Part shown: piece after piece, positions 1 to 64,000 of the stretch | How the letters are laid out: each line of letters opens with the position of its first letter | Position numbering within the stretch: position 1 is the first letter of the stretch | Made by a program: the position numbers and the translations under genes | Assembly: GCF_904830955.1 (NCBI RefSeq) | Contig: NZ_LR882970.1 | DNA length: 64,000 nucleotides | Strand: one strand, 5' to 3' | From: Planktothrix tepida | GTDB taxonomy: Bacteria > Cyanobacteriota > Cyanobacteriia > Cyanobacteriales > Microcoleaceae | The notes under the pieces: generated by a model | Databases searched by the model: none | What the model saw: the letters and a program-made list of their open reading frames with translations, nothing else | What the model was told of the DNA's origin: nothing

Positions 1-129
1 ATCTTATCTTAACGGGATCTTCCTCTAGTCTCCAATTATTCTCTCTTGATTTTGATAAATTGCCGATCATTAAACCTTGACTAGACTGGAATTTCCCAGT
101 TTTGAACAGATGCTGAGGCGCAATTAGAA

Positions 130-507
130 ATGTTCCAGATTCCTTTACCCTCAACCTTACCCATCAGTCGATTATTTACAGCCTTCTTAGTTCTTCCCCT
201 CGTGATGTTTCATAGTCAGCGCGCGATCGCTGATAAGTCGGATTTTGTGATTGCCAATAACAGTAGTAAAATGGTAACAGAACTCTATCTGTCTGATTCG
301 AGCCTTGATAATTGGGAATACGACATTTTGCAAACCGATGTGTTACCAACAGGGCAAAGTGTTCAAGTTTTATTCTCTGATCCAAACTCGGCTCGGTGTT
401 TTTACGATATTCGTGCTGTATTTGCTGATGGGCAAATCTTGGAAGACTACCAGATTAATGTTTGTAGGAATAATCTTTACACCTTTGTTGATCCTACTCA
501 AACCTGA
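130..507 (+). CDS. hypothetical secreted protein (N-terminal signal peptide, Cys-containing)
   Basis: ORF with hydrophobic N-terminus LPISRLFTAFLVLPLVMF followed by AIA cleavage-like site; no recognizable family. Confidence 0.5.
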   Translation: MFQIPLPSTLPISRLFTAFLVLPLVMFHSQRAIADKSDFVIANNSSKMVTELYLSDSSLDNWEYDILQTDVLPTGQSVQVLFSDPNSARCFYDIRAVFADGQILEDYQINVCRNNLYTFVDPTQT

Positions 508-563
508 GATTAATTGTTTTAGATTTGAGTCATTAATGTTAACTCATTGTTTCAAAAATCCCT

Positions 564-1043
564 ATGATTCATCACCTTTCTATTCCAGCTAAAAATCCCC
601 GTCAAGTCGCTGAAGTTCTAGCCCAGATTTCTCAAGGAAAATTTGCTCCTTTTCCCCCCCACCCCGGTAGTTATTTTGTGTTAATGTTAGATGAATATGG
701 AACCGCCATTGAGGTCTATCCCTTCGGCACAGAATTAACACCGGGAACCGGATATCAAGATGTTCTATTTACCCATAATGCTTGGGGTTCTAACTATAGT
801 GCAACCCATCTGGCTCTTTCTGTTCCCATTACTCAAGAGGAAATTGAAGCTATTGCAGCAGAAAACGAATGGCGAGCGGTTCGCTGTAATCGAGAAAATG
901 CGTTTGATGTGATAGAATTTTGGGTAGAAAATCAATTTTTAATTGAACTTTTACCTCCAGAATTTGCCCAGAAATATTTATCCTTTATGCAACCCCATCA
1001 AATTGAGCAATTTCTAGCGGCTGCTACTGTTTCGACACCTTGA
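564..1043 (+). CDS. hypothetical protein, possibly glyoxalase/VOC-like fold
   Basis: 159-aa ORF, N-terminal MIHHLSIPA reminiscent of VOC family starts; weak. Confidence 0.45.
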   Translation: MIHHLSIPAKNPRQVAEVLAQISQGKFAPFPPHPGSYFVLMLDEYGTAIEVYPFGTELTPGTGYQDVLFTHNAWGSNYSATHLALSVPITQEEIEAIAAENEWRAVRCNRENAFDVIEFWVENQFLIELLPPEFAQKYLSFMQPHQIEQFLAAATVSTP

Positions 1044-1044
1044 A

Positions 1045-1093
1045 TCAGTTATCAGTTATCAGTTATCAGTTATCAGTTATCAGTTATCAGTTC
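1045..1093. repeat. heptanucleotide tandem repeat (CAGTTAT)x7, STRR-like
   Basis: perfect tandem heptamers immediately 3' of the 564..1043 ORF. Confidence 0.9.
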
Positions 1094-1118
1094 AGGAGTT
1101 AACAATACAATAGTATTG

Positions 1119-1877
1119 CTATTCTTTTAACCCTTGTTTTAAATCCATTGCTAATTTATTAAAGCTTAATTGGGAAAAGGTTCCTGTAAAAACCCATTGT
1201 CTAACAACTAACCCTAACCAAATTCCGGCTAAAAAAATCAGCCAAAACATTAGGGGAGATTGAAATTCCAAGCCGCTTTTTAAGTTCATCCCAAATACAC
1301 AGGAAATAGCCGTAAGCGGAAAGAAAATTGCAGCTAAAGTATTGAGCCGATTTCCAGCTTTAGCAGCGGCTTCTGTTTCAGTTGCGATTTTAAAATCCAG
1401 GGCATTTTTTGTGTTAATATAAAGAATATCTAACGTGCGTTCAATTTCATAAGCCCAATCTCTTAAATCCAGAATATCTCGATCTTGAGGAATTGCTTCT
1501 CTGGCTGTTTGTAACGTGGCGTGTAAGTTTTCTGTCGCTAACTGTAGGGGGGTAATAGCCTCTAAAAGGTTAAAATAATCCTCTGCGGTTTTAGCAATAT
1601 TATAAAATTGATTTAAGTCTTCTTCGGCTGAATGATACTCTTTCAAATGATTGGTTAATTGTTGAAACGCTACACCCCCTTTACTGCATTCCCAACGACC
1701 ATCGGGTCTACGCCAAAATAATACCCCTTCTCGATGGCGCTCGCCCGGTTTGGGAACTTTATGTAATACTAATAACAGATTCTCATCGGCTATCATCGCC
1801 CGTTGTTTACCAAAACTTTTTTGACCAAAGCGATCGCGAAGTGTTGCGGGAAGATTCCAAGTTGAGGGTAATTTCAT
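1119..1877 (-). CDS. CorA-family divalent cation (Mg2+/Co2+) transporter-like protein
   Basis: C-terminal two TM helices with GMN signature (VFGMNLK) between them; longer ORF to 1961 adds an N-terminal extension encoded by the GGGAACA repeat (LFPVPSS), so start at internal Met 1877 preferred. Confidence 0.65.
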   Translation of the reverse strand: MKLPSTWNLPATLRDRFGQKSFGKQRAMIADENLLLVLHKVPKPGERHREGVLFWRRPDGRWECSKGGVAFQQLTNHLKEYHSAEEDLNQFYNIAKTAEDYFNLLEAITPLQLATENLHATLQTAREAIPQDRDILDLRDWAYEIERTLDILYINTKNALDFKIATETEAAAKAGNRLNTLAAIFFPLTAISCVFGMNLKSGLEFQSPLMFWLIFLAGIWLGLVVRQWVFTGTFSQLSFNKLAMDLKQGLKE

Positions 1878-1886
1878 AAGAGAGGA

Positions 1887-1915
1887 GGGAACAGGGAACA
1901 GGGAACAGGGAACAG
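1887..1915. repeat. heptanucleotide tandem repeat (GGGAACA)x4
   Basis: direct reading of sequence; same unit recurs at 2723-2750. Confidence 0.9.
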
Positions 1916-2061
1916 AAAAGAAGAGTTTACTTTTTAAGTTTGCTGTATTAGTTTTTGTCAATCACCGTATTTACAGAACTGCTTAATTTAAGGGTTATCT
2001 ATTGACAGTTCAGGGTTAACAGCAAATTGTAAACTGTCAACAGATAATAGCCTCCTAAAAC

Positions 2062-2583
2062 CTATTTTTTATCTTTTTTTCCGGGAGCATTTTCGGGTTT
2101 AGCTTCAGCATCAGAAGACTTTAAAGCTTCATCTAAAATCGCTCTGGCTTCTTCGGCTTTTGCTCTAGCTTCTCGATATCGCAGATTAGAAACCGCGAAA
2201 TTTTTTAACACCTTAAACCCATCTTTTAATTCGGTTACTTCTTCTACTGTTACAGGTTGATCTGTAAACAAAATATCAATGGCTTCTCGTACTTTTAAGG
2301 CTTCTTCCCGTGAGTCCATTACTTTCAATTTCAACGAAGCCAAATTACTCAAAATCTGCACAGCTTCAGAAATGGCATCTTCTTCTTCAACGGGGGTATC
2401 ATCGGGTTCTTTGACTTCGATAAACTGTTGAGGACTAAAGCCTTCATCTAATTCCGTTGGCAGTTTACCTGCATCCATCAATTCCATCAGTTTGTCCATC
2501 GCTTTCTCACGCGCTTGGGATGAATCTTTACCTCGGACGGTGAGAACGATTTCTGGACTTTGAGCAAGGGTGTAGCGAACCAT
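2062..2583 (-). CDS. hypothetical acidic protein (conserved-looking, no family recognized)
   Basis: 173-aa ORF, highly charged/acidic, C-terminal Lys-rich tail. Confidence 0.55.
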   Translation of the reverse strand: MVRYTLAQSPEIVLTVRGKDSSQAREKAMDKLMELMDAGKLPTELDEGFSPQQFIEVKEPDDTPVEEEDAISEAVQILSNLASLKLKVMDSREEALKVREAIDILFTDQPVTVEEVTELKDGFKVLKNFAVSNLRYREARAKAEEARAILDEALKSSDAEAKPENAPGKKDKK

Positions 2584-2722
2584 ATTGACACAGACTGCCT
2601 ATGATAACTCTTGACTTCTATTGTAGCAAAGGTTCGGTTCAGATTAGGTTAAGCTTGTCTACAAATTGTGAATTAATATTTGCAAAAAGAACCCTTTGAT
2701 GCTTAAAATATACAAGACAATA

Positions 2723-2830
2723 GGGAACAGGGAACAGGGAACAGGGAACAGCAAATAGAGAATAGGCAATAGGCACTCTTGCAATAGGCACTCTTGCAAT
2801 AGACACTCTTGCAATAGGCAATAGGGAAAT
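2723..2830. repeat. compound tandem repeat: (GGGAACA)x4 followed by ~18-bp unit GCAATAGGCACTCTT... x4
   Basis: direct reading; generates spurious ORF 2639..2821 (MPIARVSIARVPIARVPIA). Confidence 0.85.
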
Positions 2831-2941
2831 TTAGATTTTACGGTTTAGGGTTGATGATTAATCTGGGCTTTAAGCGTTAGGAGCGACTGATAAAGGTTTA
2901 AGATTAAATGAGTTAATCTAATTTTGAGTTGAGTTGGGACG

Positions 2942-3199
2942 ATGAAAGAACAATTGATCAAATGGTTAAATCGAATTTTAGTGGCGGATGTCTTTTTAGT
3001 ATTATTCAGTTTTTTTTGGCTAGTAATTGCGGTTTTAGGACATTCTTTTAAAGTAAATCTAGGCTTAGATTTATGGTACAAACTCTGGGAACCTGTGTTT
3101 ACTCCCGCCATTGGAATTTTAATGGGCGGGGCGATTCTCAGTTGGGCTATTAGTAAAGTTAACCAATTATTTTTTAGCCCCAAATCTGATGAATTCTGA
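2942..3199 (+). CDS. small membrane protein (2 TM helices), hypothetical
   Basis: 85-aa ORF with two clear hydrophobic helices; preferred over overlapping minus ORF 2845..3183 which is low-complexity. Confidence 0.5.
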   Translation: MKEQLIKWLNRILVADVFLVLFSFFWLVIAVLGHSFKVNLGLDLWYKLWEPVFTPAIGILMGGAILSWAISKVNQLFFSPKSDEF

Positions 3200-3205
3200 A
3201 GAATA

Positions 3206-3258
3206 GGTTGGGTTTAGCAATTGTGAAACCCAACCCTTTAAACAATTTCTGATTTCTT
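3206..3258. terminator. stem-loop GGTTGGGTTT-N10-AAACCCAACC with flanking T/A-rich tracts; candidate bidirectional terminator
   Basis: 10-bp perfect inverted repeat between convergent small ORFs. Confidence 0.35.
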
Positions 3259-3263
3259 GAAGA

Positions 3264-3359
3264 TTAAGGAATAATCAAGAAAATTCCCCAAGCGAGAAAA
3301 GACAAAATCAACAAAAAACTAACTCGCCAGTACAATCGCTCCCGTTCGTATTTTTGCAT
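3264..3359 (-). CDS. candidate small ORF, 31-aa hydrophobic peptide MQKYERERLYWRVSFLLILSFLAWGIFLIIP
   Basis: not in ORF track (short); ATG preceded by canonical AAGGAGA Shine-Dalgarno 9 nt upstream; single TM helix. Confidence 0.3.
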   Translation of the reverse strand: MQKYERERLYWRVSFLLILSFLAWGIFLIIP

Positions 3360-3375
3360 GGCTTAAAATCTCCTT

Positions 3376-3415
3376 AAAATCTAAGAAGAGTTGGGTTAAA
3401 GTTAATCACCCAACC
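3376..3415 (-). terminator. stem-loop GTTGGGT-N11-ACCCAAC followed on minus strand by UCUUCUUAGAUUUU; candidate terminator after gatB
   Basis: inverted repeat directly downstream of gatB stop, related in sequence to hairpin at 3206-3235. Confidence 0.35.
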
Positions 3416-3427
3416 TTCAGACGTTTC

Positions 3428-4918
3428 TTATTTTTTTAACTTTTCCCCTAAGAGTTGATTCGTGAGTTTAGGATCAGCTTTTCCTGACGTTTTCTTCATA
3501 ATTTGACCCACAAAAAACCCTTGAAGTTTAGTTTTTCCCGCATGATATTGTTCGAGTTCTTTGGGATTTTCGGCTAAAACTTGATCGATAATTTCTTCTA
3601 AAGCTTTAGGATCGGATAATTGAATTAATCCTTTCGCTTCCACTAAAGCTTTAGGAGAACCTCCTTTTGCCAATAATTCCGGTAAAATATCTTTAGCAAT
3701 TTTACCACTAATCGTTCCGGCTTCAATTAAGGCAATTAACTCCGCTAATTCTTGGGGTTTGAGGGCAATTTCAGTGATACTGCATTTTTCGTTTTTTAGA
3801 TAGGCGGTAATATCCCCCATAATCCAGTTTACCGCTTGTTTAATATTAGCACCTGCGGCAATAGTTGCTTCAAAATATTCAGAAACCGGACGATCATCCG
3901 TTAAAACACGAGTATCATAGGGGGATAATCCTAATTCTGTTTCATAGCGATGACGTTTGGCGGCTGGGAGTTCAGGTAATTGCGATTGCCAAGTTTTTAA
4001 TTGTTCAACAGACACTTCAATCGGGGGAAGATCGGGTTCAGGAAAATAGCGATAATCGCTTGATCCTTCCTTCGTTCTCATACTAATAGTTCGTTGACTT
4101 CCTTCTTCCCATAAGCGAGTTTCTTGAATAATTTTTTCTCCCGCTTCTATGGCTGCAATTTGCCGTTCTATTTCATGATCAATCGCCCGTTGAATGGCAC
4201 TAAAAGAGTTCATATTTTTAATTTCAACTTTCGTTCCAAACTCTTTTTGACCCACGGGACGCACGGAAATATTCACATCACAGCGCAGGGAACCTTCCTG
4301 CATATTGCCATCACTCACGCCTAAATACCGCATAATTCGACGCAATTCTTGGGCGTATTCAGCCGCTTCTTGTCCAGAACGAATATCCGGTTCAGACACA
4401 ATTTCAACTAAAGCAATTCCCGCCCGATTATAATCAACCATAGAATAGGTTGAACCGGAAAGGCGATCGCTTCCACCATGAACTAATTTCCCCGCATCTT
4501 CCTCCATGTGTAAGCGAGTAATGCCGATAATTTTGCGTCTTGAACTGCCATCTTCCTCAACAATTTCAATTTCTAATTGACCCTTTGCGGCAATCGGTAA
4601 ATCATATTGAGAAATTTGATAATTTTTAGGCAAATCAGGATAAAAATATTGTTTGCGATCAAATTTACTGTAAGCAGCAATTTCACAATTAAGGGCTAAC
4701 CCAGCTTTTACGGCATATTCTAAGACTTTTTCATTTAACACCGGGAGGACACCGGGTAATCCCATACAAATGGGATCAATATTCATATTGGGATCAGCCC
4801 CAAATTTCGTGGAAGAATTGGAGAAAATCTTAGTTTCCGTACTCAGTTGACAATGGGTTTCTAACCCAATAATCGCTTCATACTTCGTTGTAACAGGTGC
4901 AGTAGCGGTCATAGACAT
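3428..4918 (-). CDS. gatB: Asp-tRNA(Asn)/Glu-tRNA(Gln) amidotransferase subunit B
   Basis: 496 aa; N-terminal [10 protein letters not shown]...KIFS and overall GatB architecture incl. C-terminal GatB/YqeY domain. Confidence 0.93.
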
Positions 4919-5076
4919 TCATCAGACTTTTGTTAACAGCTATTCCCTATTGTATATTTTTTTTGTTGCTCTGAGTCTGTCAGACGATGGATAATGGCTT
5001 AATTTTATCTAAAAATAGGTTTTAATCAACAAAACAGGGTAAAATCTTATTCTTAAGCTGAGTTTTATCTTTTATA

Positions 5077-6099
5077 ATGCCAATTTCAAATTCTTCCTTC
5101 GTATCATCAGAGGAGTACATCCGAGTTAACCCTCGCTTAACAATTGAAACTTTTCGGGAAAAATGCCCGGTTACGGCTGGAGAGGACGTGATCAAAGGGC
5201 TAACTCAAACTCCCAAAACCTTACCGCCTAAATATTTTTATGATGATCAGGGATCATTATTGTTTGAGAAAATTTGTGAGTTACCTGAATATTATTTAAC
5301 CCGCACAGAAACTAAAATTTTACAAGATTATGCCTCGGAAATTGCCCATTTAACAGGCCCTTGTGAAGTTGTAGAATTAGGAAGTGGGAGTTCTACAAAA
5401 ACTCGAATTCTATTAGACGCTTATCAAGAGTTAGGTCATCCCTTACATTATTTACCCATTGATATTAGTGGGGGAATTTTAGAACAAAGTGCCTATTCTC
5501 TCCTGGAAGATTATCCCACGCTGCATATTCATGGGATTGTTAGTACCTATGAAACAGCCTTGAAGCATCTCAATTCTTCTCCTTTACCATCACGAATGAT
5601 CGGTTTTATTGGGAGTACATTAGGCAATTTAAAACCCGAAGAATGCCATGTTTTTTTTGCCCATGTTGTTGAAGCGTTGCAGCCCGGAGATTATTTTTTA
5701 TTAGGGGTAGATTTACATAAATCTAAGTCGATTTTAGAACCTGCTTATGATGATAGTCAAGGGGTGACGGCTGCTTTTAACTTAAATATGTTGCGACATT
5801 TAAACCGTTTGTTTGAAGGAAATTTTAAGATTGAGCAATTTGAACATTTAGCCTTTTACAATGACACGAAGCATCAAATTGAAATGCACTTAAAAAGTTT
5901 GCGATCGCAAATCGTTGAACTTAAAACCCTGAATTTAACCCTTGAATTTGCAGAAGGGGAAACGATTCATACGGAAATTTCTCGTAAATTTCAATTTGAA
6001 CAAATTCAAGAGGAATTACAAACCCTAGGATTAGTTTCATTAAAGAATTGGACAGATGAAAATCAATATTTGGGTTTAATCTTGTATCAATTGCAATAG
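5077..6099 (+). CDS. egtD: L-histidine N-alpha-methyltransferase-like (EgtD/Methyltransf_33 family)
   Basis: YFYDDQGSLLFEKICELPEYYLTRTE motif and GSGSSTKT SAM-binding stretch typical of EgtD-type methyltransferases; no egtB adjacent. Confidence 0.65.
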   Translation: MPISNSSFVSSEEYIRVNPRLTIETFREKCPVTAGEDVIKGLTQTPKTLPPKYFYDDQGSLLFEKICELPEYYLTRTETKILQDYASEIAHLTGPCEVVELGSGSSTKTRILLDAYQELGHPLHYLPIDISGGILEQSAYSLLEDYPTLHIHGIVSTYETALKHLNSSPLPSRMIGFIGSTLGNLKPEECHVFFAHVVEALQPGDYFLLGVDLHKSKSILEPAYDDSQGVTAAFNLNMLRHLNRLFEGNFKIEQFEHLAFYNDTKHQIEMHLKSLRSQIVELKTLNLTLEFAEGETIHTEISRKFQFEQIQEELQTLGLVSLKNWTDENQYLGLILYQLQ

Positions 6100-6100
6100 A

Positions 6101-6162
6101 CAGTTATCAGTTATCAGTTGTCAGTTGTCAGTTGTCAGTTATCAGTTGTCAGTTATCAGTTA
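6101..6162. repeat. heptanucleotide tandem repeat (CAGTTAT/CAGTTGT)x9
   Basis: direct reading, immediately 3' of egtD-like gene. Confidence 0.9.
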
Positions 6163-6198
6163 ATAATTATTGACTAAAGTTTGAAAATAAGTTGCTGA

Positions 6199-7509
6199 TC
6201 ACTTGTTTTTTATCCAATCTTCGCCGACTCGAATGGTTAAATCTGAACCCAATTCTCCTGTGGCAGAGGCTTTAATTTCTCCTAAGCCAAGGGCTTTTTG
6301 CATCAATTTTGCCGCGCCTAAGTCTCCGCCTTGAACAATAATTTGGGTTTGCAATTGTGGGGTTGATTCAATAGGGGCTAAATAAACTTGATTAAATCCT
6401 TGATTGGATAAAAAGTTAAGCATTTTTTCAGCCCCAGTAGAATGACCAGAGGCATTTTGAACCGCAATTTTTAAATCTTTGGATAAACGGTCATAAGCAG
6501 ACGGTTCATAGGAACTTTTTAAGGTGTATCCTGTTGAATCTAAACGGAAATATTGATACATTACCCGATCGCGTCCCTGTTCATCCAGGAACCAATAACT
6601 ACTATTAGAATCTTCCTGAGAACTAGAACGACCGGGTAACATCACCATTTTAAAATTCTGGGGTTCCAGATTCAAACCAAAATTAACTAAGGTTAAAATT
6701 TCTTCAAAACTCAAATTAGTATCAATATATTTTTGCATAATCCGAATAATTTCAGGAACACGCGGTAAAACCGTCGGATCTTTGAGTCGAACTAAAATTG
6801 CTTCCATTAACGCTTGTTGACGCTGAACACGACCTAAATCTCCATAACCATCACCCCGAAAGCGCACAAATTGATCCGCTTGTTCTCCATTAATAGTTTG
6901 CCAACCGGGTGCTAAATCAATTTTTAATTGCTGAGTTTTATCTTGATAGGACATCGGTTGAGGAATATAAACTTCTACTCCTCCTAAAAAATCCACTAAT
7001 TCTCGAAATGCACCGCTACTTACACGAACATAACGGTTAACTTCAACTTTGTTTAACGTATTTTGAATTACCTGTTGTGCTAATTGAGCACCCCCCCAAT
7101 AATTCGCCTCATTAATTTTTCCAGTTCCATAACCTGGAATTTCAACTTGAGTATCACGGGGAATAGATAATAAACTCACGGATTTATCTTGGGGTTCAAA
7201 ACCTACTAATAACACCGTATCACTCCGACCTTTAAAAACATCGGGGGATGCTGAATCTTGATTAAGATTGCCATCAATTCCCAACACCAAAATATTAACC
7301 GAACGAGATAAATTATATTTAAACCGATGTCGCCATAGCCCATCTAAAATATTTAATTCGGGTTCATTAAAATCAAATTTTTCAGGAGCGAGTAAAGCTG
7401 TCATTGCGCCTAAAATAGCTGAAATACTAGCCAGCAATAAGACTATAAAACTAAAAAATATTAATTGGAGAATTTTGGGTTTTTGACGGTAAGGGAACGG
7501 AGAAGTCAT
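6199..7509 (-). CDS. LCP (LytR-CpsA-Psr) family cell-envelope polymer transferase
   Basis: N-terminal TM, ILVLGIDG...RSDTVLLV LCP motif, C-terminal LytR_C-like domain. Confidence 0.8.
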   Translation of the reverse strand: MTSPFPYRQKPKILQLIFFSFIVLLLASISAILGAMTALLAPEKFDFNEPELNILDGLWRHRFKYNLSRSVNILVLGIDGNLNQDSASPDVFKGRSDTVLLVGFEPQDKSVSLLSIPRDTQVEIPGYGTGKINEANYWGGAQLAQQVIQNTLNKVEVNRYVRVSSGAFRELVDFLGGVEVYIPQPMSYQDKTQQLKIDLAPGWQTINGEQADQFVRFRGDGYGDLGRVQRQQALMEAILVRLKDPTVLPRVPEIIRIMQKYIDTNLSFEEILTLVNFGLNLEPQNFKMVMLPGRSSSQEDSNSSYWFLDEQGRDRVMYQYFRLDSTGYTLKSSYEPSAYDRLSKDLKIAVQNASGHSTGAEKMLNFLSNQGFNQVYLAPIESTPQLQTQIIVQGGDLGAAKLMQKALGLGEIKASATGELGSDLTIRVGEDWIKNK

Positions 7510-7635
7510 AAGCTGATTTAAGGATAGCTTTTCAGGGAAATATAAAAACTGAAAATCTATCGTCTAATAGTCAGGTTCATTTGTCAAGATAATTCAATTA
7601 TCCTCGGTGTTCTCCGTTCCCCTGTGATCAAATTC

Positions 7636-8319
7636 TTAAGATTTTAATTCGGCTTCTTGTAGCCGTTCTAAGGAAATTTTGGCAGCTTCAGCCACTTGCA
7701 GATGACTATCTTTGACTAAATAGTTCAACGCCGAAAGACTTTTGGGTGTCACCAAATGACCTAATGCTTCAGCTAATCGTTGCCGAACTAACCAATCTTC
7801 AGCTTGAGCAAAGCGCAGAATATGATCAACAGATTCAACATCTTTAATTTCTCCGATCGCCGCGATCGCCGCTTGATGTAAAATCACTTCATTACTATTT
7901 AATGCGGCTAATAAAACATCACGGGCGCGAATATCTTTCAGGTTGCCTAAAGAAACTGCCGCACTAAATCGAACCAGCCAATCTGTATCTTCATAAAAAG
8001 CTCTAACTAAAGGTTCAAATGCTCGAATATCTTCTAAATAACCCAAAGCCCCTGCGGCATCAGCCCTGACTCCATAATCGGGATCAGTTTCTAATAGATT
8101 CACCAACAGGGGATAGCATTCGGCTGTGGGTTTAATTCCCAGGGCAAAAACCGCCATTGACCGGACTTGTAAACTGGGATCATTAAGAACTTTTTTAATC
8201 AAAGGAACAGCATCTTCTGGGGGAACTCCCCGCAAAGAAACTAACGCCAATAAGCGATCGCGTAAGTTGTCGCTCTCTAACTGATTTGAAATATTTTCTA
8301 AGTTCAACGGTTGACTCAT
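7636..8319 (-). CDS. HEAT-repeat protein (PBS-lyase HEAT-like repeats)
   Basis: repeated ~30-aa units with D/E-x-V-R-x-x-A-A-x-A-L-G periodicity. Confidence 0.7.
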   Translation of the reverse strand: MSQPLNLENISNQLESDNLRDRLLALVSLRGVPPEDAVPLIKKVLNDPSLQVRSMAVFALGIKPTAECYPLLVNLLETDPDYGVRADAAGALGYLEDIRAFEPLVRAFYEDTDWLVRFSAAVSLGNLKDIRARDVLLAALNSNEVILHQAAIAAIGEIKDVESVDHILRFAQAEDWLVRQRLAEALGHLVTPKSLSALNYLVKDSHLQVAEAAKISLERLQEAELKS

Positions 8320-8472
8320 TCGTAAATCAGGTTCAATTTAATCTTTATTTATTATAATAAGGCAGACTAAAATTTGCAGAACACAAAGTCCCCTAAAGGT
8401 AACTGGATTCTGAATTCCTCTATCAAGGGGAGTTAGACAGATCAACTTTAGCCTAAAACCCCTAAATTTCTC

Positions 8473-9123
8473 TTATTTTTTTTTGACCCTAAACTGTCCC
8501 CAATGTTCTTCACCTTGACGCTTAGAGGTTGAGTTTGTCACGGGATGGAGATCAAGAATATGAAATTTATCTTGAAAATATGCTTGAATTTCCCCAGGTG
8601 TAATCCCAAACGGTGGCCCTCCAGGACGGGAATGGGTAAAAAACAACCCCAACAATTGCCCCTTGGGTTTCAGAATAGACTCAACTAACTGGGCATAATT
8701 TCCTCGTTTTTCGGGGGGAATGGCACAAAAACAAGTATGTTCAACGACATAATCAAATTGTCCTGAAAACTCTTCCGATAATTCAAAAATATCCCGTTGT
8801 AAGAATATTGCTGAGGTGGGTAAATCTTGTCCTGAACCTTTTAAAAGAGACGGTTGAGCTATCAACTTCTGTTGCCAGTTTAAGGCTTCTTCAATTGCAG
8901 AAGTCGCGAAATCAATCCCAACAACATCAAATCCATAACTGGCAAACAACAGCGCCTCATAACCCCTTCCACAGCCTAAAACCGCAGTTTTTCCCGGTGG
9001 TAGGGTGTGAGAAGATTGCAAAAAATCAACAAAGGGGGGTGCTGGTTCTCCTAAGTCCCATCCTGGGGTTCCCTGTTGATAGTGTTCTTCCCAAAAATTG
9101 GGTTCATTAACTGATAAAATCAT
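8473..9123 (-). CDS. thiopurine S-methyltransferase (TPMT) family SAM methyltransferase (thiol/halide methyltransferase-like)
   Basis: N-terminal W..HY..G...WDLG..AP, VLGCGRGYEALLFA glycine-rich SAM motif. Confidence 0.7.
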   Translation of the reverse strand: MILSVNEPNFWEEHYQQGTPGWDLGEPAPPFVDFLQSSHTLPPGKTAVLGCGRGYEALLFASYGFDVVGIDFATSAIEEALNWQQKLIAQPSLLKGSGQDLPTSAIFLQRDIFELSEEFSGQFDYVVEHTCFCAIPPEKRGNYAQLVESILKPKGQLLGLFFTHSRPGGPPFGITPGEIQAYFQDKFHILDLHPVTNSTSKRQGEEHWGQFRVKKK

Positions 9124-9254
9124 AACTATTTATTGTGAAATTGTGTTAAACTCATTAGCGATGAGTCTCCGATAAATGCTGAGTGAGTTTGTGTTGACAT
9201 TTCAAGATTAAAAACCTCGTGTCTTTTGCCACGAACTTTTTTTAGAGTATCACT

Positions 9255-11663
9255 ATGGAATTTTATCAGTCTGTGCGGTATTCATCAGCCTTAGAACAAG
9301 CCATTGATCGAAATCCATTTATCGTTACGCCCGAAACTTCTTTAGCCGATGTGATCAAGGTATTGGGACTCTCTCAAAATCATTGTCTGTTAAACCCTAG
9401 CCATTCTTCAGTAGAAGATTCTAGGGCAAGTTGTGTGTTAGTGATTCATCAAGATCCAGAAGAATTTGTTCATGTTCTTCCTGATGAACACCCTCAATTT
9501 TCCTCTCTTTTAGGGATTGTAACAGAACGAGATATTGTTCAGTTAATTGCGGCGGGAATTTTAGATAATTTAAAGGAAGCACCGCTTCATAAAATTCGTG
9601 TCGCTGAAATTATGTCTCCGGTTACAGTTAGTTTAACTGAATCCGATGATCAAGATATTTTTACCGCTTTATCCTTATTTCGACAACATCAAATTCTCCA
9701 TTTACCGGTTTTAGATAGTCGAGGGCAGTTAGTGGGAGTGATTACCCCAGAACGAATTCGTCGGGTTTTACAACCGTCTAATATTTTAAGATTGCGAAGA
9801 GTCGGAGATGAAATGTTAACCCAAGTTGTGACGGCTCCGGTAACAACATCTGTATTAAGTTTAGCTCAAATGATGGCGGCACATCAAGCCAGTTGTGTTG
9901 TCATTTTTCAATCGGGAACTCGAAAAAAATTAACTCCCGTTGGATTAGTTACAGAACAAGATATTGTGGAGGCACAATTTTTAGAATTAGATTTAACCTT
10001 AACACCTGCAACAACGGTAATGGGAACTTTATCCTTTTCTTTAAAACCCAATGATTCTTTATGGCTGGCTCATCAAGAAATGCAAAAGCAACAGGCACAA
10101 TGGTTAGTCGTTTGTGGAGATGAAGGAGAATTATTAGGAATTATTACACAAGTTAGTTTATTAAGAATGCTTGATCCGACGGAAATGTATCGGGTTGTTA
10201 AACAATTACAGCAATCAGTTAATCAACTGCAAACGGAAAAATTAGAACTGTTAAAAAGTCGCAATGCGGAACTGGAAAAACAAGTTCAAGAACGCACCTC
10301 TAAAATTCATGAACAGTTACAACGGGAAAGACTGTTAGCTAAAATTTCCATGAGAATTCATCAATCCTTAAATTTAGATGAAATTCTCAATGCAACAGTG
10401 GCGGAAGTTCGACAATTTTTACAAGCTGATCGGGTGTTTATTTATCATATTGAATCCGACCAAACCGGAAAATTAGTGGCTGAATCCGTTGCTATTGGAT
10501 GTAAATCCCTGGCTAATGATCAGCTTTTTAAAGAATCAGTTAAATGTTACTTAACGGTCTTTGAATATGATAATATTTATGCCGTTTCTGATATTCAAAA
10601 ATCTTCCTTAAGTCCTGAAGAAATTAATCAATTAAATCAACAGGAAGTGACGGCTTATCTCGTGGTTCCTATTTTACAAGATGGGCAACTGTGGGGAATT
10701 ATTACAGCCCATCAGTGTTCAGGTTCTCGCCATTGGCAACCCTCAGAAACCCTATTATTACAACAGCTTGCCACTCAATTAGCGATCGCCATTCAACAAG
10801 CTCAATTATATCAACAAGTTCAAGCGTTAAATACTGATTTAGAACGTCAAGTTCAAGATCGAACCGCCGAACTCCAGCAAAAAGTTCAAGAATTGCAACA
10901 GTTAAATATTCTCAAGGATGATTTTTTGAGTACCGTTTCTCATGAACTGCGGACTCCTTTAGCGAATATGAAAATGGCGATTCATATGTTAAAAATTGCC
11001 CCCAATTCTGAGCGAGGTCAAAAGTATTTGGAGATCCTAGGATCTGAATGTCTGCGAGAAACAAATTTAATTAATGATTTATTGGATTTACAACGGTTGG
11101 AATCCTCCTCTACCCCCATTGCTCTCGAAAGTTTAGATTTATTGGAATGGTTGCCCAATATTATAAATCCTTTTTATTCCCGCACTCAAGAACGCCAGCA
11201 GTTGCTCACTGTATCTTATTATCCCCATTTACAACCCATTAGAACAAATGCCAATAGTTTAGAGCGGATTTTGGCAGAACTGTTAAATAATGCCTGTAAA
11301 TATAGTCCAAATGGGGGAGAAATTTTTCTAGAAATTCATTATCGTTCTTTATCAAATTGGTTGGAATTAATATCAACCCCTAAAACCAAACGCAAAGGTA
11401 AAAAACAAGATAAACCTCTCCCTTCTCCCTCAATTTCCGACTCCTTACAAATTGTCATTCGTAACCCAGCAGAAATTCCGGCTAAAGAACTTCCTCGCAT
11501 TTTTGAGAAGTTTTATCGGGTTCCCAATGCAGACCCCTGGAAGCAAGGAGGAACCGGGTTAGGATTAGCATTAGTCCAAAAATTAGTTGAACAATTAGGC
11601 GGAACAATTCAAGTTGAAAGTGACCAAACTTTAACAACTTTTATCATTGAGTTTCCCTGTTAA
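9255..11663 (+). CDS. sensor histidine kinase with tandem CBS pairs, coiled coils, GAF domain, HisKA and HATPase_c
   Basis: CBS-like segments N-terminal, GAF (residues ~370-520), H-box FLSTVSHELRTPL, C-terminal GTGLGLALV G2 box. Confidence 0.9.
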   Translation: MEFYQSVRYSSALEQAIDRNPFIVTPETSLADVIKVLGLSQNHCLLNPSHSSVEDSRASCVLVIHQDPEEFVHVLPDEHPQFSSLLGIVTERDIVQLIAAGILDNLKEAPLHKIRVAEIMSPVTVSLTESDDQDIFTALSLFRQHQILHLPVLDSRGQLVGVITPERIRRVLQPSNILRLRRVGDEMLTQVVTAPVTTSVLSLAQMMAAHQASCVVIFQSGTRKKLTPVGLVTEQDIVEAQFLELDLTLTPATTVMGTLSFSLKPNDSLWLAHQEMQKQQAQWLVVCGDEGELLGIITQVSLLRMLDPTEMYRVVKQLQQSVNQLQTEKLELLKSRNAELEKQVQERTSKIHEQLQRERLLAKISMRIHQSLNLDEILNATVAEVRQFLQADRVFIYHIESDQTGKLVAESVAIGCKSLANDQLFKESVKCYLTVFEYDNIYAVSDIQKSSLSPEEINQLNQQEVTAYLVVPILQDGQLWGIITAHQCSGSRHWQPSETLLLQQLATQLAIAIQQAQLYQQVQALNTDLERQVQDRTAELQQKVQELQQLNILKDDFLSTVSHELRTPLANMKMAIHMLKIAPNSERGQKYLEILGSECLRETNLINDLLDLQRLESSSTPIALESLDLLEWLPNIINPFYSRTQERQQLLTVSYYPHLQPIRTNANSLERILAELLNNACKYSPNGGEIFLEIHYRSLSNWLELISTPKTKRKGKKQDKPLPSPSISDSLQIVIRNPAEIPAKELPRIFEKFYRVPNADPWKQGGTGLGLALVQKLVEQLGGTIQVESDQTLTTFIIEFPC

Positions 11664-11702
11664 GTTCAGTTCTTATTGAGCGAGTTGGGACAAGTTACAC
11701 AA

Positions 11703-12470
11703 TCATTTTTCAGCAATAACAAGCATCTCAAAATCTTCAGTTGTTAATCTGTCATGTCTGGAAAATGCCCCCAACTTAGCGCTATAAATATCTATGCTGC
11801 TGTAACCCAGAGATTTCAGGAGCCAGGTAATTTCACTCGGCACATAATACCTTTCATTACAGGCAAGAGATTTCTTGTTTCCCAGGTCATCTTCAAATTC
11901 CGTTATGTTATGATCCCGGAAGGTCATCAAGTCAAAACTATTGCTTTTGCAGGTAGAATTTCCGGCTTCTGTTGTTGATTCATAGAATTGCTCAACCGAA
12001 TGATATAAGGGGAACAATCCATTTAAAGTTGTGAATATAAGTTTAGCATTCGTCTTTAATGATTGGGTGACATTTTTCAGGATTTCAAAGTTCATTTCAT
12101 CAGTTTCCATGAGGGAAAATCCTCCCTCGCAAAGCATGATCGCGGCATCAAATTCATGATTAAATGGCAAATTTCTGGCATCCTGCTGCTGAAAATCAAT
12201 CATCAAATTTTCAATTTTTGCTTTATCCTTTGCCCTTTTAAGCTGAGATTCGGATAAATCAATTCCCGTAACAGAATATCCCCGCTTGGTCAGTTCAATT
12301 GTATGTCTTCCTGTCCCGCAACCTACGTCTAATATGTTTAAGGATTTATTAAATCCTAATTCTTTTTCTATGAAATCACATTCACCCATTGTCCCTTTTG
12401 TAAAATTCTCAGAATCATATTTTTCTCCGTAATTCTCGAACAGGGATTCGTACCATTGTTTTTGAGTCAT
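11703..12470 (-). CDS. class I SAM-dependent methyltransferase
   Basis: ILDVGCGTGRHT motif I, Methyltransf_11/25-like. Confidence 0.8.
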   Translation of the reverse strand: MTQKQWYESLFENYGEKYDSENFTKGTMGECDFIEKELGFNKSLNILDVGCGTGRHTIELTKRGYSVTGIDLSESQLKRAKDKAKIENLMIDFQQQDARNLPFNHEFDAAIMLCEGGFSLMETDEMNFEILKNVTQSLKTNAKLIFTTLNGLFPLYHSVEQFYESTTEAGNSTCKSNSFDLMTFRDHNITEFEDDLGNKKSLACNERYYVPSEITWLLKSLGYSSIDIYSAKLGAFSRHDRLTTEDFEMLVIAEK

Positions 12471-12993
12471 ATTATTTAAAATCTGATTGCTTTGGAGTCA
12501 ATAAACCTTATAGCAGATTGGTTTTTAATTACAATCCCCTGAGAGGGGATAAGGTGAATGAAATCGCGGCTCAAGCTGCCTCAGAGTGTGGTATTCCTCG
12601 ATTAATGTTAAGTCGTCCAGCTTGGAAAACAGTTTCACTCATGCAGGAAAAAGTAAACTAGCAAAAGACTCAGCCTAATTTCAATGTCAAGGTTCTGGCT
12701 AATCACCCTATACGGGATGTTATACAGAAAAATTCTGCCTAATCACCCAAATGGCGTGTTAGCCCGACATTATAGCACTACGCACAAGGAAAAAGTAAAA
12801 AGGATAAAGGAAAAGTTGCCTGCTTATGGTTTTTAGCGTTTAACAAAGTTAATTGATGTTGAGTATTCGGACTCAATTAGGGATCGTAAAGAGTGAACTT
12901 ATCTGTTTAATTTATGTTTCAAAGTTCTTGAATGGATGGAAAGTTCACGGTGGCGTCAAAATAAGATCAGATGTTGAGTTGAAGCCCGTACCT

Positions 12994-13395
12994 ATGCCGA
13001 AATGGAAATTAACAACAGAATTTACCTTTGATAGCGCCCATTATATTAAAGATTATGATGGCCCCTGTGGACGAATGCACGGTCATAGTTATCGTGTGCA
13101 AGTGGAAGCAACATCTAACCAACTCCATTCCTCGGAATATTGCCCCCATCCCGTGATGGTCGCAGATTTTAGAAGTTTACGATGGGCAAAAAAAGATGTT
13201 ACCAAAGGAGGGTTAGATCATGGGGTGTTAAATGAAATTTTACCCCCGGAATATGAAACAACAGCCGAAATGATTGCCAAATATATTTATGATGTCACCA
13301 AAAAACGAGTCCCTGAAGGAGTCCGATTAAAAGTTAGGGTTTCAGAAACCTCTAATTCTTGGGTTGAGTATGAAGATGATGAATCAGAAAGTTAA
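12994..13395 (+). CDS. 6-pyruvoyl-tetrahydropterin synthase family protein (PTPS/QueD-like)
   Basis: FTFDSAHYI...CGRMHGHSY zinc-binding motif; ORF-track start 12853 is an unlikely 47-aa extension, Met at 12994 (MPKWKL) matches family N-termini. Confidence 0.8.
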   Translation: MPKWKLTTEFTFDSAHYIKDYDGPCGRMHGHSYRVQVEATSNQLHSSEYCPHPVMVADFRSLRWAKKDVTKGGLDHGVLNEILPPEYETTAEMIAKYIYDVTKKRVPEGVRLKVRVSETSNSWVEYEDDESES

Positions 13396-13474
13396 AGGTT
13401 AATTCAACGGATGAGTGGTAGAATTAATTCAATCTAAATCTACCCCTTCCTCAACAGTTTTTTTTCTGATCATC

Positions 13475-14203
13475 ATGAACTATTTAGCTTTAGCAACGGA
13501 TTTTGATGGAACCTTAGCGACCGATGGAATGGTGGAGGAGTCTACTTTAAATGCTTTAGAACGGTGGCAACAGTCAGGGCGAAAGTTAATTCTGATTACG
13601 GGCAGACAACTCGATAATTTAATTGCTCATATTCCGGTTATTAATGTGTTTGATTGGGTGATTGCAGAAAATGGTGCTGTATTATATCAACCCCCTACAA
13701 AGCTCGAAAAATTATTGGCAGAACGCCCGTCTGAAGACTTTATAAGCCTCTTACGCGATCGCATTGACCAAAAACAACAATCTTTAAAAAATCAAGCGGT
13801 TCCAGAGGAATTTTCTCAGATTGCTCAAGCTCAATTATTTGAAGCGTTGGGGGTGGGTCGAGTGATTATTGCCACTTGGGAACCCTATTTAGAAATTACC
13901 CAGAAAACGATTCAAGAGTTAGGCGTTAATCTCCAAATTATTTGCAATAAAGGAGCAGTGATGGTATTACCCGAAGGCATTAATAAAGCCTTTGGATTAA
14001 ACGCTCTTTCCCAATTAATCAACCTCCCTCTACAACAAATTGTAGGTGTTGGGGATGCAGAAAACGATTGTGACTTTTTAGAACAATGTGGTTATTCCGT
14101 AGCTGTTGCTAATGCCTTACCCCAAGTCAAAGAAAAAGTTAATTGGGTCACAAAAAACAGCCGAGGAGCAGGGGTAATAGAATTAATTAATCACCTTCTA
14201 TAA
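13475..14203 (+). CDS. HAD-superfamily hydrolase, subfamily IIB (Cof/SPP-like)
   Basis: motif I ATDFDGTL near N-terminus, C-terminal GDAENDCDF motif IV; start at Met 13475 preferred over 13415. Confidence 0.75.
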   Translation: MNYLALATDFDGTLATDGMVEESTLNALERWQQSGRKLILITGRQLDNLIAHIPVINVFDWVIAENGAVLYQPPTKLEKLLAERPSEDFISLLRDRIDQKQQSLKNQAVPEEFSQIAQAQLFEALGVGRVIIATWEPYLEITQKTIQELGVNLQIICNKGAVMVLPEGINKAFGLNALSQLINLPLQQIVGVGDAENDCDFLEQCGYSVAVANALPQVKEKVNWVTKNSRGAGVIELINHLL

Positions 14204-14217
14204 CTGATGATGCGGAT

Positions 14218-14254
14218 ACTTGATAACTGATAACTGACAACTGATAACTGATTA
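14218..14254. repeat. heptanucleotide tandem repeat (TGATAAC)x5, reverse complement of GTTATCA unit
   Basis: direct reading between HAD and LD-carboxypeptidase genes. Confidence 0.85.
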
Positions 14255-14255
14255 C

Positions 14256-15263
14256 ATGAATCGTCGTGATTTTTTAGCAGGATTAACCTTAACGGGAATT
14301 GCGACTCAGTTGCCCGTTTTAGCTCAGTCTGCATCTGTTTCTGGGTTACTCAAACCTTCCCGTTTAAAGCCAGGAGATACAGTGGGGTTAGTGACTCCAG
14401 CCAGCCCGATTTTAAAGGAGCATTTAAAGTGGATTCAACTACAATTAGGACAACAGGAATTAACCGTTAAAGTTGCCCCTCATGTTCTGAGTGAATACGG
14501 CTATTTAGCAGGAACCGATCAACAACGGGCAGCCGATATTAATCAAATGTTCGCTGACCCAACGGTTAAGGCGATTATTGCCACAGGAGGCGGTTGGGGA
14601 AGTAGCCGAATTTTATCTTTATTAGATTATGATTTAATTCGCCAACATCCTAAAATTTTTCTCGGTTATAGTGATATTACAGCCTTATTATTAGGATTAT
14701 ATAGCCAAACGGGATTAGTCACCTTTCATGGATTATTAGGCACTTCATTATGGACTCCTTATTCCGTCAATTGGTTAGAAAAACTTTTATTTGATGCCCA
14801 AAATATTACCTTTCAAAATCCTGCCAATATTCGAGTTGAAACCCTTTATCCAGGTCAAGCCCAAGGACGGTTAGTGGGAGGCAATTTATCAGTTTTATCA
14901 ACTTTAGTGGGTTCCGAGTATTTACCCAGTTGGCAGGGCAAAATCTTATTTGTGGAAGATGTAGGTGAGGATATATACCGAATTGATCGAATGTTAACCC
15001 ATTTAAAATTAGCTGGAATTTTAGATCAAATTTCGGGATTTATTTTTAGTCAATGTACATCCTGCACCCCGGGGGAGGGAAATGAACCCTCGTTAACCTT
15101 ATGGCAAGTCTTAACGGATTTAATTCAACCCTTAGAGATTCCCGCCTGGTATGGTTCGATGATGGGTCATATTCGAGATCAATTTACGGTTCCTTTAGGA
15201 ATAGAGGTAGAAATTGATACTAAACAAGGCACAATTGCAATGCTAGAAAATGCTGTGACTTAA
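14256..15263 (+). CDS. LD-carboxypeptidase (peptidase S66, muramoyltetrapeptide carboxypeptidase) with Tat-like signal
   Basis: RRDFLAG twin-arginine N-terminus; GYSDITALL serine-nucleophile motif of S66. Confidence 0.8.
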   Translation: MNRRDFLAGLTLTGIATQLPVLAQSASVSGLLKPSRLKPGDTVGLVTPASPILKEHLKWIQLQLGQQELTVKVAPHVLSEYGYLAGTDQQRAADINQMFADPTVKAIIATGGGWGSSRILSLLDYDLIRQHPKIFLGYSDITALLLGLYSQTGLVTFHGLLGTSLWTPYSVNWLEKLLFDAQNITFQNPANIRVETLYPGQAQGRLVGGNLSVLSTLVGSEYLPSWQGKILFVEDVGEDIYRIDRMLTHLKLAGILDQISGFIFSQCTSCTPGEGNEPSLTLWQVLTDLIQPLEIPAWYGSMMGHIRDQFTVPLGIEVEIDTKQGTIAMLENAVT

Positions 15264-15380
15264 GAATAATATTCCTGTTTTAATGTATTCAGTTTTACGA
15301 AAATTAGGAGAACACAGACAACCCAGGAAACTGAGTGTCTGCGTTACTTCCGATGATCACGGGCAATATATCACTCTGAT

Positions 15381-15445
15381 ATTGATTGTTCCCTCTTTTT
15401 GATTATTTGTTCCCTCTTTTTGATTATTTGTTCCCTCTTTTGGAG
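15381..15445. repeat. ~21-bp tandem repeat (TTGTTCCCTCTTTTTGATTAT) x3
   Basis: direct reading in AT-rich intergenic region. Confidence 0.7.
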
Positions 15446-15745
15446 GGAAGCCTTTACAATTCCTATAAAAAACTAAATTTATATTAAATTTTGGTTAAAA
15501 TTAAATCATACTATTATTGATTTTTGTATCCCAAACTACAAGTATTGTAAGAAAAAGTTTACACAGTTAAAAATTTCCAAAAAGTATAGAATGTCTTTAG
15601 AAAAATTACCTAAAATTATCAATTAATTCGACTAGACTTGAAGCAGACTGTAGAATTTTAGGAACAAACGGTTTTCTGAATTCTACTTTTGCCGATATAT
15701 TGCTAAATCCTCCAATGAACCTGACTACCAAGGACGCAAACTTTT

Positions 15746-16786
15746 ATGATGTTCTCCCAATCTCCAGAACAACTGAACCCTCTATCTAATTCCCTAGATA
15801 GAACTGAAATGACATTGACGGCTGTTCGATGGGCGCAGAAATATTATGCAAAAGCTGCTGCTCATAGCCATCGCAGTTCAACTCATCTTTTTTTAGACGA
15901 TCAGGAAGTTGATGTTACTGAATTTGATGAGGATCGTTCTCGCATCGTGGCAGAGCTCATGAAAAACTTGAGCCTTTTAGGAACATTAGCATGGAATAAA
16001 GTTGGAGCCATTTTAGGGATTGACTGGAATCGCTATCCGGTCAATAAACTAGAATTAAAACAGGCAGCTACCCTGATTCAAGATGTATCTAAACTGTATC
16101 ATCAAGCCTTGGAAGTTTTTGCTCAATATGAATACCCCTTCCGCCTATCGGTATCCCTAGGGCGAGAGACGATCAAACTGCGTCGTAAATACTCTCAAGC
16201 AGAACCCTTGATGTTAGTTTTACTCCAATTGCAGTTTCATTATATGGGGCGAATGTTGTTGGAGTGGATGTCGATGAAGGAAAGAACGGTTTTCTTTCTC
16301 TACTTTAAAACGTTAGAGGATTATTTATATTCTCCGTTAGGGGAAGTGAATGATTTAGCCGCCCAACATCAACCAGATTCTCCCGCTTTAATTGCGGTTC
16401 AACAGTTACTTTCCATCTTCACAACCGTTGCTCATCATACTTATCATAAAGTGTATGATTTGAATCTAGGGTATCGCAGTATTAGCGGGGATCTGAAAAA
16501 TCATCTCCTTCAATACTCTGCTACTCGCGATATTGAGTTATTCCAAATTTATTTATGCTGGTGCGTCTTACAGAATAGTTTATACCCAATCCAACAGGAA
16601 TTATTTCCCATGTGTGTAATTTTATATCCTAGACTCCATATTAGTTGGAAGTTAATTCAGGATATGTTGAGTGAGCTATCCGAGGAATTAGAAAAACGTT
16701 TGCTTCCTCAAAATTTCGCCGTCTTTTGTCCCTATCTTCAGGTATTAGCAGAAATCTTTTCTGATCGAGTAGTGCAACCGATCTAA
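15746..16786 (+). CDS. hypothetical protein
   Basis: 346-aa ORF, no recognized motifs. Confidence 0.55.
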   Translation: MMFSQSPEQLNPLSNSLDRTEMTLTAVRWAQKYYAKAAAHSHRSSTHLFLDDQEVDVTEFDEDRSRIVAELMKNLSLLGTLAWNKVGAILGIDWNRYPVNKLELKQAATLIQDVSKLYHQALEVFAQYEYPFRLSVSLGRETIKLRRKYSQAEPLMLVLLQLQFHYMGRMLLEWMSMKERTVFFLYFKTLEDYLYSPLGEVNDLAAQHQPDSPALIAVQQLLSIFTTVAHHTYHKVYDLNLGYRSISGDLKNHLLQYSATRDIELFQIYLCWCVLQNSLYPIQQELFPMCVILYPRLHISWKLIQDMLSELSEELEKRLLPQNFAVFCPYLQVLAEIFSDRVVQPI

Positions 16787-16788
16787 TC

Positions 16789-16841
16789 CAAGAAACCCGG
16801 TTTCTCAGCCAGAGATAATAGCAAGAAACCCGGTTTCTGAG
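16789..16841. repeat. two copies of palindromic element AGAAACCCGGTTTCT (hairpin GAAACC-C-GGTTTC) between convergent genes
   Basis: same 15-mer recurs as an inverted pair at 30349-30382. Confidence 0.6.
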
Positions 16842-16847
16842 TAACCG

Positions 16848-18236
16848 TTAAGATTTCCCTGGCCCTAACTTATACCAATGTTGTACCGCTAACCAAATTC
16901 CTGATAATAATCCCGCTAGACTTAACGTTATCCCACTATAGGGAACTAATAAACCAAAAATCGGTAATATAGCCCCAGAAATGGTACAAATCATTGTCAC
17001 CCAAGCGGCTTGACGGTTTTTTCCGAGTCCCCAAACTGCAAAAAGTAATAAGGGAGATATCAACATCCACGCCAGTTTCGCATCAATGAAGCGACTGCTA
17101 TAGGTTAAAGTTAATAAACAGGCAAAAAACAAGCCTGCAATGATCATAATATCTCGCAAGGTTAAGGGTAAAGAGAGATACAGTAAAATAATCCACCATA
17201 AAAATATTCCTGGTGCTAATAATAATAATCGTGGGATCACGCCTGTATTCCGAACTGGGGAAGTTGCCGTAAAGACCCCTAATGGATTTTTAACAGAAAT
17301 ATTGCCTTCATAAACCCAAGAAAGTTGTCGATTTTCTCCTGCTTCTTTTGTAACAGTTGGGACTGCGCCTGCAAATTCAGCATTCGCAAACTGGGCTAAA
17401 ACATTTAACTGAAAATTCGATAATAATTGATCCCCCGGTTGATAAACCCATCGGGGAGCGCCTTGAGCTTGATAGCTAACTTTAAAATTTGTGGTTTCTC
17501 CCGGTGCTAATTTAAACGGAAATCCATAATCTCCAGGGTTGACTTGAACTAAGGGTTTGCCATTTTGTTCAACTTGAAAATCCTGTAATAATAAATAACC
17601 ATAGGGAGGCGGAACTTCAAAGAAAAATTCTGAGATGCCTTTGAGTTGATTTTTAACTTCATAGTTTCCCACGAAATCCACACTATAAATCCATTGTTTG
17701 GTATCGGGACTGGTCGTTTGATTGATTTTAACCTCAATTTTTGATCCCGCTAAGGTCATCCAACGAGATACAATACGGGTACTTTTAACTTCAATGGTTT
17801 TACCCTCAACATATCGATAATCGGTGAAGGGTTCTTCAATGTCATAGCGAATGCGAGGTGCGGTTTGTTCTAAACGTTCTCCCGCAACGGTAGTGGCAAT
17901 TTGAGTAATCTGTTGTTGTTCCCAATTATGATAACGATTGGCTAAGGTAGAACAGAGAAAAAATCCACTGGTGATCACCAGAACAATTAAAATAAAATGG
18001 GGTAACATTTGCAGCCATTTCACATATTGTTCTAAGGCGGTTCTCAGAAGAGGAACTGAAATCCCCTCCCCTCGTTTCTTGACTGACCAATTCATCAAAG
18101 ATAAAATCACACCCATTGCTGTTAAAAAAATGGCAAAGTGGGTTAATCCTTTCATTATTCCTGATGCCAATTCAATTAATTCATTCGGATGGGTCAAATC
18201 AGGAATACTGGGAATGCTACTCAAAAAAATATCCAT
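16848..18236 (-). CDS. hypothetical integral membrane protein (N-terminal TM, large extracytoplasmic domain, C-terminal multi-TM bundle; CreD-like topology)
   Basis: hydropathy pattern only. Confidence 0.6.
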   Translation of the reverse strand: MDIFLSSIPSIPDLTHPNELIELASGIMKGLTHFAIFLTAMGVILSLMNWSVKKRGEGISVPLLRTALEQYVKWLQMLPHFILIVLVITSGFFLCSTLANRYHNWEQQQITQIATTVAGERLEQTAPRIRYDIEEPFTDYRYVEGKTIEVKSTRIVSRWMTLAGSKIEVKINQTTSPDTKQWIYSVDFVGNYEVKNQLKGISEFFFEVPPPYGYLLLQDFQVEQNGKPLVQVNPGDYGFPFKLAPGETTNFKVSYQAQGAPRWVYQPGDQLLSNFQLNVLAQFANAEFAGAVPTVTKEAGENRQLSWVYEGNISVKNPLGVFTATSPVRNTGVIPRLLLLAPGIFLWWIILLYLSLPLTLRDIMIIAGLFFACLLTLTYSSRFIDAKLAWMLISPLLLFAVWGLGKNRQAAWVTMICTISGAILPIFGLLVPYSGITLSLAGLLSGIWLAVQHWYKLGPGKS

Positions 18237-18358
18237 AGAACCTTAAAAACTCAGTAGGGTGTCAGTAGGGTGGCGGAGAACAGGGGGAAATTTTTTCTCC
18301 CCTCAACCTGGATTCTCACCCATCCTACAAGAGAAATTGACCCGTTTCCGAATCGAGA

Positions 18359-19201
18359 TTAATTCAGGTTTAATAGGGTATAACTTCCAAAAATTTTGAG
18401 GGTTTCTGTGAAGGATCTTAATTCTGCTAAAGCGGATTGTACGGATTGCTCATGGCTATCCGCTTCTAAATCCATAAAAAATAGATAATCTCCTAGGGAA
18501 CGCTTACTAGGACGGGATTCTATTCGGCTTAAATTAATACCTCGTTCCGCAAAAATAGTTAAGGGTTTAGCTAATGCACCCGGAACATTCGCCGGAACAC
18601 TAAAGCCTAAAGACGTATATTTTCCCGGCCCTGAAGGTTGTAAACTGACGACCCAAAAACGGGTACAATTATCGGAATAATCGTTAATAGGATGGGCAAG
18701 AACGGGAAGTTGATATAATTCTGCTGCTCGTAAAGACGCGATCGCAGCGACATGAGTTTCATCCCTGACCAATTGTAAGGCTTCTGTTGTTGAATTTTTA
18801 GCAATTAATGGCACATCGGGGAGGGATTTTTCTAACCATCCTTGACACTGGGCTAAGGCTTGGGGATGGGAATAAACCACTTGAATTTGCTCAAAGTTTT
18901 GGGCTTGGGAAATCAACGCATGGGCGATGGGAAGAATTAAGGCTTGTTGAATTTGTAGGGAACCAATTTGCCATAATGTATCCAACGTCATACTAACACT
19001 GCCTTCAATGGAATTCTCCACCGGAACAACCCCAATCTGGGCATCTCCTTTGGCAACTGTCCATAGGGTTTGACTAATACTCGAACAGGGACATAACATC
19101 ACTTCTTCCCCGGTATTTTGGGTCAAAGATTGGGCATAAGCTAAGGCGGCGGCTTCCGCATAAGTCCCCGATGGGCCAAGATGGGCAATGGAAACGGTCA
19201 T
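18359..19201 (-). CDS. pheA: prephenate dehydratase
   Basis: PDT domain plus C-terminal ACT domain (ESRPSKRSLGDYLFFMDLE). Confidence 0.9.
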   Translation of the reverse strand: MTVSIAHLGPSGTYAEAAALAYAQSLTQNTGEEVMLCPCSSISQTLWTVAKGDAQIGVVPVENSIEGSVSMTLDTLWQIGSLQIQQALILPIAHALISQAQNFEQIQVVYSHPQALAQCQGWLEKSLPDVPLIAKNSTTEALQLVRDETHVAAIASLRAAELYQLPVLAHPINDYSDNCTRFWVVSLQPSGPGKYTSLGFSVPANVPGALAKPLTIFAERGINLSRIESRPSKRSLGDYLFFMDLEADSHEQSVQSALAELRSFTETLKIFGSYTLLNLN

Positions 19202-19528
19202 AATTTCACTTCCGTAGATATAAATTAATCGCCAAGGATGGAATTAACCCCCAAGATAGAAATTGTTTTGAGGGTTCCTCCACTTCAGTTACATTTTGCT
19301 AGATTACGTTACAATTATTTACATTAATCTCATCAATGTTACCCTTATCATGAAAAGATTACGGATTTTAGGGATTTCACCGATTTCATGAGGTTTACCG
19401 ATTTCATGGCTTTCGTGAATCATCAGCGACCCGGTTTGATCCTGACTTGCGATGGATGAAAATTGTTTGAAAATTTCTTAAATTTTATTAAGATAAATTT
19501 CAAAATTTGTAGACTTTAATAATTTTTT

Positions 19529-20116
19529 ATGTATACCCACTTTCAAGCTTCTCAAACTGTTGAAATGGCTGTACCCAAGCCCAATTTGATTCACCATTAT
19601 CTACGTCAACCGAAACGTTTGGTGAAGGCGTTAGTTGATCCGACTCGTTTGGATCACTTGGGAGAGGAGATTTACCGCTTAAAAATGCGTCCTTTGCAGT
19701 TCATGATGTTCAGTTTACAACCGACGGTAGACTTGAAAGTCTGGATACAGTCCGATGGAATTCTTAACTTAAAATCCGTTGGCTGTGAAATTCGAGGAAT
19801 TGAGTATATTAATCAACGGTTTTCCCTGAATTTAGTGGGGAAACTCTATCCAGTTCAATTACAAGGAATTACCCATTTAAAAGGTCAAGCGGATTTAGAA
19901 GTAAAAGTTGAACTTCCTCCCCCTTTATGGTTAACGCCCCAACCTATTTTAGAAACAACCGGAAATGGATTATTAAAAAGCGTGCTGATGACGGTTAGGC
20001 ACCGATTAGTTCATAATTTATTATCGGATTATTCCCATTGGTCTGAAGAACAATTAGGAGTTGGGGGACGCCAACCTCAGTCTAACAATGCGGTATCGAG
20101 TATGGAGTGGCTGTAG
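19529..20116 (+). CDS. conserved hypothetical protein (possibly DUF1997 family)
   Basis: 195 aa; family assignment from memory, weak. Confidence 0.55.
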   Translation: MYTHFQASQTVEMAVPKPNLIHHYLRQPKRLVKALVDPTRLDHLGEEIYRLKMRPLQFMMFSLQPTVDLKVWIQSDGILNLKSVGCEIRGIEYINQRFSLNLVGKLYPVQLQGITHLKGQADLEVKVELPPPLWLTPQPILETTGNGLLKSVLMTVRHRLVHNLLSDYSHWSEEQLGVGGRQPQSNNAVSSMEWL

Positions 20117-20239
20117 CGTTAAGTTGTGAGAGATCACATTCCTAAGATGATGTAGATCACAATTAACCTTTGTTCCTCATCACCCTATTGTTTCCGTAGA
20201 AATCAGTACAGTAAAGGTATCAGGATCACCCCAGGTTTT

Positions 20240-20506
20240 GTGGAAATCCCTGATACTAAATATTGTGATGGCTTTTACCAGGAGAATATTGCAATGACTT
20301 GTATTCGTGATGTTGTTCAAGAAGTGATGTCTACCGGCTATCTTAGCCTTCATACCGAAAACAAATTAAGACAAATGCTACAAACTACCCATTATGGTAC
20401 AGATGATATTAATGCCTTTGCCAATTTGCAGTTAGCAGCAATGTCAGGGAAGGTTAAGCAGGAGTCGCGGGAATTATATCAATTGGCGATTATGCAACAG
20501 TTTTAA
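20240..20506 (+). CDS. hypothetical small protein
   Basis: 88-aa ORF. Confidence 0.4.
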   Translation: MEIPDTKYCDGFYQENIAMTCIRDVVQEVMSTGYLSLHTENKLRQMLQTTHYGTDDINAFANLQLAAMSGKVKQESRELYQLAIMQQF

Positions 20507-20847
20507 ACTTAAACTTGCGGATAGGAAGCACCGAAGAACTCATTTTTAAACTTTTATTATTTTCCTGGAATATTATTATCATTTTTTTATTAAGATTAAT
20601 TAATTTTTCTATATTTTTAAATTTATAGGTAATTATTTTTGATCATATAGCAATCCCAAATAGATTGTAATAATTTAAAAGAGAACAGTCGGTTATGACT
20701 CTTGTTATAAGGTTTAGTCTTGTCAAACCCCTTATCTTCTGACCGGGCTAGTTGTGATCCATATCACTTTTGAGATGTTAATTCAGTCAAACGCCATCGT
20801 GCGTATTCTCACGGAGATGACGATAAGAGCATCACGGGGAAACCCTA

Positions 20848-21363
20848 GTGGTATCACTGACAGTTGGGGATAATACCGCGATTATTAACAATACAAATCA
20901 GGATAGTCCCTTAGAGAGAAACACAAGAATGATCGTGGTTGTCAAATCTAGTCAAACCTTTGTGAGCGCGACGGGTTCACTCAAACCCATTCCCTTATCC
21001 ACTAAATTTGGTGAGATTGAGTTGGAACAACTTTGTAGAATTGCTCAACAAAATCAATGGAAAACCGAAGATCTCGAACATCGAATTGCTCAAGCTCGGT
21101 TGATGGTGGATGCGAATTGGGCGACTCCCAAGGATTATGCTCTTTTAGAGTTAGATAAACGCGGGAAATTACATCTGGTGGATGGGGTAGAGTATTGGAT
21201 GGTGGAATTAGATCAAAACCGTGCGGCTGGAGTTTACTTAAATCCAGATGCTTATACTCTCGATGTCATGATTGTCAATGTAGAATGGTTCGCACCCATT
21301 CATCGGGAGACAGTAACTACTCTTCAACGATTAATCGAGTTAACAGAATCTCCTTATCCTTAA
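20848..21363 (+). CDS. hypothetical protein
   Basis: 171-aa ORF (start may be internal Met MIVVVK). Confidence 0.5.
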   Translation: MVSLTVGDNTAIINNTNQDSPLERNTRMIVVVKSSQTFVSATGSLKPIPLSTKFGEIELEQLCRIAQQNQWKTEDLEHRIAQARLMVDANWATPKDYALLELDKRGKLHLVDGVEYWMVELDQNRAAGVYLNPDAYTLDVMIVNVEWFAPIHRETVTTLQRLIELTESPYP

Positions 21364-21380
21364 ATATTCAAAGTCAGGGT

Positions 21381-22184
21381 TTAATGATTTTGGGGTTGAG
21401 TTGGCATCGAATTAATTTCAACGTTAATCCAAGGAACTCCAATTAACCTTTCTAGTCCGTTCGCTTTTAAAAGATTGTCCCAAGTAGCTGTTAAAGTCGC
21501 ATCATTAGGATTTTGATGACGTAATTCATCTAATAAAATCAGGGCATCATATTCTAATCCCAGGGATTGATACAGTTTAAAACGATCATAAGCGGTCATC
21601 TGTTGTAGAAGTTTTGTTTGTATTTCTCGATTAGTGGAAAGCCGTTGGATTTTTCCTTTAATCATAGTGCTTCCACTAAAATCTCCTGTCGTGTCACAAG
21701 TGATTTGAAAAGACCAAGAATAAGGATTACCCGTTTCTACAAATAACTCAGCAACGGATTTGGGTAAACTGATACGCAATAAACCAGATTGAGCTTCTAA
21801 ATTCAATTTCCCTTCATAGATTGTGTTTTTATTTTGATCTGTAATGATGAATTCTCCTAGGAAGGGTGATTGTTCAGGAACAGATAAAATCTGATCGGAT
21901 TTCAAAGGGGGAATATAAAATAAAAAAGTAGGAGTATCTGCTAAGGTCGTTGGTGTCCCCTGTTTGGGTTTAATGGCAATTAATGGAATATCAAAACAAT
22001 ATCCTCGCGTGATATTCGGTTCTGTGGCAGGTTTGTCGGTATCGGGTGGGGGTGTTACATCTTCACTGACTTGAATGGGAGAGGTTTGAGGTTGTGGAGA
22101 TTGTTGGAATATAGAAAAGTTAAAACCTAGCCCCGTGGCTAAGGTCATACTGAGGAAAGCGAAATGGAATGGATGACGTGACAT
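21381..22184 (-). CDS. hypothetical secreted protein (signal peptide; possibly DUF928-like)
   Basis: N-terminal signal peptide, Pro/Thr-rich linker. Confidence 0.55.
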   Translation of the reverse strand: MSRHPFHFAFLSMTLATGLGFNFSIFQQSPQPQTSPIQVSEDVTPPPDTDKPATEPNITRGYCFDIPLIAIKPKQGTPTTLADTPTFLFYIPPLKSDQILSVPEQSPFLGEFIITDQNKNTIYEGKLNLEAQSGLLRISLPKSVAELFVETGNPYSWSFQITCDTTGDFSGSTMIKGKIQRLSTNREIQTKLLQQMTAYDRFKLYQSLGLEYDALILLDELRHQNPNDATLTATWDNLLKANGLERLIGVPWINVEINSMPTQPQNH

Positions 22185-22359
22185 TTATGTTTTTCCTCGT
22201 CTATAAAATACGTTAACCTGACCTGTAATCTCCTAATTATTGCATCAGTGTAGCATTCAGATTCATTCTAGTTTTCTGCTAGCTCATTGGAATGACTCAG
22301 GAAATATTCAGGGAGACTCGGTTAAACTATAAACAACCTCTTTAGGCATAGTTTTTTAT

Positions 22360-23174
22360 ATGAAATTCTGGAAAAAATTACTGATTGATCCATGCTATCA
22401 AATTACTTTAATTTATGCAATAACGGGTGGTCTTTGGATTGCTTTTTCTGATCATCTATTAGCCCTATTAGCCCATTATCCCTATTCTATTACGGTTTTT
22501 CAAACGATTAAAGGCTGGTTTTTTATCTTAATTACCAGTCTCCTCCTCTATTATTTAATTCGTCAAGAAACCCAGCGTTTGCAACTTTCCGAAAAACGGT
22601 ATCGAGATTTATTTTTGAATCATCCTCAACCTATTGGGGTTTATGATCTAAAAACGTTAAAATTTTTGGCTGTTAATGAAGCTGCGATCGCTCATTATGG
22701 TTATTCAGAATCAGAATTTCTGAAGATGACAATTTTAGATCTGTGTTCTCCTGAAGAGTCTGAATCGTTTAAACTTTTGATGACATCAAATGCTAAAAGT
22801 AGTGATCAAAAAAATCTATCTAAACATCGCAAGAAAGATGGAATGTTAATTGATGTTGAAATTCTTTCTCATCAATTACAGATGATTTTGGAACCGGATA
22901 TTCTTCTTTAAGTTATTTACAGAATTTACCCATTGATACCCTAAAAATTGATAGGAGTTTTGTCAAAAATTTAGAATCTCCAGGGAAAGATTTGGAAATC
23001 ACAAAAACCATTGTTAATTTAGCCAAATGCCTGAATTTAGATATTATTGCTGAAGGGATAGAAACCCCAGTTCAAAAAGAAATTTTACAATCCTTGGGTT
23101 GCGAAGCCGGACAAGGATATTGGTTTTCACCGCCCTTAAATTGGACAGGAATAACAAATTTTTTATCGATTTAA
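22360..23174 (+). pseudogene. disrupted PAS-(GGDEF)-EAL c-di-GMP signalling gene: intact 2TM+PAS N-terminus (22360..22911), then frameshift/deletion junction, then EAL C-terminal ~95 aa
   Basis: frame +1 from 22878 reads DDFGTGYSSLSYLQNLPIDTLKIDRSFV...AEGIET...GQGYWFSPP (EAL C-terminal motifs) but is preceded by a stop; GGDEF and EAL N-half missing. Confidence 0.65.
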
Positions 23175-23254
23175 TTTAAGCAGTTGACGAAAGATCAGTT
23201 AAAATAGAGTTAAACTTCAAGATAGTTTATTTGTATTAGGACTTTAGGAACACT

Positions 23255-23779
23255 ATGGGACTATTCGATCAAATTATAACGGCTCTCAATGATCCAAACC
23301 AAGCCGGAAACAGCACTCAGATGAGTAATATTCTCAATACGGCTCAACAGCTTGGGAACCAATTAGGTATTTCTCCTCAAACCAGTCAAATGGTGATGTC
23401 AATGGTGGGGAGTTCTGTTCGGTCTTCTTTACAAGAAAAACGAACCCAACTTGGAAATGAGGCGACTCAAAATATCGTCAATGAATTTGGAGGAACAACA
23501 CCGAGTACCCAGGCGGTTCAAATGTTATTTTCTCCCACTCAGCAACAACAATTAATTCAAACTATTTCTCAACATACGGGTGTTAGTTCCCAAACCCTTC
23601 AATCCCTTTTACCAGTGGTTGTTCCTTTAGTTTTAAACCTTCTAAAAACCGGAACAAATCAACAACAACCTCAAGGAGGTTCTAATCAAGTTTTGAATAG
23701 TTTTTTAGATGCAGATGGCGATGGAGATGTTGATGTTGCGGATGCGATGCGTTTAGCAGGACAATATTTTCAAAGTTAA
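23255..23779 (+). CDS. DUF937-family protein (YidB-like)
   Basis: MGLFDQI N-terminus and Gln-rich low-complexity, C-terminal DADGDGDVDVADAMRLAGQYF. Confidence 0.6.
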   Translation: MGLFDQIITALNDPNQAGNSTQMSNILNTAQQLGNQLGISPQTSQMVMSMVGSSVRSSLQEKRTQLGNEATQNIVNEFGGTTPSTQAVQMLFSPTQQQQLIQTISQHTGVSSQTLQSLLPVVVPLVLNLLKTGTNQQQPQGGSNQVLNSFLDADGDGDVDVADAMRLAGQYFQS

Positions 23780-23833
23780 AGGAAATAGGGAGAAGGAGAG
23801 GGAATACCAAATCGGAAATTAGCACCAAAAATT

Positions 23834-24127
23834 ATGGTTATTGAGTGGTTAAAATTTCAAGTTCCCCCTGAAAAATGGGAAGCCTTTATTCAACGGGATG
23901 AAGAAGTTTGGACAGCCGGACTTCAAGAGTTTCCTGGGTTTTTAGGAAAAGAAATTTGGGTTAATGCTGAACAACAGGAAATTGTTTTAGTGATTCGTTG
24001 GGAGTCTCAGACCCAATGGGATGCTGTTCCCGAATCTAAAATCCAACAACTCGACGAAGCAATGGGCGAATTACAAATGCCTATTGTAGAAAGTCGAGCT
24101 TATCAAATGTCGAAATTGATTCCCTAA
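23834..24127 (+). CDS. small conserved protein (TIGR03792-like / ABM-fold-like)
   Basis: 97 aa, MVIEWLKF...EVW...FLGKEIW pattern; from memory. Confidence 0.5.
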   Translation: MVIEWLKFQVPPEKWEAFIQRDEEVWTAGLQEFPGFLGKEIWVNAEQQEIVLVIRWESQTQWDAVPESKIQQLDEAMGELQMPIVESRAYQMSKLIP

Positions 24128-24134
24128 AAATCCG

Positions 24135-24278
24135 TTAAATTATTGATGATAATTTGTGAATTAAAGCCAGAATAAAATTCACACTTAGAAACCCAACCCC
24201 AATCACTAAAATCACAAAAGTTGTAAGACTCAATATTGAGCGCAACCTATCGGATTTTAAGGGTTCATTAGGTTTCAT
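24135..24278 (-). CDS. candidate small single-TM ORF (47 aa, MKPNEPLKSDRLRSILSLTTFVILVIGVGFLSVNFILALIHKLSSII)
   Basis: not in ORF track; AGGAGA 7 nt upstream of alternative ATG at 24284. Confidence 0.25.
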   Translation of the reverse strand: MKPNEPLKSDRLRSILSLTTFVILVIGVGFLSVNFILALIHKLSSII

Positions 24279-24566
24279 GGTCATTCATCTCCTAGGAATT
24301 ATCGTTTTTTGAGTCTTTTGTTACCCTTTTACAAACCCCATTTTCTAGGGATGAGGATTGAAAACAAGAGTTAAAGGTGTTAAAATCCAGACCAGTCAAG
24401 ACAATCACGGCAGAAGTTAAACTGATTCTGTCCGACCCCAACATCTTAACAGTTAAGCACTCAGGAAGCGAGTATCACTTAGTAAATTTTGCGTGCGTTG
24501 ATCGATTAATTTCTGTATTCTGGAGTTAGCCACTCTGTCCTACTCTAGCCAGTAAAATAGATTATT

Positions 24567-25469
24567 ATGTTTCCTCCAGCCTCTTCTGCCCATCCTTCTC
24601 GACCCCATGCTATAACTCCTAGCGCTATGCCAATGCCTAACTCTATCTTTCCTAGAACGGTTTTTTCAACGTTGAAACAACGGCATTGGTTAGAGTGGTT
24701 AGAGTATCTCTCCCTAGCAAGTTCAGCCATCGGTTCTGGAGTTGTTGCCCTTTCCGGTCAAGCCTTTTATGGCGTTGCCCCCTTAACCTTAGCAGTTTCA
24801 TTAAATGTTGCTAACCGCTATCGTTTAGAACAACAAACCCATCAAAGTCAAATGGAAATTGTACAGGTTCAAAATTCCGTTGAAAAATTAGAAAAAAATA
24901 CGGTTAAAGTGGTTATGGGGTTGAGACAACAACTCCTCAATGAAATTGAATCCCTCCAGCAAAAATTAGAAGAATATCCGAACACAGACGCTTTAGAATC
25001 GGTTTATCGAGCTAAACAAGTTGCCGCTTTAGGACAGTCAGTAACATCCATGCAGGAACATATTGCTGGAGCTTTAGAAGAAGTTCGGGAGCAGTTTCGT
25101 CAAGAATTACACAATTTTTCCTCAACAGAATTTGTCCATTTAGAATCGTTACAAGAAAATTTGAAACAATTACAGGATATTACCTACGAATTAAGAAATA
25201 ATGCTGTAACTCAACAGGATTTTCAAGGCCGATTTGTAGAAATTCAAGATGTCATTCATCAATTACAACAAGAAAAATCTGTACAACCTTCTTCCTCGGT
25301 AGATTTATCCCAAATTCAAACGAGATTAGATGCACTAACCCAAGAACATAAAGAGGTGATTAAACCCCATCTGAGACGTTTATTGTCCGTTGTTAAACAA
25401 TTACAAACCACTCAGACTCGACCCTTGCCCGTTCCTCCTAAACCCCTGCCCAAACATCCCACCCAATAA
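24567..25469 (+). CDS. hypothetical coiled-coil protein with one TM segment
   Basis: heptad-rich Q/E/L sequence, Pro-rich C-terminus; true start probably internal. Confidence 0.55.
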   Translation: MFPPASSAHPSRPHAITPSAMPMPNSIFPRTVFSTLKQRHWLEWLEYLSLASSAIGSGVVALSGQAFYGVAPLTLAVSLNVANRYRLEQQTHQSQMEIVQVQNSVEKLEKNTVKVVMGLRQQLLNEIESLQQKLEEYPNTDALESVYRAKQVAALGQSVTSMQEHIAGALEEVREQFRQELHNFSSTEFVHLESLQENLKQLQDITYELRNNAVTQQDFQGRFVEIQDVIHQLQQEKSVQPSSSVDLSQIQTRLDALTQEHKEVIKPHLRRLLSVVKQLQTTQTRPLPVPPKPLPKHPTQ

Positions 25470-25576
25470 GGATAACCTACCTTTTCTAAAAATCAAAAAC
25501 TTTTGTTAATATTGACCCAAACTATTTTATAATCTGAGATGATTCTACACGCTATAAATTCTACGAGGAAGATTAC

Positions 25577-26020
25577 ATGGCTGTTTCAGAAATCACTGAA
25601 AAATTGTTAGCCGCAAAAAAACATAAAGGAGTCACATTTTCTGATTTAGAACAACTATTGGGACGCGATGAAGTTTGGATTGCTGCTGTTATCTATCGGC
25701 AAGCTAGTGCTTCTTATGAAGAAGCCAAAAAACTGATTGAAGCGTTAGGTTTAAGTTCAGAATATATTGAAGCCTTGACTGATTATCCAGTAAAAGGATC
25801 ACTGGAGCCTGTGATTCCAACTGATCCCTTAATTTATCGATTTTATGAAATTATGCAAGTCTATGGAATGCCCCTCAAAAGTGTCATTCATGAAAAATTT
25901 GGAGATGGTATTATGAGCGCTATTGATTTTACCTTAGATGTGGATAAAATTGAAGATCCAAATGGTGATCGGGTTAAAGTCACGATGAATGGAAAATTCT
26001 TACCGTATAAAAAATGGTAA
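25577..26020 (+). CDS. cynS: cyanate hydratase (cyanase)
   Basis: 147 aa, full-length match to CynS N-terminal HTH-like and C-terminal catalytic domain ([17 protein letters not shown]). Confidence 0.9.
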
Positions 26021-26089
26021 TTTTTTGAATGGATCTCTGAGATTTCTCCTAGTTAAATACTGGGAGAAATTTTTGACTAAAATGTAATC

Positions 26090-26240
26090 CTATGATACAG
26101 TCAAGGATCTGAGTCGGTTCTAGCGGGGAACAGTCGCTAGAAGTAAGGGGAAAGTTTGGCGCAAATCCAACACTGTCCCGCAACTGTGATGAGAGTCTTG
26201 ATCTCTAAGTCAGAATACCCACCGAAATCAGATTATTCTT
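26090..26240 (+). ncRNA. cobalamin (B12) riboswitch
   Basis: AAGGGGAAAGTTTGGCGCAAATCCAACACTGTCCCGCAACTGTGA matches core consensus (AAGGGAA..GGTG.AAATCC..AC.GTCCCGC.ACTGT.A); B12-box-like AAGTCAGAATACCCACC near 3' end; upstream of hupE. Confidence 0.75.
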
Positions 26241-26261
26241 TCACACATCTGCGCGGTACAG

Positions 26262-26942
26262 ATGATGTTTATGATGTTCAAATCATTTCAGCGTTTTTGT
26301 CAGGATTTCTCGCTACAAAATAATAATCGAGTCTTTTTTTTAGGCATCAGTTTATTATTACTGTTGATGGCGCAACCTGCCACAGCCCATCATGCCTTTG
26401 GCGGTCGAATTCCGAAGAATTTTTTTGAAGGATTTTTATCAGGACTCGCTCATCCCATCATTGGAATTGATCACTTTGCCTTTATTCTTTCCATTGGTTT
26501 AATTGCAGCTAGTATTGTGGGTGGAATTTGGATAATTGTCGGGTTTCTAGGGGCTGCTATGTTAGGGACAGCAATCCATTTAATGAGTTTTAATTTGCCG
26601 GTTCCTGAAGTGGCGATCGCCCTATCGGTGATTACCATTGGCATTTTATTAGTGCTGAAAAAACAATTACCCCTAGCCGTATTAATCAGTTTAGCAAGCG
26701 TAGCGGGTTTATTTCATGGCTATGCCTATGGAGAATCAATTATGGGGGCAGGAATGATGCCTTTAATCTCCTATTTGGCAGGATTTACTTTGATTCAATT
26801 GGGAATAGCGGGAGCGACGATGAAACTCGCTCAATCCTTCCAACAAACCTTAGAAACTAGCAAATATTCCCTGATCAAATATTCAGGTTTTGCTGTTGTA
26901 GCGATTGGGGTAATTGCTTTATCTAGTGCAATTACAGGCTAA
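26262..26942 (+). CDS. hupE: HupE/UreJ family metal (Ni/Co) transporter
   Basis: signal peptide, HPxxGxDH motif (LAHPIIGIDH), 6 TM. Confidence 0.8.
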   Translation: MMFMMFKSFQRFCQDFSLQNNNRVFFLGISLLLLLMAQPATAHHAFGGRIPKNFFEGFLSGLAHPIIGIDHFAFILSIGLIAASIVGGIWIIVGFLGAAMLGTAIHLMSFNLPVPEVAIALSVITIGILLVLKKQLPLAVLISLASVAGLFHGYAYGESIMGAGMMPLISYLAGFTLIQLGIAGATMKLAQSFQQTLETSKYSLIKYSGFAVVAIGVIALSSAITG

Positions 26943-27030
26943 TTTCCCTTAAGTATATTTCAGTTTTACTGCTGTAGAGATGTTAAATTAAACGTCTCTA
27001 CTTTTTACCTTTAATCTTTAACTCAATCTT

Positions 27031-28068
27031 ATGTCTGCCAAAATTCCTGTTACCGTCATTACTGGATTTTTAGGAAGTGGAAAAACCACCACCATTCGTC
27101 ATTTATTACAAAATAATCAAGGTCGTCGCATAGCCGTTTTAGTGAATGAATTTGGAGAAGTCGGTATTGATGGAGAATTGATCCGTTCTTGTCAAGTTTG
27201 CGATGATGAAACCCCAGAAGTCAACTTAGTAGAACTCACCAATGGTTGTTTATGTTGTACCGTGCAGGAAGAGTTTTTTCCCGCTATGCAAGAACTTCTA
27301 AAACGACGAGATAAAATCGATCATATTGTGATTGAAACCTCTGGGTTAGCATTACCAAAACCCTTAGTTCAAGCCTTCCGATGGCCGGAAATTCGCACGG
27401 GTGCAACAGTTGATGGTGTTATAACCGTAGTAGACTGTGAAGCCATTGCTAAGGGGACGTTAGTGGGGGATATTGAAGCAGTTGAAGCCCAACGTCAAGC
27501 TGATCCTAATTTAGATCATGAAACCCCTATTGAAGAATTATTTGAAGATCAACTCGCCTGTGCGGATTTAATTTTATTAACAAAAACCGATCATGTTGAT
27601 GCCGAAACTCAACAGAAAGTTGAAACCTGGTTAAAACAAGAATTGCGTGAGGGCGTTAAAATTGTTTCTTGTCAACAGGGAAATATTCATCCTGATGTGA
27701 TTTTAGGGTTTAATTCAGCCGTTGAGGATAATTTAGAAGCCCGTCCCAGTCATCATGACACTGAAGAAGAACACGAACATGATGATAATATTAATTCAGT
27801 TCCTGTGATTTTAACCCAAGACTTTGAACCTCAAGACTTAATTGAACGGTTAAAAACAATAGTTAAACAACAGGAAATTTACCGGATTAAAGGGTTTGTT
27901 TCGGTTCCCCATAAACCGATGCGGTTAGTTTTACAAGGAGTTGGCGATCGCATTGAAACCTTTTATGATCGTCTCTGGAAACCAACAGAATCTCGTCAAA
28001 CCCAATTAGTATTTATTGGGGAAAATTTACAAGCTTCTGAAATTAAAAATGCCGTTTTAGGGAATTAA
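27031..28068 (+). CDS. COG0523 (CobW/HypB/UreG-type G3E) GTPase metallochaperone
   Basis: Walker A GFLGSGKTT, GCLCC metal motif, His/acidic stretch HHDTEEEHEHDD, C-terminal CobW_C. Confidence 0.85.
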   Translation: MSAKIPVTVITGFLGSGKTTTIRHLLQNNQGRRIAVLVNEFGEVGIDGELIRSCQVCDDETPEVNLVELTNGCLCCTVQEEFFPAMQELLKRRDKIDHIVIETSGLALPKPLVQAFRWPEIRTGATVDGVITVVDCEAIAKGTLVGDIEAVEAQRQADPNLDHETPIEELFEDQLACADLILLTKTDHVDAETQQKVETWLKQELREGVKIVSCQQGNIHPDVILGFNSAVEDNLEARPSHHDTEEEHEHDDNINSVPVILTQDFEPQDLIERLKTIVKQQEIYRIKGFVSVPHKPMRLVLQGVGDRIETFYDRLWKPTESRQTQLVFIGENLQASEIKNAVLGN

Positions 28069-28316
28069 AACCTATTTTTAGGGTTGATAGGGGCGGGTTA
28101 AAGTTAACTTTTGATCCTCAAAAATCATTGATTAACACCTGCCCTAATTTTGTGCCAAAATTTGTAAATCATTAGGATCGGTAGTCTTCAAGATTAAGAA
28201 TAGCCCCAAACTTAAATTATAGGTCAGGGAACCAGTAGACGTTACACTGCGTTACAACACGATAGAATATAAGGTGATCTAGCCAGAAACCATATTGACA
28301 AGGAGATAACCAACGC

Positions 28317-30344
28317 ATGGGCAAAGTAGTCGGCATTGACTTGGGGACAACGAACTCTGTGGTTGCGGTCATGGAGGGCGGTAAACCCGTTGTGATTGCT
28401 AACTCTGAAGGGATGCGAACCACCCCCTCCGTCGTTGGGTTTACCAAGGAAGGAGAACGCATCGTGGGACAGATGGCTAGACGTCAGGCGGTTTTGAACC
28501 CCCAAAACACCTTTTATGGGGTCAAACGGCTGATGGGTTGTCGCTATTCTGACCTGTCTCCCGCCTCCAAACGGGTTCCCTACACGATGCGACGGGATGA
28601 AACGGATAATATTAGAATCAAATGTCCCAGAGTTAATAAAGATTTTGCGCCGGAAGAAATTTCGGCAATGATATTAAAAAAATTAGTTGAAGAAGCGACT
28701 CGGTATTTAGGAGAAGAAATTACCGGGGCTGTGATTACGGTTCCTGCCTATTTTAATGATTCTCAAAGACAAGCCACTAGAGATGCCGGACGCATTGCCG
28801 GATTAGAGGTTAAACGCATTTTAAATGAACCGACTGCGGCTTCTTTAGCTTATGGTTTAGAACGCAGAGATTATGGCACAATTTTAGTGTTTGATTTGGG
28901 GGGCGGAACCTTTGATGTCTCGGTTTTAGAGGTGGGAGAAGGGGTATTTGAAGTCAAGTCTACCAGTGGAGATACGCAACTGGGAGGAACGGATTTTGAT
29001 CAGAAAATTGTCGATTGGTTAGCAGAACAATTTCTATCAGAAGAAGGAGTAGATTTAAGACGCGATCGCCAATCGTTACAACGGTTAACAGAAGCGGCTG
29101 AAAAAGCAAAAATTGAGCTTTCTGGCGTTGGAGTTACGGATATTAATTTACCCTTTATTGCTGCTACAGAAGACGGCCCAAAACATTTAGAAACCCGCTT
29201 AACCAGAGGAGAATTTGAGGGATTATGTGGGGATTTAATTCAACGGTTACGTCGTCCGGTGAAACAAGCGTTAGCGGATGCGGGATTAACTTCTAATGAT
29301 ATTGATGATGTGATTTTAGTCGGCGGTTCTACTCGAATGCCAATGGTGCAACAATTAGTTAGAACGTTAATTGATTTAGAACCGAATCAAGGGGTGAATC
29401 CTGATGAAGTAGTGGCGGTTGGTGCGGCAATTCAAGCGGGAATTTTAGCCGGAGATGTACGAGATGTATTATTATTAGATGTTACTCCCTTATCGTTAGG
29501 ATTAGAAACCATTGGGGGAGTCATGAAAAAATTAATTCCCCGTAATACAACTATTCCAGTGCGTCGTTCTGATATTTTTTCAACTTCAGAAAATAACCAA
29601 ACTTTGGTAGAAGTTCATATCTTACAAGGAGAACGGGAATTAGCCGTTGATAATAAATCTTTAGGTCGGTTTAAGTTAACTGGAATTCCGCCCGCACCGC
29701 GAGGAGTTCCACAAATTCAAGTCGCTCTTGATATTGATGCGAATGGTATTTTACAAGTTACCGCCTTAGATAAAACCACCGGACGAGAACAAAGTGTTGT
29801 AATTCAAGGTGCTTCTACCTTATCTCAAGATGAAGTTAATCGCATGATTCGAGATGCGGAAAAATATGCAGAAGTTGACCGTTTACAACGAGAACGAGTC
29901 GAAAAACGCAACCGCGCCCAAGCTTTAACCTATCAAGCCGAACGACAATTAAGAGAAGTTGCTTTAGATTATGGAATGCAATTTGCTCAACGTCAACGGT
30001 CAAGAATTGAAACCTTAATTCGCTCTTTAAGAGATAGTTTAGAACGAGATGATGACCGAGGAATTGATCAAATTAGTGTGGATTTACAAGATGCTTTATA
30101 TGAGTTAAGTCGGGAAGTTTCTGTGTTTGCAACAGAGGATGATGAGGATGATTTATTTGGTTCAATTCGTCGAACCTTTTCCGGTGAAAAACGTCGAGTT
30201 GATCCCTATGAACCTCCGACTCGCAGTTATTCTCGATATGAACCCCGCACCAGCAGTGGCGGTAGTTTAGGTGGAGGTGTATCTCGGACTCGTCGCTATT
30301 CTCCCAGTGATAATTGGGATGATGATGATGATGATTGGCTGTAA
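28317..30344 (+). CDS. dnaK: molecular chaperone DnaK (Hsp70) paralog with extended Ser/Arg/Asp-rich C-terminus (DnaK3-like)
   Basis: [16 protein letters not shown], full NBD+SBD; 675 aa with C-terminal tail ending [11 protein letters not shown]. Confidence 0.95.
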
Positions 30345-30348
30345 CCTT

Positions 30349-30382
30349 AGAAACCCGGTTTCTTTTAGAAACCGGGTTTCTG
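30349..30382. terminator. 33-bp near-perfect palindrome AGAAACCCGGTTTCT-TTT-AGAAACCGGGTTTCT between dnaK and dnaJ-like gene
   Basis: 15-bp stem, 3-nt loop possible; same 15-mer as at 16791/16825. Confidence 0.5.
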
Positions 30383-30420
30383 ACCACTTAATTATGAACT
30401 CGTTAACCTAAATTTAACCT

Positions 30421-31413
30421 ATGCAAAATTTTCGGAATTATTATCAAATTTTAGGGGTTTCGCGCGAAGCATCTGTTGATGAAATTAAGAAAGTGTATCG
30501 CAGACTAGCCAGACAATATCACCCGGACTTAAATCCTGGGGATAAGGAAGCAGAAGAAAAATTTAAAGATATTGGAGAAGCTTATAATATTTTATCTGAT
30601 CCTGAAAAACGATTAGAATATGATAATTATAGTCAATTTTGGAAACAAAAAGGGTTTCAAGATTGGCAAAAAAATGCGTTTTCAGGAATTAAAAACTGGG
30701 GAAGTCGTCGGACAATTTCTCAAACTGAAGATGTAGATTATGGAGATTATTCTGATTTTGATACCTTCATTGATCAATTATTAGGACGGCGGCGGGAAGT
30801 GCGAACCGTTGACCCGAAAAACTCCCCTCAAATGACCTCCACTGACCCCTATGATTCTCCTCGAACAAAAGCAGTTTATAAACCCACTCCCCGCGAAACA
30901 AAACGGGATATTGAGGCGCGATTAACCTTACCGTTAGAAAAAGCTTATACCGGAGGAACAGAACGCATCCGTTTAGAAGATGGACGGTCTTTAGAAGTGG
31001 ATTTACCCCCAGGAATGGTGAAGGGTCAACAAATCCGTTTGAGAAATCAAGGAATTAATGGGGGAGACTTATTTTTAAAAATTAATATTACTCCCCATCC
31101 CTTTTTTAGAATAGAAAAATCAGAAATTTATTGTCAAATTCCTGTCACTCCCACAGAAGCAGTATTAGGGGGAGAAATTGATGTTCCTACGTTAGATGGT
31201 TTGGTTAAAATGCGTTTACCTGCGGGGGTGGTATCGGGTCAACGGTTACGATTAGCCAATAAAGGTTATCCGAACATTGAAGGAGAACGGGGCGATCAAT
31301 TAATTGAAATTCAAGTGGTTATTCCTAAAAATATTACTCCTGAAGAACGAGAATTATATGAAAAATTACGTCAAATTGAAACCTTTAAACCCCGTCAAAA
31401 TTTAAAAATATAA
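30421..31413 (+). CDS. DnaJ-family co-chaperone, type II (J domain + C-terminal substrate-binding domains, no Zn-finger)
   Basis: YYQILGV...HPD J-domain; DnaJ_C-like beta domains; in operon with dnaK paralog. Confidence 0.85.
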
Positions 31414-31475
31414 CCCGTAGGGTGCGATAGCTGGCGGGGTTATCATCTCGTGAGGCATTCTACTCCTGTCTGGTG

Positions 31476-32219
31476 TTATAACGCGGTCATAACCTTCAAC
31501 AATTCTGCTGATAAATCAACATTTAAAGGATCTTCTTTTTTAAACAGAACCCCGGCTAAAAAGTAGATATTTTCAGAATAAAAGGCTTTCTGTTTTTTCT
31601 GAAGGTTTTCAATGGTTTGTTTAACTTTTGGTTCGCAACTATAGTAACCAAACTTTAACGGTGAAATCATAAAATCAACCACTTGATAACCCTGTGCTTG
31701 AGCATACTCAATAGTTTCTACCGGATTAGAATAAGCTGCAATCATTAATAAAACATTCTTACAACCCACTGTAAACAGCTTCTTTGTAATCGTAGCTCCA
31801 TCAATTCCTCCATACAAAGCAGGCATATATAAATCATTATCAGGTGCCGGAAGATAAGGAGGATTTGCAATTAAATAACTCGCGGAACCAGGGGAAGCAC
31901 TAAAAAAACATTCATTATGAATAATATACTTGTTTCTAAGCTGATATTGCTCAATAGTAGACCGAGCTAATTTACAAGCATCACTGTTTAATTCATAGCC
32001 ATGAATACAGCCTTTAAATCGAGTTTTAAGTAAACAATTAATGACAGGACTTCCTTCACCCGTCCCAAATTCAATAATTGAGTCAAAGGGTGTACATTGA
32101 TTTAATACCATTTTCTCAATACATTGAGAGTAAAATTGAGATTCTTCAGGACAGAAGAATACTTGATCAGGAGAATAAGATTCTGTAACTTGATTAGAAG
32201 GTAATAATCCGCTTTGCAT
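31476..32219 (-). CDS. SAM-dependent methyltransferase with NPPY motif (HemK/N6-amino-MTase-like)
   Basis: EFGTGEGSPV motif I, NPPY motif IV. Confidence 0.65.
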   Translation of the reverse strand: MQSGLLPSNQVTESYSPDQVFFCPEESQFYSQCIEKMVLNQCTPFDSIIEFGTGEGSPVINCLLKTRFKGCIHGYELNSDACKLARSTIEQYQLRNKYIIHNECFFSASPGSASYLIANPPYLPAPDNDLYMPALYGGIDGATITKKLFTVGCKNVLLMIAAYSNPVETIEYAQAQGYQVVDFMISPLKFGYYSCEPKVKQTIENLQKKQKAFYSENIYFLAGVLFKKEDPLNVDLSAELLKVMTAL

Positions 32220-32267
32220 GATGAATATTTAGAGATAAATGTTAATTGGAAATTGTTGAAAATTGAA

Positions 32268-33389
32268 TTAGGAATTGCTAACCGATTTTTCTGCTTGTTT
32301 AACCGCTTTAATCACGGCATCCCCAGCCCGATCGCCCATCCATTTTTCTTGGTCATAACCGAGTAGAATTTGCCAAGCATCATTCGGATATCGATCCACT
32401 AACGGTAATGCCACTTTGTCTAACATCCAGCGACCATGACGTTCATCTTCGCGGATATGTAATGCCCAATACCCCATTGCCGTATCTGAAAGTTTGAGTC
32501 GTTCTGCGGCTAATTTATAATCGGTATAAATGGCAGGGCCAGCAATTTCAAAATAAGTTAAGCCCCCGTTATAACGTAAGAAATAACGCTTGCATTCTGT
32601 TAGGAGAAAATTATGATTAATTGAGGCTAAAACTTCCCAAGGAACAATGTTAAAATAAGCTTCTGGCTCCGTCTCTAACCCCAATTCTGCCATCATTTGA
32701 GCAAAAAAGGTTGAATGTTTTCGATTGAGACGACCATTGCCATATTCTTCGAGTAATACTAAGATTAATGTGGCTTGAACTTCGTTACTCGCACCGCCCA
32801 AAATCCGCGACATTCGACTGGCTTCTACTAATCCATCTAAAGAAGCGATCGCTAATAAATGTTTATACCCTTCCAGGGTCATTTCGTGCCGCAAATAATA
32901 TTTATTTTCACTAATTGCTGGATTGAGATCAACCTCGCTCCGTTCATTTAACGCTTGCTTAATATCTTGTTGTTTGTATTCTTCCAAATCAAATTGGGCA
33001 TTTTCCCAAGTTTGCCAAACTTCCTCAATGCGATCGCGCACCCAGTTTAAATAATAAGACCGTTCGTTGCTATAGTGCTTTAAATCATCATACCAAAACA
33101 AATTCAGCCGATTAATTCGATAAAGAATGCGTTGTAAAAATAAATGGGCTAAATCAATCTCATTATTGTTAACTTTTTCGGTATAAGCCCTTAATAAAGC
33201 GGTATTGAGTGTGACTTCAAAAGGTTGTACTAATTCTGGCTTAATACTGATTTTTTGATCGAGATTTTCTAAATTTAGCAGTTGAATAAAGTGTTCTTCT
33301 GCCTCAATAAAATTAACGGATTGAGAAAGTGAAGGCAGATGGGTTGATATCCCTTTAATCACTTGATCGGGACTCAAAGTTGCTGTCAT
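32268..33389 (-). CDS. iron-containing redox enzyme family protein (heme-oxygenase-like fold, Haem_oxygenas_2/PqqC-CADD-like)
   Basis: EEYGNG motif and HIREDERH (E..H) motif typical of this fold; all-helical; assignment from memory. Confidence 0.5.
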   Translation of the reverse strand: MTATLSPDQVIKGISTHLPSLSQSVNFIEAEEHFIQLLNLENLDQKISIKPELVQPFEVTLNTALLRAYTEKVNNNEIDLAHLFLQRILYRINRLNLFWYDDLKHYSNERSYYLNWVRDRIEEVWQTWENAQFDLEEYKQQDIKQALNERSEVDLNPAISENKYYLRHEMTLEGYKHLLAIASLDGLVEASRMSRILGGASNEVQATLILVLLEEYGNGRLNRKHSTFFAQMMAELGLETEPEAYFNIVPWEVLASINHNFLLTECKRYFLRYNGGLTYFEIAGPAIYTDYKLAAERLKLSDTAMGYWALHIREDERHGRWMLDKVALPLVDRYPNDAWQILLGYDQEKWMGDRAGDAVIKAVKQAEKSVSNS

Positions 33390-33500
33390 ACGATAATTCC
33401 TAAATTCGAGATTATTTCCTAACGATTAATTCTGACCTGAGCCAAGTATTAAGATTTGTTTCGTTAGCTCATCTCACTATAATCAAGTTTCAGTTCTTCC

Positions 33501-33524
33501 ATGTTCTATCTATAGATAGAACAT
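33501..33524. promoter_or_regulatory. perfect 24-bp palindrome ATGTTCTATCTATAGATAGAACAT; candidate operator upstream of the 32268..33389 operon
   Basis: direct reading; ~110 bp upstream of minus-strand start codon. Confidence 0.35.
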
Positions 33525-33828
33525 CAAGGAATAGCCTAAAAATAAACGATTTCAGCAAGATATTTGATGAATTTTTAAGATTTAAAGATGTATCAATCTC
33601 TTTCTAAAGATAGTTGAATTAATCGACTTTATCCGCTATTTTAAGCTGAATTGATCGAGAAAGATTCAGTTTCGTTGCTAAAATTTTTATGTCGGAATTC
33701 TGGGACTGGCTTGGATTTTTAAGAAGAAAAAACCATAGGCTTGTTAGTAGGGGTTTATGATTATTGGTAGATTAATTAAGTTTAATTAGGGAGTGGTGCG
33801 TGCGCGGAGCTTACGCACCCTACGGTTG

Positions 33829-35151
33829 TTAGGTTGGGGGTTGGGTTAAACGTCGATAAACCGTTGCTAAACCATCGGAGTCTCCCACATTTCCAGGGAA
33901 TAAAACAACGGGTAAATTGGGGTATAAAGGATGGTTAGAAGAGGTTTTCACCATTGAACAACCTGCTAACACTTGACCGAGTAACCGTGCTGTTTTTAAC
34001 GCTAATCCTTTACTTAAAACATCATTAGAAGTAATCCCACCTTTACTAATTAAAAATCCAATATCTTTCGGTAAACCTCGAACAATATCCATGAGTAAAT
34101 CAGAGACTTTAATTCCAAAGGCTAACCGAGTTTCTACCGTGTCAAATTGTAATTCTTGACGACTGGTATAAATGACTGGGGTTTGACCCGCTTCATGAAT
34201 AGCCTTGATTTGGTCTAAAATTTGCTGTAAGAGTTCCTGTCTTTGAGTCTCACTTTCTTCTAATAAATGGGAAACATCCACTTCAATCCCCACAACTCCA
34301 GGTTCTTGTAATAATCGTTCTAATTGTTGAGTTGATTTTTTAACATGAGAACCCATAATCACTACACCCGGTTTTCCATTTCGGGTATATTTTGCCATTT
34401 CTTCTGCGGGAATGGGTTGATTTCCCAATGCAGCTAAAGACGTTAAAATACTCGCCGCGCTGCGGAATAAAAAGCGTTTTCCTTGACTAGCGGCGGTAAT
34501 AATATCCGAGGCGAATTGATCAAAATCGGCTTGAGTTTCACCATCGACAACCACACATTGATTGTCTGTTAAACGCATTAACCGAGGTAAGGTTCCTACC
34601 CGAATATCGGATAAAGAAAATCGTTCTACTTTTTCCGATGGAATCAAACCTTTGGTTTTTTCGGTGACATAATCGGGTAAATAACTATGTTGATAAGCAA
34701 AGACCGAATCCTTAGCAAATTCCGTTAAATGAACGGGGGTTTCTACACCATCAACGATTAAATAATGAATACTATTGCGGGTAATTCTTCCCCCTTCAAA
34801 AAACGCAGGAACTAGAAAATGAGCATCAAAGGGGCCAAGTTCCTCGGCGATAACATCGGTTTCGACAGGATAGTGACCCCGGAGAGTTGAATCAGAACGA
34901 CTCACCACCATAAAATCCGTAATGGATTCGGCGGCGAGGGCTAATTTTAAATTTTGGGTGACTTCACGGGTAACAGAAGCGGCTTGTTCGGGTGTTAAAG
35001 CTCTAGTATTGGTGAGAATAAAGGAAATCGGAGATTGGTCAGCCAGTCCAATTCGCAGAGTATCCACATCCCACTGAGTCAGCAATAAGCAACTATGAAC
35101 GGTTTGAGAACCTGTGGGGTCATCATCGAGAACAATAATTTTAGGTCGCAT
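33829..35151 (-). CDS. four-carbon acid sugar kinase family protein (OtnK/DUF1537-DUF4392)
   Basis: IVLDDDPTGSQ N-terminal motif and C-terminal SKGGITS; start at Met MRPKIIVLDDD (35151) preferred over 35259. Confidence 0.7.
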   Translation of the reverse strand: MRPKIIVLDDDPTGSQTVHSCLLLTQWDVDTLRIGLADQSPISFILTNTRALTPEQAASVTREVTQNLKLALAAESITDFMVVSRSDSTLRGHYPVETDVIAEELGPFDAHFLVPAFFEGGRITRNSIHYLIVDGVETPVHLTEFAKDSVFAYQHSYLPDYVTEKTKGLIPSEKVERFSLSDIRVGTLPRLMRLTDNQCVVVDGETQADFDQFASDIITAASQGKRFLFRSAASILTSLAALGNQPIPAEEMAKYTRNGKPGVVIMGSHVKKSTQQLERLLQEPGVVGIEVDVSHLLEESETQRQELLQQILDQIKAIHEAGQTPVIYTSRQELQFDTVETRLAFGIKVSDLLMDIVRGLPKDIGFLISKGGITSNDVLSKGLALKTARLLGQVLAGCSMVKTSSNHPLYPNLPVVLFPGNVGDSDGLATVYRRLTQPPT

Positions 35152-35418
35152 TGGAGTTCCCATCAAAATTGTGTTGAGGTTATTGGAGGATTTTTTGGAT
35201 ATTAAGAAAAGCCTACCATTGTTGACATCCTCTCCGCCGTGAACGGACAGAGATTCCATCTATTTAAGTTACAAAAATTGACAACTGCTTAAATTTTGGC
35301 GGGTTGACGCTTCTTTGGGTGCTGCTATCTTGAGATAGTCTTACGTTTCCTCCACGTCCGTTTAGAGTCTCCGTGCATCCCGCCGGCGACAGTTCCAGAT
35401 TACTTTGGTATCACCCTA

Positions 35419-36141
35419 TTAATATTGTTCAACTCCTGGGGGAGTAAAGCGAATTTCGATACGTCTTCTTGTTTCATCAGAAGCACGATTTTGCGACGCA
35501 TATTGTCCTGAAGGTAAAAATAATTGTGCGGCTGAATAAGCTCTAAATTTTAACCCCTTTAAACGACCTTGTTCTTGAATAGCTTGGAGTTTTTTAACAA
35601 CTGCTAAAGAGCGCATTAATCCTAAATCAGCATTGGAACCGGGTTTGAGATTTTTAACAGGTTGGTTCCCCTGTGCAACTTGTTCTAAGATTTGATCTAA
35701 ATTACTAGCAGGATTAAAGGTTTCTTGACCATCAGTATGTCCAATTACATCCACTACATAACCTTGATAAACTTTAGAAAATTCCTCTAATTTTTCCACC
35801 ACATTCCCTTCAATAAAAATTCGCAACCCTTCCGGTAAATCTGCCTTACCTGTCTCAAATTTTAAAGATCGCCCCTGTGCATCTCGATCAGAATCTTTAA
35901 TCACAATGACTGGTGGAGCTTTTAATCGTTCAATTTCGTTTTTTAATGAACCAACTGTTAATTCTAAGCCTTTAATTTTCTGATCTTTTTCTTTTGAATT
36001 AGAAGTTAATAACGATGATTTAACAATGGCTAACAATAAAAACAAGCTCATAATTAAAAAAGCATTAGACATTAAATCTGTAAATGCTTGCCAGACATTC
36101 AAATCTTCCGATGAATTTTTAATTTGAGTCGGACGACGCAT
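35419..36141 (-). CDS. MotB/OmpA-family protein (N-terminal TM with conserved Asp, C-terminal peptidoglycan-binding OmpA-like domain); ZorB-like
   Basis: WQAFTDLMSNAFLIMSLFLLL MotB plug/TM motif; C-terminal GHTD...RRRIEIRF OmpA_C signature. Confidence 0.8.
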   Translation of the reverse strand: MRRPTQIKNSSEDLNVWQAFTDLMSNAFLIMSLFLLLAIVKSSLLTSNSKEKDQKIKGLELTVGSLKNEIERLKAPPVIVIKDSDRDAQGRSLKFETGKADLPEGLRIFIEGNVVEKLEEFSKVYQGYVVDVIGHTDGQETFNPASNLDQILEQVAQGNQPVKNLKPGSNADLGLMRSLAVVKKLQAIQEQGRLKGLKFRAYSAAQLFLPSGQYASQNRASDETRRRIEIRFTPPGVEQY

Positions 36142-36275
36142 AATTTTAAACCTTTAATAATAATAATTACAAAACTTACCAACTTGTACCCAAGAAACCG
36201 GGTAACTAATATGAAAACCTGAACTCAGGATCAATCTCCTGATCTAGCCGAGAATCTCCAGCATCAGTCCTAAAT

Positions 36276-37847
36276 TTATTTACTTTCCCAAAATTTTGGT
36301 TTATTTTTCTTAATTCCCGGATTACCGCTTTGTTCTTTTAAGAGTTTAAGTACCTGAGATAAATCAGATTTCATCTCAATAATATACTTAATATTAGGTT
36401 TAATTGCTGCTTCTAATTTATCCGCTAAGACTTGTGAATAGGACTGACTACTATTTGTTTGTTCTTTAATGAGCTTATTCATCATTTTACTTAAAGATTC
36501 TAGTTCAAAATTCACTGTATTTGTATAACTATTAAGGGTTTTAACTAAGGTTTCTAATTGTTTATGAATACCTTCTAAATGATCGGATTTATCAATAAGT
36601 TTGTTTTGGATATTCTCTAACGTTTGAGAACTTAACTCCAAGCTTTTTCCTCCTTGTTGCAGTTGAGGAATAATTTCAACTAGGGATTGTTGATTAATTT
36701 GATTTAACTCTAAAACTTGTAAGGAACTTTGATTAAGTTCACTTAATTTTGTTTCCGTTTTTAATAACTGCTCTGTAAAGATCTGAAGTTGATTTAATAT
36801 TGTTTCCAAAGATTTAACCGTTTGAAATAAACCGAATGCTGAGTCAGAAAAATTCTTTTGATTCTCTCCAAAATCAGTAGCGATTATTGATAATTGTTTA
36901 GGAAATTCACTTTGTTCAAAACCTTGAGCAACTTGTTCTAATTTATCAGCCGTTGTGTTACTCACTTGTACCGCATTTGTAAAACTTTCTGTGGCGGTTT
37001 GAAACTCTCTAGCTCCCCTTTCTAACGTTCCTGTAGCATTGGATAATTGACTATAGACTTTTAGAGCTAATTCACTCGCTTCTACATTCGCTTTTGTAAT
37101 TTGATGAATATTATCTCTCATGGCAGATTCCACCGCATCTCTAACAGTAATACCAAATCGATCTAAAAAATCTTTAAATTCACTCGACATTCCTTTAACA
37201 ACTTTATCCAACCGAGTTTGACCATTTAAGGATGAATAATAAATATTATCGAGGTAATGTTCTAAAGAAACCGTTAAACGATATTTCGCTAGACTCGTAT
37301 TCCATAAAAAGTTTAAAACAGTTAATAATGCACTACACAATAACCCAGCTAAACTGGTAATAAAAGCGATCGCCATTCCTTCTAGGGGTTGTTTTAATTC
37401 CTCTACTAACTGACTAACATCCGTTGCTTGACTTTGACTAATAGTTTGACTCAAAGAACCCAAATTGACCGTAATTCCAATAAAGGTTCCAATTAATCCA
37501 AAAGCCAGGAGTAAATTCGGAATAATTCGACACCAATATTCAATTTGTTCGCAGGATTTCCCTAAAACCTTTTCTTGGCTGTAGGCTTGATCAATCAAAG
37601 CCGCCGTGTTCACTTGTTCTAAATTTTGGCTGGATTCTGCAAAACTCTGTTCTAAAACTTGTACAATCGCAGGCGGGAGTTCAAGCTCCCGTTTATTGAT
37701 AATCTGATAAATTTTATTCGCTTGAGTGGTTAAATGTTGATAAAGATTCCAGCGATAATAGAGGGTAATGATCGAGGGAATAAACACAAATATCCCGATC
37801 AAAATGATTAACAAAGGCGGTAAAGGAGGAAAAGAAGGAAACAACAT
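36276..37847 (-). CDS. MotA/TolQ/ExbB proton-channel family protein with ~330-aa C-terminal coiled-coil tail; ZorA-like
   Basis: AFGLIGTFIGI and MAIAFITSLAGLLCSALLTVLNF match MotA/ExbB TM2-TM3 signatures; residues ~200-523 heptad-rich Q/E/L/K. Confidence 0.75.
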   Translation of the reverse strand: MLFPSFPPLPPLLIILIGIFVFIPSIITLYYRWNLYQHLTTQANKIYQIINKRELELPPAIVQVLEQSFAESSQNLEQVNTAALIDQAYSQEKVLGKSCEQIEYWCRIIPNLLLAFGLIGTFIGITVNLGSLSQTISQSQATDVSQLVEELKQPLEGMAIAFITSLAGLLCSALLTVLNFLWNTSLAKYRLTVSLEHYLDNIYYSSLNGQTRLDKVVKGMSSEFKDFLDRFGITVRDAVESAMRDNIHQITKANVEASELALKVYSQLSNATGTLERGAREFQTATESFTNAVQVSNTTADKLEQVAQGFEQSEFPKQLSIIATDFGENQKNFSDSAFGLFQTVKSLETILNQLQIFTEQLLKTETKLSELNQSSLQVLELNQINQQSLVEIIPQLQQGGKSLELSSQTLENIQNKLIDKSDHLEGIHKQLETLVKTLNSYTNTVNFELESLSKMMNKLIKEQTNSSQSYSQVLADKLEAAIKPNIKYIIEMKSDLSQVLKLLKEQSGNPGIKKNKPKFWESK

Positions 37848-37909
37848 AAAATATCCTCAAGATTGAACATGAGCTTAGATTCAAATCAATGTAACTAAAT
37901 TAAAATGAG

Positions 37910-40900
37910 TTAACAACCATATTTCCGTAGAATTTCTTCTTTCTCAAATTCATATCCTTTTTGAGTAATGAACCCCTGATCTAATTTTTGTTTTAGCTGC
38001 CTTAATTTTGCCTCTAAACTGTCATCACTTTGGTTAAAATCTCTGGAATTTTCTCCACGCTTTACTAAAGCGGCAGAATCGTCATTAACCGATGTTGGTA
38101 AACTTCCAGTCTTAGTTAGACTTTCCTGAATTTTTCGACGAAAACGATTAATAACTCCTTCATGTCCTAAATTATTAATTGTACCCGGAGTCCCCACAAC
38201 CGTTGATTTATAAAGATAATTAGGATTAGATTCAGGTAAATTATCCACATAATCCACAAATTGCTGTAATCTGGGTAAATATTGACTTTTCCAGAGATCA
38301 GGATTTTGACGAATCTGATTAATTTCCTCCTCTAATAACTCGTTTAACGTTTTCGTCATTTCTCGGTGATTCGCTAGTTCTTCTAACGCTTGATTCCAAA
38401 TTGGGTTCAGTTCTGCTGTATAATAATAGTCTCGTAAATTATCGTAATATTGAAACTCTAAGCCTTGATTTTTAGGATTTTTAACAATTAACTGAAATGC
38501 TAAACAAGGATAGAAAACATCTTCCAATTCTTCCATGAGTCTAGCATCTGGGGGGATAATATCAGTAAAGGGGATCTGATAATCAGAATGACAAGTTGAG
38601 CCATCTTTATTTTGTTCTCGGATATAATGATTTCTGATTTCTTCTAAACCATTAATCAACCGTAAAGGAAACCCACCATATTCCCGAACAATTAAAATTT
38701 GATCTTCAGCTTGAGTCGGTTTTAAAGCCGTTGGGTCGATTCCCAAATCACGAGTCAGAGTCATTTTAAACTGATTTACTTCTACCTCATCGGTATCTTT
38801 AAATCCAATAAATTCTTTTCGTTTATCCGAAAGATTAGAAAAATAAGGATCACTCACATTTAAACGTAATAAAGGTTCTGCCTGCTCAATAATTTGTCCT
38901 AAACGGGTAGGACGAATTGACCCAGAATATTTTTGAATAAAACGCTTAATCACAGATTTAACAATTTGGTTACTCCGAGAACCAAATTCACCATCTATTT
39001 TTTGATCAATTTCTGTTTTCAGTTGCTCTCCAGTGGTACGATTAATTAAATAGCAGATCGATTCTCCTACCCCAGATGCCTCTGTAATATCTTTACTCAC
39101 TAACACCAATGCAGAGCGAAACTCTAAATCAGGTAATAAGGTTTGATAACATTCTTCAATATCTTCTTGAGCAAAAATAGCTTCTCCACTCATTTCATTA
39201 AAATTAGAATTTATCAGATCATTTTGTTCTTTCTCATAATTCGTTTTTAAATTTTCGATCATCCGGCTAAAGGTGGCAACTTCAGTCGAACAATCTCTAA
39301 CATACTTTTGCAAATCATTGACGATTTTTAATGTTTCTTGAGTTACTGCTAATTTGAAATTATGCTGAATTAACTGCATAATACTTTGAACAACGTTTCT
39401 CGCTAATCTCTGAATATCGGCATTTTTACGATTCAGTATGGGGAGTTCAATTCTTTGCTCTATCTCATCCATGTTCTGTTCTAAATCTCGCAATTTTTTC
39501 TCTAAGTCTTCATTTTTTTTCATTCCTTCCCCTTGACTAATTTCTTCCTCTAACTGACGTTGATAGGTGTTTAATTCTGTTTGCATCGCCTCTAACCAAT
39601 CACGAACACTTTTAGTCGAAAATTTGGGATTGCTAGGGGTCATTAATTCCTCAATAAATTCATTAATATGATTTTTCAATTGTTGAGCGATGAGCGGTTG
39701 TACCTGCATTAACCGAGTTAACCAAATTCCTCTTGTTGTTTCCGTTTCTCCCGGCAGAACTTTTCTGAACTGTTCTCGTAATTCTCGTAATAAGTTGTTT
39801 TTTAAACTGAGCCGATCTTCACTATTTCTACACTCATTAATTTTTTGAATTAATTTCTCTCTGAATTTAGTTAAGGTCGTAGAAAAGTTTTTGCTCCCTT
39901 CTTGAACGCCTCCAGCAAGTCGTTCTTTAAACCCATCCCGTTGGATTAAATCGCTATACCAATTATATTTAATCAAAAATTGTTCAATAATTAATTGAGG
40001 ATCGGGACTTTGACCTTCTCCATTTAACCAAAAATTAACCAATTTTAAACTAATTCGATTTAAGGCAATTTTTACGATAATTTCACGAGGAAAATAAATC
40101 GCAGCCAAGCCAAAGGTTAAATATCCTTGAGTATTAGGACGGGGATGATTATCCGATTGAATTAAATGGTTTAGTAAATTATCCCGCATTCCTTTAGCAA
40201 CAGGGGCTAATTCTCCGATAAAATCTAACGCGATTTTATGGGCAATTACATTACATAATTTTTGTTGTTCTAAGATTGTATATTCACCGTTCGTTTCATT
40301 AGAAATTAAATAAGTATAATCAAATGGGGCGCGAGGTTCCTGAACAATTACCAAATTTTGCATATCATAACAAGCTTCAAATCGAGTCCCCGCACTGCTA
40401 TAATAATTGAGTTCTTTTAAGGCTGCATAAGTATTAGCATTCATATAGGACGCATTGCTGTATAACTGTGGACTTACCACTAAATATCCGAGTAATTGCG
40501 TGCCTTTATCTCCATAGGATTTCCTTAAACTATAAGCAACATCTAAAAACATTCCGCTTCCTGTACCGCCACAGAGGGAACCAATCACAAAAATATTTAA
40601 TCCGGGTTCAAGTTTTAATCTGGCTTTCAGTAAGGTTGCTTCATGACCCATTGTCCGTTTTGCTGCGGTTTCAATGACAGTTTTGATCTTTTGATAATTA
40701 TGAAAAAACGCTAATCTTCCCACAGGTCGAATTCCTTTTGCTCCTTCTTCAACGGCTCTAATATTACGAAGTAATTGAGGCGGAAACCAGCGAGAAATAT
40801 GATCAAACGGCCCAGAACGATTGGATTTAGAACGCTGTTCTACACCTCGCACAAAATTGGTTACTTCTGCGGAAGTTAAAATGGCATTTACTTTTTCAGA

Positions 40901-41137
40901 ATCTCGAAAACTTAAATCAACACCCCGATAGGTATTACCTGTTTTTAAACTGGCGGACTGAGTGGCAGTTTTATCTGTGTCAATATGAACAAAACTAACA
41001 ATTGGTAGTTCTGTTAAATCTCCATATTTTTCTACAATTAACCGCCGAATTCGCATTAAAACATCTCGTCCTGTTCCTCCTAATCCGATACAAATTGTGC
41101 GTTGAACTCCTTGCAGTTGATAATCATTAGCTTGCAT
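37910..41137 (-). CDS. 1075-aa tubulin/FtsZ-superfamily-like GTPase domain protein (Tubulin_2-like) with long helical C-terminal region and SHOCT-like C-terminus
   Basis: GLGGTG (T1-like) at aa 18-23 and GSLCGGTGSG (tubulin signature [SAG]GGTG[SA]G-like T4) at aa ~188-197; C-terminal LEAKLRQLKQKLDQGFITQKGYEFEKEEILRKY resembles SHOCT. Confidence 0.6.
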   Translation of the reverse strand: MQANDYQLQGVQRTICIGLGGTGRDVLMRIRRLIVEKYGDLTELPIVSFVHIDTDKTATQSASLKTGNTYRGVDLSFRDSEKVNAILTSAEVTNFVRGVEQRSKSNRSGPFDHISRWFPPQLLRNIRAVEEGAKGIRPVGRLAFFHNYQKIKTVIETAAKRTMGHEATLLKARLKLEPGLNIFVIGSLCGGTGSGMFLDVAYSLRKSYGDKGTQLLGYLVVSPQLYSNASYMNANTYAALKELNYYSSAGTRFEACYDMQNLVIVQEPRAPFDYTYLISNETNGEYTILEQQKLCNVIAHKIALDFIGELAPVAKGMRDNLLNHLIQSDNHPRPNTQGYLTFGLAAIYFPREIIVKIALNRISLKLVNFWLNGEGQSPDPQLIIEQFLIKYNWYSDLIQRDGFKERLAGGVQEGSKNFSTTLTKFREKLIQKINECRNSEDRLSLKNNLLRELREQFRKVLPGETETTRGIWLTRLMQVQPLIAQQLKNHINEFIEELMTPSNPKFSTKSVRDWLEAMQTELNTYQRQLEEEISQGEGMKKNEDLEKKLRDLEQNMDEIEQRIELPILNRKNADIQRLARNVVQSIMQLIQHNFKLAVTQETLKIVNDLQKYVRDCSTEVATFSRMIENLKTNYEKEQNDLINSNFNEMSGEAIFAQEDIEECYQTLLPDLEFRSALVLVSKDITEASGVGESICYLINRTTGEQLKTEIDQKIDGEFGSRSNQIVKSVIKRFIQKYSGSIRPTRLGQIIEQAEPLLRLNVSDPYFSNLSDKRKEFIGFKDTDEVEVNQFKMTLTRDLGIDPTALKPTQAEDQILIVREYGGFPLRLINGLEEIRNHYIREQNKDGSTCHSDYQIPFTDIIPPDARLMEELEDVFYPCLAFQLIVKNPKNQGLEFQYYDNLRDYYYTAELNPIWNQALEELANHREMTKTLNELLEEEINQIRQNPDLWKSQYLPRLQQFVDYVDNLPESNPNYLYKSTVVGTPGTINNLGHEGVINRFRRKIQESLTKTGSLPTSVNDDSAALVKRGENSRDFNQSDDSLEAKLRQLKQKLDQGFITQKGYEFEKEEILRKYGC

Positions 41138-41158
41138 GATAAATCCCTTTTGGTTAGT

Positions 41159-42307
41159 TTATTTTTGAATTTTAATGGTTAATCTGTAGTTTTTGGGAGG
41201 TTTAGGATTAGGGCAATTAAAATTTATCCTACTTCTGGTTATTTGGATTTTTTGATCGACAATTTTGTCTTGATATTCAATCCGGCTATTGTTCGTCGGT
41301 TCTAAATAAAGTTTTTCTCCTTTTCTGACTAAATAAGCCCGAACTTCTGCTCCAGGTAAATCAATGGTATCCTGACAACCAGATTCATATTCACCAATGG
41401 CAATTCTTTGATGATTACCGAGAGAGCAGGTTTGATCTGCTACCTGATCATCATCATCAAAATTAACCATCAGTTTCCATTTTTTATTCAAACGATAAAT
41501 TTTAATTCCCATCCCGACACTAGCAAGAATTAAAATTCCTAAAATTAATCCGGGTAGCCATAACTGTTTCCATAAATAAGGAGAAACTAAACAAGTTTCT
41601 TTCTGTCCGGGGGTAGGAGTACAGAACTCTTGAACATTCGGAGGAATATCAACAATTGTTAGGTTATATTGTCGCTGTTCTTGAGTTTTAATCGGAAGCG
41701 ATCGCTGATTTAAAGGTAATTGATTTAACCACTCTTGGCGCTGTTGTGTTTCTGGAGAAGTTGCTATTCGGAAAGGACTGTCTGCTGGGGTTTCCGTCCA
41801 TTCTTCAGAGGTAGCAGGGGATTTTGTAAATAACGGTGCATCGGTAATCCAAACAATCGATTGCGGTTTAATCGGTTGATTCTGGGTTAAACGACATTGA
41901 TTGAGATCTGCTAAACCCTGATAAATCGTTAACTCAGCTTTTTGAATATCGGTATTTTGTAATCTCAGGTCAGGCTGAAAGGTAATTAATTGTAAAATCT
42001 TTTCTACATCGGCTTTCCCTTTAAACTGAATTGCAGTTTCTAAAGTTAAAGGGTTGATCTCAGGTGTTGAAGGGTTAGTTTTTGTAGCAAAAGGCACAAC
42101 ATAAACGGTGTCTCCTGATTTTAAGCTATCTTCAACAATTTGACGTAAACGCAAATGACCTTCATCATTCAAACCGACGCTTTCCGTTAGGTCAATCGCC
42201 AGTACCACATCCCGTCCGCCATGTAGACGAGTGACTGATTCCAAACCGATTTTCTGGAAAGGCGTCAACGGTTGACCTGGTGCGACTGGGGTACAAATCT
42301 CACTCAA
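41159..42307 (-). CDS. vWA-domain protein with single TM helix and C-terminal FHA-like domain
   Basis: VVLAIDLTESVG MIDAS-like DxTxS; TM LWLPGLILGILILASVGMGI; C-terminal GAEVRAYLVRKGEKLYLEP...NNSRIEY FHA-like. Confidence 0.55.
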   Translation of the reverse strand: MSEICTPVAPGQPLTPFQKIGLESVTRLHGGRDVVLAIDLTESVGLNDEGHLRLRQIVEDSLKSGDTVYVVPFATKTNPSTPEINPLTLETAIQFKGKADVEKILQLITFQPDLRLQNTDIQKAELTIYQGLADLNQCRLTQNQPIKPQSIVWITDAPLFTKSPATSEEWTETPADSPFRIATSPETQQRQEWLNQLPLNQRSLPIKTQEQRQYNLTIVDIPPNVQEFCTPTPGQKETCLVSPYLWKQLWLPGLILGILILASVGMGIKIYRLNKKWKLMVNFDDDDQVADQTCSLGNHQRIAIGEYESGCQDTIDLPGAEVRAYLVRKGEKLYLEPTNNSRIEYQDKIVDQKIQITRSRINFNCPNPKPPKNYRLTIKIQK

Positions 42308-42559
42308 GATAGTTTACTTAGAAACTTATACAGTTCCTTATCATATCGTAAAACCAGGTTATCCAGAAGGGGTTGGGGTGAAACTTTTTTTACCCGTTTA
42401 TTGGACAAGGGTTGACAATAAGTCGCCAGAATAGTGATTAATATAAGCTATTCAGTCTCTAATGGTGATGGGGAAATTGCCAATTCCTTGTAGTTGGAGC
42501 GTCCCCGCTCCCTAGAATATACACTTTAAATGTAATAGCAGCTTAGATTGATTTTTTTC

Positions 42560-43252
42560 CTATTCCTTGTTTCTGATTGTCTGTTGCTTGCGATTAGGGG
42601 AAATCTGTTGTTCCTGAAGTTGTTTTAATTGTTGATGAACGTCTGAAGCAATTTCAAAGGCTTGATACAGGAGTCTTCCTTGTTCTGTTGTGGGTTTTTC
42701 TGTTTGTAAGACCGTTAAGGCGGTGAAATTTGGATCAAAAAGTTCGGAATATTGCTGAATAAATTTTTGATGTTTTTTCAAGGTTCGTTCTATTTTTAAT
42801 CCTTTAATTAATTCTGTTCTAATTAAGTTTAAAGCTGCAATAATAGCTTCTCGATTGTTTAATTTTCCAGGGGGATGGGCTATTGCATCGAGTTGATCAT
42901 AAATTTTTAAGGCTTTAACAATGGCGTTATAACGCTCCACTTGATGACACAGTTTAACGAATTGGGGACGGGTTAAGGTATTCCACAGTTTTACACTATC
43001 CTCAAGAATTAATAGTCCCCCAATGGTTAAATAAATTATGATTAAAATTAAAGAGAGTTCTGGAAAAATTAAACTCCAAATCCAATAACTCATTAATAAT
43101 AATAAAAAGATAAAAAAGGTTTTTAAACCTTCCCCTAATAATTTTTTAACGGTAGCTGGTCGGTAGAGTAACTTCTGATTAATACCACTCCAATGTTTGA
43201 TTTCCCCTGGTGTAATTTCTAATCCTTCTAAATCAGATTGTGTGTTACCCAT
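42560..43252 (-). CDS. hypothetical 2-TM membrane protein (N-terminus MGNTQS)
   Basis: two adjacent TM helices then ~150-aa soluble helical domain. Confidence 0.55.
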   Translation of the reverse strand: MGNTQSDLEGLEITPGEIKHWSGINQKLLYRPATVKKLLGEGLKTFFIFLLLLMSYWIWSLIFPELSLILIIIYLTIGGLLILEDSVKLWNTLTRPQFVKLCHQVERYNAIVKALKIYDQLDAIAHPPGKLNNREAIIAALNLIRTELIKGLKIERTLKKHQKFIQQYSELFDPNFTALTVLQTEKPTTEQGRLLYQAFEIASDVHQQLKQLQEQQISPNRKQQTIRNKE

Positions 43253-43373
43253 TGAAGATCTCCATCCCGTAGAAGTAGCTTTGGGTTGGTTTTAGGTGCT
43301 GATTCAAAACTGAACTCAAACCTGCCTCTACAGAAATTAAAAGGTGTTTAAGGGGATAAAATTTATTCTCCTT

Positions 43374-44012
43374 TCAAGAGGGCGCATCGGCAATATATTT
43401 GTCATACCCTCCAGCTTTCTTGATCTCATCAGGAATCAGTTTTTGGATGTCATTTTCGGTGCGGAGGGCTTTTTGATACGCCCATTCAGGACAAGCCGGA
43501 AGGGATTTTTTACTTTCACTATACACAGAATTTATCTGAACTAAATCATTCAGTTCTTCCTCGATGGGTCGGGGTTCTAAACGACATTTGAGTAAAAATG
43601 AATCATATTGATCGGCCATTTGTTCATAAACCCTGGAGGCGACTAAATGGGTATTCGCTTTACCATTGGGATCTAAAAAGGTTAATAACGGTGCAAGAAT
43701 AGCGACTAAAACGGGAATAATCACCGCCACTAATTGATAATTTCCGCCTAAACTGGAGATGGCTTGCACACCAGCAACAGCCGCTAAAACGGTGCTGGGA
43801 ATGCCAATATAAAGATGAGTTCTTGTCCAGCGAATGGAAACATAAATATGAGCTTGGCTTAAAACCCGACAGACGGTTTTGCGATCAAAAGCACGATAAA
43901 TGATATCTTCCTGGGCAACATAAGAAAGTGGTTTACCTGAATTTTCTTCTAAAGGAACAGAGGAACTCACGGGGTTATTAATCAGATTATCAGGGTTACT
44001 GGATGCACTCAT
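43374..44012 (-). CDS. hypothetical 2-TM membrane protein (SLATT/DUF4231-like topology?)
   Basis: TM pair LYIGIPSTVLAAVAGV / LVAVIIPVLVAILAPLLTFL then soluble C-terminus. Confidence 0.5.
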   Translation of the reverse strand: MSASSNPDNLINNPVSSSVPLEENSGKPLSYVAQEDIIYRAFDRKTVCRVLSQAHIYVSIRWTRTHLYIGIPSTVLAAVAGVQAISSLGGNYQLVAVIIPVLVAILAPLLTFLDPNGKANTHLVASRVYEQMADQYDSFLLKCRLEPRPIEEELNDLVQINSVYSESKKSLPACPEWAYQKALRTENDIQKLIPDEIKKAGGYDKYIADAPS

Positions 44013-44134
44013 AGGCTTTAAACCGGGTACAATAAAGGTGTAAAAAATGAATCTTCAGACCAGTTTGTTGGGACTCCTAAGCTTAATATTGGCTTGGGGA
44101 TGGAGACAACATCAGTTGAGAAAAAATAATTCTA

Positions 44135-45580
44135 TCAACTTCTGTTCAATTCTTGATCAGGAGTAACACCCTTTAACCAAACGATAAATGTAGTTCCTCT
44201 AGGAATATTCCCCCGAGAAAGCATCTCCTTGGAGACCCAAACCGAATTAACAGGAGAGAACACTTCAATCTTTCCCTGCATTTGTTCGACTAAGGTTTTT
44301 GCGATCGCTAACCCTAACCCTGTCCCCGGAATTTCTGAACTTTCTTGGACACCCCGATAGTGACGTTCAAATAAATGGGTTAAATCTTCTGGGGGAATAC
44401 CAGGGCCAGTATCACTAATGCCAATTCCCACTTGCAGGGGTTGGGATTTCCGTTTTGTAGTGAATCGAACTCGAAGACAAACTTTTCCCCCGGATGGCGT
44501 ATATTTTAAGGCATTATCGAGCAGATTACTCAAGACTTCTCGTAAAGCTTTACGATTCCCTAGGATAACGGGTAATTGGGGGGGAAGGTCAACAAGACAT
44601 TGAAGTTGTCGTTCTTCAGCGATAGCTTGGGTTGATAAAATTAACGGTTGCAAGACCTCGGACAATTCTAGGGGTTCGAGTTCATCCCAGGCGGGTAACA
44701 AGGTTAACACCGAGGGCGGAAAAGTCGCTTCTTCCCCAGGAGGAGTGGAAACCAAGACAGAATCAACGGTTAGGGGTAAGCTCAAATCAGGTTCTGTGTA
44801 GTCTAAAGTTTGATCAGCTTGTTGTAACAACTCTTGAATGCGATCGCTCTCTCGTAGAATACTATTGGCAATCGGATAATTTTTATCGTCCGGTAACAAC
44901 CGCTTTAATAATAATTTTCCAAAGGTACGCACCGCCGTGAGGGGACTTTTGAGTTGATGAAAGATATTATGAAGGGCATCGGCTTGTTGCGCCTGTAGGT
45001 GTTGTTGTCGGCTTAATTGTTGTTGGAACCATTGGGAGCGTTGATCTAAAATACAACCCAGGGCTAAGGTATGGGCAATTCCTTGCAATTGGCCATATTC
45101 CTCTGGGTTCCAGGAACGATCATTGCGTCCCGTTACTAAAAAGCCTAAGACCACCTCTTCTTGAATTAAAGGTAACACCGTTTGACTGCGTTGTTGCCAA
45201 CTTTCCTCTTCTTCTAGGGGTTGCTCTCCCTGTGCTTCGGCTTCTATAAAATCATTGATATCCACCGCAGGTAACAAAATCCAGGTTTTGGTAATTTCTT
45301 CTGTTGTTAACAAACGAGGTAGAGTTGAAGTTAACAGGGTCGGAAAGCGCATCAAACCCGGAATATCCAAATCTTCCAGGGAGGTTTCAGGATAAGTGGC
45401 GATCGGAATTAATTTCTGATGTTCCTCATCCACCCAAGCCTCAGCCAAATACACCACACTCAAGGACGCACCTAAACTCGCCGTCAATGACAATTGCGTG
45501 CGACAGAGTTGGACAAATTCAGAACTAGCTGTAAGCATAGGAGGAGGAGCCGGGGGATCAGTGTACTGATTTTGTATCAA
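44135..45580 (-). CDS. sensor histidine kinase, soluble, N-terminal GAF-like domain + HisKA + HATPase_c (Hik2/CSK-like)
   Basis: H-box HNIFHQLKSPLTAV, N/G1/G2 boxes LSNLLDNALKY...GTGLGLAIAKTLV. Confidence 0.85.
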   Translation of the reverse strand: MIQNQYTDPPAPPPMLTASSEFVQLCRTQLSLTASLGASLSVVYLAEAWVDEEHQKLIPIATYPETSLEDLDIPGLMRFPTLLTSTLPRLLTTEEITKTWILLPAVDINDFIEAEAQGEQPLEEEESWQQRSQTVLPLIQEEVVLGFLVTGRNDRSWNPEEYGQLQGIAHTLALGCILDQRSQWFQQQLSRQQHLQAQQADALHNIFHQLKSPLTAVRTFGKLLLKRLLPDDKNYPIANSILRESDRIQELLQQADQTLDYTEPDLSLPLTVDSVLVSTPPGEEATFPPSVLTLLPAWDELEPLELSEVLQPLILSTQAIAEERQLQCLVDLPPQLPVILGNRKALREVLSNLLDNALKYTPSGGKVCLRVRFTTKRKSQPLQVGIGISDTGPGIPPEDLTHLFERHYRGVQESSEIPGTGLGLAIAKTLVEQMQGKIEVFSPVNSVWVSKEMLSRGNIPRGTTFIVWLKGVTPDQELNRS

Positions 45581-45681
45581 TCTATTAAAACATCTTGAAA
45601 TTTTGAACTAAAACAGATATACTTCTTTCGGATTTTGTAGCTATATTTACAACCCGCCTGCTTAAAAAGGAGGTCAACAAG

Positions 45682-46005
45682 TTGGCTAGAAGACGTAAGC
45701 GTAAAAGCCGTCGTAGACAAGAAGGACGAAGAATTTTAGAATGTGTGCCTCAATATAGCATTTCCAGTGGCGAAGATAAACCCGTAACAGCGGCTCGCAA
45801 GTTTATCCATGCCGAGGGAATTATTCCCCCTGCTGTGCTTCTTGTCAAACGCAATGAGCATACAACAGATCGGTATTTCTGGGCTGAAAAGGGTCTGTTT
45901 GGCGCTCAGTATGTTGAAGAAAATCATTTTTTATTCCCCAGTTTAAAGCAGCTTGTGGAAAAAGCAACACCCCTATCTTCTGCTTCCGCCATCAAAAGCG
46001 TTTGA
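45682..46005 (+). CDS. hypothetical protein with Arg/Lys-rich N-terminus
   Basis: 107-aa ORF MARRRKRKSRRRQ...; preferred over antisense 45736..45927. Confidence 0.5.
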   Translation: MARRRKRKSRRRQEGRRILECVPQYSISSGEDKPVTAARKFIHAEGIIPPAVLLVKRNEHTTDRYFWAEKGLFGAQYVEENHFLFPSLKQLVEKATPLSSASAIKSV

Positions 46006-46284
46006 AGTTTAGATCCTGTGTTGAATATTCTTAATGCTTAAAGTAAAGGGTTTTCTAAATGCGGAACTTTTCTGGCGTCCTGAAACCGAGTGATAGCTAT
46101 CATCAACATGAGCTTCTTCCTTAACTCAGATTAAGCCAGCACGACAGAAAAACCGGATAGGTCTGGTGGTGAACCGTCAATGGAGGCAATCTATCTCTGG
46201 GGGTTTAGTCGGTTAAAAGGTTGTTGAATTTCTTTTAACCCAACTAGCCCAGGAGTCCCTGCTTCTAGCAAGGATCAGATGAAA

Positions 46285-46818
46285 TTATTCGCAAGGTTTG
46301 AGGTGCAGTGCTTGTTTGAGCGTTGCCAGTTCGTCTCGGTGAGCGGTTACAGTAATTAAACTTTGAGTTTGGTTTCCCTGACCGAGAACAGCATCCAGCT
46401 TAAGAGAGACTTTTTCTGGCCGCTTGGCACCTTTCCAATAAAACCACCCCGCCAGGGGCGAAAGCAACACCAGTCCCCAAAACAGTTCGCCAAGGTTGGG
46501 AATAGCCATCGATAGAACTAATCCTAAACATAACAGCCCAACGGCCGTTAATAGGGTTAAGAAGATGGCTAGAAACCAACTGGGACGAACTAACCCCTCA
46601 AAGGTGATTTGATTGTCTTCCCGATTTAATTTCGTCACACGATAAGCTCGTGCTGCGAAATACTGTTGAATTTGCGTAAGCAAAGAGTCTGCTTCTTGTT
46701 CAGCCATTAGCTTTTCCTGCTGTGTTCGATCTTTGGTCGAAGCCCGCACAAAGAAGAATAAGCCAATCGCCAGTAACAAGGTCAACACAAACGTGGAAGG
46801 AATTACGGGAATCATCAT
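46285..46818 (-). CDS. hypothetical membrane protein (3 TM)
   Basis: hydropathy. Confidence 0.55.
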   Translation of the reverse strand: MMIPVIPSTFVLTLLLAIGLFFFVRASTKDRTQQEKLMAEQEADSLLTQIQQYFAARAYRVTKLNREDNQITFEGLVRPSWFLAIFLTLLTAVGLLCLGLVLSMAIPNLGELFWGLVLLSPLAGWFYWKGAKRPEKVSLKLDAVLGQGNQTQSLITVTAHRDELATLKQALHLKPCE

Positions 46819-46864
46819 AGATTAAATTAGTCTAGTTTTAAACGGTCACTCGTCGATGTGTAGT

Positions 46865-47245
46865 TTACACAAATTTATCTCGACGAGTTGTATATTCATG
46901 CCAAAGTCGGGCTAACTCTTGCGCCTGGGTTTTGTATTCAGGTATGATTTGGTACATCCTACGAGGGCGACCTCTACCTTCTACCTTCTGCCAATATCCC
47001 GTAATCGTTCCTTGTTTTTCTAGGAACTTCAAGGCACTATAGAGAACCGTATCCGATAATCGATAAGCAGAATACTCTTGTTCTAGTCGTTCAATGAGTT
47101 CGGTTCCATAGGAGTCCCCTCGCAGAAAGACAGATAAGATGTAGCAAACCGCCAGTTCTTTATTGAGATAGATAGGCGGGGGTTCTTGGAAAAATTGATA
47201 GATCTCTTCAAAGGTCATAAGATTCTCCCGCTTACTCTGAAGCAT
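46865..47245 (-). CDS. PadR-family transcriptional regulator
   Basis: GDSYGTELIERL...SDTVLYSALKFLEKQGTITGYW...GRGRPRRMYQI winged-HTH PadR signature. Confidence 0.8.
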   Translation of the reverse strand: MLQSKRENLMTFEEIYQFFQEPPPIYLNKELAVCYILSVFLRGDSYGTELIERLEQEYSAYRLSDTVLYSALKFLEKQGTITGYWQKVEGRGRPRRMYQIIPEYKTQAQELARLWHEYTTRRDKFV

Positions 47246-47405
47246 GATTGATTCACCTAAATTTTAGATAAGGATGAAAATTTTTGACTTCTAGCCTGAC
47301 TCTATTTATATAATTTATCGCGCCGTGATTCGGGATTTAGTCAATGTGGTCACTATTTTTAGGGATATTGGAGAAAATCAATCACGGTTATTCCCTATAG
47401 GTTAA

Positions 47406-48560
47406 CTAAAAACGACAGGTTAAGGTGGTTTTAACGGGACAGGCTCGTTCTGTCAAGGGATTCCCTCTAAGGTCTAATCCGGTTAGGTTGGTCAAGCTTT
47501 GCAATGGACGACTATCGGAAACTTTAGTATTATACAAATCTAACGTGATTAATTGAGTTAACGATTGCAAGGGTGCAAGATTTGAAACCGAGGTATTAAA
47601 CAAGCTGAGGATTTTGAGGTTGGTCAATGCTTGTAAGGGGGTTAAATCGGAAATGGGATTATTTCCAATGTAAAGTTCGGTTAGATTGGTCAGGGTTGCT
47701 AAAGGACGCAGATCGGAAATTTGATTATCAAATAAAGTTAATTGGTTGAGATCGGTTAAAGAAGCCAGGGGCGTTAAATCTGCAATTTGATTGTTAAAAA
47801 GTAGCAGTTGTTTTAGATGAGTTAAAGAGCTAAGGGGAGTTAAATCAGCAATTTGATTATCATAAAGGGCTAAATAGCTGAGTTTCGTTAAGGGGTGTAG
47901 CGGTGTAATATCAGAAATTTGGTTTCCCTGTAAGGATAATTTTTTTAAGGTTACTAAAGATTGCAACGGCGTAATATCTTGAATTTGATTATCAAATAAT
48001 ACTAAACTTTTTAATCGGGTCAAATTTTTAAGCGAGGTTAAATCCGTAATTTTATTCGTATCTAAAATTAAGGTTTCTAGCGCTATTAAGGAAGAAAGAG
48101 GGGTCAAATCATGAATTTGATTGACATCTAGTGCTAAGACTTTTAAATTTTTGAGATTAGCCAATGGCGTTAAATCAGAGATTTGATTTCCACTTAAATA
48201 CAAAAATTGTAGTTGAGAAAAAGAACTTAAGAGGCTTAAATCTTTGATTTGATACCCACTCAAATTTAATTGAATCAGTTGAGATAGAATTTTATTTGCT
48301 ATTTTACAGTCTTTGGTTTGAGAAATTTCTAATAATAAATCTAGTGTTTTTTGTGTTTCTAAGTTTAAATTATTTTGATTTAAACAAATCGTTTCAAAAT
48401 TATTTAAAGGTTGTACAGCATTCTCTGAAGCTAAAGCAGGATTTAGGGGTAATAAAAATATTAAAAAATTGAGTGCTATTTTATAGGGATTTATGTTAAT
48501 AAATTTTATCATGATTTTAATAAAATTTTTGTTTTCAAAAAAACACAATAAAATCAACAC
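47406..48560 (-). CDS. leucine-rich-repeat (internalin-type 22-aa LRR) secreted protein
   Basis: ~13 consecutive LxxLxxLxxLxLxxNQIxDLTPLxx repeats; N-terminal signal peptide (start likely internal Met MIKFININ). Confidence 0.8.
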   Translation of the reverse strand: MLILLCFFENKNFIKIMIKFININPYKIALNFLIFLLPLNPALASENAVQPLNNFETICLNQNNLNLETQKTLDLLLEISQTKDCKIANKILSQLIQLNLSGYQIKDLSLLSSFSQLQFLYLSGNQISDLTPLANLKNLKVLALDVNQIHDLTPLSSLIALETLILDTNKITDLTSLKNLTRLKSLVLFDNQIQDITPLQSLVTLKKLSLQGNQISDITPLHPLTKLSYLALYDNQIADLTPLSSLTHLKQLLLFNNQIADLTPLASLTDLNQLTLFDNQISDLRPLATLTNLTELYIGNNPISDLTPLQALTNLKILSLFNTSVSNLAPLQSLTQLITLDLYNTKVSDSRPLQSLTNLTGLDLRGNPLTERACPVKTTLTCRF

Positions 48561-48579
48561 TTTATCTTAGAGTTAAACC

Positions 48580-49257
48580 TTAATCCTCAACCTTAATAAT
48601 TTGATAACACTCTTCAACAGAAGCCCGATTTTTCATGGCTTCTACCAAGCGATAATAGGTCGTTTCGTGATTTTGAATTAAGGTTTTAGCTTGTAAAATA
48701 GCCCAACGTTCTTTAACTTTGGCTTCACTCATCGGACGGTTTAACTGAGTCCAAATTGCGGTAATTTTTTCTCGGTCTTCCTGTCCTCCCTCCGCCTTTT
48801 GAAATACTAACGTTTCTGCGGCGATTCCCGCCATCCAAACCGTACAATAACGATCTAAAACCCGTGATGAAAGTTGACCTTGCTGCAATTGTTCCCATAA
48901 CCGTTGATCAGCAAACTGCACCCCGCCTTGAGCCTTTAATCCCTGTTTGAAAGCTTCCCAACCATTTAACGCATATCCCTGAATGGGAATTTCCATCAAA
49001 TAGGCGACTAAAAAATGTCCGGCTTCATGGTGTAAAATTCGTTCCCGAGTGGAAGCCGAAGTTCCCGCTAACCAATCTACTAATAAATTAGCACCTTGAC
49101 CTTGAAATTGAAAAACATCTAATGTCGCAACCCCTAATAAAAAACAAGTTACACTCGCCGGAATAAAAGGCGAAATATTGAAAACCGGACTCAATAACGC
49201 CGATAGGGTTATGCAGAAAACACTAATTGCAATCAAGTTTAAACTGGTCGTTCTCAT
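48580..49257 (-). CDS. membrane-anchored Zn-metalloprotease-like protein with peptidase-M41(FtsH)-type HEAGH motif, no AAA domain
   Basis: ILHHEAGHFLVAYLM resembles FtsH TAYHEAGHAIV; N-terminal TM. Confidence 0.55.
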   Translation of the reverse strand: MRTTSLNLIAISVFCITLSALLSPVFNISPFIPASVTCFLLGVATLDVFQFQGQGANLLVDWLAGTSASTRERILHHEAGHFLVAYLMEIPIQGYALNGWEAFKQGLKAQGGVQFADQRLWEQLQQGQLSSRVLDRYCTVWMAGIAAETLVFQKAEGGQEDREKITAIWTQLNRPMSEAKVKERWAILQAKTLIQNHETTYYRLVEAMKNRASVEECYQIIKVED

Positions 49258-50129
49258 CAGCTTTTCTTCAGCTTTCTGGCTTTATAAAACGTTTCCAAAC
49301 TCTGGCGATCTCCGACAAACCGCCAATGCCAAGGTTCATAACTCACCCCTTGGGGATTATCTTTAGGAAAGGATAACTCAAAACTATAAAAAGCGGCATT
49401 ATCTTTTAACCATTGAAAAGCTTGAGTTTGTTCAAAACTGACATTTAAGTTCGTTGAGGGCATATTTCCATCGCCAATATCAATGGCATAACCCGTATGA
49501 TGTTCACTATATCCCGGAGGCGCGCTTACCTCTGCGCGTTTGGTTGCGACTTGTCCCCGTTGCGCTTTGACTTCAAAAAAGATTCCTTCCTGTTCTTTAA
49601 CCGTGCGAAAACTGGAAATCGGAACTAAACTCACCCCACTGGCTAAAGCCGCTTGCTCCATTTGCTGATAAGCTTGGGCGGCTGCTTTGCGTAACCGATG
49701 ACTCCCATCGGGGGTAATACTTTCTAACTCTGCGGCGGGAGCTTCTTCGTAGGGGAGATGGCCCAATAAATTGTCCGGTAAGCTTGGGGAGGCTGTTGGG
49801 GACGCGGCGGCGCTTGGAGTTGCTGAAGCAGTGGGAGTAGGTGAAGGGGAAGAAGCCGTAGAACTCTTGGGTTCTGGGGTGGGTTCTAACAGAGGAATAT
49901 AAGCTTTAGGAGAGAGAATTCCAAATTGATAATTAATGGCTAAAGCCGTACAGAATGCAACGACGGCTAACCCCAACATTTTCCAGAAGAGTCCGGGTCT
50001 GGGGGACGGTCGGGAGGAAGCCACGGTCACAACGGGGAGATCTCGTATCGCCTCTGGAATCTCTTCTGTTGATCCATCCACGACAGTTTCGGCTTGTTTA
50101 GGCAGACTAGAATTCTTCAACGGCTTCAC
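49257..50129 (-). CDS. D-alanyl-D-alanine carboxypeptidase, peptidase M15B (VanY-like)
   Basis: SEHHTGYAIDI and EPWHWRF motifs; N-terminal TM, Ser/Pro/Thr-rich linker. Confidence 0.8.
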   Translation of the reverse strand: MKPLKNSSLPKQAETVVDGSTEEIPEAIRDLPVVTVASSRPSPRPGLFWKMLGLAVVAFCTALAINYQFGILSPKAYIPLLEPTPEPKSSTASSPSPTPTASATPSAAASPTASPSLPDNLLGHLPYEEAPAAELESITPDGSHRLRKAAAQAYQQMEQAALASGVSLVPISSFRTVKEQEGIFFEVKAQRGQVATKRAEVSAPPGYSEHHTGYAIDIGDGNMPSTNLNVSFEQTQAFQWLKDNAAFYSFELSFPKDNPQGVSYEPWHWRFVGDRQSLETFYKARKLKKS

Positions 50130-50222
50130 TCCTGCACATCCATTAAAGGCTGAATTTTATAATACTTCATGTTGACGGCTAACCGTCAACCGTTCATGCT
50201 CAACAGTCAACACCTAATCTTT

Positions 50223-51164
50223 ATGTCTCATTCTGTAACTCAACTTCTAACACTTTATGAATGGCTAATAGGTGGCGTTTTAATCGGATGGATTTTAGGT
50301 CGGAAATTACCCGCTATTGTTCCCTATTATTTAGGAAAAATTTTATATTGGGCAATTGTTCCGATCGCAATTATGGCATTTTTAAGAAAAGCGGATTTAT
50401 CCGGTTCGATTTGGATTGCTCCCTTAGTGGCTTGGGCTGCTATTTTCCTCGGTGCTGGATTAGCTTGGATGGGGTTACATTGGCAAAGCCGTATTCCTAA
50501 ATTCAATATTTTACCCCAATCTTTACCTGCTCAAGGCAGTTTTTTATTAGCTTCAATGGTGGGGAATACGGGATATATTGGTTTTCCGGTTAGTTTAGCC
50601 TTAGTCGGCCCCCAATATTTCGGTTGGGCGGTGTTTTATGATGGACTAGGAACGGTCATTGGCGCCTATGGATTAGGCGTGGCTTTAGCGGCAAGATTTG
50701 GAATGGGAAAACAAGACCCTTGGCAATTAGTTGCAGTATCATTAACGAACCCGGCTTTAATTAGTATGGTGATCGGTTTAATGGTACGAAATATTCCGGT
50801 AGCTGATCCGATTGAACAGGGATTAAAGGGAATTGCTTGGGGTAGTGTTGCGTTAACATTAGTCTTGATGGGAATGCGTTTAAGTCAGCTTCATTCTTGG
50901 CGCTATTTTCAAACTGCCTCTGTAAGTTTAGGAATTAAAATGTTAATTGTACCTTTGGCATTAGGCTATGGATTAATGCTATTGGGATTAACCGGATCTC
51001 CTTTATTAGTTTTAGTGCTTCAAATGGCAACTCCTCCCGCTTTTGCAACCTTAGTTTTAGCTGAAGCCTTTAATTTAGATCGGGAATTAGCGGTTACAAA
51101 TTTAGCGATGGGTTCTACACTCTTATTATTAACCTTACCTCTGTGGTTATTTTTATTTGGTTAA
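50223..51164 (+). CDS. AEC (auxin efflux carrier) family transporter
   Basis: 10 TM, two-repeat architecture; start uncertain (50169/50196/50223). Confidence 0.65.
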   Translation: MSHSVTQLLTLYEWLIGGVLIGWILGRKLPAIVPYYLGKILYWAIVPIAIMAFLRKADLSGSIWIAPLVAWAAIFLGAGLAWMGLHWQSRIPKFNILPQSLPAQGSFLLASMVGNTGYIGFPVSLALVGPQYFGWAVFYDGLGTVIGAYGLGVALAARFGMGKQDPWQLVAVSLTNPALISMVIGLMVRNIPVADPIEQGLKGIAWGSVALTLVLMGMRLSQLHSWRYFQTASVSLGIKMLIVPLALGYGLMLLGLTGSPLLVLVLQMATPPAFATLVLAEAFNLDRELAVTNLAMGSTLLLLTLPLWLFLFG

Positions 51165-51488
51165 TAAAATTTAGAATGGGGGTTTCTTACTGGGCTTTGG
51201 TCTGTCCCCAATACTCGATATAAGAAGTAAAATTTAATCTAAAGTTCTGGAAGCACTAAGCTGAAAAAGCCTATGGAGTGAGAGGATAACGTCACTGGAT
51301 CATCTGAAGTACGGGAGAACCTCTTTTGTAGTATTTTACTTTTACCTATTTCCTATCGAAATTGGGTTAAAGTAAAGTAATTTAAACTTTAACGAGAGTT
51401 TAACTTTTGTGGTATAAAGGCTAAGTAAGGTTAAAATCCCGTGCGTTCCTAACTAGGAATACCCATTTTCATATTTTGAATTGAGATC

Positions 51489-52598
51489 ATGTCGAAACCC
51501 AAAATTATTCAAATTGAACCCTGGATTGATGAAAGTGAACTGGTGCAACTTAAACGAGTGATTGAATCGACTTATCTGACCGAGCATAAAATTACCCAAG
51601 AATTTGAAGAAGGGATTAAAAGTTTAACGGGAGCAAAATATGCGATCGCTACATCCAATGGAACCACCGCGTTATATTGTGGATTAAAAGCATTAGGGAT
51701 TGGTTTTGGGGACGAAGTTTTGGTTCCTGATTTAACCTTTGTTGCGTCTTCTAATGCCATTATTATGACCGGAGCAACACCGATATTTTGTGATATTGAA
51801 AAAGATAACTTGGGTATAGATATTAGAGAAGCTGAAGCGTTAATAACTGAACGAACAAAAGCCATTATGCCTGTTCATTTATATGGACAAAGTGCAGACA
51901 TGGAAAAAATTATTGAGTTTGCTACTCGTCACCATTTAAAAGTTATTGAAGATGCCGCTCAATCGATTGGGGTACAGTTTAAAGGGGAGCATATTGGGCT
52001 TCGGGGAGATGTGAGTGCCATTTCTTTTTATGGGAATAAAACCATTACCTGTGGTGAAGGCGGCATTATTTTAACCAATAGTGATATTATTGCTCAATCC
52101 TGTCGTCGTCTTAAAAATCACGGTCGAGATCATCGGGGAACCTTTGTACATGAACATATTGGGTTTAACTTTTCGATTACGGAAATGCAATCTGCAATTG
52201 GAGTTGCTCAGTTACAAAAATTACCTGCCATTATTCAACGCAAACAAGAGATTTATGATCGCTATGTAGCCGGACTAAAAGATATTCCTGAACTGCAAAT
52301 TATGCCAATTGATTCGCGTTGCGAACCTGTTCATTGGTTTACCTCCTGTTATACCAATCAACGGGCTGAATTAGCCGATTATTTAGCGGAAAATGGCATT
52401 CAAACGCGGCGATTTTTCTGTCCATTACATTTACAACCTTGTTATCAAAATCAAGAATGGATGAATCCTGAGCGAAATTATCCTATTAGTGCCCAAGCTT
52501 ATGAACGGGGCATTTCTTTACCTTCATCTTATGGATTGAAACCGGAAGAACAAAATTATGTGATTGAAAAGATCCGTGAATTTTATTCGGGATCATGA
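51489..52598 (+). CDS. DegT/DnrJ/EryC1/StrS-family PLP-dependent sugar aminotransferase
   Basis: AIATSNGTTAL, DEVLVP, FYGNKTITCGEGG lysine region. Confidence 0.85.
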   Translation: MSKPKIIQIEPWIDESELVQLKRVIESTYLTEHKITQEFEEGIKSLTGAKYAIATSNGTTALYCGLKALGIGFGDEVLVPDLTFVASSNAIIMTGATPIFCDIEKDNLGIDIREAEALITERTKAIMPVHLYGQSADMEKIIEFATRHHLKVIEDAAQSIGVQFKGEHIGLRGDVSAISFYGNKTITCGEGGIILTNSDIIAQSCRRLKNHGRDHRGTFVHEHIGFNFSITEMQSAIGVAQLQKLPAIIQRKQEIYDRYVAGLKDIPELQIMPIDSRCEPVHWFTSCYTNQRAELADYLAENGIQTRRFFCPLHLQPCYQNQEWMNPERNYPISAQAYERGISLPSSYGLKPEEQNYVIEKIREFYSGS

Positions 52599-53542
52599 AG
52601 GATTATCTTCAATCTTTAGAGGCGGTTATTAATCAATTAACTGGGATTTCTCAAGGGGAAAAACTCGCTCAAGCCTTGATCAAGGATGACAGTTTGATTG
52701 ATTGGGTAACACCGCAACAAGTCGAAAATATTACTCAAATTCAGGTAACAGCAGGTTATGGCCCGCAAAATTTAGAGGGAGAACTGATTGATACGGATTT
52801 TGACACCTATTTAAAAACGGTAATTCAGCCTCAAATTAGCAACGGGATCATCACTGATGGTACTAATCCTAACGACTATGATGATCGTAAAATTCGCTGG
52901 TCAGGAGGTGAGATTGCGGGTTATTGGAAACGAGAAGAAGAACGGCTAATCTTAGAGGTGGGGCCAACGACTTATCCCCGTTATCATCAAGATTGTTCTC
53001 GGTCTAAACTAGAAGCGTTAAAATTAATGTTGAAGGGGTTACAAATTTATCAAGATCCCTTTGTTTATTTTGCTAGGGCTTTAGCGGTTACTGTGATTCC
53101 CATTACCGCCCAAGGTACGGTTTATATTGGGGAACGTGTTGGCAATATTGATCGTCCTGGGTTCCTTAATTTTGTAGCAGGTTTGGCGACATTTAACGAA
53201 CAAATTGAGCAGATTAATTTTTATCAAGATGCTCAACGAGAATTAAAAGAAGAAGCCAGGATTGATTTGCCATTAGATAAAAGTAATACTCGTTTAATTG
53301 GGATGGCGGGAAATCCATTTACCAGCGAAACCGATTTAGTTTTTGCTGTGAATACGGGGATAGATGAAAATCATTTTAAATCTCAGGGTTGGGAAGAACA
53401 TTTAAGCTTTGTTCGTTTAAGTAATAAAACTGAGGCGGAAAATTTACTCTATGAGGGAATTTTACCCGGACAAAACGATAAAAAAGAAATAATTTATGCG
53501 TCTCGTTTCGCTTTGAAATATCTGATTGATGATCATTTTTAA
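52595..53542 (+). CDS. hypothetical protein, possibly divergent Nudix-like fold
   Basis: start overlaps DegT stop (ATGA); RELKEEARI resembles Nudix-box REx2EE core; weak. Confidence 0.5.
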   Translation: MKDYLQSLEAVINQLTGISQGEKLAQALIKDDSLIDWVTPQQVENITQIQVTAGYGPQNLEGELIDTDFDTYLKTVIQPQISNGIITDGTNPNDYDDRKIRWSGGEIAGYWKREEERLILEVGPTTYPRYHQDCSRSKLEALKLMLKGLQIYQDPFVYFARALAVTVIPITAQGTVYIGERVGNIDRPGFLNFVAGLATFNEQIEQINFYQDAQRELKEEARIDLPLDKSNTRLIGMAGNPFTSETDLVFAVNTGIDENHFKSQGWEEHLSFVRLSNKTEAENLLYEGILPGQNDKKEIIYASRFALKYLIDDHF

Positions 53543-53877
53543 CTTTTCTCAGCCCCTTGACCCGTTTTAGCAATATAAATTCCCAGGAGAATCAGGATAA
53601 AAGCTAGACAGTTAACGATTCCTAAATGTTCAGCAAAGATTATCCAAGCTAAAATCGCGGTAATCACAGGTTCTAAGAGCAAAAATACAGTCACAAATCC
53701 AAAAGATAGGCAAAATAAAGCAATAAATAATAAAATTAAATTCAGGGGTTTGGTTAGAACATTAGGCAGCTTTTGTTCTAGTAATATTATTTTGCTGGTG
53801 GTCATCAAAGTAGAGTTTGAGGAAAGGAGAAAATGGGCATAATCTGGGTTAATAACGTCTAGGACTGCTGAGATCAC
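53539..53877 (-). CDS. EamA-domain membrane protein fragment (single DMT repeat, likely truncated)
   Basis: PVITAILAWIIFAEHLGIVNCLAFILILLGIYIA typical EamA C-terminal helix pair; only ~4 TM. Confidence 0.4.
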   Translation of the reverse strand: MISAVLDVINPDYAHFLLSSNSTLMTTSKIILLEQKLPNVLTKPLNLILLFIALFCLSFGFVTVFLLLEPVITAILAWIIFAEHLGIVNCLAFILILLGIYIAKTGQGAEKS

Positions 53878-54009
53878 GATTCTGTCATGATTTATTAAGA
53901 TTAACTCCGATCAGCAGAAAATAACCGAGTTTACGTTTTTTTCATTATATGCTAAAATTCTATTCTTAGCAATCCAACCATTAAACCATAGGGACTTAAA
54001 GATAAGACA

Positions 54010-54603
54010 ATGACATCTATTGAATTTCTCTCACCCATCTTCTCCGTTGCTAACTTACCCCTTTTAAGCCAATTAGATGCTTTACCTTCTATCTCGTCTA
54101 ACTGGCTATTTCTCGTGGTTGTAGTCGTTCTGGTTTTACTGGTTTATTTTTTAAATAAAAATCAAGTAAAAGCCGTTCAAAATATCTCTGAACAAGCTCT
54201 ACAAATTCAAAGTAAAGTTATCGATCAGGTTCAAGACCAGACTACAGAAATGGCTGCTGTGGCTCAAGAAAAAATCAATCTAATTCTTGAGGAATATCAA
54301 AAATTTCTCCCTTATGCAGAACAATTGGGATTGAAAGTAGATAGTTTTAGTATTGAAGCTGGAGTTTTGCCACAAATTAAAACTTCTTTGCGAGGATCGA
54401 TTGATAACATCAAAAATGAGATGATTGAAAAGATTAAGTTAGAAAACAGCAATAATAAATTGTTGGTTGCTGTTCTCAACGCTATTTTATTAGCGAAGAA
54501 ATGTAATGATAAGCTGGAAAGCGTTTATATTTCGATTTTTAAAGATATCATTATTGATATCAAATTAGGGCTGCCTCCTGCTATTTCCGTTCGGTTTCAA
54601 TAG
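54010..54603 (+). CDS. hypothetical protein with N-terminal TM
   Basis: 197-aa ORF. Confidence 0.5.
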   Translation: MTSIEFLSPIFSVANLPLLSQLDALPSISSNWLFLVVVVVLVLLVYFLNKNQVKAVQNISEQALQIQSKVIDQVQDQTTEMAAVAQEKINLILEEYQKFLPYAEQLGLKVDSFSIEAGVLPQIKTSLRGSIDNIKNEMIEKIKLENSNNKLLVAVLNAILLAKKCNDKLESVYISIFKDIIIDIKLGLPPAISVRFQ

Positions 54604-54649
54604 GGCTAATCCGTTAACTCTCCCTGAGATAACACTCACCATCTAGGTT

Positions 54650-55414
54650 TTAGGGAGAGTTAGTAATCCTGATCTTGTTTGTTGTCGCCAACAGTAAGAT
54701 TGATACTCCAAAGGGAAGAGATACCCGATTAATTAAATGACGCTCAAACCCAAATAATAACGTTAATATTTTATTAATCAATAGGGGAGGTAAAGCTTGT
54801 TCATTCCCGCCTTTATTCAATAAATTTTGCAGCCGTCCGACTCCAGCAATTAAAGGAAATAAGATAAAATTAAAATAATTAACAGTATTAATTTTATATC
54901 CGGCAGAACTGACAATGAAACGTAAATTTTCTAACGTGTATCTGCGTTTATGATGAAGCAATTCATCTCGTTTAGTCCACAGCCAAGGAAAGGCTGGAAC
55001 TGTAATTAATAAATAGCCAGAGGGTTTAAGTTTTGTCGATAAGGCTTGTAAAGAAGCTTGATCTTCTTGCAAATGTTCCAAAACATCTAACAACACGATG
55101 AGATCAAACTTTTGATCAGGAAAGGGAAGATGATTCGGTAAACAACCGGGTTCAATTTTTCCGATTTGAAGGGTACTGGCAAAAGTTCGGGCATCCTCAT
55201 CTAATTCCATCCCATAAACTTGTCCATAACGACTGAGTAACGCTAAATTGCCGCCCGTCCCACACCCCGCTTCAAAAATTTCGGCATCTTTCGGTAAATT
55301 TAATCTTTTCAGCACTTGTTCAATAATAGAGCGACGGGCTACAAACCACCAATGTTTGTCTTCGACCTCCATCATTTCTTGATACATTTGAGATTCCATT
55401 TCTACATCCCCCAT
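54650..55414 (-). CDS. class I SAM-dependent methyltransferase
   Basis: IFEAGCGTGGNLALL motif I. Confidence 0.8.
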   Translation of the reverse strand: MGDVEMESQMYQEMMEVEDKHWWFVARRSIIEQVLKRLNLPKDAEIFEAGCGTGGNLALLSRYGQVYGMELDEDARTFASTLQIGKIEPGCLPNHLPFPDQKFDLIVLLDVLEHLQEDQASLQALSTKLKPSGYLLITVPAFPWLWTKRDELLHHKRRYTLENLRFIVSSAGYKINTVNYFNFILFPLIAGVGRLQNLLNKGGNEQALPPLLINKILTLLFGFERHLINRVSLPFGVSILLLATTNKIRITNSP

Positions 55415-55432
55415 TGAGGTTAAAACTTGTAC

Positions 55433-57256
55433 TTATTGTACTAATACTTGTTGCTCAACTTTGCTATTAGAATCTTCGGGTGTTTCTGGCAGAAAACCAT
55501 TAGATTGTAAAGCATAGAGGACGCGATAATGGCTATTAGAATTAGCTAATAAAGTTTCTTGGCTTCCTTCCTCAATAATCTTACCCTGAGAAAAAACTAA
55601 AATACGGTCAACGGCTTGGATCGTAGAAAGTCTATGGGCAATAATAATTGTTGTGCGCCCCGCCATCAGATTATTAAGTGCTTTTTGAATCAGAATTTCG
55701 GAAACAGAATCTAAACTACTGGTGGCTTCATCCAGAATCAGAATAGGGGAATTGATCAAAATGGCGCGAGCGATCGCAATTCGTTGGTGCTCACCCCCGG
55801 AAAGTTTAGTTCCCCGCTCACCCACTTGGGTTTCATAACCCTCCGGTAGGCCCATAATAAAGTCATGAGCATAAGCTTGGCGGGCGGCTTGTTCAATTTC
55901 ATCTTGTGTCGCATCCGGTTTACCATAACCAATATTTTCCGCAATCGAGCGATGGAATAGAATGGGCTCTTGGGGCACAACGGCGATCGCAGACCGTAAA
56001 CTTTGCTTGGTTATATTTTGAATATTCTGACCATCAATGGTGATCTGACCATTTTCGATATCGTAGAGGCGCTGAAGTAATTTCATAAAGGTACTTTTGC
56101 CACTTCCTGAATGTCCCACCAAAGCCACTTTTTCACCCCCAGCAATGGTGACAGACAAATTTTCATAGATGGGTGTGGTTTGATTTTTATACCGAAATGT
56201 CACCTGATCAAACGCAATTGATCCGTCCTTAATTTCTAACGCAACGGCTTCTGGACTGTCTACAATTTGGGCATCGACTTCATCCAAATTGATCAATCCT
56301 TGAAGATCAATCATGGATTTTTGTAGCAAGCGAAGATCATTTCCAACGGTGGTCATTTGACCTTGCGCCATCTGAAAACTGGTGAGAATAGTAATCACAT
56401 CCCCAGGGGTGCGAATGCCTTTAAACCATAACCAAATGGAAAGACCAATAATGACCACTTCCATCACCCAAAGTAAAAGATTTTGGGCTGAAAAAGCCGT
56501 TTCAATTCGCCACCACACTCGTTGACTTTTATCTCGCCAGGTTTCTGCTATTTCTTCAAATTTTTGGCTTTCATAATCTTCGGTAGCAAAAAACTTAACC
56601 ACACTGTTACAGATAACAACATCCGATAAACTACCATTGAGATCCGTATCTATTTGATTAAATTCTTCAAAACCTTGAGCTAAATAATGAGTTGATAAAT
56701 TATAAGTGACCAACAAGAATAATCCGAAACCTACAAATCCAGTTACTCCAATCCAAAAACCATTAATAAAAAAAATAACAATTAAAGAAACCATCATCAA
56801 GAGGCTGGGATAAACTGACATCGATAAGGTATTACTTAACTGGTCAAATCCCCAAATTCCTCGGTTAATATTTCTAATCACACTCCCAGAAAAATTATCA
56901 ATATGCCATTCTGTACTGAAATGTTGGACTTTATCAAAAGATTCAGTGATAATTTTCTTCATCACTTGTGTCGCCGTATTACTTAGCACCGCAGCCGCAC
57001 CAATTCGGCAAAGATAAGAAGTAAGTTTAGCTGCACCTAGATACGCACAAATAAAGACGGGTACTGTCCATGTCTCTATGGAATAACTAAAACTATTAAC
57101 TAACTTCCCCGTCAAAACCGGAACTAACGCTTGTAAAATTGTCTGAACTGTCATCAAAAACAGCAACAATAAAATAGCATAGCGATATTCAGAACAGTAA
57201 CGCCAAATAAACTTTAAAGTTAAGACAAAACTAGATTTTAAAGGTTGATTTTCCAT
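55433..57256 (-). CDS. ABC transporter, fused permease/ATP-binding exporter (MsbA/type I exporter-like)
   Basis: 6 TM N-terminal domain; Walker A GHSGSGKST, signature LSGGEHQR, Walker B ILILDEAT. Confidence 0.9.
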   Translation of the reverse strand: MENQPLKSSFVLTLKFIWRYCSEYRYAILLLLFLMTVQTILQALVPVLTGKLVNSFSYSIETWTVPVFICAYLGAAKLTSYLCRIGAAAVLSNTATQVMKKIITESFDKVQHFSTEWHIDNFSGSVIRNINRGIWGFDQLSNTLSMSVYPSLLMMVSLIVIFFINGFWIGVTGFVGFGLFLLVTYNLSTHYLAQGFEEFNQIDTDLNGSLSDVVICNSVVKFFATEDYESQKFEEIAETWRDKSQRVWWRIETAFSAQNLLLWVMEVVIIGLSIWLWFKGIRTPGDVITILTSFQMAQGQMTTVGNDLRLLQKSMIDLQGLINLDEVDAQIVDSPEAVALEIKDGSIAFDQVTFRYKNQTTPIYENLSVTIAGGEKVALVGHSGSGKSTFMKLLQRLYDIENGQITIDGQNIQNITKQSLRSAIAVVPQEPILFHRSIAENIGYGKPDATQDEIEQAARQAYAHDFIMGLPEGYETQVGERGTKLSGGEHQRIAIARAILINSPILILDEATSSLDSVSEILIQKALNNLMAGRTTIIIAHRLSTIQAVDRILVFSQGKIIEEGSQETLLANSNSHYRVLYALQSNGFLPETPEDSNSKVEQQVLVQ

Positions 57257-57361
57257 TGGCTTTTCAAGATTGCTTACTGTTTTACAGTAACCTTAATATA
57301 TCATATTATAGATGATAGCATCAAGATTAAACCAGACAAAATTCTCTCAGGATCAGTCAAT

Positions 57362-58585
57362 ATGGGAATATTAAGGTTGTATTTAGCGTTATGCGTTGTA
57401 GCTGCTCATGTATCATTGGATATTAATCCTAATGGTTTAGAAAATCAATCCCATCTTGTATTTCCGTGGGTTATGCTTGATGGTGCTGAAGCCGTAGAAA
57501 TATTTTTTATGATTTCGGGTTTTTATATGGCAATGATTTTACCTAAATATTCTAATGTAGTCGAATTTTATTGGAGCAGATTTTTGCGGATTTTTATTCC
57601 CTATTGGTTAATTGGTAGCCTGATTATAACCGTTAGTTTAATATTCGGTATTGTGTGGGGAGAATGGTTAGAATTAGAGCCATTTGTCAATTTTTCCTTT
57701 TCAGACAATAGTATAGTTAATGTATTATTAATAAGTTTTGCAACTTTTTCTAATTTAATCATTTTATTTCAGAACTGGTTTATTGTTTTAAACTATGATT
57801 TACCTTCATCATTCGGTATTAGTCCTAATATTTTCGAGACTCAGTATCCTCTGGTTGAATATTTACTTGACCCTGTTGCCTGGTCAATGGCTATTGAATT
57901 AATATTTTATTTTTTAGCTCCACGCATCGTAAAATTCAGTAACAAAAAACTATTTCTATATTTGTTATTCTCTTTAACAATCCGTATTCTTTTCTATCAA
58001 TACATGGGATTTAACAATTGGCTTCATCATTTTTTTCTGTTTGCATTTTCATTGTTTGCCCTAGGAATTTTTAGCTTTAGGTTGTATTCAAGCTGGTTAA
58101 TTAAATTAAAAAATTTTCTACCTGAAAACTTACAAATTAGCAATCAATATTACATTCTATATTTTGGGTTCGTTTGGTTTATTCTTTGGCTGATAAACTT
58201 AGGGATCTTGCAAATCGGAAAACTGACTAATATGAATTATGCTTATTTGATTTCTCATTTAGGTTGGATGATAATCATTCCTCTATTATTTCATTTAACT
58301 CTTAACAATTCAATAGACAGATATATTGGAAATCTCTCCTATCCTATTTATTTGACCCATACAATATCAATTTATATTGGGCTAATAATAGTATCTCATT
58401 TTAAAATATCGATTCTTTGGTTAGGAACAATTAGTATATTACTGAGTCTTTTAGCTTCAGTTATTATCATTCATGTTTTAATTAATCCCTTAGAAAAGCA
58501 CAGGTATACATTAGCGAATATCCTATCTCAGAAAAAGCAAAGCGTGAGCCTTTATTTATTGAGTCTTTTTACGGTTAAGTATTGA
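57362..58585 (+). CDS. acyltransferase family 3 (OafA/YrhL-like O-acyltransferase) membrane protein
   Basis: N-terminal LRLYLALCVVAAHVS motif, 10+ TM; start at Met 57362 preferred (57245 overlaps divergent ABC gene); strongly AT-rich. Confidence 0.6.
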   Translation: MGILRLYLALCVVAAHVSLDINPNGLENQSHLVFPWVMLDGAEAVEIFFMISGFYMAMILPKYSNVVEFYWSRFLRIFIPYWLIGSLIITVSLIFGIVWGEWLELEPFVNFSFSDNSIVNVLLISFATFSNLIILFQNWFIVLNYDLPSSFGISPNIFETQYPLVEYLLDPVAWSMAIELIFYFLAPRIVKFSNKKLFLYLLFSLTIRILFYQYMGFNNWLHHFFLFAFSLFALGIFSFRLYSSWLIKLKNFLPENLQISNQYYILYFGFVWFILWLINLGILQIGKLTNMNYAYLISHLGWMIIIPLLFHLTLNNSIDRYIGNLSYPIYLTHTISIYIGLIIVSHFKISILWLGTISILLSLLASVIIIHVLINPLEKHRYTLANILSQKKQSVSLYLLSLFTVKY

Positions 58586-58662
58586 GTGGATATAGCAATC
58601 TTATTTAAGTTGTATCCAAAATTAGGATAAAATTTAGCAAAGTAGTTACAAATCCCACGGTT

Positions 58663-59907
58663 TTACCAATGTTCTTCCCGTTGAAGTTCCTTCCAAAAAT
58701 AGATCGGTTTGATTTGATGTAAAATTGGTAAGGCTGTCCTTAAAGCTGCTAGTTTTTCACCGTGATCGTATAGACAGAAGGCAAAATAAAATAAAGCATA
58801 ATTCCTAGCAATGCTTCGTTGTACAACAGCATCCTGTTGTAAATTCAGGTAGGGAGGAATATTATTTTTAGAAGAGATTGACGACTTAATTTGTGAGGGT
58901 TGAGCCGTTTTTTGATAGAGATCAAAATAAATTTTAGCTAAGTCTTTATAAGTATCTTTCCAAGTCCAATATTGGCGGATTTCTTGAAGTAAAGCTTGGG
59001 CTCTCTCTTGGGCAATATGAGGATTTTCCATATTATCCATGATCGCTTCTGCTATTTCTTGACTCTCGAATCCAGACAACAGTTTACCAAAGCCCGGTTT
59101 GGTTAAAAGTTCTGGAGCAATACCGACGGGAGTAGAGATAACAGGAATTCCGCAAGCCCCCGCTTCCAGAAGGGTTAACGGCCCTCCTTCGATGCGTGAG
59201 GTGATCAAATAAAGATCGAGTTGATGATAGTATTTCGGCACATCTTCTCGCGGTACACTAACTTTATAGGTGACGGGACAACCCAGATCTCTTAACACGG
59301 GGACTAAATTTTTCCATCCATAACCCATAATTAAAAAACTGGGTTTGTATCCCGACTCAACCATAATTTTTGCCGCTTCTAACAAGAGTCTACTGCCTTT
59401 GCGATCGCTTCGACTATTCGGGCGTTGAGTTCCGAAAAAACCAATTACAAAATGATCACGCGGCTTTTGATTGAGAATCGGAAAAAATACGTTTGTATCT
59501 ACTCCATTCAATAAAAGACTGGTGGTTGTTTTTCCTGATGTGATCTGTTGTACCTCTGATTCTAAAAATCTAGCAACATAAAATAAGTGGCTAACTAACT
59601 CTAAATGTTGGGGTATTTCTTTAAAGTTCCAATGGTGATAGCTACTAATAATGGGGCGAATATTAGCAGCTTTTTTAATCTGTTCATAGGAGAAGGATTG
59701 AACATCCAGAACAAAATGAACCAAGTCCACACATTCTAACATTTCAGGACAGGTATCCATCATTTCGATATATTGATTCATATAAACCCATAAAACTTCA
59801 ATGCCTTGAGGTTCTACAACCTTAATGGCTTCTACTGCTAATATTTCCAAACTACTATAAGGCAAGTTAATCACGAAAAGGATTCTCATAAATCTGTCTT
59901 TATTCAA
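58663..59907 (-). CDS. glycosyltransferase family 1 (GT4-type, retaining)
   Basis: EGGPLTLLEAGACGIPVISTPVGIAPE Glycos_transf_1 motif. Confidence 0.8.
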   Translation of the reverse strand: MNKDRFMRILFVINLPYSSLEILAVEAIKVVEPQGIEVLWVYMNQYIEMMDTCPEMLECVDLVHFVLDVQSFSYEQIKKAANIRPIISSYHHWNFKEIPQHLELVSHLFYVARFLESEVQQITSGKTTTSLLLNGVDTNVFFPILNQKPRDHFVIGFFGTQRPNSRSDRKGSRLLLEAAKIMVESGYKPSFLIMGYGWKNLVPVLRDLGCPVTYKVSVPREDVPKYYHQLDLYLITSRIEGGPLTLLEAGACGIPVISTPVGIAPELLTKPGFGKLLSGFESQEIAEAIMDNMENPHIAQERAQALLQEIRQYWTWKDTYKDLAKIYFDLYQKTAQPSQIKSSISSKNNIPPYLNLQQDAVVQRSIARNYALFYFAFCLYDHGEKLAALRTALPILHQIKPIYFWKELQREEHW

Positions 59908-60163
59908 TAAATTTAGGCAAAATTTATCTTAGCGGTTTTTTATCAAAAGTCAAGGTATGGGTCATTTTATAGAGAATCGAATTATATCCCAAAAGATGAA
60001 ATACCTGCTCATTTTCTGGGATCCCTCTCAAATGATCAATAAGAGTTACAATACTTTGGTATAATTGACTGACCAATAACAGCAAGAAAAGCGTATTGAG
60101 AAACGGAGTGACGACAGTTTACGCCCGTTGATTTAGATTCTTGCATCCAGAGAAAAAGGATTT

Positions 60164-60820
60164 ATGGGAATGGAATCAAAGTTGATTGTGGCTTCGGGAA
60201 TGATGAGATCAGGAAGCACTTGGTTATATAACGCGACTCGCCTTGTGCTTTCTAGTTCGCCTACCATTAAAAATAATTTAACTTGTGGATGGTCAGGAGA
60301 TTGGAAGTATAAAAAAATCCCAGAGAAAGAATATACACTGATCAAAATCCATGATTTTGTTCAATCCATTGCCGATCAAGCTACATTAATCGTATATTCC
60401 TATCGAGATATTCGAGATGCAATGGCGAGTAATTGGAGAGCATTTGGAGATTCCCCGACGGTTGAATTTGCGGATTATCTGATCCAAATGCACGAACAAT
60501 GGATTAATGTGGCAGATTTAGTTGTCCCTTACCACAGAATTTTGACTGGCAAGAATAGTATTATTGAAGAATTAGCTCAACTTTGCGCGGTGGGTTCTGT
60601 GAATGCGTCGGCTATTGTTGATGAAATTGATAATTTATCTTACGAAAGTGAAGGAGATAGAGATGAGGTTCACCACAAAACTAACCTCTTTCATAGTAAT
60701 CATATTACCGATGGCAGGAATGGTTATTGGGTGAATTATTTAGATCCAGATTTAGTTCAACAAATCGAGATGAAATATCGAGATTGGTTTGAAAAATACG
60801 GTTATGCTGCTTCAGAATAA
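60164..60820 (+). CDS. sulfotransferase family protein
   Basis: 5'-PSB-like MRSGSTW and 3'-PB-like SYRDIRDAMAS motifs. Confidence 0.55.
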   Translation: MGMESKLIVASGMMRSGSTWLYNATRLVLSSSPTIKNNLTCGWSGDWKYKKIPEKEYTLIKIHDFVQSIADQATLIVYSYRDIRDAMASNWRAFGDSPTVEFADYLIQMHEQWINVADLVVPYHRILTGKNSIIEELAQLCAVGSVNASAIVDEIDNLSYESEGDRDEVHHKTNLFHSNHITDGRNGYWVNYLDPDLVQQIEMKYRDWFEKYGYAASE

Positions 60821-60837
60821 AATTATCAATTACCTAG

Positions 60838-62166
60838 TCAAGATTCCTGTTGAGAATTTTGGTTAGGCAACCATCCCAATAAAGGCAGGGGAAGCAAAGT
60901 AGAAAGATTAGCAATAACGACCAAAATCCAGAGGTTTTCAAAATTTAGATTGCTAATTCCTAACCAGTGGGTGAGGAGTGCTCCCAACTCATAGGCAATC
61001 ATTCCCGATAAGCCGAAGGCGGACAACAAAAAAGCAAACAGAGTAGCCTCAATTCCCGGCGGACAGAGACGAGCAGACATCACAAACACAGGCATAAAGG
61101 CAATCTGACCCATCACCGTTAGCACAGCACTATCGCCCAAACTAAACCAGTGATCATTAATGCCTATTGCTCGGTTAGCATGGGTGACCAGGATCAAAGT
61201 CGTCATCCCCAGTAGGGAGGAAAGCACAATACTCCAACCCAAGATTTTACGAAAGGAAACGGCTTTGAGATAGCGTTGATAAATGCCAATCCCAAGCAAG
61301 GTTGCAAGGCTGGTTACCAATCGCACACGCCCCAGAAATTCCGGGCTAAAGCCTAACTCATTGGTGGTGAAATAGAAAAAGGCAGATTCCGTGTTGGGCG
61401 TTGCTTGCCAGATACAAATAAACAGGGTAGGAAGCAAGATGTATTTTTGGCGCAGGGTATTCCAAAGCAAGGTTACTTTTTGGTGGATGTTGCTAGGGTC
61501 AGTTCGATGGGGTTTGAGGTCTGATACGGATTTTTCCGCAATCAAACCCGCAACCCCCGACACGATTAAGGGAAAGAAAGCCGTAATCCCAAAAACCGTC
61601 TGGCTGGTAAAATTCTCCAGCAACCAACCACTTAAATAGGCCGTCAATAATCCTCCGATTCCTGAAACCGTCCACATCAACGATTGCATAGAGCCCGACT
61701 GGATTAAGGATTCTTTGCGGGCACGTTCTACGACAATGGAATCGATAATCACATCACTCATGGCGACCGACACAGAGGTTAAGAGGATGGCTAGGGTGGC
61801 TGTCCAGGTATCATGAACAACGGTGGCTAAGGCAATCCAGGCGAAGGTTCCTAATAATCCTGATACGATCAAATAAGGACGACGATGATACCCGGCAATG
61901 GGAAGACCATCGGAGAGAAATCCAAACAACGGTTTAACAATCCAGGGGACAGCAGCAATTCCCATCAAAGCGGCCATTTGAGATGGACTCAACCCTAAAT
62001 TGTCTTTTAGAAAAAAGTTGACAGCTAACTGTGCTAATCCTAATATCCCCTGGATAAAATAGACGGTGAGAATGGCAAATAATTCTGGTGTCGGTTCATG
62101 GTTAAAGAGGAGATATTTCTTCAGCTTCGGTTTCTGGGAATTTAACCAAGACGCGGTTAGGGTCAT
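60838..62166 (-). CDS. folate-biopterin transporter (BT1 family, MFS superfamily)
   Basis: PWIVKPLFGFLSDGLPI signature, 12 TM. Confidence 0.75.
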   Translation of the reverse strand: MTLTASWLNSQKPKLKKYLLFNHEPTPELFAILTVYFIQGILGLAQLAVNFFLKDNLGLSPSQMAALMGIAAVPWIVKPLFGFLSDGLPIAGYHRRPYLIVSGLLGTFAWIALATVVHDTWTATLAILLTSVSVAMSDVIIDSIVVERARKESLIQSGSMQSLMWTVSGIGGLLTAYLSGWLLENFTSQTVFGITAFFPLIVSGVAGLIAEKSVSDLKPHRTDPSNIHQKVTLLWNTLRQKYILLPTLFICIWQATPNTESAFFYFTTNELGFSPEFLGRVRLVTSLATLLGIGIYQRYLKAVSFRKILGWSIVLSSLLGMTTLILVTHANRAIGINDHWFSLGDSAVLTVMGQIAFMPVFVMSARLCPPGIEATLFAFLLSAFGLSGMIAYELGALLTHWLGISNLNFENLWILVVIANLSTLLPLPLLGWLPNQNSQQES

Positions 62167-62216
62167 GAATTAAGTTGTCTATAAATATCAACCTTGTTTA
62201 TTTTTAAGTCAGGTGA

Positions 62217-62633
62217 TTATTGCTTTTGATTGGCTGCTGCTGTTATCTGATTAATAATCTCTGAAAGGGGCCAATATCCCCAAGATTCTGTGATCTTTTG
62301 ATTTTCAATTTTAAAAATTTCTAACGCTTCAAATTCGACTTTTGCACCACCCGGAGGCAGATTGGCAAACTCACCCAAGTGTGTCCCGCTAAAGCGACCT
62401 CGAAACACAACTTGATTATTTTCTTCTATCAAATCATTAATAATCACCTGAAGATCGGGAAAGCTTTTATGAGTCAGCTTTAAGATCCCGATCACTTGCT
62501 CTAAACTCTTGACTTGGGGTAATCCATGATCGACATAGTGGGGAGAAAAGTAGCGATATACCGCTTCATAATCTTTATTATTATAGATTTCAAAAAAACC
62601 AGCAATAATTTCCTTATTGGTCAGCGTATCCAT
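62217..62633 (-). CDS. SnoaL-like / NTF2-fold protein (predicted ester cyclase family)
   Basis: 138 aa, FFEIYNNKDYEA...YVDHG pattern. Confidence 0.6.
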   Translation of the reverse strand: MDTLTNKEIIAGFFEIYNNKDYEAVYRYFSPHYVDHGLPQVKSLEQVIGILKLTHKSFPDLQVIINDLIEENNQVVFRGRFSGTHLGEFANLPPGGAKVEFEALEIFKIENQKITESWGYWPLSEIINQITAAANQKQ

Positions 62634-62850
62634 AGAATTTTAGTTTAACCTGAATCAATCCTACACAAAGGTTAATACAGGATCAAGTTGTCGTCAAGCA
62701 TTGATAAAAATCAAATTTTAGAGTATTTTATCTACTTAACTTTTAAGGTTAATTTAAGATTCCAGTGCAATATTCCTGATCACAGTTGACGTGTATCTAG
62801 CAGTCCGTGTAGGATTTATGAGCAACATGAGTGTTAACCACTGATGGATT

Positions 62851-64000
62851 ATGGACTCAAGCTTAAAACAAACAAAATTCTTTCAAGATCGATTAATTAT
62901 CTCTACGATTATCCTATCAGGATTATTTTGTCTTGTCCTTTTAGTCTATCATTTTCTGCTCGATAACTTTGCTGCACCCGGTCAATACCCATCATCAATT
63001 CCTGAGTGGAATGCAGATCGTTTAATGATGGCATTTTTTTGGAAATATAAATTCAATTTGTATTATCCAAAAGATCCTGTAGGGCCACTGATTAGTGATA
63101 TGTATGGGCCATTACTGGCTTTAGCGTATTTACCCGCAAGCCTAGTTAATTCTCCTACAGTTGCTCTGGTTTTAGGTAAATTAATGTCTTTAGTTTATTT
63201 TTTTACCCCCGTAATTTGGGTATATGGCGGTGAAACTTGGAAAAACAAAAAAGGATTTTATTTATCGATACTGGCTTTAATTGCTTTTATCTTTTTTACA
63301 ACTCAAATTAGAACCTTATCCTATGATGCGTTTAGAATTTGTGCTGATTGTCCCGCTTTAGGGTTTTCAGCCTTAGCTTGCGTCATCCTTTACAAAGAAA
63401 AAAACAAGCCTGAAATCCCCTTAAAAAAATTATTAATTAGTTCAATTCTAGCCGTTTTAGCGGTATTGACAAAACAAATTGCCGCCCCTATTTTGATTTC
63501 TTTACCTGTCTATCTATTTTTAGCCTATGATTTTAAGGTTTTCAAGCGGTATTTAGCTTGTTTAGCTCTGAGTGGAGTCGTCATTTCATCTGTCTTGTTA
63601 ATAGCATTTAATCCCCAAGCTTTATTGTTTAATCTGATTACAATTCCAGGGAATCAACCTTGGTTTGATGGAAATAATCAAACGATTACGCTGTTTTGGG
63701 ATAAATTATTAATGCTGTTATCCGCAGCCCAGCAATTAGCCGGATATTGTCTTTTACAAGGGATGATAGTCGGGTTTTGGATTTTAGGGACTCTCCCCAA
63801 TGACATTCAGAAAATAAAAACTTGGATTCAAGAAAATCCTTGGCTTTTATTTGTGATTGTTAGCTTATTTTTTATTCCTACATCCTTATTAGGAAGAGTC
63901 AAAGCTGGAGGAGATGCCAATGGAATGTACACTGTTTACTTTTTAACCTTGGTTGCTAACTTAGTCTTATTGGAACAAGCCACAAATTTATCTACAAAAT
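62851..64000 (+). CDS. polytopic membrane protein, 3'-partial (runs off window); possibly GT-C-type glycosyltransferase-like
   Basis: open frame from ATG 62851 to window end, >10 predicted TM helices; absent from ORF track because no stop. Confidence 0.45.
   Translation, partial: MDSSLKQTKFFQDRLIISTIILSGLFCLVLLVYHFLLDNFAAPGQYPSSIPEWNADRLMMAFFWKYKFNLYYPKDPVGPLISDMYGPLLALAYLPASLVNSPTVALVLGKLMSLVYFFTPVIWVYGGETWKNKKGFYLSILALIAFIFFTTQIRTLSYDAFRICADCPALGFSALACVILYKEKNKPEIPLKKLLISSILAVLAVLTKQIAAPILISLPVYLFLAYDFKVFKRYLACLALSGVVISSVLLIAFNPQALLFNLITIPGNQPWFDGNNQTITLFWDKLLMLLSAAQQLAGYCLLQGMIVGFWILGTLPNDIQKIKTWIQENPWLLFVIVSLFFIPTSLLGRVKAGGDANGMYTVYFLTLVANLVLLEQATNLSTK

Follow-up and report, generated by a model that had tools for sequence, protein, structure and literature searches.

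The interval from position 22360 to 23174 of the 64-kb stretch of Planktothrix tepida PCC 9214 DNA analyzed here (hereafter the window) is, we conclude with high confidence, a unitary pseudogene created by one recent 1060-bp deletion within a gene that once encoded a membrane-anchored PAS-GGDEF-EAL protein. Close relatives carry an intact ortholog of this gene at the same position, and both the reading frame and the domains are disrupted in the window. What is left consists of two remnants that abut at the deletion junction (Table 1). The case is one of ordinary gene decay of a known kind and brings no new mechanism to light.

Table 1. Coordinates of the two remnants, the neighboring genes and the corresponding loci in related genomes. 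Positions are those of the window unless a locus is named.
Feature	Location	Strand	Description
5′ remnant, native	22360..22881	+	Codons 1-174 of the 624-codon ancestral gene; membrane module and PAS up to ...VEILSHQLQ
Deletion junction	22880..22881	+	1060 nt gone; G22881 assignable to either flank
Frameshifted ORF tail	22882..22911	+	9 non-native codons (MILEPDILL), then TAA stop
3′ remnant	22881..23174	+	Ancestral codons 528-624 and stop; C-terminal 36% of EAL domain
Upstream synteny anchor, DUF928 gene (267 aa)	21381..22184	-	Divergent; Pfam E=1.5e-37; adjoins intact gene in L086, L087 and L088
Downstream synteny anchor, DUF937 gene (174 aa)	23255..23779	+	Pfam assignment
ABM-domain gene	23834..24127		Follows DUF937; same order at all related loci
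Intact ortholog, P. serta PCC 8927	L086		WP_083625599.1 (P0131), 624 aa
Intact orthologs, P. paucivesiculata PCC 9631 and Planktothrix sp. PCC 11201	L008 and L009		
Intact ortholog, Planktothrix sp. FACHB-1365	L087		95.5-96% nt identity to window
Intact ortholog, 'P. mougeotii' LEGE 06226	L088/L089		96.8-97.4% nt identity; identical copy on SRA-derived contig
Eroded or absent loci, mapped on L086 coordinates	L004 7693-7783; L006 7755-7952; L003 5382-5396; L005 7924-7944; L017 2597-2661		

The ORF at 22360..22911 encodes a protein of 183 aa, in which 174 native residues are followed by 9 frameshifted residues that result from an out-of-frame reading of EAL-coding DNA (22882..22911). When translations are compared, the orthologs continue ...LQWNHQPAEVILAQDVT at the point where the 183-aa ORF switches to MILEPDILL. 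After the junction, the close homologs read ...LQW..., and distant PAS homologs, past ...VEIxSHxL, read ...GRxAxLVLAxDVTERK. The original prediction described the product of this ORF as an N terminus with two transmembrane helices and a PAS domain, which holds only in part. By using Kyte-Doolittle 19-residue means with a cut-off of 1.6, we located one strong transmembrane segment at residues 49-67 (1.72) and a weaker hydrophobic segment at approximately residues 20-38 that falls below the cut-off (1.48), and a second helix is therefore plausible rather than firmly predicted. The PAS domain is likewise partial. Residues 80-168 give weak Pfam matches to PAS_8 and PAS_9 (profile positions 9-79 of 103), with scores under the gathering thresholds, and the domain is short of approximately its last 15 residues, as native sequence ends at residue 174 and the PAS domain of the orthologs extends to about residue 190. 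The ORF thus does not encode a complete PAS fold, which is a five-stranded sheet that includes the terminal strand.

The frame that encodes the EAL domain is open from 22860 to its stop codon at 23172-23174 and, beginning with the aspartate encoded at 22881, reads DDFGTGYSSLSYLQNLPIDTLKIDRSFV...GQGYWFSPP. This 3′ remnant matches positions 152-236 of the 236-position Pfam EAL profile (PF00563; E=1.3e-28) and retains the motifs DDFGTGYSS, KID, EGIET, and QGY. Only 5 of 20,000 mononucleotide shuffles of 22881-23171 are free of stop codons, which places the open frame well outside chance expectation. An EAL C terminus had been predicted in a +1 frame from 22878. Its identity as an EAL tail is upheld by the profile match, but its position needed a small correction: the junction lies at 22880/22881. 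The EAL frame is offset from the PAS ORF by 2 nt (equivalently -1), which is the shift that a loss of 3n+1 bases predicts. The remnant does not represent a full EAL domain, as the EAL-motif Glu, the Asn, and the ExxE residues, all of which belong to the N-terminal half, are missing. Nor does it form a translatable ORF, given that it has no native start codon and does not share the frame of the ORF upstream. Neither piece yields a Pfam match to GGDEF (PF00990).

Intact orthologs and the ancestral gene

An intact gene of 620-624 aa with the architecture 2TM-PAS-degenerate GGDEF-EAL occupies the syntenic position in five relatives. A word-indexed protein search with the N-terminal ORF returned the ORF itself and distant PAS fragments and missed these orthologs, which were recovered by an exhaustive HMMER search and by neighbor-gene synteny. 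Syntenic loci were retrieved through a genome scan with the downstream DUF937 neighbor followed by tblastn, together with look-ups of neighboring proteins. Both sides of the junction are 95-97% identical at the nucleotide level to the intact genes and gene order is conserved, which establishes descent from the PAS-GGDEF-EAL family. Identity to the orthologs from P. serta, LEGE 06226, and FACHB-1365 is 77-98% over the N-terminal 174 residues and 94-100% over the last 97. By tblastn, the 5′ remnant has 70-77% amino acid identity to the orthologs from P. serta, PCC 9631, and PCC 11201.

Pfam assigns residues 80-190 of the orthologs to PAS, residues 202-357 to GGDEF, and residues 378-612 to EAL. 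The GGDEF motif is degenerate (DSEDF), with 'vdsedf' aligned to 'lggdef' of PDB 5m3c. The EAL domain covers profile positions 2-236 and carries EALVRW, NLS, EITET, DDFGTGYSS, KID, EGIET, and QGY, the motifs that an active c-di-GMP phosphodiesterase should have. Purifying selection acts on the intact genes (omega 0.15-0.2), including the segment that is lost in the window. The ancestor was a 624-aa membrane-anchored sensor that most probably functioned as a signal-regulated c-di-GMP phosphodiesterase. Its EAL domain looks catalytically complete, although we infer the enzymatic activity from the motifs only.

The upstream neighbor varies among these genomes. DUF928 has 267 aa in P. tepida, LEGE 06226, and FACHB-1365 and 199 aa in P. 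serta (L086 4206-4805), is absent in PCC 9631 and PCC 11201 (L008, L009 5947-6040), and is fragmentary in KTt_bin-1839. We also observed that LEGE 06226 (JADEWU010000011.1) is approximately 97% identical to PCC 9214 over 12 kb in this region. Judged by this locus, LEGE 06226 groups with the tepida/pseudagardhii lineage, and its label of Planktothrix mougeotii looks doubtful.

Endpoints, age, and distribution of the deletion

The original prediction had named alignment to full-length orthologs as a check, and all such alignments break at window position 22880/22881. Exactly 1060 nt are missing, which corresponds to 353 codons (175-527) plus one base. The lost parts are the end of PAS, the linker, GGDEF (202-357), and EAL residues 378-527, or the first 64% of EAL, and the intact orthologs thereby bear out the earlier statement that the whole GGDEF domain and the N-terminal half of EAL are gone. 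In blastn alignments, window position 22881 aligns to both positions 3255 and 4315 of the FACHB-1365 and LEGE 06226 loci (L087/L088) and to both positions 5522 and 6582 of the P. serta locus (L086). The same 1060-nt gap pattern is seen against PCC 9631 and PCC 11201. With a slash to mark the breakpoint, the left flank of the intact gene reads ...CAATTACAG/TGGAAT... (CAG/TGG), the right flank reads ...TTTTAATT/GATGATTTT... (ATT/GAT), and the window reads ...CAATTACAGATGATTTT... across the junction. A single 1060-nt event therefore explains the lost domains and the change of frame together.

Microhomology at the junction amounts to 1 nt, a single shared G. A scan of the intact P. serta gene revealed no in-register direct repeat flanking the deletion endpoints. 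A repeat-mediated deletion was considered and rejected, as the nearest pair in P. serta (5535-5550 and 6604-6619, with a spacing of 1069) does not line up with the endpoints. The missing segment of approximately 1 kb has no other copy in the 64-kb window. Because there is only one shared G and no in-register repeat, we infer illegitimate recombination or slippage. The event, with 1 nt of microhomology, took away 1060 bp (codons 175-527 and one base) and with them the last PAS strand, the linker, the whole of GGDEF, and EAL up to 64% of its length. It left 97 EAL codons out of frame as an untranslatable tail. The native promoter may still drive transcription of the 183-aa ORF, and the c-di-GMP network would be short of one phosphodiesterase. 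Scans for promoter and terminator consensus sequences gave counts equal to the shuffled expectation.

No additional decay is visible in the remnants. The 5′ remnant departs from the LEGE 06226 gene at 10 of 522 nt (L088 2734-3255; 6 synonymous and 4 nonsynonymous changes) and the 3′ remnant at 4 of 294 nt. All 4 changes in the 3′ remnant are synonymous, such that its protein sequence is 100% identical to the C termini from LEGE 06226 and FACHB-1365. The two remnants carry 3 (in 510 nt) and 0 (in 294 nt) substitutions specific to P. tepida, versus 0.7-1.4% in flanking genes, and S87N is the only tepida-derived amino acid change. Omega values relative to P. serta are 0.06 (EAL) and 0.17 (N terminus), and branch counts of synonymous and nonsynonymous changes (15.5/11.5 for tepida versus 12.5/11.5 for serta) reveal no difference between the lineages. 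There is accordingly no excess of substitutions of the kind that relaxed selection or further decay would leave, with the reservation that the changes are very few. Two residues, G93 (in PIGVYD) and the W of QGYWF, were considered as possible postdeletion damage and rejected, as both are present in the intact LEGE 06226 and FACHB-1365 proteins.

The deletion is judged to be very recent because the remnants carry no extra decay. Divergence values place it after the split from LEGE 06226 and FACHB-1365 (3-4% nucleotide divergence) and before the split between PCC 9214 and No713 (~0.1%). The low dN/dS of the remnants could instead reflect continued selection, the substitutions being too few to separate selection from youth. 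A single 1060-nt loss, the lack of excess substitutions, and the absence of the deletion from relatives that are ~97% identical all agree with the original description of a recent internal deletion.

Farther downstream, a 300-aa coiled-coil-like ORF (window 24567-25469) that has no confident Pfam family carries 12 tepida-specific substitutions in 903 nt, versus 1 specific to LEGE 06226 and 2 specific to FACHB-1365, which is a rate far above that of its neighbors.

The identical remnant and junction are present in P. pseudagardhii No713 (L002, LR882967.1). This strain comes from Lake Saka, Uganda (2007), and PCC 9214, which has a 6.27-Mb chromosome, is a 1989 isolate from the Central African Republic (PMC9366434). 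The DUF1997 allele of the window is that of PCC 9214, and L002 has the one on record for P. pseudagardhii. The No713 sequence differs from the window by 6 SNPs in 6552 nt, all of which lie outside the remnant. These SNPs are clustered, with four (19837, 19852, 19856, and 19885) falling in a 49-nt stretch of the DUF1997 gene (19529..20116) and two (24887 and 25010) in the 300-aa ORF, a pattern that points to a local hotspot or a small recombination tract and away from uniform divergence.

Alternative readings and annotation of the remnants

The possibility that a sequencing or assembly artefact collapsed approximately 1 kb of an intact gene had been considered unlikely in the original prediction given the amount of DNA missing, and the present data make its probability negligible. 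The DNA across the junction is identical in No713, and SNPs elsewhere mark No713 as a distinct genome. Moreover, the 183-aa ORF and the EAL piece were already recorded in a 2017 draft (CUR32616.1/CUR32617.1, on a contig of 331,620 nt), and both recur in the closed PCC 9214 chromosome (6,266,439 nt) and in No713 (6,601,744 nt). An artefact of assembly or of culture is excluded because the junction recurs in an independent isolate and in several assemblies. A separate observation concerns the metagenome contig Ga0495054_004795 (L001 1-21; JGI 3300045276), from an organism resembling PCC 9631 (97% amino acid identity), which ends 16 nt past the equivalent of the junction, inside the stretch that encodes DDFGTGYSS. 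The assembler probably broke off at a conserved motif here, with a structural polymorphism at the site as the less likely alternative.

It is conceivable that the 183-aa product has been retained as a functional small membrane protein, for example, as a scaffold for paralogous PAS sensors or as their dominant-negative partner, and a possible standalone membrane PAS protein had indeed been proposed. The native start is still in place and the region upstream of it is conserved. The ORF bears no further lesion, is common to two natural isolates, and has undergone the single lineage-specific amino acid change S87N. Short database proteins that begin with the same membrane-PAS module also exist (P0258, 255 aa; P0213, 413 aa), although both are longer and have a complete PAS domain. 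However, all these features are expected of so young a pseudogene. The terminal PAS beta-strand has been replaced by nine frameshifted residues (native sequence extends to residue 174 versus ~190 in the ortholog), the Pfam PAS scores fall under the gathering thresholds, and no instance of the exact short form was found outside the deletion-bearing lineage. A metagenome scan for tepida-like copies that might reveal population polymorphism returned distant PAS proteins only. With the terminal strand missing and no sign of selection to maintain the short ORF, the proposal of a standalone protein is not sustained, and we regard a retained function as very unlikely. Production of a 2TM-PAS-EAL′ fusion protein by programmed ribosomal frameshifting in the 22860-22911 overlap is less credible still, to the point of being hardly worth entertaining. 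The overlap of the two frames does span approximately 50 nt, with the EAL frame open from 22860 onward, but a scan of 22858-22905 in the PAS frame revealed no X_XXY_YYZ slippery heptamer or homopolymer run, and the fusion would gain only 36% of an EAL TIM barrel, a part that lacks the EAL-motif Glu as well as the Asn and ExxE residues. Furthermore, the deletion of 3n+1 nt accounts fully for the frame offset. We therefore return to the pseudogene reading, under which the 183-aa ORF is most likely a non-functional by-product.

A standalone 'half-EAL' family was also considered and rejected. A search with the EAL remnant returned proteins that are nearly all 80-175 aa in length, but most start at or just after an internal Met of the conserved ITES.LMEN stretch, and such proteins reside on short contigs or are gene-caller truncations.

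Neither remnant is flagged as a pseudogene in public records. The 183-aa protein is recorded as CUR32616.1/WP_072719336.1 (identical, P. tepida) and as CAD5951233.1, and this stub bears the name 'Multi-sensor signal transduction histidine kinase' even though a kinase domain is absent. The EAL tail appears as records CUR32617.1, WP_245824250.1, and WP_083580008.1, with lengths of 60, 80, or 99 aa, improvised starts, and the name 'EAL domain-containing protein'. An exact-sequence look-up of the 80-aa RefSeq EAL piece matched no contig. The two annotated proteins should be flagged as one pseudogene, and P. tepida and P. pseudagardhii No713 have one fewer predicted c-di-GMP phosphodiesterase than the relatives nearest to them. 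This difference is relevant to counts of signaling genes and to comparisons of benthic and planktic Planktothrix. The main value of the finding is thus for annotation and comparative genomics.

Recurrent loss and comparison with known systems

The gene is eroded elsewhere in the genus. A P. serta-like metagenome-assembled genome, KTt_bin-1839, keeps only EAL codons ~575-624, along with a twice-deleted DUF928, and Planktothrix sp. GU0601_MAG3 keeps only codons ~15-73 of the PAS-GGDEF-EAL gene. Together with P. tepida/No713, these constitute three independent partial deletions with different endpoints. In UBA8402, CG2_30_40_61, and FCentRs1_7, both the PAS-GGDEF-EAL gene and DUF928 are wholly absent, for which loss and ancestral state are both possible explanations. 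The repeated erosion hints at dispensability or at recurrent selection for loss. A bolder proposal is that phosphodiesterase loss is adaptive and recurrent in Planktothrix, with the stub perhaps modulating paralogous sensors, which we consider improbable. If true, recurrent loss would represent repeated selection that rewires c-di-GMP signaling during shifts between benthic and planktic lifestyles.

Another gene in this neighborhood has also been shortened. The HupE/UreJ gene (window 26262-26942) is intact here and in FACHB-1365, and its LEGE 06226 counterpart has a 478-nt internal deletion exactly between 13-nt direct repeats, TTTG[T/G]CAGGATTT, that are located at window positions 26296-26308 and 26774-26786 (L088 7729-7741). 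A separate deletion of ~391 nt is found in the P. serta gene (L086 10218/10219). Gene loss in this region seems to proceed repeatedly by small internal deletions. Genome variation driven by gene loss has been reported for Planktothrix (PMC9366434), and the deletion described here provides a cleanly dated case of the small internal deletions behind such variation.

The closest systems for comparison are the intact orthologs from P. serta, LEGE 06226, and FACHB-1365, which share with the window the locus order DUF928, gene, DUF937, and ABM. These genes are uninterrupted and encode whole PAS, GGDEF (DSEDF), and EAL domains, whereas the window is without codons 175-527 and is frameshifted. Over GGDEF and EAL, the LEGE 06226 ortholog aligns to 5m3c, MorA (4rnh), Escherichia coli DosP (9cmf), and RbdA/PA0861 (5xgb) with E values of 4.5e-89 to 1e-47. 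The ancestral gene resembles DosP in combining a PAS sensor with a GGDEF domain and an EAL phosphodiesterase domain, and the GGDEF domain of DosP is also degenerate. In contrast to these solved GGDEF-EAL tandems, the window could not work in the same manner because only the last third of EAL is left and GGDEF is gone. The feature descends from the PAS-GGDEF-EAL family and is no longer a member of it, as it has no GGDEF domain, 36% of EAL, and a broken frame. It is instead like the unitary pseudogenes that arise by deletion in bacterial genomes, with which it shares a single internal deletion, minimal microhomology, intact sister orthologs, and pieces misannotated as coding sequences. Nothing essential differs from those cases, except that this one is unusually young, being bracketed between ~3% and ~0.1% divergence.

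Follow-up and report, generated by a model that had tools for sequence, protein, structure and literature searches.

RESULTS

Organization of the region between cynS and dnaK

The window, by which we mean the whole 64,000-nucleotide stretch of DNA that was analyzed, belongs to a Planktothrix-related cyanobacterium; HIP1 palindromes (GCGATCGC) occur in it, in keeping with a cyanobacterial source. All of the features described below lie on the plus strand. The cyanase gene cynS (25577-26020; TIGR00673 and PF02560) is followed by an intrinsic terminator (26036-26076) with a folding energy of -20.4 kcal/mol and a z score of -5.6 relative to shuffled sequences, ending in UUUUUGA, which should isolate the downstream riboswitch unit from upstream transcription. 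A promoter-like site (26073-26101) consists of TTGACT, a 17-nt spacer, and TGnTACAGT. It has 9 of 12 consensus matches and the TG of an extended -10 element, which is a match to consensus only and not evidence of function, and the transcription start is predicted at approximately 26107, the first base of the P1 helix described below. A cobalamin riboswitch aptamer (26099-26240), the regulatory hairpin P13/L13 (26246-26264), hupE (26262-26942), a palindromic hairpin (26974-27001), and cobW (27031-28068) then follow in order, with dnaK and dnaJ downstream of cobW on the same strand.

The region was compared with 82 related loci, gathered by scanning metagenomes with a 24-sequence HupE alignment and supplemented by two genome loci, in which the HupE proteins were 42 to 82% identical. 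A search of species genomes with one protein gave two close relatives, a Planktothrix metagenome-assembled genome (MAG) and an Oscillatoriales MAG. At the Rfam gathering threshold, 58 of the 82 loci had a match to the cobalamin riboswitch family RF00174 in front of hupE and in the same orientation. Ten of the 24 negative loci carry less than 450 nt of upstream sequence, so that the proportion among informative loci is 58 of 72.

The hupE leader contains a full-length cobalamin aptamer

An earlier note, made from the letters of this DNA, had claimed that the leader is a cobalamin riboswitch on the basis of a core string and a sequence resembling a B12 box. Both are present, the core AAGGGGAAAGTTTGGCGCAAATCCAACACTGTCCCGCAACTGTGA at 26145-26189 and the B12 box AAGTCAGAATACCCACC at 26207-26223. 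The note had named a covariance-model scan as a check and the lack of a significant hit as grounds for rejection. When cmscan (Rfam 15) was run over the whole 64-kb window, RF00174, a B12-sensing RNA family of clan CL00101, matched 26099-26240 with 53.1 bits, compared to a gathering threshold of 31.5, and an E value of 2.2e-10. The alignment covers model positions 1 to 189 of 189 without truncation, and the E value was 4e-12 if the search was restricted to 25950-27100. No Rfam family other than RF00174 reached its gathering threshold in the 64-kb window.

The anatomy of the aptamer follows the family consensus. P1 (26106-26118 with 26221-26234) is formed in two segments, AUCUGA/UCAGAU and UCGGU/ACCGA, and encloses a P2 arm (26119-26141; UCUAGCG...CGCUAGA), P3 (26148-26150 with 26218-26220; GGG/CCC), P4 (26154-26171), a 2-bp P5 closed by the loop L5 (26174-26182, with the loop UCCCG at 26176-26180), and P6 with a short P7 hairpin (26183-26214). 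In the cmscan alignment the conserved core, comprising P3, P4, P5, P6, and AGUCAGAAUACCCACC, falls on the consensus. An unconstrained minimum free energy (MFE) fold also gives P1, P2, P4, and P7. When 36 homologous leaders were folded together with RNAalifold, P2, P3, P4, P6, and P7 were recovered, with compensatory changes at 14 of 23 pairs, among them all 6 pairs of the P2 arm, where a G-C to A-U swap can already be seen in close relatives. P1 and P5 were missed in this analysis, owing to misalignment of the variable 5' ends by MAFFT and to the shortness of P5, at just 2 bp. Judged by its full-model match and its covariation, the leader is confirmed as a genuine cobalamin riboswitch.

The aptamer combines features of two structural classes

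A 57-nt insert in the consensus of the model is represented by 4 nt in the window RNA, and P6 bears only a hairpin of approximately 5 bp. The corresponding P6-extension element in the homologues is a simple hairpin of variable length. Cbl-I riboswitches, which are selective for adenosylcobalamin (AdoCbl), are defined by a long P6 extension, P7 to P11, that folds back onto the binding pocket, and Cbl-II riboswitches by the lack of a loop-stem-loop (the P2 arm) between P1 and P3 (PMC7367189). The window RNA was therefore excluded from Cbl-I, as the long P7-P11 extension is absent, and from Cbl-II, as a covarying P2 arm is present. Taken together, the presence of the P2 arm and the absence of P7-P11 make this a hybrid architecture resembling that of the Bacillus subtilis yvrC riboswitch.

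The atypical yvrC/btuF riboswitch of B. subtilis (Chan 2020, PMC7367189) shares with the window RNA the Cbl-I-like P2 loop-stem-loop and a simple short hairpin that replaces the long P7-P11 extension of P6, a likeness at the level of secondary structure and not of tertiary contacts. Unlike the window RNA, yvrC is a transcriptional switch from a Firmicute and lies upstream of a B12 transporter. Its promiscuity has been measured, and it binds AdoCbl, methylcobalamin (MeCbl), and hydroxocobalamin (HyCbl) (PMC7367189). By analogy, we conjecture that the window aptamer may be a promiscuous sensor of the yvrC kind and, as a further conjecture, that this cyanobacterial aptamer might be suited to sensing pseudocobalamin. 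Pseudocobalamin is the corrinoid form that cyanobacteria make (Helliwell 2016, as cited in later work).

A conserved hairpin joins the aptamer to the hupE start codon

A 12-nt single-stranded linker, J1/13 (26234-26245; UAUUCUUUCACA), leads from P1 to the regulatory hairpin P13/L13 (26246-26264; CAUCUG-CGCGGUA-CAGAUG), which has a stem of 6 bp and is present in the MFE fold. The linker is approximately 7 to 18 nt long in most homologous loci, and regulation by the env8 riboswitch is known to depend on linker length (PMC5028336). L13 contains both a Shine-Dalgarno-like site and bases complementary to L5 of the aptamer, and the 3' arm of P13 ends in the AUG of hupE (26262-26264). Among close relatives P13 is invariant, whereas the codons that come after the hairpin vary. 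By a strict rule, a hairpin of the P13 type was found after 55 of 59 aptamers; in two of the others the hairpin has just 3 bp, and in the remaining two a variant of it lies at a greater distance downstream. The consensus is AUCUG-CGAGGUA-CRGAUG, in which the loop GAGG, a Shine-Dalgarno sequence, stands five bases before the AUG. In the clade of the window L13 reads CGCGGUA instead of CGAGGUA, which leaves a weak Shine-Dalgarno site.

The proposed kissing interaction between the two loops consists of the pairs C26177:G26256, C26178:G26255, C26179:G26253, and G26180:C26252, with C26254 unpaired. In general terms, positions C2, C3, C4, and G5 of L5 pair with G5, G4, G2, and C1 of L13, and L13 position 3 is left out. 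Loci in which L5 is UCCCG always have CGAGGUA, CGCGGUA, or CGAGGCA as L13, and the 11 loci in which L5 is UACCG always have CGAGUUA, which amounts to a compensatory change from C:G to A:U. In a hand-extracted, fixed-length alignment with 32 distinct L5/P13 rows, the four kissing pairs were 100% paired, compared to 21 to 70% for controls in which the register of the helix was slid, and the covarying pair was CG in 26 rows and AU in 6; the extraction rule demanded a P13 stem, so that the P13 figures are biased, and it constrained the kissing positions only loosely. The compensatory change was probably a single evolutionary event, since the UACCG loci form one clade in the HupE tree. A contiguous 4-bp register using C26181 was also considered and was dropped, as C26181 belongs to the P5 stem and only a bulged register, in which one L13 base is left out, accommodates the covarying pair.

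These features correspond to what has been described for other members of this RNA family. Every class of cobalamin riboswitch has an L5-L13 kissing loop (PMC7367189), and such loops always hold at least one unpaired L13 nucleotide (PMC5028336). A parallel is the class-IIa riboswitch env8HyCbl (Johnson 2012; Polaski 2016, PMC5028336), in which L13 likewise carries the ribosome binding site (RBS) and kisses L5, J1/13 is short and single stranded, and the unpaired nucleotides are on the L13 side. In env8, the cobalamin-dependent kiss blocks ribosome loading and also reduces mRNA abundance (PMC5028336), and we propose the same translational mode of repression for the window RNA. The two RNAs differ in that env8 has no P2 arm and matches the AdoCbl-variant family, whereas the window RNA has the arm and matches RF00174. 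In addition, a single base, C or A, is left out of the window kiss, while that of env8 has two unpaired purines plus an A-G pair. As far as its sequence can be read, the complementarity of L5 and L13 together with an RBS in L13 is the known anatomy of a translational OFF switch that acts through a kissing loop.

HupE is a predicted cobalt importer

The gene directly downstream of the riboswitch, as the earlier note had stated, is on the same strand and encodes a secondary metal permease of the HupE/UreJ family (26262-26942; 226 amino acids; PF04955, 131.3 bits compared to a gathering threshold of 23). The protein has a signal peptide ending in ...AQPATA, a mature N terminus beginning with HHAFGG, and the motif FHGYAYGE. 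Residues 64 to 71, HPIIGIDH, match the HupE/UreJ signature HPxxGxDH of the first transmembrane helix (PMC7689651), and H64, P65, G68, D70, and H71 are invariant in 24 homologues. The NCBI record gives a product of 223 amino acids with a start 9 nt later than 26262; we consider 26262 the likely start codon, because it is the AUG that is conserved in the 3' arm of P13.

Cyanobacterial HupE proteins under an adenosylcobalamin riboswitch are regarded as cobalt transporters (PMC7689651, PMC4284471, PMC2667541, PMC2211319), and we predict that this HupE is a cobalt importer as well. A relative with experimental support as a cobalt importer is HupE of Synechocystis sp. PCC 6803 (Slr2135; Hoffmann 2006, as summarized in PMC7689651 and PMC4284471), which shares both protein family and phylum with the window protein, has the HPxxGxDH signature, and is linked to B12 and methionine synthesis, a likeness by family and signature. 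According to these summaries, the phenotype of Synechocystis hupE mutants is relieved by cobalt or by methionine (PMC7689651 section 5.1.1.5; PMC4284471). The suggestion in the earlier note that HupE imports cobalt under B12 feedback thus agrees with both published comparative genomics and this mutant phenotype. A cobalt-specific HupE/UreJ subgroup has been delimited by a B12-riboswitch or B12-gene context together with a separate phylogenetic branch (Zhang 2009). The context is present here in the form of the riboswitch and cobW. The riboswitch-less homologues did not form one separate branch in a rough neighbor-joining tree of 80 cyanobacterial homologues, so that sequence does not establish a cobalt-specific subgroup.

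The downstream GTPase is a CobW protein

The second gene (27031-28068; 345 amino acids) encodes a COG0523/G3E GTPase with domains PF02492 and PF07683. What the earlier note had called a CobW-like GTPase scored 501.8 bits against the equivalog model TIGR02475, compared to a cutoff of 332.1, while ZigA, YjiA-like, and other COG0523 models remained far below their cutoffs (ZigA, 164.5 versus 600; PRK11537, 159.2 versus 361). CobW, which corresponds to COG0523 subgroup 12, is recognized by a P-loop, a CxCC metal motif, and a His-rich stretch with at least 4 His residues (PMC2770081, PMC7689651), and the window protein has the P-loop GFLGSGKTT, the CxCC motif as GCLCCT, and the His/Asp-rich segment HHDTEEEHEHDD with 4 His residues. 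By the equivalog score and these motifs, the protein is a true CobW and not merely CobW-like. Its description in the note as a dedicated metallochaperone also holds, given that CobW is an established Co(II) chaperone, serving the CobNST chelatase (PMC7689651). The ORFs of the window that were scanned included no further cob or B12 genes.

Gene order linked cobW to the riboswitch across the related loci. Among loci with enough downstream sequence, a cobW gene of the same orientation came after hupE in 36 of 46 that have the riboswitch and in 1 of 11 that lack it. After reduction to 95% nonredundancy these figures became 33 of 42 and 1 of 10 (Fisher's exact test, P = 1e-4, with kinship ignored), with cobW absent downstream in 9 of the 42 nonredundant riboswitch loci. 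The linked CobW proteins are 61 to 96% identical. Four loci (L006, L013, L021, and L043) have a DUF1636 gene between the switch and hupE; no DUF1636 gene was found in the window. If the switch controls hupE in those four loci, its effect must reach beyond the first cistron.

A REP-like hairpin occupies the spacer between hupE and cobW

The 88-nt spacer that separates hupE from cobW in the window folds with a z score of -3.0. It contains a palindromic hairpin (26974-27001) of GUAGAGAUGUU-AAAUUA-AACGUCUCUAC followed by UUUUUACC. With 11 bp and a subsequent UUUUU, this was the top terminator-like site in a scan of 25900-28500, and it is the sole copy of GTAGAGAYG in the window. Many of the related loci have palindromes of 27 to 28 nt with the form GTAG...CTAC in the same spacer, and these belong to at least two sequence families. 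One, GTAGAGAYRTT..., occurs in the window and in L002, L004, and L005. The other, GTAGGGGCAATTCATGAATTGCCCCTAC, occurs in L003, L047, L061, and L069, with close variants in L001, L042, L062, L068, and L081. Of 18 perfect-stem copies in 461 kb, 9 sit in a hupE-cobW spacer and the others elsewhere in the loci, and the U-runs that follow equivalent palindromes are not conserved. The GTAG head is reminiscent of REP elements. In our reading, the hairpin belongs to a dispersed REP-like class and may either stabilize the hupE part of the transcript or dampen expression of cobW, which makes it a candidate partial terminator or mRNA-stabilizing element. In the Rfam search of 25950-27100, snoR74 overlapped this hairpin at 24.7 bits, compared to a threshold of 44, with an E value of 0.34; this subthreshold match was regarded as chance.

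DISCUSSION

A proposed translational OFF switch for cobalt supply

A B12 element upstream of cyanobacterial hupE was predicted by Rodionov and colleagues, as relayed by PMC7689651, PMC4284471, PMC2667541, and PMC2211319. The window locus has the same RNA family, first gene, phylum, and logic, in which B12 represses cobalt import, and nothing essential differs, except that cobW follows hupE here and those reviews name hupE alone. The arrangement is thus an ordinary example of a form of regulation described since 2003 and is already known. The expression platform, worked out here by comparison, goes beyond what is given in those reviews, and our additions are incremental: a conserved kissing-loop platform that includes the start codon, a hybrid aptamer, and a quantified linkage of riboswitch, hupE, and cobW, with or without DUF1636.

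The features described above suggest how the unit could work. A transcript starting from the predicted promoter just downstream of the cynS terminator would fold its first 130 nt or so into the B12 aptamer. With a corrinoid bound, L5 (UCCCG) would kiss L13 of the next hairpin and hide the Shine-Dalgarno-like loop and the arm that holds the hupE start codon, blocking ribosome loading on hupE. When B12 is scarce the kiss would fail, the 6-bp hairpin alone would be insufficient against ribosomes, and HupE would be made and would import Co(II). With 88 nt between the two genes, cobW most likely lies on the same mRNA as hupE, and CobW in its GTP form would take the Co(II) and pass it to cobaltochelatase. 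Expression of cobW probably drops together with that of hupE through lower stability of the untranslated mRNA, and the REP-like hairpin probably lowers it relative to hupE. In this model the aptamer, the conserved hairpin, the complementarity of L5 and L13, the identities of both genes, and their conserved order are observed, and ligand binding, the direction of regulation, the metal transported, and cotranscription of cobW are predicted. We consider it very probable that this Planktothrix-related cyanobacterium has a translational OFF cobalamin riboswitch for a cobalt-supply operon.

Two other accounts of the riboswitch and its first gene were weighed against this one. Many cobalamin riboswitches of Firmicutes are transcriptional (PMC7367189), and the terminator-like scan did list P13 (26246-26264), with 6 pairs and the tail ATGTTTATGA, so that the switch might act mainly by transcription termination with P13 as the terminator and not at translation initiation. 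The stem has only 6 bp, however, and its tail is coding sequence that is not U-rich in homologues, where it reads ATATATAAAC, GAAGGTAAAA, or AGAGCAAATT. No conserved U-run was found after P13 in the homologous loci compared, and P13 as an intrinsic terminator was rejected on this ground. What is conserved is the loop GAGG and the AUG of the 3' arm, a combination that marks sequestration of an RBS, and we judge a terminator mechanism very unlikely because the U-run is not conserved. In the second account, HupE would import nickel for urease or hydrogenase, or some other metal, and the B12 element would be incidental or would serve another purpose in regulation. Ni uptake was the first role connected with the HupE/UreJ family, from clusters of hydrogenase and urease genes, and riboswitch-less homologues, which have other metal contexts, are interspersed with riboswitch-bearing ones in our rough tree. 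Against this, the riboswitch is fused directly to the hupE start codon, an arrangement conserved in 58 loci; the gene next to hupE is the cobalt chaperone gene cobW and not ureG or hypB; no urease or hydrogenase genes occur within 10 kb; and the published Synechocystis hupE phenotype indicates cobalt. These points make a metal other than cobalt highly improbable.

Extent of control over cobW

Control of hupE by the switch is well supported by inference, and control of cobW is plausible. The latter is less certain because a hairpin and U-run separate the two genes. The main alternative is that the riboswitch governs hupE only, that 26974-27006 terminates transcription, and that cobW is independent of B12 and has its own promoter in the 3' end of hupE. 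In keeping with this, the spacer contains the best terminator-like site of the region surveyed, 11 bp followed by TTTTTACC, in a stably folding spacer, and a weak promoter-like site with 9 of 12 consensus matches lies at 26931-26959. The switch also acts on hupE translation, so that a downstream cistron is not automatically affected, and according to Haas et al. (2009) the cobW orthologues of cyanobacteria do not cluster with B12 genes and are not under the control of a B12 riboswitch. Several observations nonetheless speak for a shared transcript. In the window the hairpin ends only some 29 nt before the ATG of cobW, a distance too short for a promoter, so that a promoter for cobW would have to precede the hairpin and the hairpin must permit read-through in any case. 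The U-runs after equivalent hairpins are not conserved, the linkage of cobW to riboswitch-bearing hupE is tight, and the spacer is as short as 5 to 45 nt in several lineages, with examples of 5 to 21 nt. In an RNA-seq table for Acaryochloris, the adjacent genes for HupE (AM1_5965) and CobW (AM1_5964) rise together, and in the env8 model repression by the riboswitch extends to mRNA abundance. The switch appears to be translational. To our knowledge, Rho is absent from cyanobacteria, and any polarity on cobW would then have to come from mRNA decay. On balance, conserved synteny leads us to favor coregulation of cobW by the riboswitch as reasonably likely, and we regard restriction of the switch to hupE as the unlikely case.

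Coregulation of cobW would have precedents outside the cyanobacteria. Riboswitch-controlled cobW is the rule in proteobacteria (PMC2770081, PMC7689651), where CobW of the cobW-cobN clusters is under a cobalamin riboswitch (PMC2770081), as is proposed here, and in Novosphingobium a cobalt transporter and CobW share an operon composed of TonB-receptor, NiCoT, and CobW genes (PMC7689651 section 5.1.1.1). The transporter family differs, being HupE here and NiCoT or a TonB receptor in those systems, and cobN is not adjacent in the window, unlike in the proteobacterial clusters. Judging from the loci surveyed here, the generalization of Haas et al. does not appear to be generally true: cobW comes after a riboswitch-controlled hupE in most of the sampled filamentous and other cyanobacterial loci, which corrects the older view. 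Our literature search found no published description of the hupE-cobW pairing.

These comparisons raise the wider question of whether CobW of many cyanobacteria belongs to a module controlled by a B12 riboswitch and made up of riboswitch, hupE, REP-like hairpin, and cobW, with DUF1636 in some lineages. Taken jointly with a yvrC-like aptamer suited to pseudocobalamin and a hairpin that sets the ratio of the two products, we give this proposal an even chance. If true, it would imply coordinated synthesis of importer and chaperone, possibly with direct hand-over of cobalt between them, and the recurrent stable intergenic hairpin would set the HupE:CobW ratio. The hupE-cobW pair would also be a simple system in which to ask whether a permease and a G3E metallochaperone cooperate.

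The current understanding of riboswitches and of cobalt homeostasis is unchanged by these findings. Many waters contain little cobalt, and cyanobacteria rank among the major sources of cobalamin and pseudocobalamin; throttling of cobalt import and chaperoning by the end product would be useful to include in models of B12 supply. For a bloom-forming type of cyanobacterium, the analysis provides a clean annotation, with correct boundaries, of a regulatory RNA and a two-gene cobalt-supply unit, in which the likely start of hupE moves 9 nt upstream of the call in the record, to 26262.

Recurrent partners of hupE

The riboswitch-hupE-cobW module was found to have a third recurrent member, DUF1636 (PF07845), which was present in 10 of the 82 related genomic and metagenomic hupE loci (handles beginning with L) and encodes Cys-rich proteins of approximately 130 to 160 aa; none was found within the 64-kb window. 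The gene was placed with the riboswitch on one side and hupE on the other in L006 (2566-2976), L013 (388-873), L021 (2406-2891), and L043 (~2522-2890), and it was located inside the hupE/cobW interval in L008 (3818-4264), L009 (4213-4617), L012 (3425-3832), L014 (4210-4608), L016 (3706-4086), and L017 (4019-4423). For L006, the AUG in the 3' arm of P13, the regulatory hairpin, starts an ORF of just ~10 codons (~2197-2229; MIVKTALQQSL, read by eye). Because DUF1636 and hupE lie approximately 370 and 800 nt further downstream, respectively, the L006 switch may act via the short upstream ORF.

Some hupE homologues that lack the riboswitch adjoin genes for COG0523 GTPases with only ~35% identity to CobW, at 4657-5637 in L055, 15-848 in L059, and 2023-2994 in L071. 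This raises the possibility that partnerships between HupE permeases and G3E GTPases have recurred for other metals.

The cyanase gene cynS directly precedes hupE in the window (25577-26020), and the equivalent 147-aa ORF immediately 5' of hupE in L001 (3334-3777) is a putative cynS. In L041, a distant locus without a riboswitch, cynS is also 5' of hupE (2522-2965) and overlaps the hupE start. We know of no functional link between cynS and hupE.

P13 and the start of hupE

In the public record LR882967.1, hupE encodes 223 aa and starts at 26271, 9 nt 3' of the AUG at 26262. The position of the latter AUG, in the 3' arm of P13, is conserved across lineages, and the start in LR882967.1 is probably mis-annotated.

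Within the window clade, the P1 5' strand AUCUGAGUCGGU and the P13 5' arm plus loop AUCUGCGCGGU have AUCUG...CGGU in common, and the 3' strand of the aptamer helix P1 is therefore able to pair with either. When 26215-26300 was folded alone, 26221-26233 paired with 26247-26257 and P13 was opened. Since the P1 sequences of other lineages differ, this alternative pairing, a possible anti-sequestor, is not conserved.

Palindromes in the hupE-cobW spacer

REP-like GTAG...CTAC palindromes of 27 to 28 nt, which fall into at least two sequence families, recur between hupE and cobW in several distinct lineages, and this spacer is enriched in them, with 9 of the 18 copies found in 461 kb. They were found in the window (26974-27001) and in L001 (1782-1809), L003 (3705-3732), L004/L005 (3690-3716), L030 (2677-2704), L042 (1018-1045), L047 (1832-1859), L048 (4665-4692), L061 (3620-3647), L069 (1153-1180), and L081 (3631-3658), and the 28-mer GTAGGGGCAATTCATGAATTGCCCCTAC was identical among distantly related loci.

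Other features

An RF00028 group I intron, scoring 70.8 bits, was detected at 5246-5583 in the metagenomic locus L057, ~1.6 kb 3' of hupE. On the minus strand of the window, a 1,075-aa protein (37910-41137) carries an N-terminal Tubulin_2 domain (PF13809, 366 bits); the three ORFs around it (240, 523, and 382 aa) had no Pfam match, and together they form an uncharacterised cluster (35419-42307). Straight after the dnaK stop and ahead of dnaJ, a perfect 15-nt inverted repeat (AGAAACCCGGTTTCT/AGAAACCGGGTTTCT; 30349-30381) probably forms an inter-cistronic hairpin.

Follow-up and report, generated by a model that had tools for sequence, protein, structure and literature searches.

A conserved cyanobacterial operon encoding a vWA-FHA protein, a tubulin-like GTPase and a membrane pair remotely akin to ZorAB

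Four co-oriented genes of Planktothrix tepida form a real and strongly conserved cyanobacterial operon, which encodes a vWA-FHA protein, the tubulin-like GTPase FtsZl1 and two membrane proteins (the A and B subunits) resembling ZorA and ZorB of the Zorya system. We tentatively read it as a cyanobacterial form of the FtsZl1-vWA system in which a ZorAB-type membrane pair would signal to the GTPase, and we regard this reading as possible rather than probable. The operon occupies positions 35419 to 42307 of the window, the 64,000-nt stretch of contig NZ_LR882970.1 that was analyzed. Our results support part of a first-pass annotation of this DNA: its domain assignments, the kinship with ZorAB and the linkage of the genes stand, whereas its statement that the operon could not be placed in any known system does not, because the identical operon appears in Makarova & Koonin 2010 (PMC2875224).

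Conservation and genomic context of the operon

All four genes lie on the minus strand. Gene 1 (41159..42307), with a TTG start that agrees with the N-termini of its homologues, encodes a 382-aa bitopic membrane protein; gene 2 (37910..41137) a 1075-aa FtsZl1/Tubulin_2 protein (Pfam PF13809); gene 3 (36276..37847) a 523-aa ZorA-like subunit of the MotA/ExbB superfamily; and gene 4 (35419..36141) a 240-aa ZorB/MotB-like subunit (COG1360). They are the orthologues of Ava_1847, Ava_1848, Ava_1849 (family B7) and Ava_1850, respectively. The ORF listing gives intergenic gaps of 21, 62 and 134 nt, and the layout is as first annotated. The window proteins share 47-60% identity with their Anabaena/Nostocales orthologues, with values of 47-57% against Ava_1849 (P0191) and Ava_1847 (P0272), and 47% for gene 3 against Ava_1849.

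The order vWA, FtsZl1, ZorA-like, ZorB-like on a single strand is kept in approximately 63-66 of 80 cyanobacterial species-level loci, where the gaps have medians of 17, 74 and 49 nt, and the loci lacking the full order are mostly on truncated contigs. The flanking genes vary while the four-gene unit stays constant. Seen from the other side, FtsZl1 lies upstream of 37 of 52 ZorA-like genes; the related ZorAB-like pairs stand alone in 15 of the 52 cases, among housekeeping genes such as those for PhoH, FtsJ and a PBP transpeptidase. This linkage, which the annotation had left to a comparison of gene neighbourhoods, is far beyond chance. The conserved order and strand, the short gaps, the differing flanks, the frequent position of FtsZl1 upstream of the ZorA-like gene and a similar pair in Deinococcus (see below) together show, at the level of sequence or predicted structure, that the four genes are passed on together as a unit.

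Relatives were found in 503 species-level genomes, by estimate a minority of the cyanobacterial phylum. Identity to the window protein falls from 75-97% in Planktothrix-type sequences to ~61-65% in other Oscillatoriales, 53-60% in Nostocales and ~49-56% in Pleurocapsales/Chroococcales; two P. agardhii/rubescens-type versions, each 75% identical, were recorded on 107 and 124 contigs. FtsZl1 shows 49-92% identity, in contrast to 32-49% for the ZorA-like subunit, which is the fastest-evolving; in the homologue search, FtsZl1 relatives across cyanobacteria were 54-91% identical. A neighbour-joining (NJ) tree of the ZorA-like subunit groups largely by taxon, some Nostocales loci share a fixed position of the operon, downstream of psbO and of a gene for a sigma factor, and its neighbours in the window are ordinary chromosomal genes (DnaK, DnaJ and CCB1). 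It also occurs in unicellular taxa, for example Microcystaceae and Halothece, and the family was not found among IMG/VR viral contigs. The distribution thus looks vertical and core-like, in ordinary chromosomal contexts. Distant FtsZl1-vWA loci were found on megaplasmids, adjoining BrxL/RecQ or caspase/OmpA/PEGA genes.

Domain architecture of the four proteins

Domain analysis bore out all four assignments of the first-pass annotation (vWA, tubulin/FtsZ, MotA/ExbB with a helical tail, and MotB/OmpA). By its sequence or predicted structure, the gene 1 product is a membrane-anchored protein that combines a vWA domain (~aa 30-225; 41633..42220, minus strand), whose MIDAS-like motif D39-x-T41-x-S43 ... 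T119 ... D156 is intact, with an apparently non-canonical FHA-fold domain (aa 277-382; 41162..41479, minus strand). A hydropathy scan placed a single TM helix between them (aa 250-268; 41504..41560, minus strand), with two K/R in the 15 residues before it and five after it. By this bias only, the FHA domain is predicted to lie in the cytoplasm. The same scan detected no N-terminal signal peptide that would export the vWA domain.

The gene 2 product matches Pfam PF13809 with E=3.2e-109, and the tubulin/FtsZ fold on which the first-pass reading had been staked beforehand is present. The core (~aa 9-372; 40022..41113, minus strand) carries a T1-like GLGGTGRD and the G-box CGGTGSG. In the AF2 model (pLDDT 76.4) the tubulin/FtsZ fold is complete with both its domains, the GTP-binding loops are intact, and long helices follow. 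In this model the C-terminal two-thirds (37913..40021, minus strand) comprise a long helical region (~aa 380-760) with one helix of 74 residues, an alpha/beta domain (~770-1010), and then a disordered linker and a short SHOCT-like C-terminal helix pair; PF09851 is present in the precomputed Pfam annotation of some homologues. The architecture agrees with the description of FtsZl1 in PMC2875224. A DMAP_binding match (Pfam) was weak, our search assigned no fold to the alpha/beta domain, and the T7 catalytic residue was sought in FtsZl1 and not identified.

The gene 3 product has three TM helices with an N-out/C-in charge bias (hydropathy scan). Topology scan and alignment define a membrane core (aa 1-183; 37299..37847, minus strand) of TM1, a conserved cytoplasmic loop, TM2 and TM3. 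By composition and profile alignment, the remainder (aa 184-523; 36279..37298, minus strand) is a helical, coiled-coil-like cytoplasmic tail of ~340 aa with 5 Pro and 13 Gly in 339 aa, in agreement with the ~330-aa coiled-coil tail first annotated. Its length differs between orthologues, partly via duplicated units. The protein matched PADLOC ZorA1 (E=1.4e-12, 45 bits), and the top solved structures for its family profile were ZorA chains (8VVN_C, E=1.9e-8; 8QYD_A, E=1.1e-5). Profile positions 102-495 align along the tail to 144-535 of 8VVN_C. The profile also matches designed coiled coils, MCPs and SMC; the non-coiled-coil matches among the 60 listed were all ZorA, and MotA, ExbB and TolQ chains were not among these 60. 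The Pfam MotA_ExbB model gave E=0.0027 and 17.9 against a gathering threshold of 22.9, and the NCBIfam models ZorA_1 and ZorA_2 gave 30.9 bits (cut-off 100) and 23.4 (cut-off 190). In the orthologue alignment the invariant columns of TM2 and TM3 are P110-N111, G117, G120-T121-F122 and S165. Given that EcZorA Thr147 and Ser184 contact ZorB Asp26, we take T121 (TM2 GTF) and S165 (TM3 TSL), assigned by motif, as their putative counterparts.

The gene 4 product matched PADLOC ZorB1 (E=5.1e-9), and its top solved structure was Shewanella ZorB (8VVN_B, E=1.9e-5), with PomB next. Its TM helix (36007..36099, minus strand) contains the motif F20-T21-D22-(L)-M24-S25-(N)-A27-F28, invariant in a 24-orthologue alignment, and D22 is the predicted proton-carrying Asp, corresponding to the essential ZorB Asp26 and MotB Asp32. 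The OmpA-like peptidoglycan-binding domain (~aa 77-235; 35437..35913, minus strand) has an invariant GHTD and N170-x-x-L173-x-x-x-R177, with the same spacing as the peptidoglycan-binding residues N152, L155 and R159 of EcZorB. The linker between helix and domain spans aa 46-76 here and ranges from ~0 to 90 aa among orthologues, and the B subunit has no cysteines; EcZorB has two disulfides and lacks a linker. Judged from sequence or predicted structure, the A and B subunits together appear to hold the residues that define ion-driven 5:2 motors.

Relationship to Zorya and possible function

The ZorA matches listed, the sub-threshold MotA_ExbB score and the lack of a TonB/TolA partner support a placement of the A/B pair nearer to ZorAB than to MotAB, ExbBD or TolQR. 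A ZorAB-type identity is further suggested by the PADLOC and structure matches for both subunits, by the invariant D22, T121, S165 and NxxLxxxR, which match residues that proved essential in E. coli Zorya, and by the N-out three-TM topology with the tail inside. The ZorAB-like stator proposed at annotation is upheld, with ZorA/ZorB of Shewanella and E. coli as the best solved-structure matches; the MotA-like protein does not group with ExbB/TolQ, a grouping that would have told against the proposal. The two proteins nevertheless appear to be only remote relatives of ZorAB. As had been annotated, the partner genes are not ZorC/D/E/F/G: PADLOC gave no match to these in the four nearest flanking ORFs, gave weak matches for ZorA1 and ZorB1, and has no model that matches FtsZl1 or the vWA protein. 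We can practically dismiss membership in Zorya type I, II or III. The weak PADLOC matches and the best-matching structures speak for it, but the type-specific genes are missing among those flanking ORFs, the NCBIfam scores are far under their cut-offs, the disulfides and linker-less architecture specific to ZorB are absent, and the operon lies outside any defence island. The suggestion of an undescribed Zorya-like defence variant is unproven and meets counter-evidence, being weakened by the lack of ZorC-G, the sub-threshold ZorA scores, the vertical inheritance, the ordinary context and the lone A/B pairs.

The signalling reading that we tentatively favour would work as follows. An A5B2 complex, anchored to the cell wall and driven by the proton gradient, would have its rotation freed or altered by a change in the envelope, such as a phage breach or other damage. 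The ~50-nm tail could carry this signal into the cytoplasm in a Zorya-like manner, and may recruit or activate the FtsZl1 GTPase rather than nucleases. The vWA-FHA protein would keep FtsZl1 at the membrane, where GTP-dependent assembly might locally reinforce, seal or remodel the membrane. We lean slightly towards such a triggered response to envelope breach or invaders over a constitutive housekeeping role, given the distant megaplasmid loci beside BrxL/RecQ or caspase/OmpA/PEGA genes, the classification of tubulin, vWA and GTPase systems as conflict systems (Kaur, Burroughs, Iyer & Aravind 2020), and the fast evolution and variable tail length of the ZorA-like subunit. The signalling reading as a whole is weakened by the remote ZorAB kinship, the cysteine-free B subunit and its variable linker, as well as by the absence of an effector (no nuclease or other obvious toxic effector was found in the operon), the silence of PADLOC on FtsZl1 and vWA, the vertical core-like spread, the lone A/B pairs and the absence in IMG/VR. 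The T7 result in FtsZl1 and the conflicting topology cues of the gene 1 product also count against it.

We consider it very improbable that A and B form a conventional stator for motility (of the MotAB/PomAB or the gliding AglRQS kind) or an ExbBD/TolQR energiser whose only tie to the tubulin-like gene is proximity. The weak MotA_ExbB match, the rank of PomB structures second to ZorB and the orphan A/B pairs would fit this explanation, but the match is under its threshold, and the A subunit, with its three TM helices and 340-aa tail, departs from the four-TM layout of MotA. The B subunit is OmpA-like rather than of ExbD/TolR fold, and the domain search and window context revealed no TonB, TolA or flagellar gene near the operon. 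Moreover, cyanobacteria to our knowledge have no flagella, unicellular taxa also carry the operon, and the FtsZl1 linkage is kept in ~65 species and recurs in Deinococcus.

A weightier alternative, which we hold to be possible if somewhat doubtful, is a constitutive envelope or membrane-remodelling machine, analogous to Tol-Pal or a divisome/septal accessory. Here a peptidoglycan-anchored, PMF-driven A/B motor and a membrane-tethered tubulin-like polymer would cooperate while cells grow normally, for instance to constrict the envelope, organise membranes or thylakoids or form vesicles; apart from the added motor, this matches in essence the proposal of Makarova & Koonin 2010. The wide conservation with identity that follows taxonomy, the taxon-wise NJ tree, the fixed place after psbO in some Nostocales, the ordinary window context, the orphan pairs beside genes such as that for the PBP transpeptidase, the lack of a toxic effector domain and of PADLOC matches for FtsZl1/vWA, and the absence from viral contigs all agree with it. 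However, many cyanobacteria lack the system, and PCC 7120 holds only the other FtsZl1 type (PMC2875224 table). The same table lists paralogous FtsZl1 systems with differing partners, and this partner modularity points to an accessory-like character. In addition, distant relatives are plasmid-borne beside defence-type genes, and among relatives of the A/B pair, function has been characterised for Zorya defence proteins only. It is also conceivable, though improbable, that FtsZl1-vWA is a conflict module of the Kaur et al. 2020 type in which A/B is not a sensor but an anchor or pore effector causing abortive infection by proton leak. Their tubulin, vWA and GAP1-N2 systems and OmpA-type effector domains are suggestive, an unplugged 5:2 channel could dissipate the PMF, and the variable B-subunit linker could serve as a plug. 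However, no GAP1-type P-loop GTPase gene was found in or beside the operon, a pure pore would hardly account for a long conserved tail of variable length, and the Zorya precedent is one of tail signalling and direct rather than abortive defence.

Comparison with known systems

With Zorya, in which signals pass through the tail, the operon shares a three-TM A subunit that extends into a long helical tail in the cytoplasm and a B subunit that combines a TM Asp with an OmpA-like, NxxLxxxR-bearing peptidoglycan-binding domain. The TM2/TM3 motifs keep Thr/Ser residues like those in the polar ring of ZorA, and the modular logic of a motor with variable soluble partners is shared. However, the tail is ~340 aa here against ~500 in Zorya, the two disulfides are missing from the B subunit, whose linker is variable, and in place of DNA-binding or nuclease proteins the pair is accompanied by a tubulin-like GTPase and a vWA-FHA protein. 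The homology is remote (45 bits in PADLOC, NCBIfam sub-threshold), and the present operon is vertically conserved and outside defence islands. Dynamin-like GTPases (Eleos/LeoBC and B. subtilis DynA), which act in phage defence or membrane repair, have a dynamin rather than a tubulin/FtsZ fold; we claim no homology with them, and the LeoBC models of PADLOC gave no significant match to the operon proteins.

A precedent exists (PMC12204202, Mol Biol Evol 2025) in which the gene for a membrane-tethered vWA protein accompanies those for a TolQR-like 5:2 PMF motor, with which the protein is predicted to act. There, however, the vWA domain lies in the periplasm, carried by a TonB/TolA-like or TolR-like anchor, and its motors are of the TolQ type, whereas the gene 1 product has no signal peptide, carries its FHA fold at the C-terminus and is encoded next to a cytoplasmic tubulin-like protein. 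The systems of Kaur et al. 2020 likewise pair a tubulin-family protein fused to coiled-coil/helical regions with membrane-associated vWA proteins, use peptidoglycan-associating effector domains such as OmpA, and are enriched in multicellular bacteria. They differ in occurring in Firmicutes and Actinobacteria and in centring on a P-loop GTPase that is missing here, and a MotA/ZorA-type component is not described ('MotA' occurs 0 times).

The Deinococcus cluster of FtsZl1, MotA/TolQ/ExbB and OmpA in the PMC2875224 table (DR_0534-0540; Deide_2p00760-00810) is similar in that the genes directly after FtsZl1 encode a MotA/ExbB-superfamily protein with a helical tail (411 aa) and a member of the OmpA family. 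Its A- and B-like proteins gave weak ZorA and ZorB matches in PADLOC, and its TM2-TM3 core matched the cyanobacterial family with an hhalign probability of 94%. However, two small hypothetical genes replace the upstream vWA gene, LRR-type, Ser/Thr kinase and beta-helix genes are added, the D. deserti cluster is plasmid-borne, and FtsZl1 is ~25% identical to the window protein.

The closest precedent is the operon in Additional file 5 of PMC2875224: Ava_1847 (vWA), Ava_1848 (FtsZl1), Ava_1849 ('B7') and Ava_1850 (COG1360), with equivalents in Cyanothece 8802 (Cyan8802_4287-4290) and Microcystis (MAE_58760-58800). Order and families are identical, with lengths of 381/1085/524/215 aa against 382/1075/523/240 aa in the window, and the window operon is the same FtsZl1-vWA-B7-COG1360 system. 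The difference lies in interpretation only. B7 was an unassigned family, termed 'membrane-associated protein', the OmpA-like partner was treated as of beta-barrel or porin type, and the tubulin C-terminal (activation) domain and the FHA domain were undetectable in 2010. We interpret B7 and COG1360 as a ZorAB-like stator; our model of the tubulin core shows both domains of the fold in full, and an FHA fold is present in the vWA protein. Our literature search found no paper linking Zorya/ZorA with FtsZl1 or tubulin-like proteins, and the recognition of B7 as ZorA-like appears to be new.

Operon structure and gene linkage

The operon consists of four consecutive open reading frames on the minus strand of the window: a vWA-TM-FHA gene (41159-42307; 382 aa, TTG start), the FtsZl1/Tubulin_2 gene (37910-41137; 1075 aa), a ZorA-like gene (36276-37847; 523 aa) and a ZorB/MotB-like gene (35419-36141; 240 aa). 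They are separated by 21, 62 and 134 nt, exactly the spacing reported in the first-pass annotation, which had been made from the sequence without database searches. The G+C content of the operon (0.33-0.37, compared with ~0.38 for the window) shows a slight dip that is not striking. The closest homologues are proteins of Planktothrix sp. MAGs (91-97% identity), and those of P. agardhii, P. rubescens and P. serta are 75-77% identical. A promoter and terminator scan of positions 35000-44300 found fewer sites than in shuffled sequence and was uninformative on co-transcription.

We scanned one genome per species for FtsZl1 and found that 503 species encode a relative; the best 80 loci were then examined. 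All 80 are cyanobacterial, and they come from Oscillatoriales, Nostocales, Pleurocapsales, Chroococcales, Trichodesmium and Halothece. In tblastn comparisons with the window proteins, the vWA, FtsZl1, ZorA-like and ZorB-like genes occur in the same order and on the same strand at 66 of these best 80 loci. The median gaps over the four-gene loci are 17, 74 and 49 nt. Where the full order is missing, the contig in most cases ends within or beside the operon, and the true exceptions are few: FtsZl1 stands alone at L075, the vWA gene is missing at L072, the pair of ZorA-like and ZorB-like genes (the A/B pair) is displaced at L044, and the B gene lies elsewhere at L062. Conservation of the cyanobacterial operon tracks taxonomy, with synteny kept in Nostocales.

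We also performed the reverse search with the ZorA-like protein against metagenomes, which returned 80 loci. The ZorB-like gene follows directly at 60 of the 61 loci with room for it, and FtsZl1 lies upstream at 37 of 52. At the other 15 of these 52 (L112, L114, L115, L116, L120, L126, L137, L140, L144, L145, L155, L156, L160, L161 and L162), the A/B pair occurs without vWA and FtsZl1 genes; these orphan pairs share no common neighbour and lie amid genes for PhoH, FtsJ, a PBP transpeptidase, shikimate dehydrogenase and similar proteins. Their A subunits are mostly shorter, at 347-515 aa apart from outliers of 596 and 790 aa. In a neighbour-joining tree of the ZorA-like family, some of the orphans group in a basal clade, others in a clade that falls within the linked genes, and the rest are singletons. 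Neither the FtsZl1 nor the ZorA-like family was found on IMG/VR viral contigs.

Genomic surroundings

The neighbours of the operon in the window provide a housekeeping context (DnaK, DnaJ, a methyltransferase, CCB1, PadR and VanY), with the DnaK/DnaJ genes on the plus strand at 28317-31413, 4-7 kb downstream of the operon. The gene that directly follows the ZorB-like gene encodes a four-carbon acid sugar kinase-like protein (SBD_N/NBD_C; 33829-35259, minus strand). Two Nostoc loci (L026 and L076) also carry a homologue of this kinase-like gene, ~5 kb upstream of their operon, which is probably a coincidence.

On the upstream side are a 230-aa protein with two TM helices and no family matches (42560-43252, minus strand), a SLATT-domain gene (43374-44012, minus strand; E=1.8e-20 with the PADLOC CBASS-type '2TM effector' model, and 94 bits with NCBIfam SLATT_4, whose cut-off is 55) and, beyond it, a GAF histidine kinase gene (44135-45580). 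We considered the SLATT and two-TM genes as a fifth component and rejected them, since they stand beside the operon at no other locus than that of a Planktothrix MAG (L001); together with the histidine kinase gene they might form a small conflict module of their own. Because all of the flanking genes in the window (the histidine kinase, SLATT, two-TM and sugar kinase-like genes) accompany the operon only in this closest MAG, we regard the unit as comprising four genes.

A different environment is shared by about 13-16 Nostocales loci (including L011, L012, L017, L019, L024, L029, L030, L037, L039, L055, L064 and L077; for example, L017:7356-8452 and L017:15792-18362). The common block contains psbO, a sigma-70 factor, a ~300-aa gene, an 81-aa gene, the operon and a ~830-aa gene, the last of which is co-directional and begins ~170 nt downstream of the operon. 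The ~300-, 81- and ~830-aa genes gave no Pfam or PADLOC match and a single NCBIfam match that was far below threshold. They might be lineage-specific extra components.

The ZorA-like and ZorB-like proteins

The 523-aa protein has three TM helices, a charge pattern indicating an N-out/C-in orientation, and a tail of ~340 aa that is poor in Pro and Gly. It matches the PADLOC ZorA1 model (E=1.4e-12) with residues 95-415 on model positions 99-418. With a profile of 22 ZorA-like sequences, the best solved structure is Shewanella ZorA (8VVN_C; E=1.9e-8), which aligns over both core and tail, and E. coli ZorA (8QYD_A) is also matched (E=1.1e-5). The other matches are generic coiled coils, and MotA, ExbB and TolQ are absent among the 60 matches listed. 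Two further models score below their cut-offs on this protein, namely Pfam MotA_ExbB (PF01618; 17.9 bits against 22.9) and the NCBIfam ZorA families (antiphage_ZorA_2, 30.9 bits against 100; ZorA_1, 23.4 against 190). With 131 clusters at E<=1e-30 among 1.84 billion representatives, the ZorA-like family is small, and its distant members reach at most ~66 bits on the PADLOC ZorA models. Invariant residues include P110-N111, G117, G120-T121-F122 and S165, among them a Thr in TM2 and a Ser in TM3. In E. coli, ZorA T147 and S184 contact ZorB Asp26, and we take T121 and S165 as their putative counterparts.

The 240-aa protein carries the invariant TM motif F-T-D22-L-M-S-N-A-F, and its OmpA-like domain contains the invariant motifs GHTD and N170-x-x-L173-x-x-x-R177. 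The peptidoglycan-binding residues of E. coli ZorB are N152, L155 and R159, which have the identical NxxLxxxR spacing. Among solved structures, the ZorB-like profile matches Shewanella ZorB best (8VVN_B; E=1.9e-5), and PomB comes next; 8VVN is a type I ZorAB (PMC11890865).

Both subunits vary in length. The ZorA-like proteins range from 481 to 678 aa, and up to 733 aa, owing to a highly variable tail (for example, proteins P0168, P0128, P0139 and P0206 and loci L073, L074 and L079). Part of this variation is apparently due to a unit that includes 'NQTS(I/L)QVLELHQxNQxSLxEIIPQLxQGAxS' and has been duplicated in tandem. The function of Zorya depends critically on the length of the tail. The ZorB-like linker between the TM helix and the peptidoglycan-binding domain (alignment columns ~48-125; aa 46-76 in the window protein) measures from 0 to ~90 aa among orthologues; it is nearly nil in many Nostocales and Pleurocapsales, and consists of ~90 coiled-coil-like residues at L002, L044 and L045. 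The lengths of the ZorA-like and ZorB-like proteins correlate at rho=-0.32 (p=0.009) and those of the ZorA-like protein and FtsZl1 at rho=0.07, and we dropped length co-variation as evidence because it is too weak and is confounded by phylogeny. In Microcystis aeruginosa NIES-843, two consecutive genes of the 'B7' family (the 2010 name for the ZorA-like protein), MAE_58780 (523 aa) and MAE_58790 (417 aa), are followed by an OmpA-like gene (PMC2875224, Additional file 5), which suggests that the A subunit has been duplicated in some lineages.

FtsZl1 and the vWA-FHA protein

The 1075-aa protein belongs to Pfam Tubulin_2 (PF13809; E=3.2e-109, residues 15-367). Its GLGGTGRD motif (18-25) and G-box CGGTGSG (189-195) are invariant in 53 orthologue sequences, so that the T1/T4 GTP-binding signature is present. 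Sequence searches with FtsZl1 detected no solved structure. When its profile was aligned by hhalign with an approximate E. coli FtsZ sequence, only the T3-T4/G-box region was matched, with a probability of 6%, and the T7 loop, the site of the catalytic acidic residue, fell outside the match. In the analysis of Makarova and Koonin (2010; PMC2875224), FtsZl1 ranked with the branches of the tubulin/FtsZ superfamily that diverge most, T6-H7 could likewise not be aligned and the activation domain was not detectable by sequence. The top 50 Foldseek matches of the AF2 model (pLDDT 76.4) are tubulins and BtubB throughout, as the tubulin-like assignment in the first-pass annotation would predict. Given that the aligned lengths are 280-330 residues, the model includes an activation domain as well as the GTPase domain, and the core is thus predicted to be a complete two-domain tubulin/FtsZ fold with GTPase domain, core helix and activation domain.

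In the same model, the tubulin core (aa 9-372) is followed by ~380 residues of long helices (aa 380-760), including one helix of 74 residues, by an alpha/beta domain (aa ~770-1010), and finally by a disordered linker that leads to a short SHOCT-like end. The latter is a helical pair (window 37913-38020; aa ~1038-1075) with a weak DMAP_binding match; some orthologues are annotated with PF09851, which we take to be the SHOCT domain. The pair could be a docking peptide for the MIDAS site of the vWA protein or for the ZorA-like tail.

A vWA (COG2304) gene lies directly upstream of FtsZl1 in the window, which is the arrangement that characterizes FtsZl1-vWA systems. Its 382-aa product gave no Pfam, NCBIfam or PADLOC match, and its profile matched no PDB sequence; a Pfam scan of all 37 members of the family gave VWA_2 at E=0.08 as the best match and none to FHA. 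The MIDAS-like residues D39xT41xS43...T119...D156 are invariant or nearly so, and the C-terminal domain has an FHA beta-sandwich fold. At the positions expected to bind phosphothreonine (Gly-Arg, Ser-x-x-His and Asn), the sequence reads I-G-E and (V/I)-R-A-Y when the sequence alignment is read by eye, in an approximate register; by inspection, the canonical binding residues are apparently not conserved. A single TM helix (aa 250-268) separates the two domains, with two K/R residues before it and five after it, a charge bias that puts the FHA domain inside. At odds with this bias, no signal peptide for export of the vWA domain was found.

Distant relatives of FtsZl1

We also searched plasmids by tblastn with the tubulin core and obtained 14 records. 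On D. deserti plasmid 2, FtsZl1 is followed by a 411-aa protein and then by an OmpA-family protein. The 411-aa protein aligns to the TM2-TM3 core of the cyanobacterial ZorA-like proteins (hhalign probability 94%), and the two partners give weak PADLOC matches to ZorA (E=1.6e-7) and ZorB (E=8.7e-6). On the Thermus oshimai plasmid pTHEOS01 (L082), the vWA and FtsZl1 genes overlap, and they and a hypothetical gene adjoin genes for BrxL, a 3'-5' exonuclease, RecQ and a TROVE protein. On plasmid p2 of Azospirillum sp. TSA2s (L083), the tubulin-like gene lies amid two caspase-family, several OmpA-family, PEGA and DUF4384 genes. The wider FtsZl1 family thus often lies in accessory, conflict-like surroundings, whereas the cyanobacterial clade does not. 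The vWA and FtsZl1 genes are adjacent in most FtsZl1 systems. This pair is the ancient core of the system, and the A/B pair is a module that cyanobacteria and Deinococcus added to it in their own lineages and that is also able to live alone.

Possible mechanism and role

Beyond the identity of the domains, every step of the mechanism that we propose is inferred. By analogy with E. coli Zorya, the A and B subunits would form a 5:2 proton-driven complex anchored to peptidoglycan. The pentameric A tail, which would extend ~50 nm if its 340 residues formed one continuous helix, would carry a signal into the cytoplasm and there, by the same analogy, might engage the vWA-FHA tether and cytoplasmic FtsZl1, which would then, as the output, assemble at the membrane in a GTP-dependent manner.

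What such assembly would serve can be read in two ways. We lean, tentatively and with somewhat less than even confidence, towards a triggered response to a breach of the envelope, whether by phage or by damage. The affinity of the A/B pair to Zorya, the conflict-type contexts of the distant FtsZl1 relatives, a tail that evolves fast and varies in length, and the modularity of the partners all point in this direction. On the other hand, inheritance of the operon is vertical and core-like, its genomic contexts are ordinary, the orphan A/B pairs lie amid housekeeping genes, and there is no effector toxin, no nuclease, protease or pore-forming toxin domain being evident in the operon proteins. These observations favour a constitutive role in the envelope or in membrane remodelling, which we regard as possible, if on the whole doubtful.

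The operon might represent a new class, in which a ZorAB-type, wall-anchored, proton-driven sensor motor controls a polymerising tubulin-like GTPase tethered by the vWA-FHA protein, instead of a nuclease, with cytoskeletal or membrane remodelling as the output. This Zorya-like class for envelope surveillance would be widespread in cyanobacteria and have a counterpart in Deinococcus. We consider this reading rather unlikely. If it is true, the FtsZl1 branch would be given its first function within the tubulin/FtsZ superfamily. The ZorAB-like partners turn a 15-year-old guess at membrane remodelling into a specific model of motor, tail, GTPase and tether. The operon also suggests that ZorAB-type motors serve beyond nuclease-based phage defence, and it bears on the recruitment of 5:2 motors for signalling.

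Comparison with known systems

The first-pass annotation could not place the operon in any known system, and this part of its interpretation does not stand. Makarova and Koonin (PMC2875224) defined FtsZl1 by an N-terminal FtsZ-like GTPase domain, an extended coiled-coil and a mostly helical C-terminal region, and proposed that its operons with vWA, GTPase, kinase and OmpA-family genes are a putative membrane-remodelling system. Their Additional file 5 lists, in Anabaena variabilis, Ava_1847 (vWA, 381 aa), Ava_1848 (FtsZl1, 1085 aa), Ava_1849 ('B7', 524 aa, 'membrane-associated protein') and Ava_1850 (COG1360/OmpA-like), with the same arrangement in Cyanothece PCC 8802 and Microcystis NIES-843. 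Ava_1849 (P0191 in our protein set) is 47% and Ava_1847 (P0272) 57% identical to its window counterpart. The window therefore holds a further orthologue of a catalogued operon, which is a member of the FtsZl1-vWA(-B7-COG1360) family, and novelty is limited accordingly, as the gene cluster was catalogued before and its kind described computationally. Absent from the 2010 paper, which treats OmpA-like proteins as beta-barrel or porin types, are the assignment of B7 to the MotA/ZorA type, the pairing of B7 with COG1360 as a stator-like unit, the FHA end and the complete tubulin core. We did not find the reinterpretation of B7 and COG1360 in print: searches for Zorya or ZorA together with tubulin, FtsZl1, Tubulin_2, vWA, MotA or the locus tags returned only the 2010 paper and unrelated reviews, many subscription journals being outside the search. 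No experimental study of any orthologue (including Ava_1848/1849, MAE_58770/80 and DR_0536-0538) was found in the literature searched.

Membership of MotAB/PomAB and of ExbBD/TolQR was considered and rejected. MotAB/PomAB does not fit, given the sub-threshold PF01618 match, the three TM helices as opposed to the four of MotA with its large cytoplasmic domain between TM2 and TM3, and the lack of flagellar genes, none of which occur among the ORFs scanned (~28-51 kb of the window). ExbBD/TolQR, which the first-pass annotation had named as the affiliation that would undo its proposal, is not supported either: the B subunit has a peptidoglycan-binding domain of OmpA type as opposed to the ExbD/TolR type, and the neighbouring genes encode no TonB or TolA domain. 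The Firmicute and Actinobacterial clusters of tubulin, vWA and GAP1-N2 GTPase genes that were recast as conflict systems by Kaur et al. (2020) have no MotA-type component, and their core GAP1-N2-type P-loop GTPase is absent from the operon and its flanks.

A further comparison is with Zorya itself. The three TM helices and long C-terminal cytoplasmic tail of ZorA are present in the 523-aa protein, and the TM Asp (here the invariant D22) and peptidoglycan-binding OmpA-like domain of ZorB are present in the 240-aa protein, so that the ZorAB-like reading of the first-pass annotation stands together with its tubulin fold. However, we rejected membership of Zorya types I-III. The type-specific components (ZorC and ZorD, ZorE, or ZorF and ZorG) gave no PADLOC match in the four operon genes and four scanned neighbours, in line with the earlier remark that the partners differ; the NCBIfam ZorA scores are below cut-off; and in ZorB no linker separates the peptidoglycan-binding domain from the TM helix and two disulfides are present, whereas the 240-aa protein has no cysteines and belongs to a family with linkers of 0-90 aa. 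Sporadic distribution and a defence-island context are typical of defence systems without strictly defining them, whereas the operon tracks taxonomy and lies in a housekeeping context in the window, and the defence role suggested in the first-pass annotation is not demonstrated. These differences make it less probable that the operon is a Zorya system, but they do not make it less probable that its A/B unit works like ZorAB.
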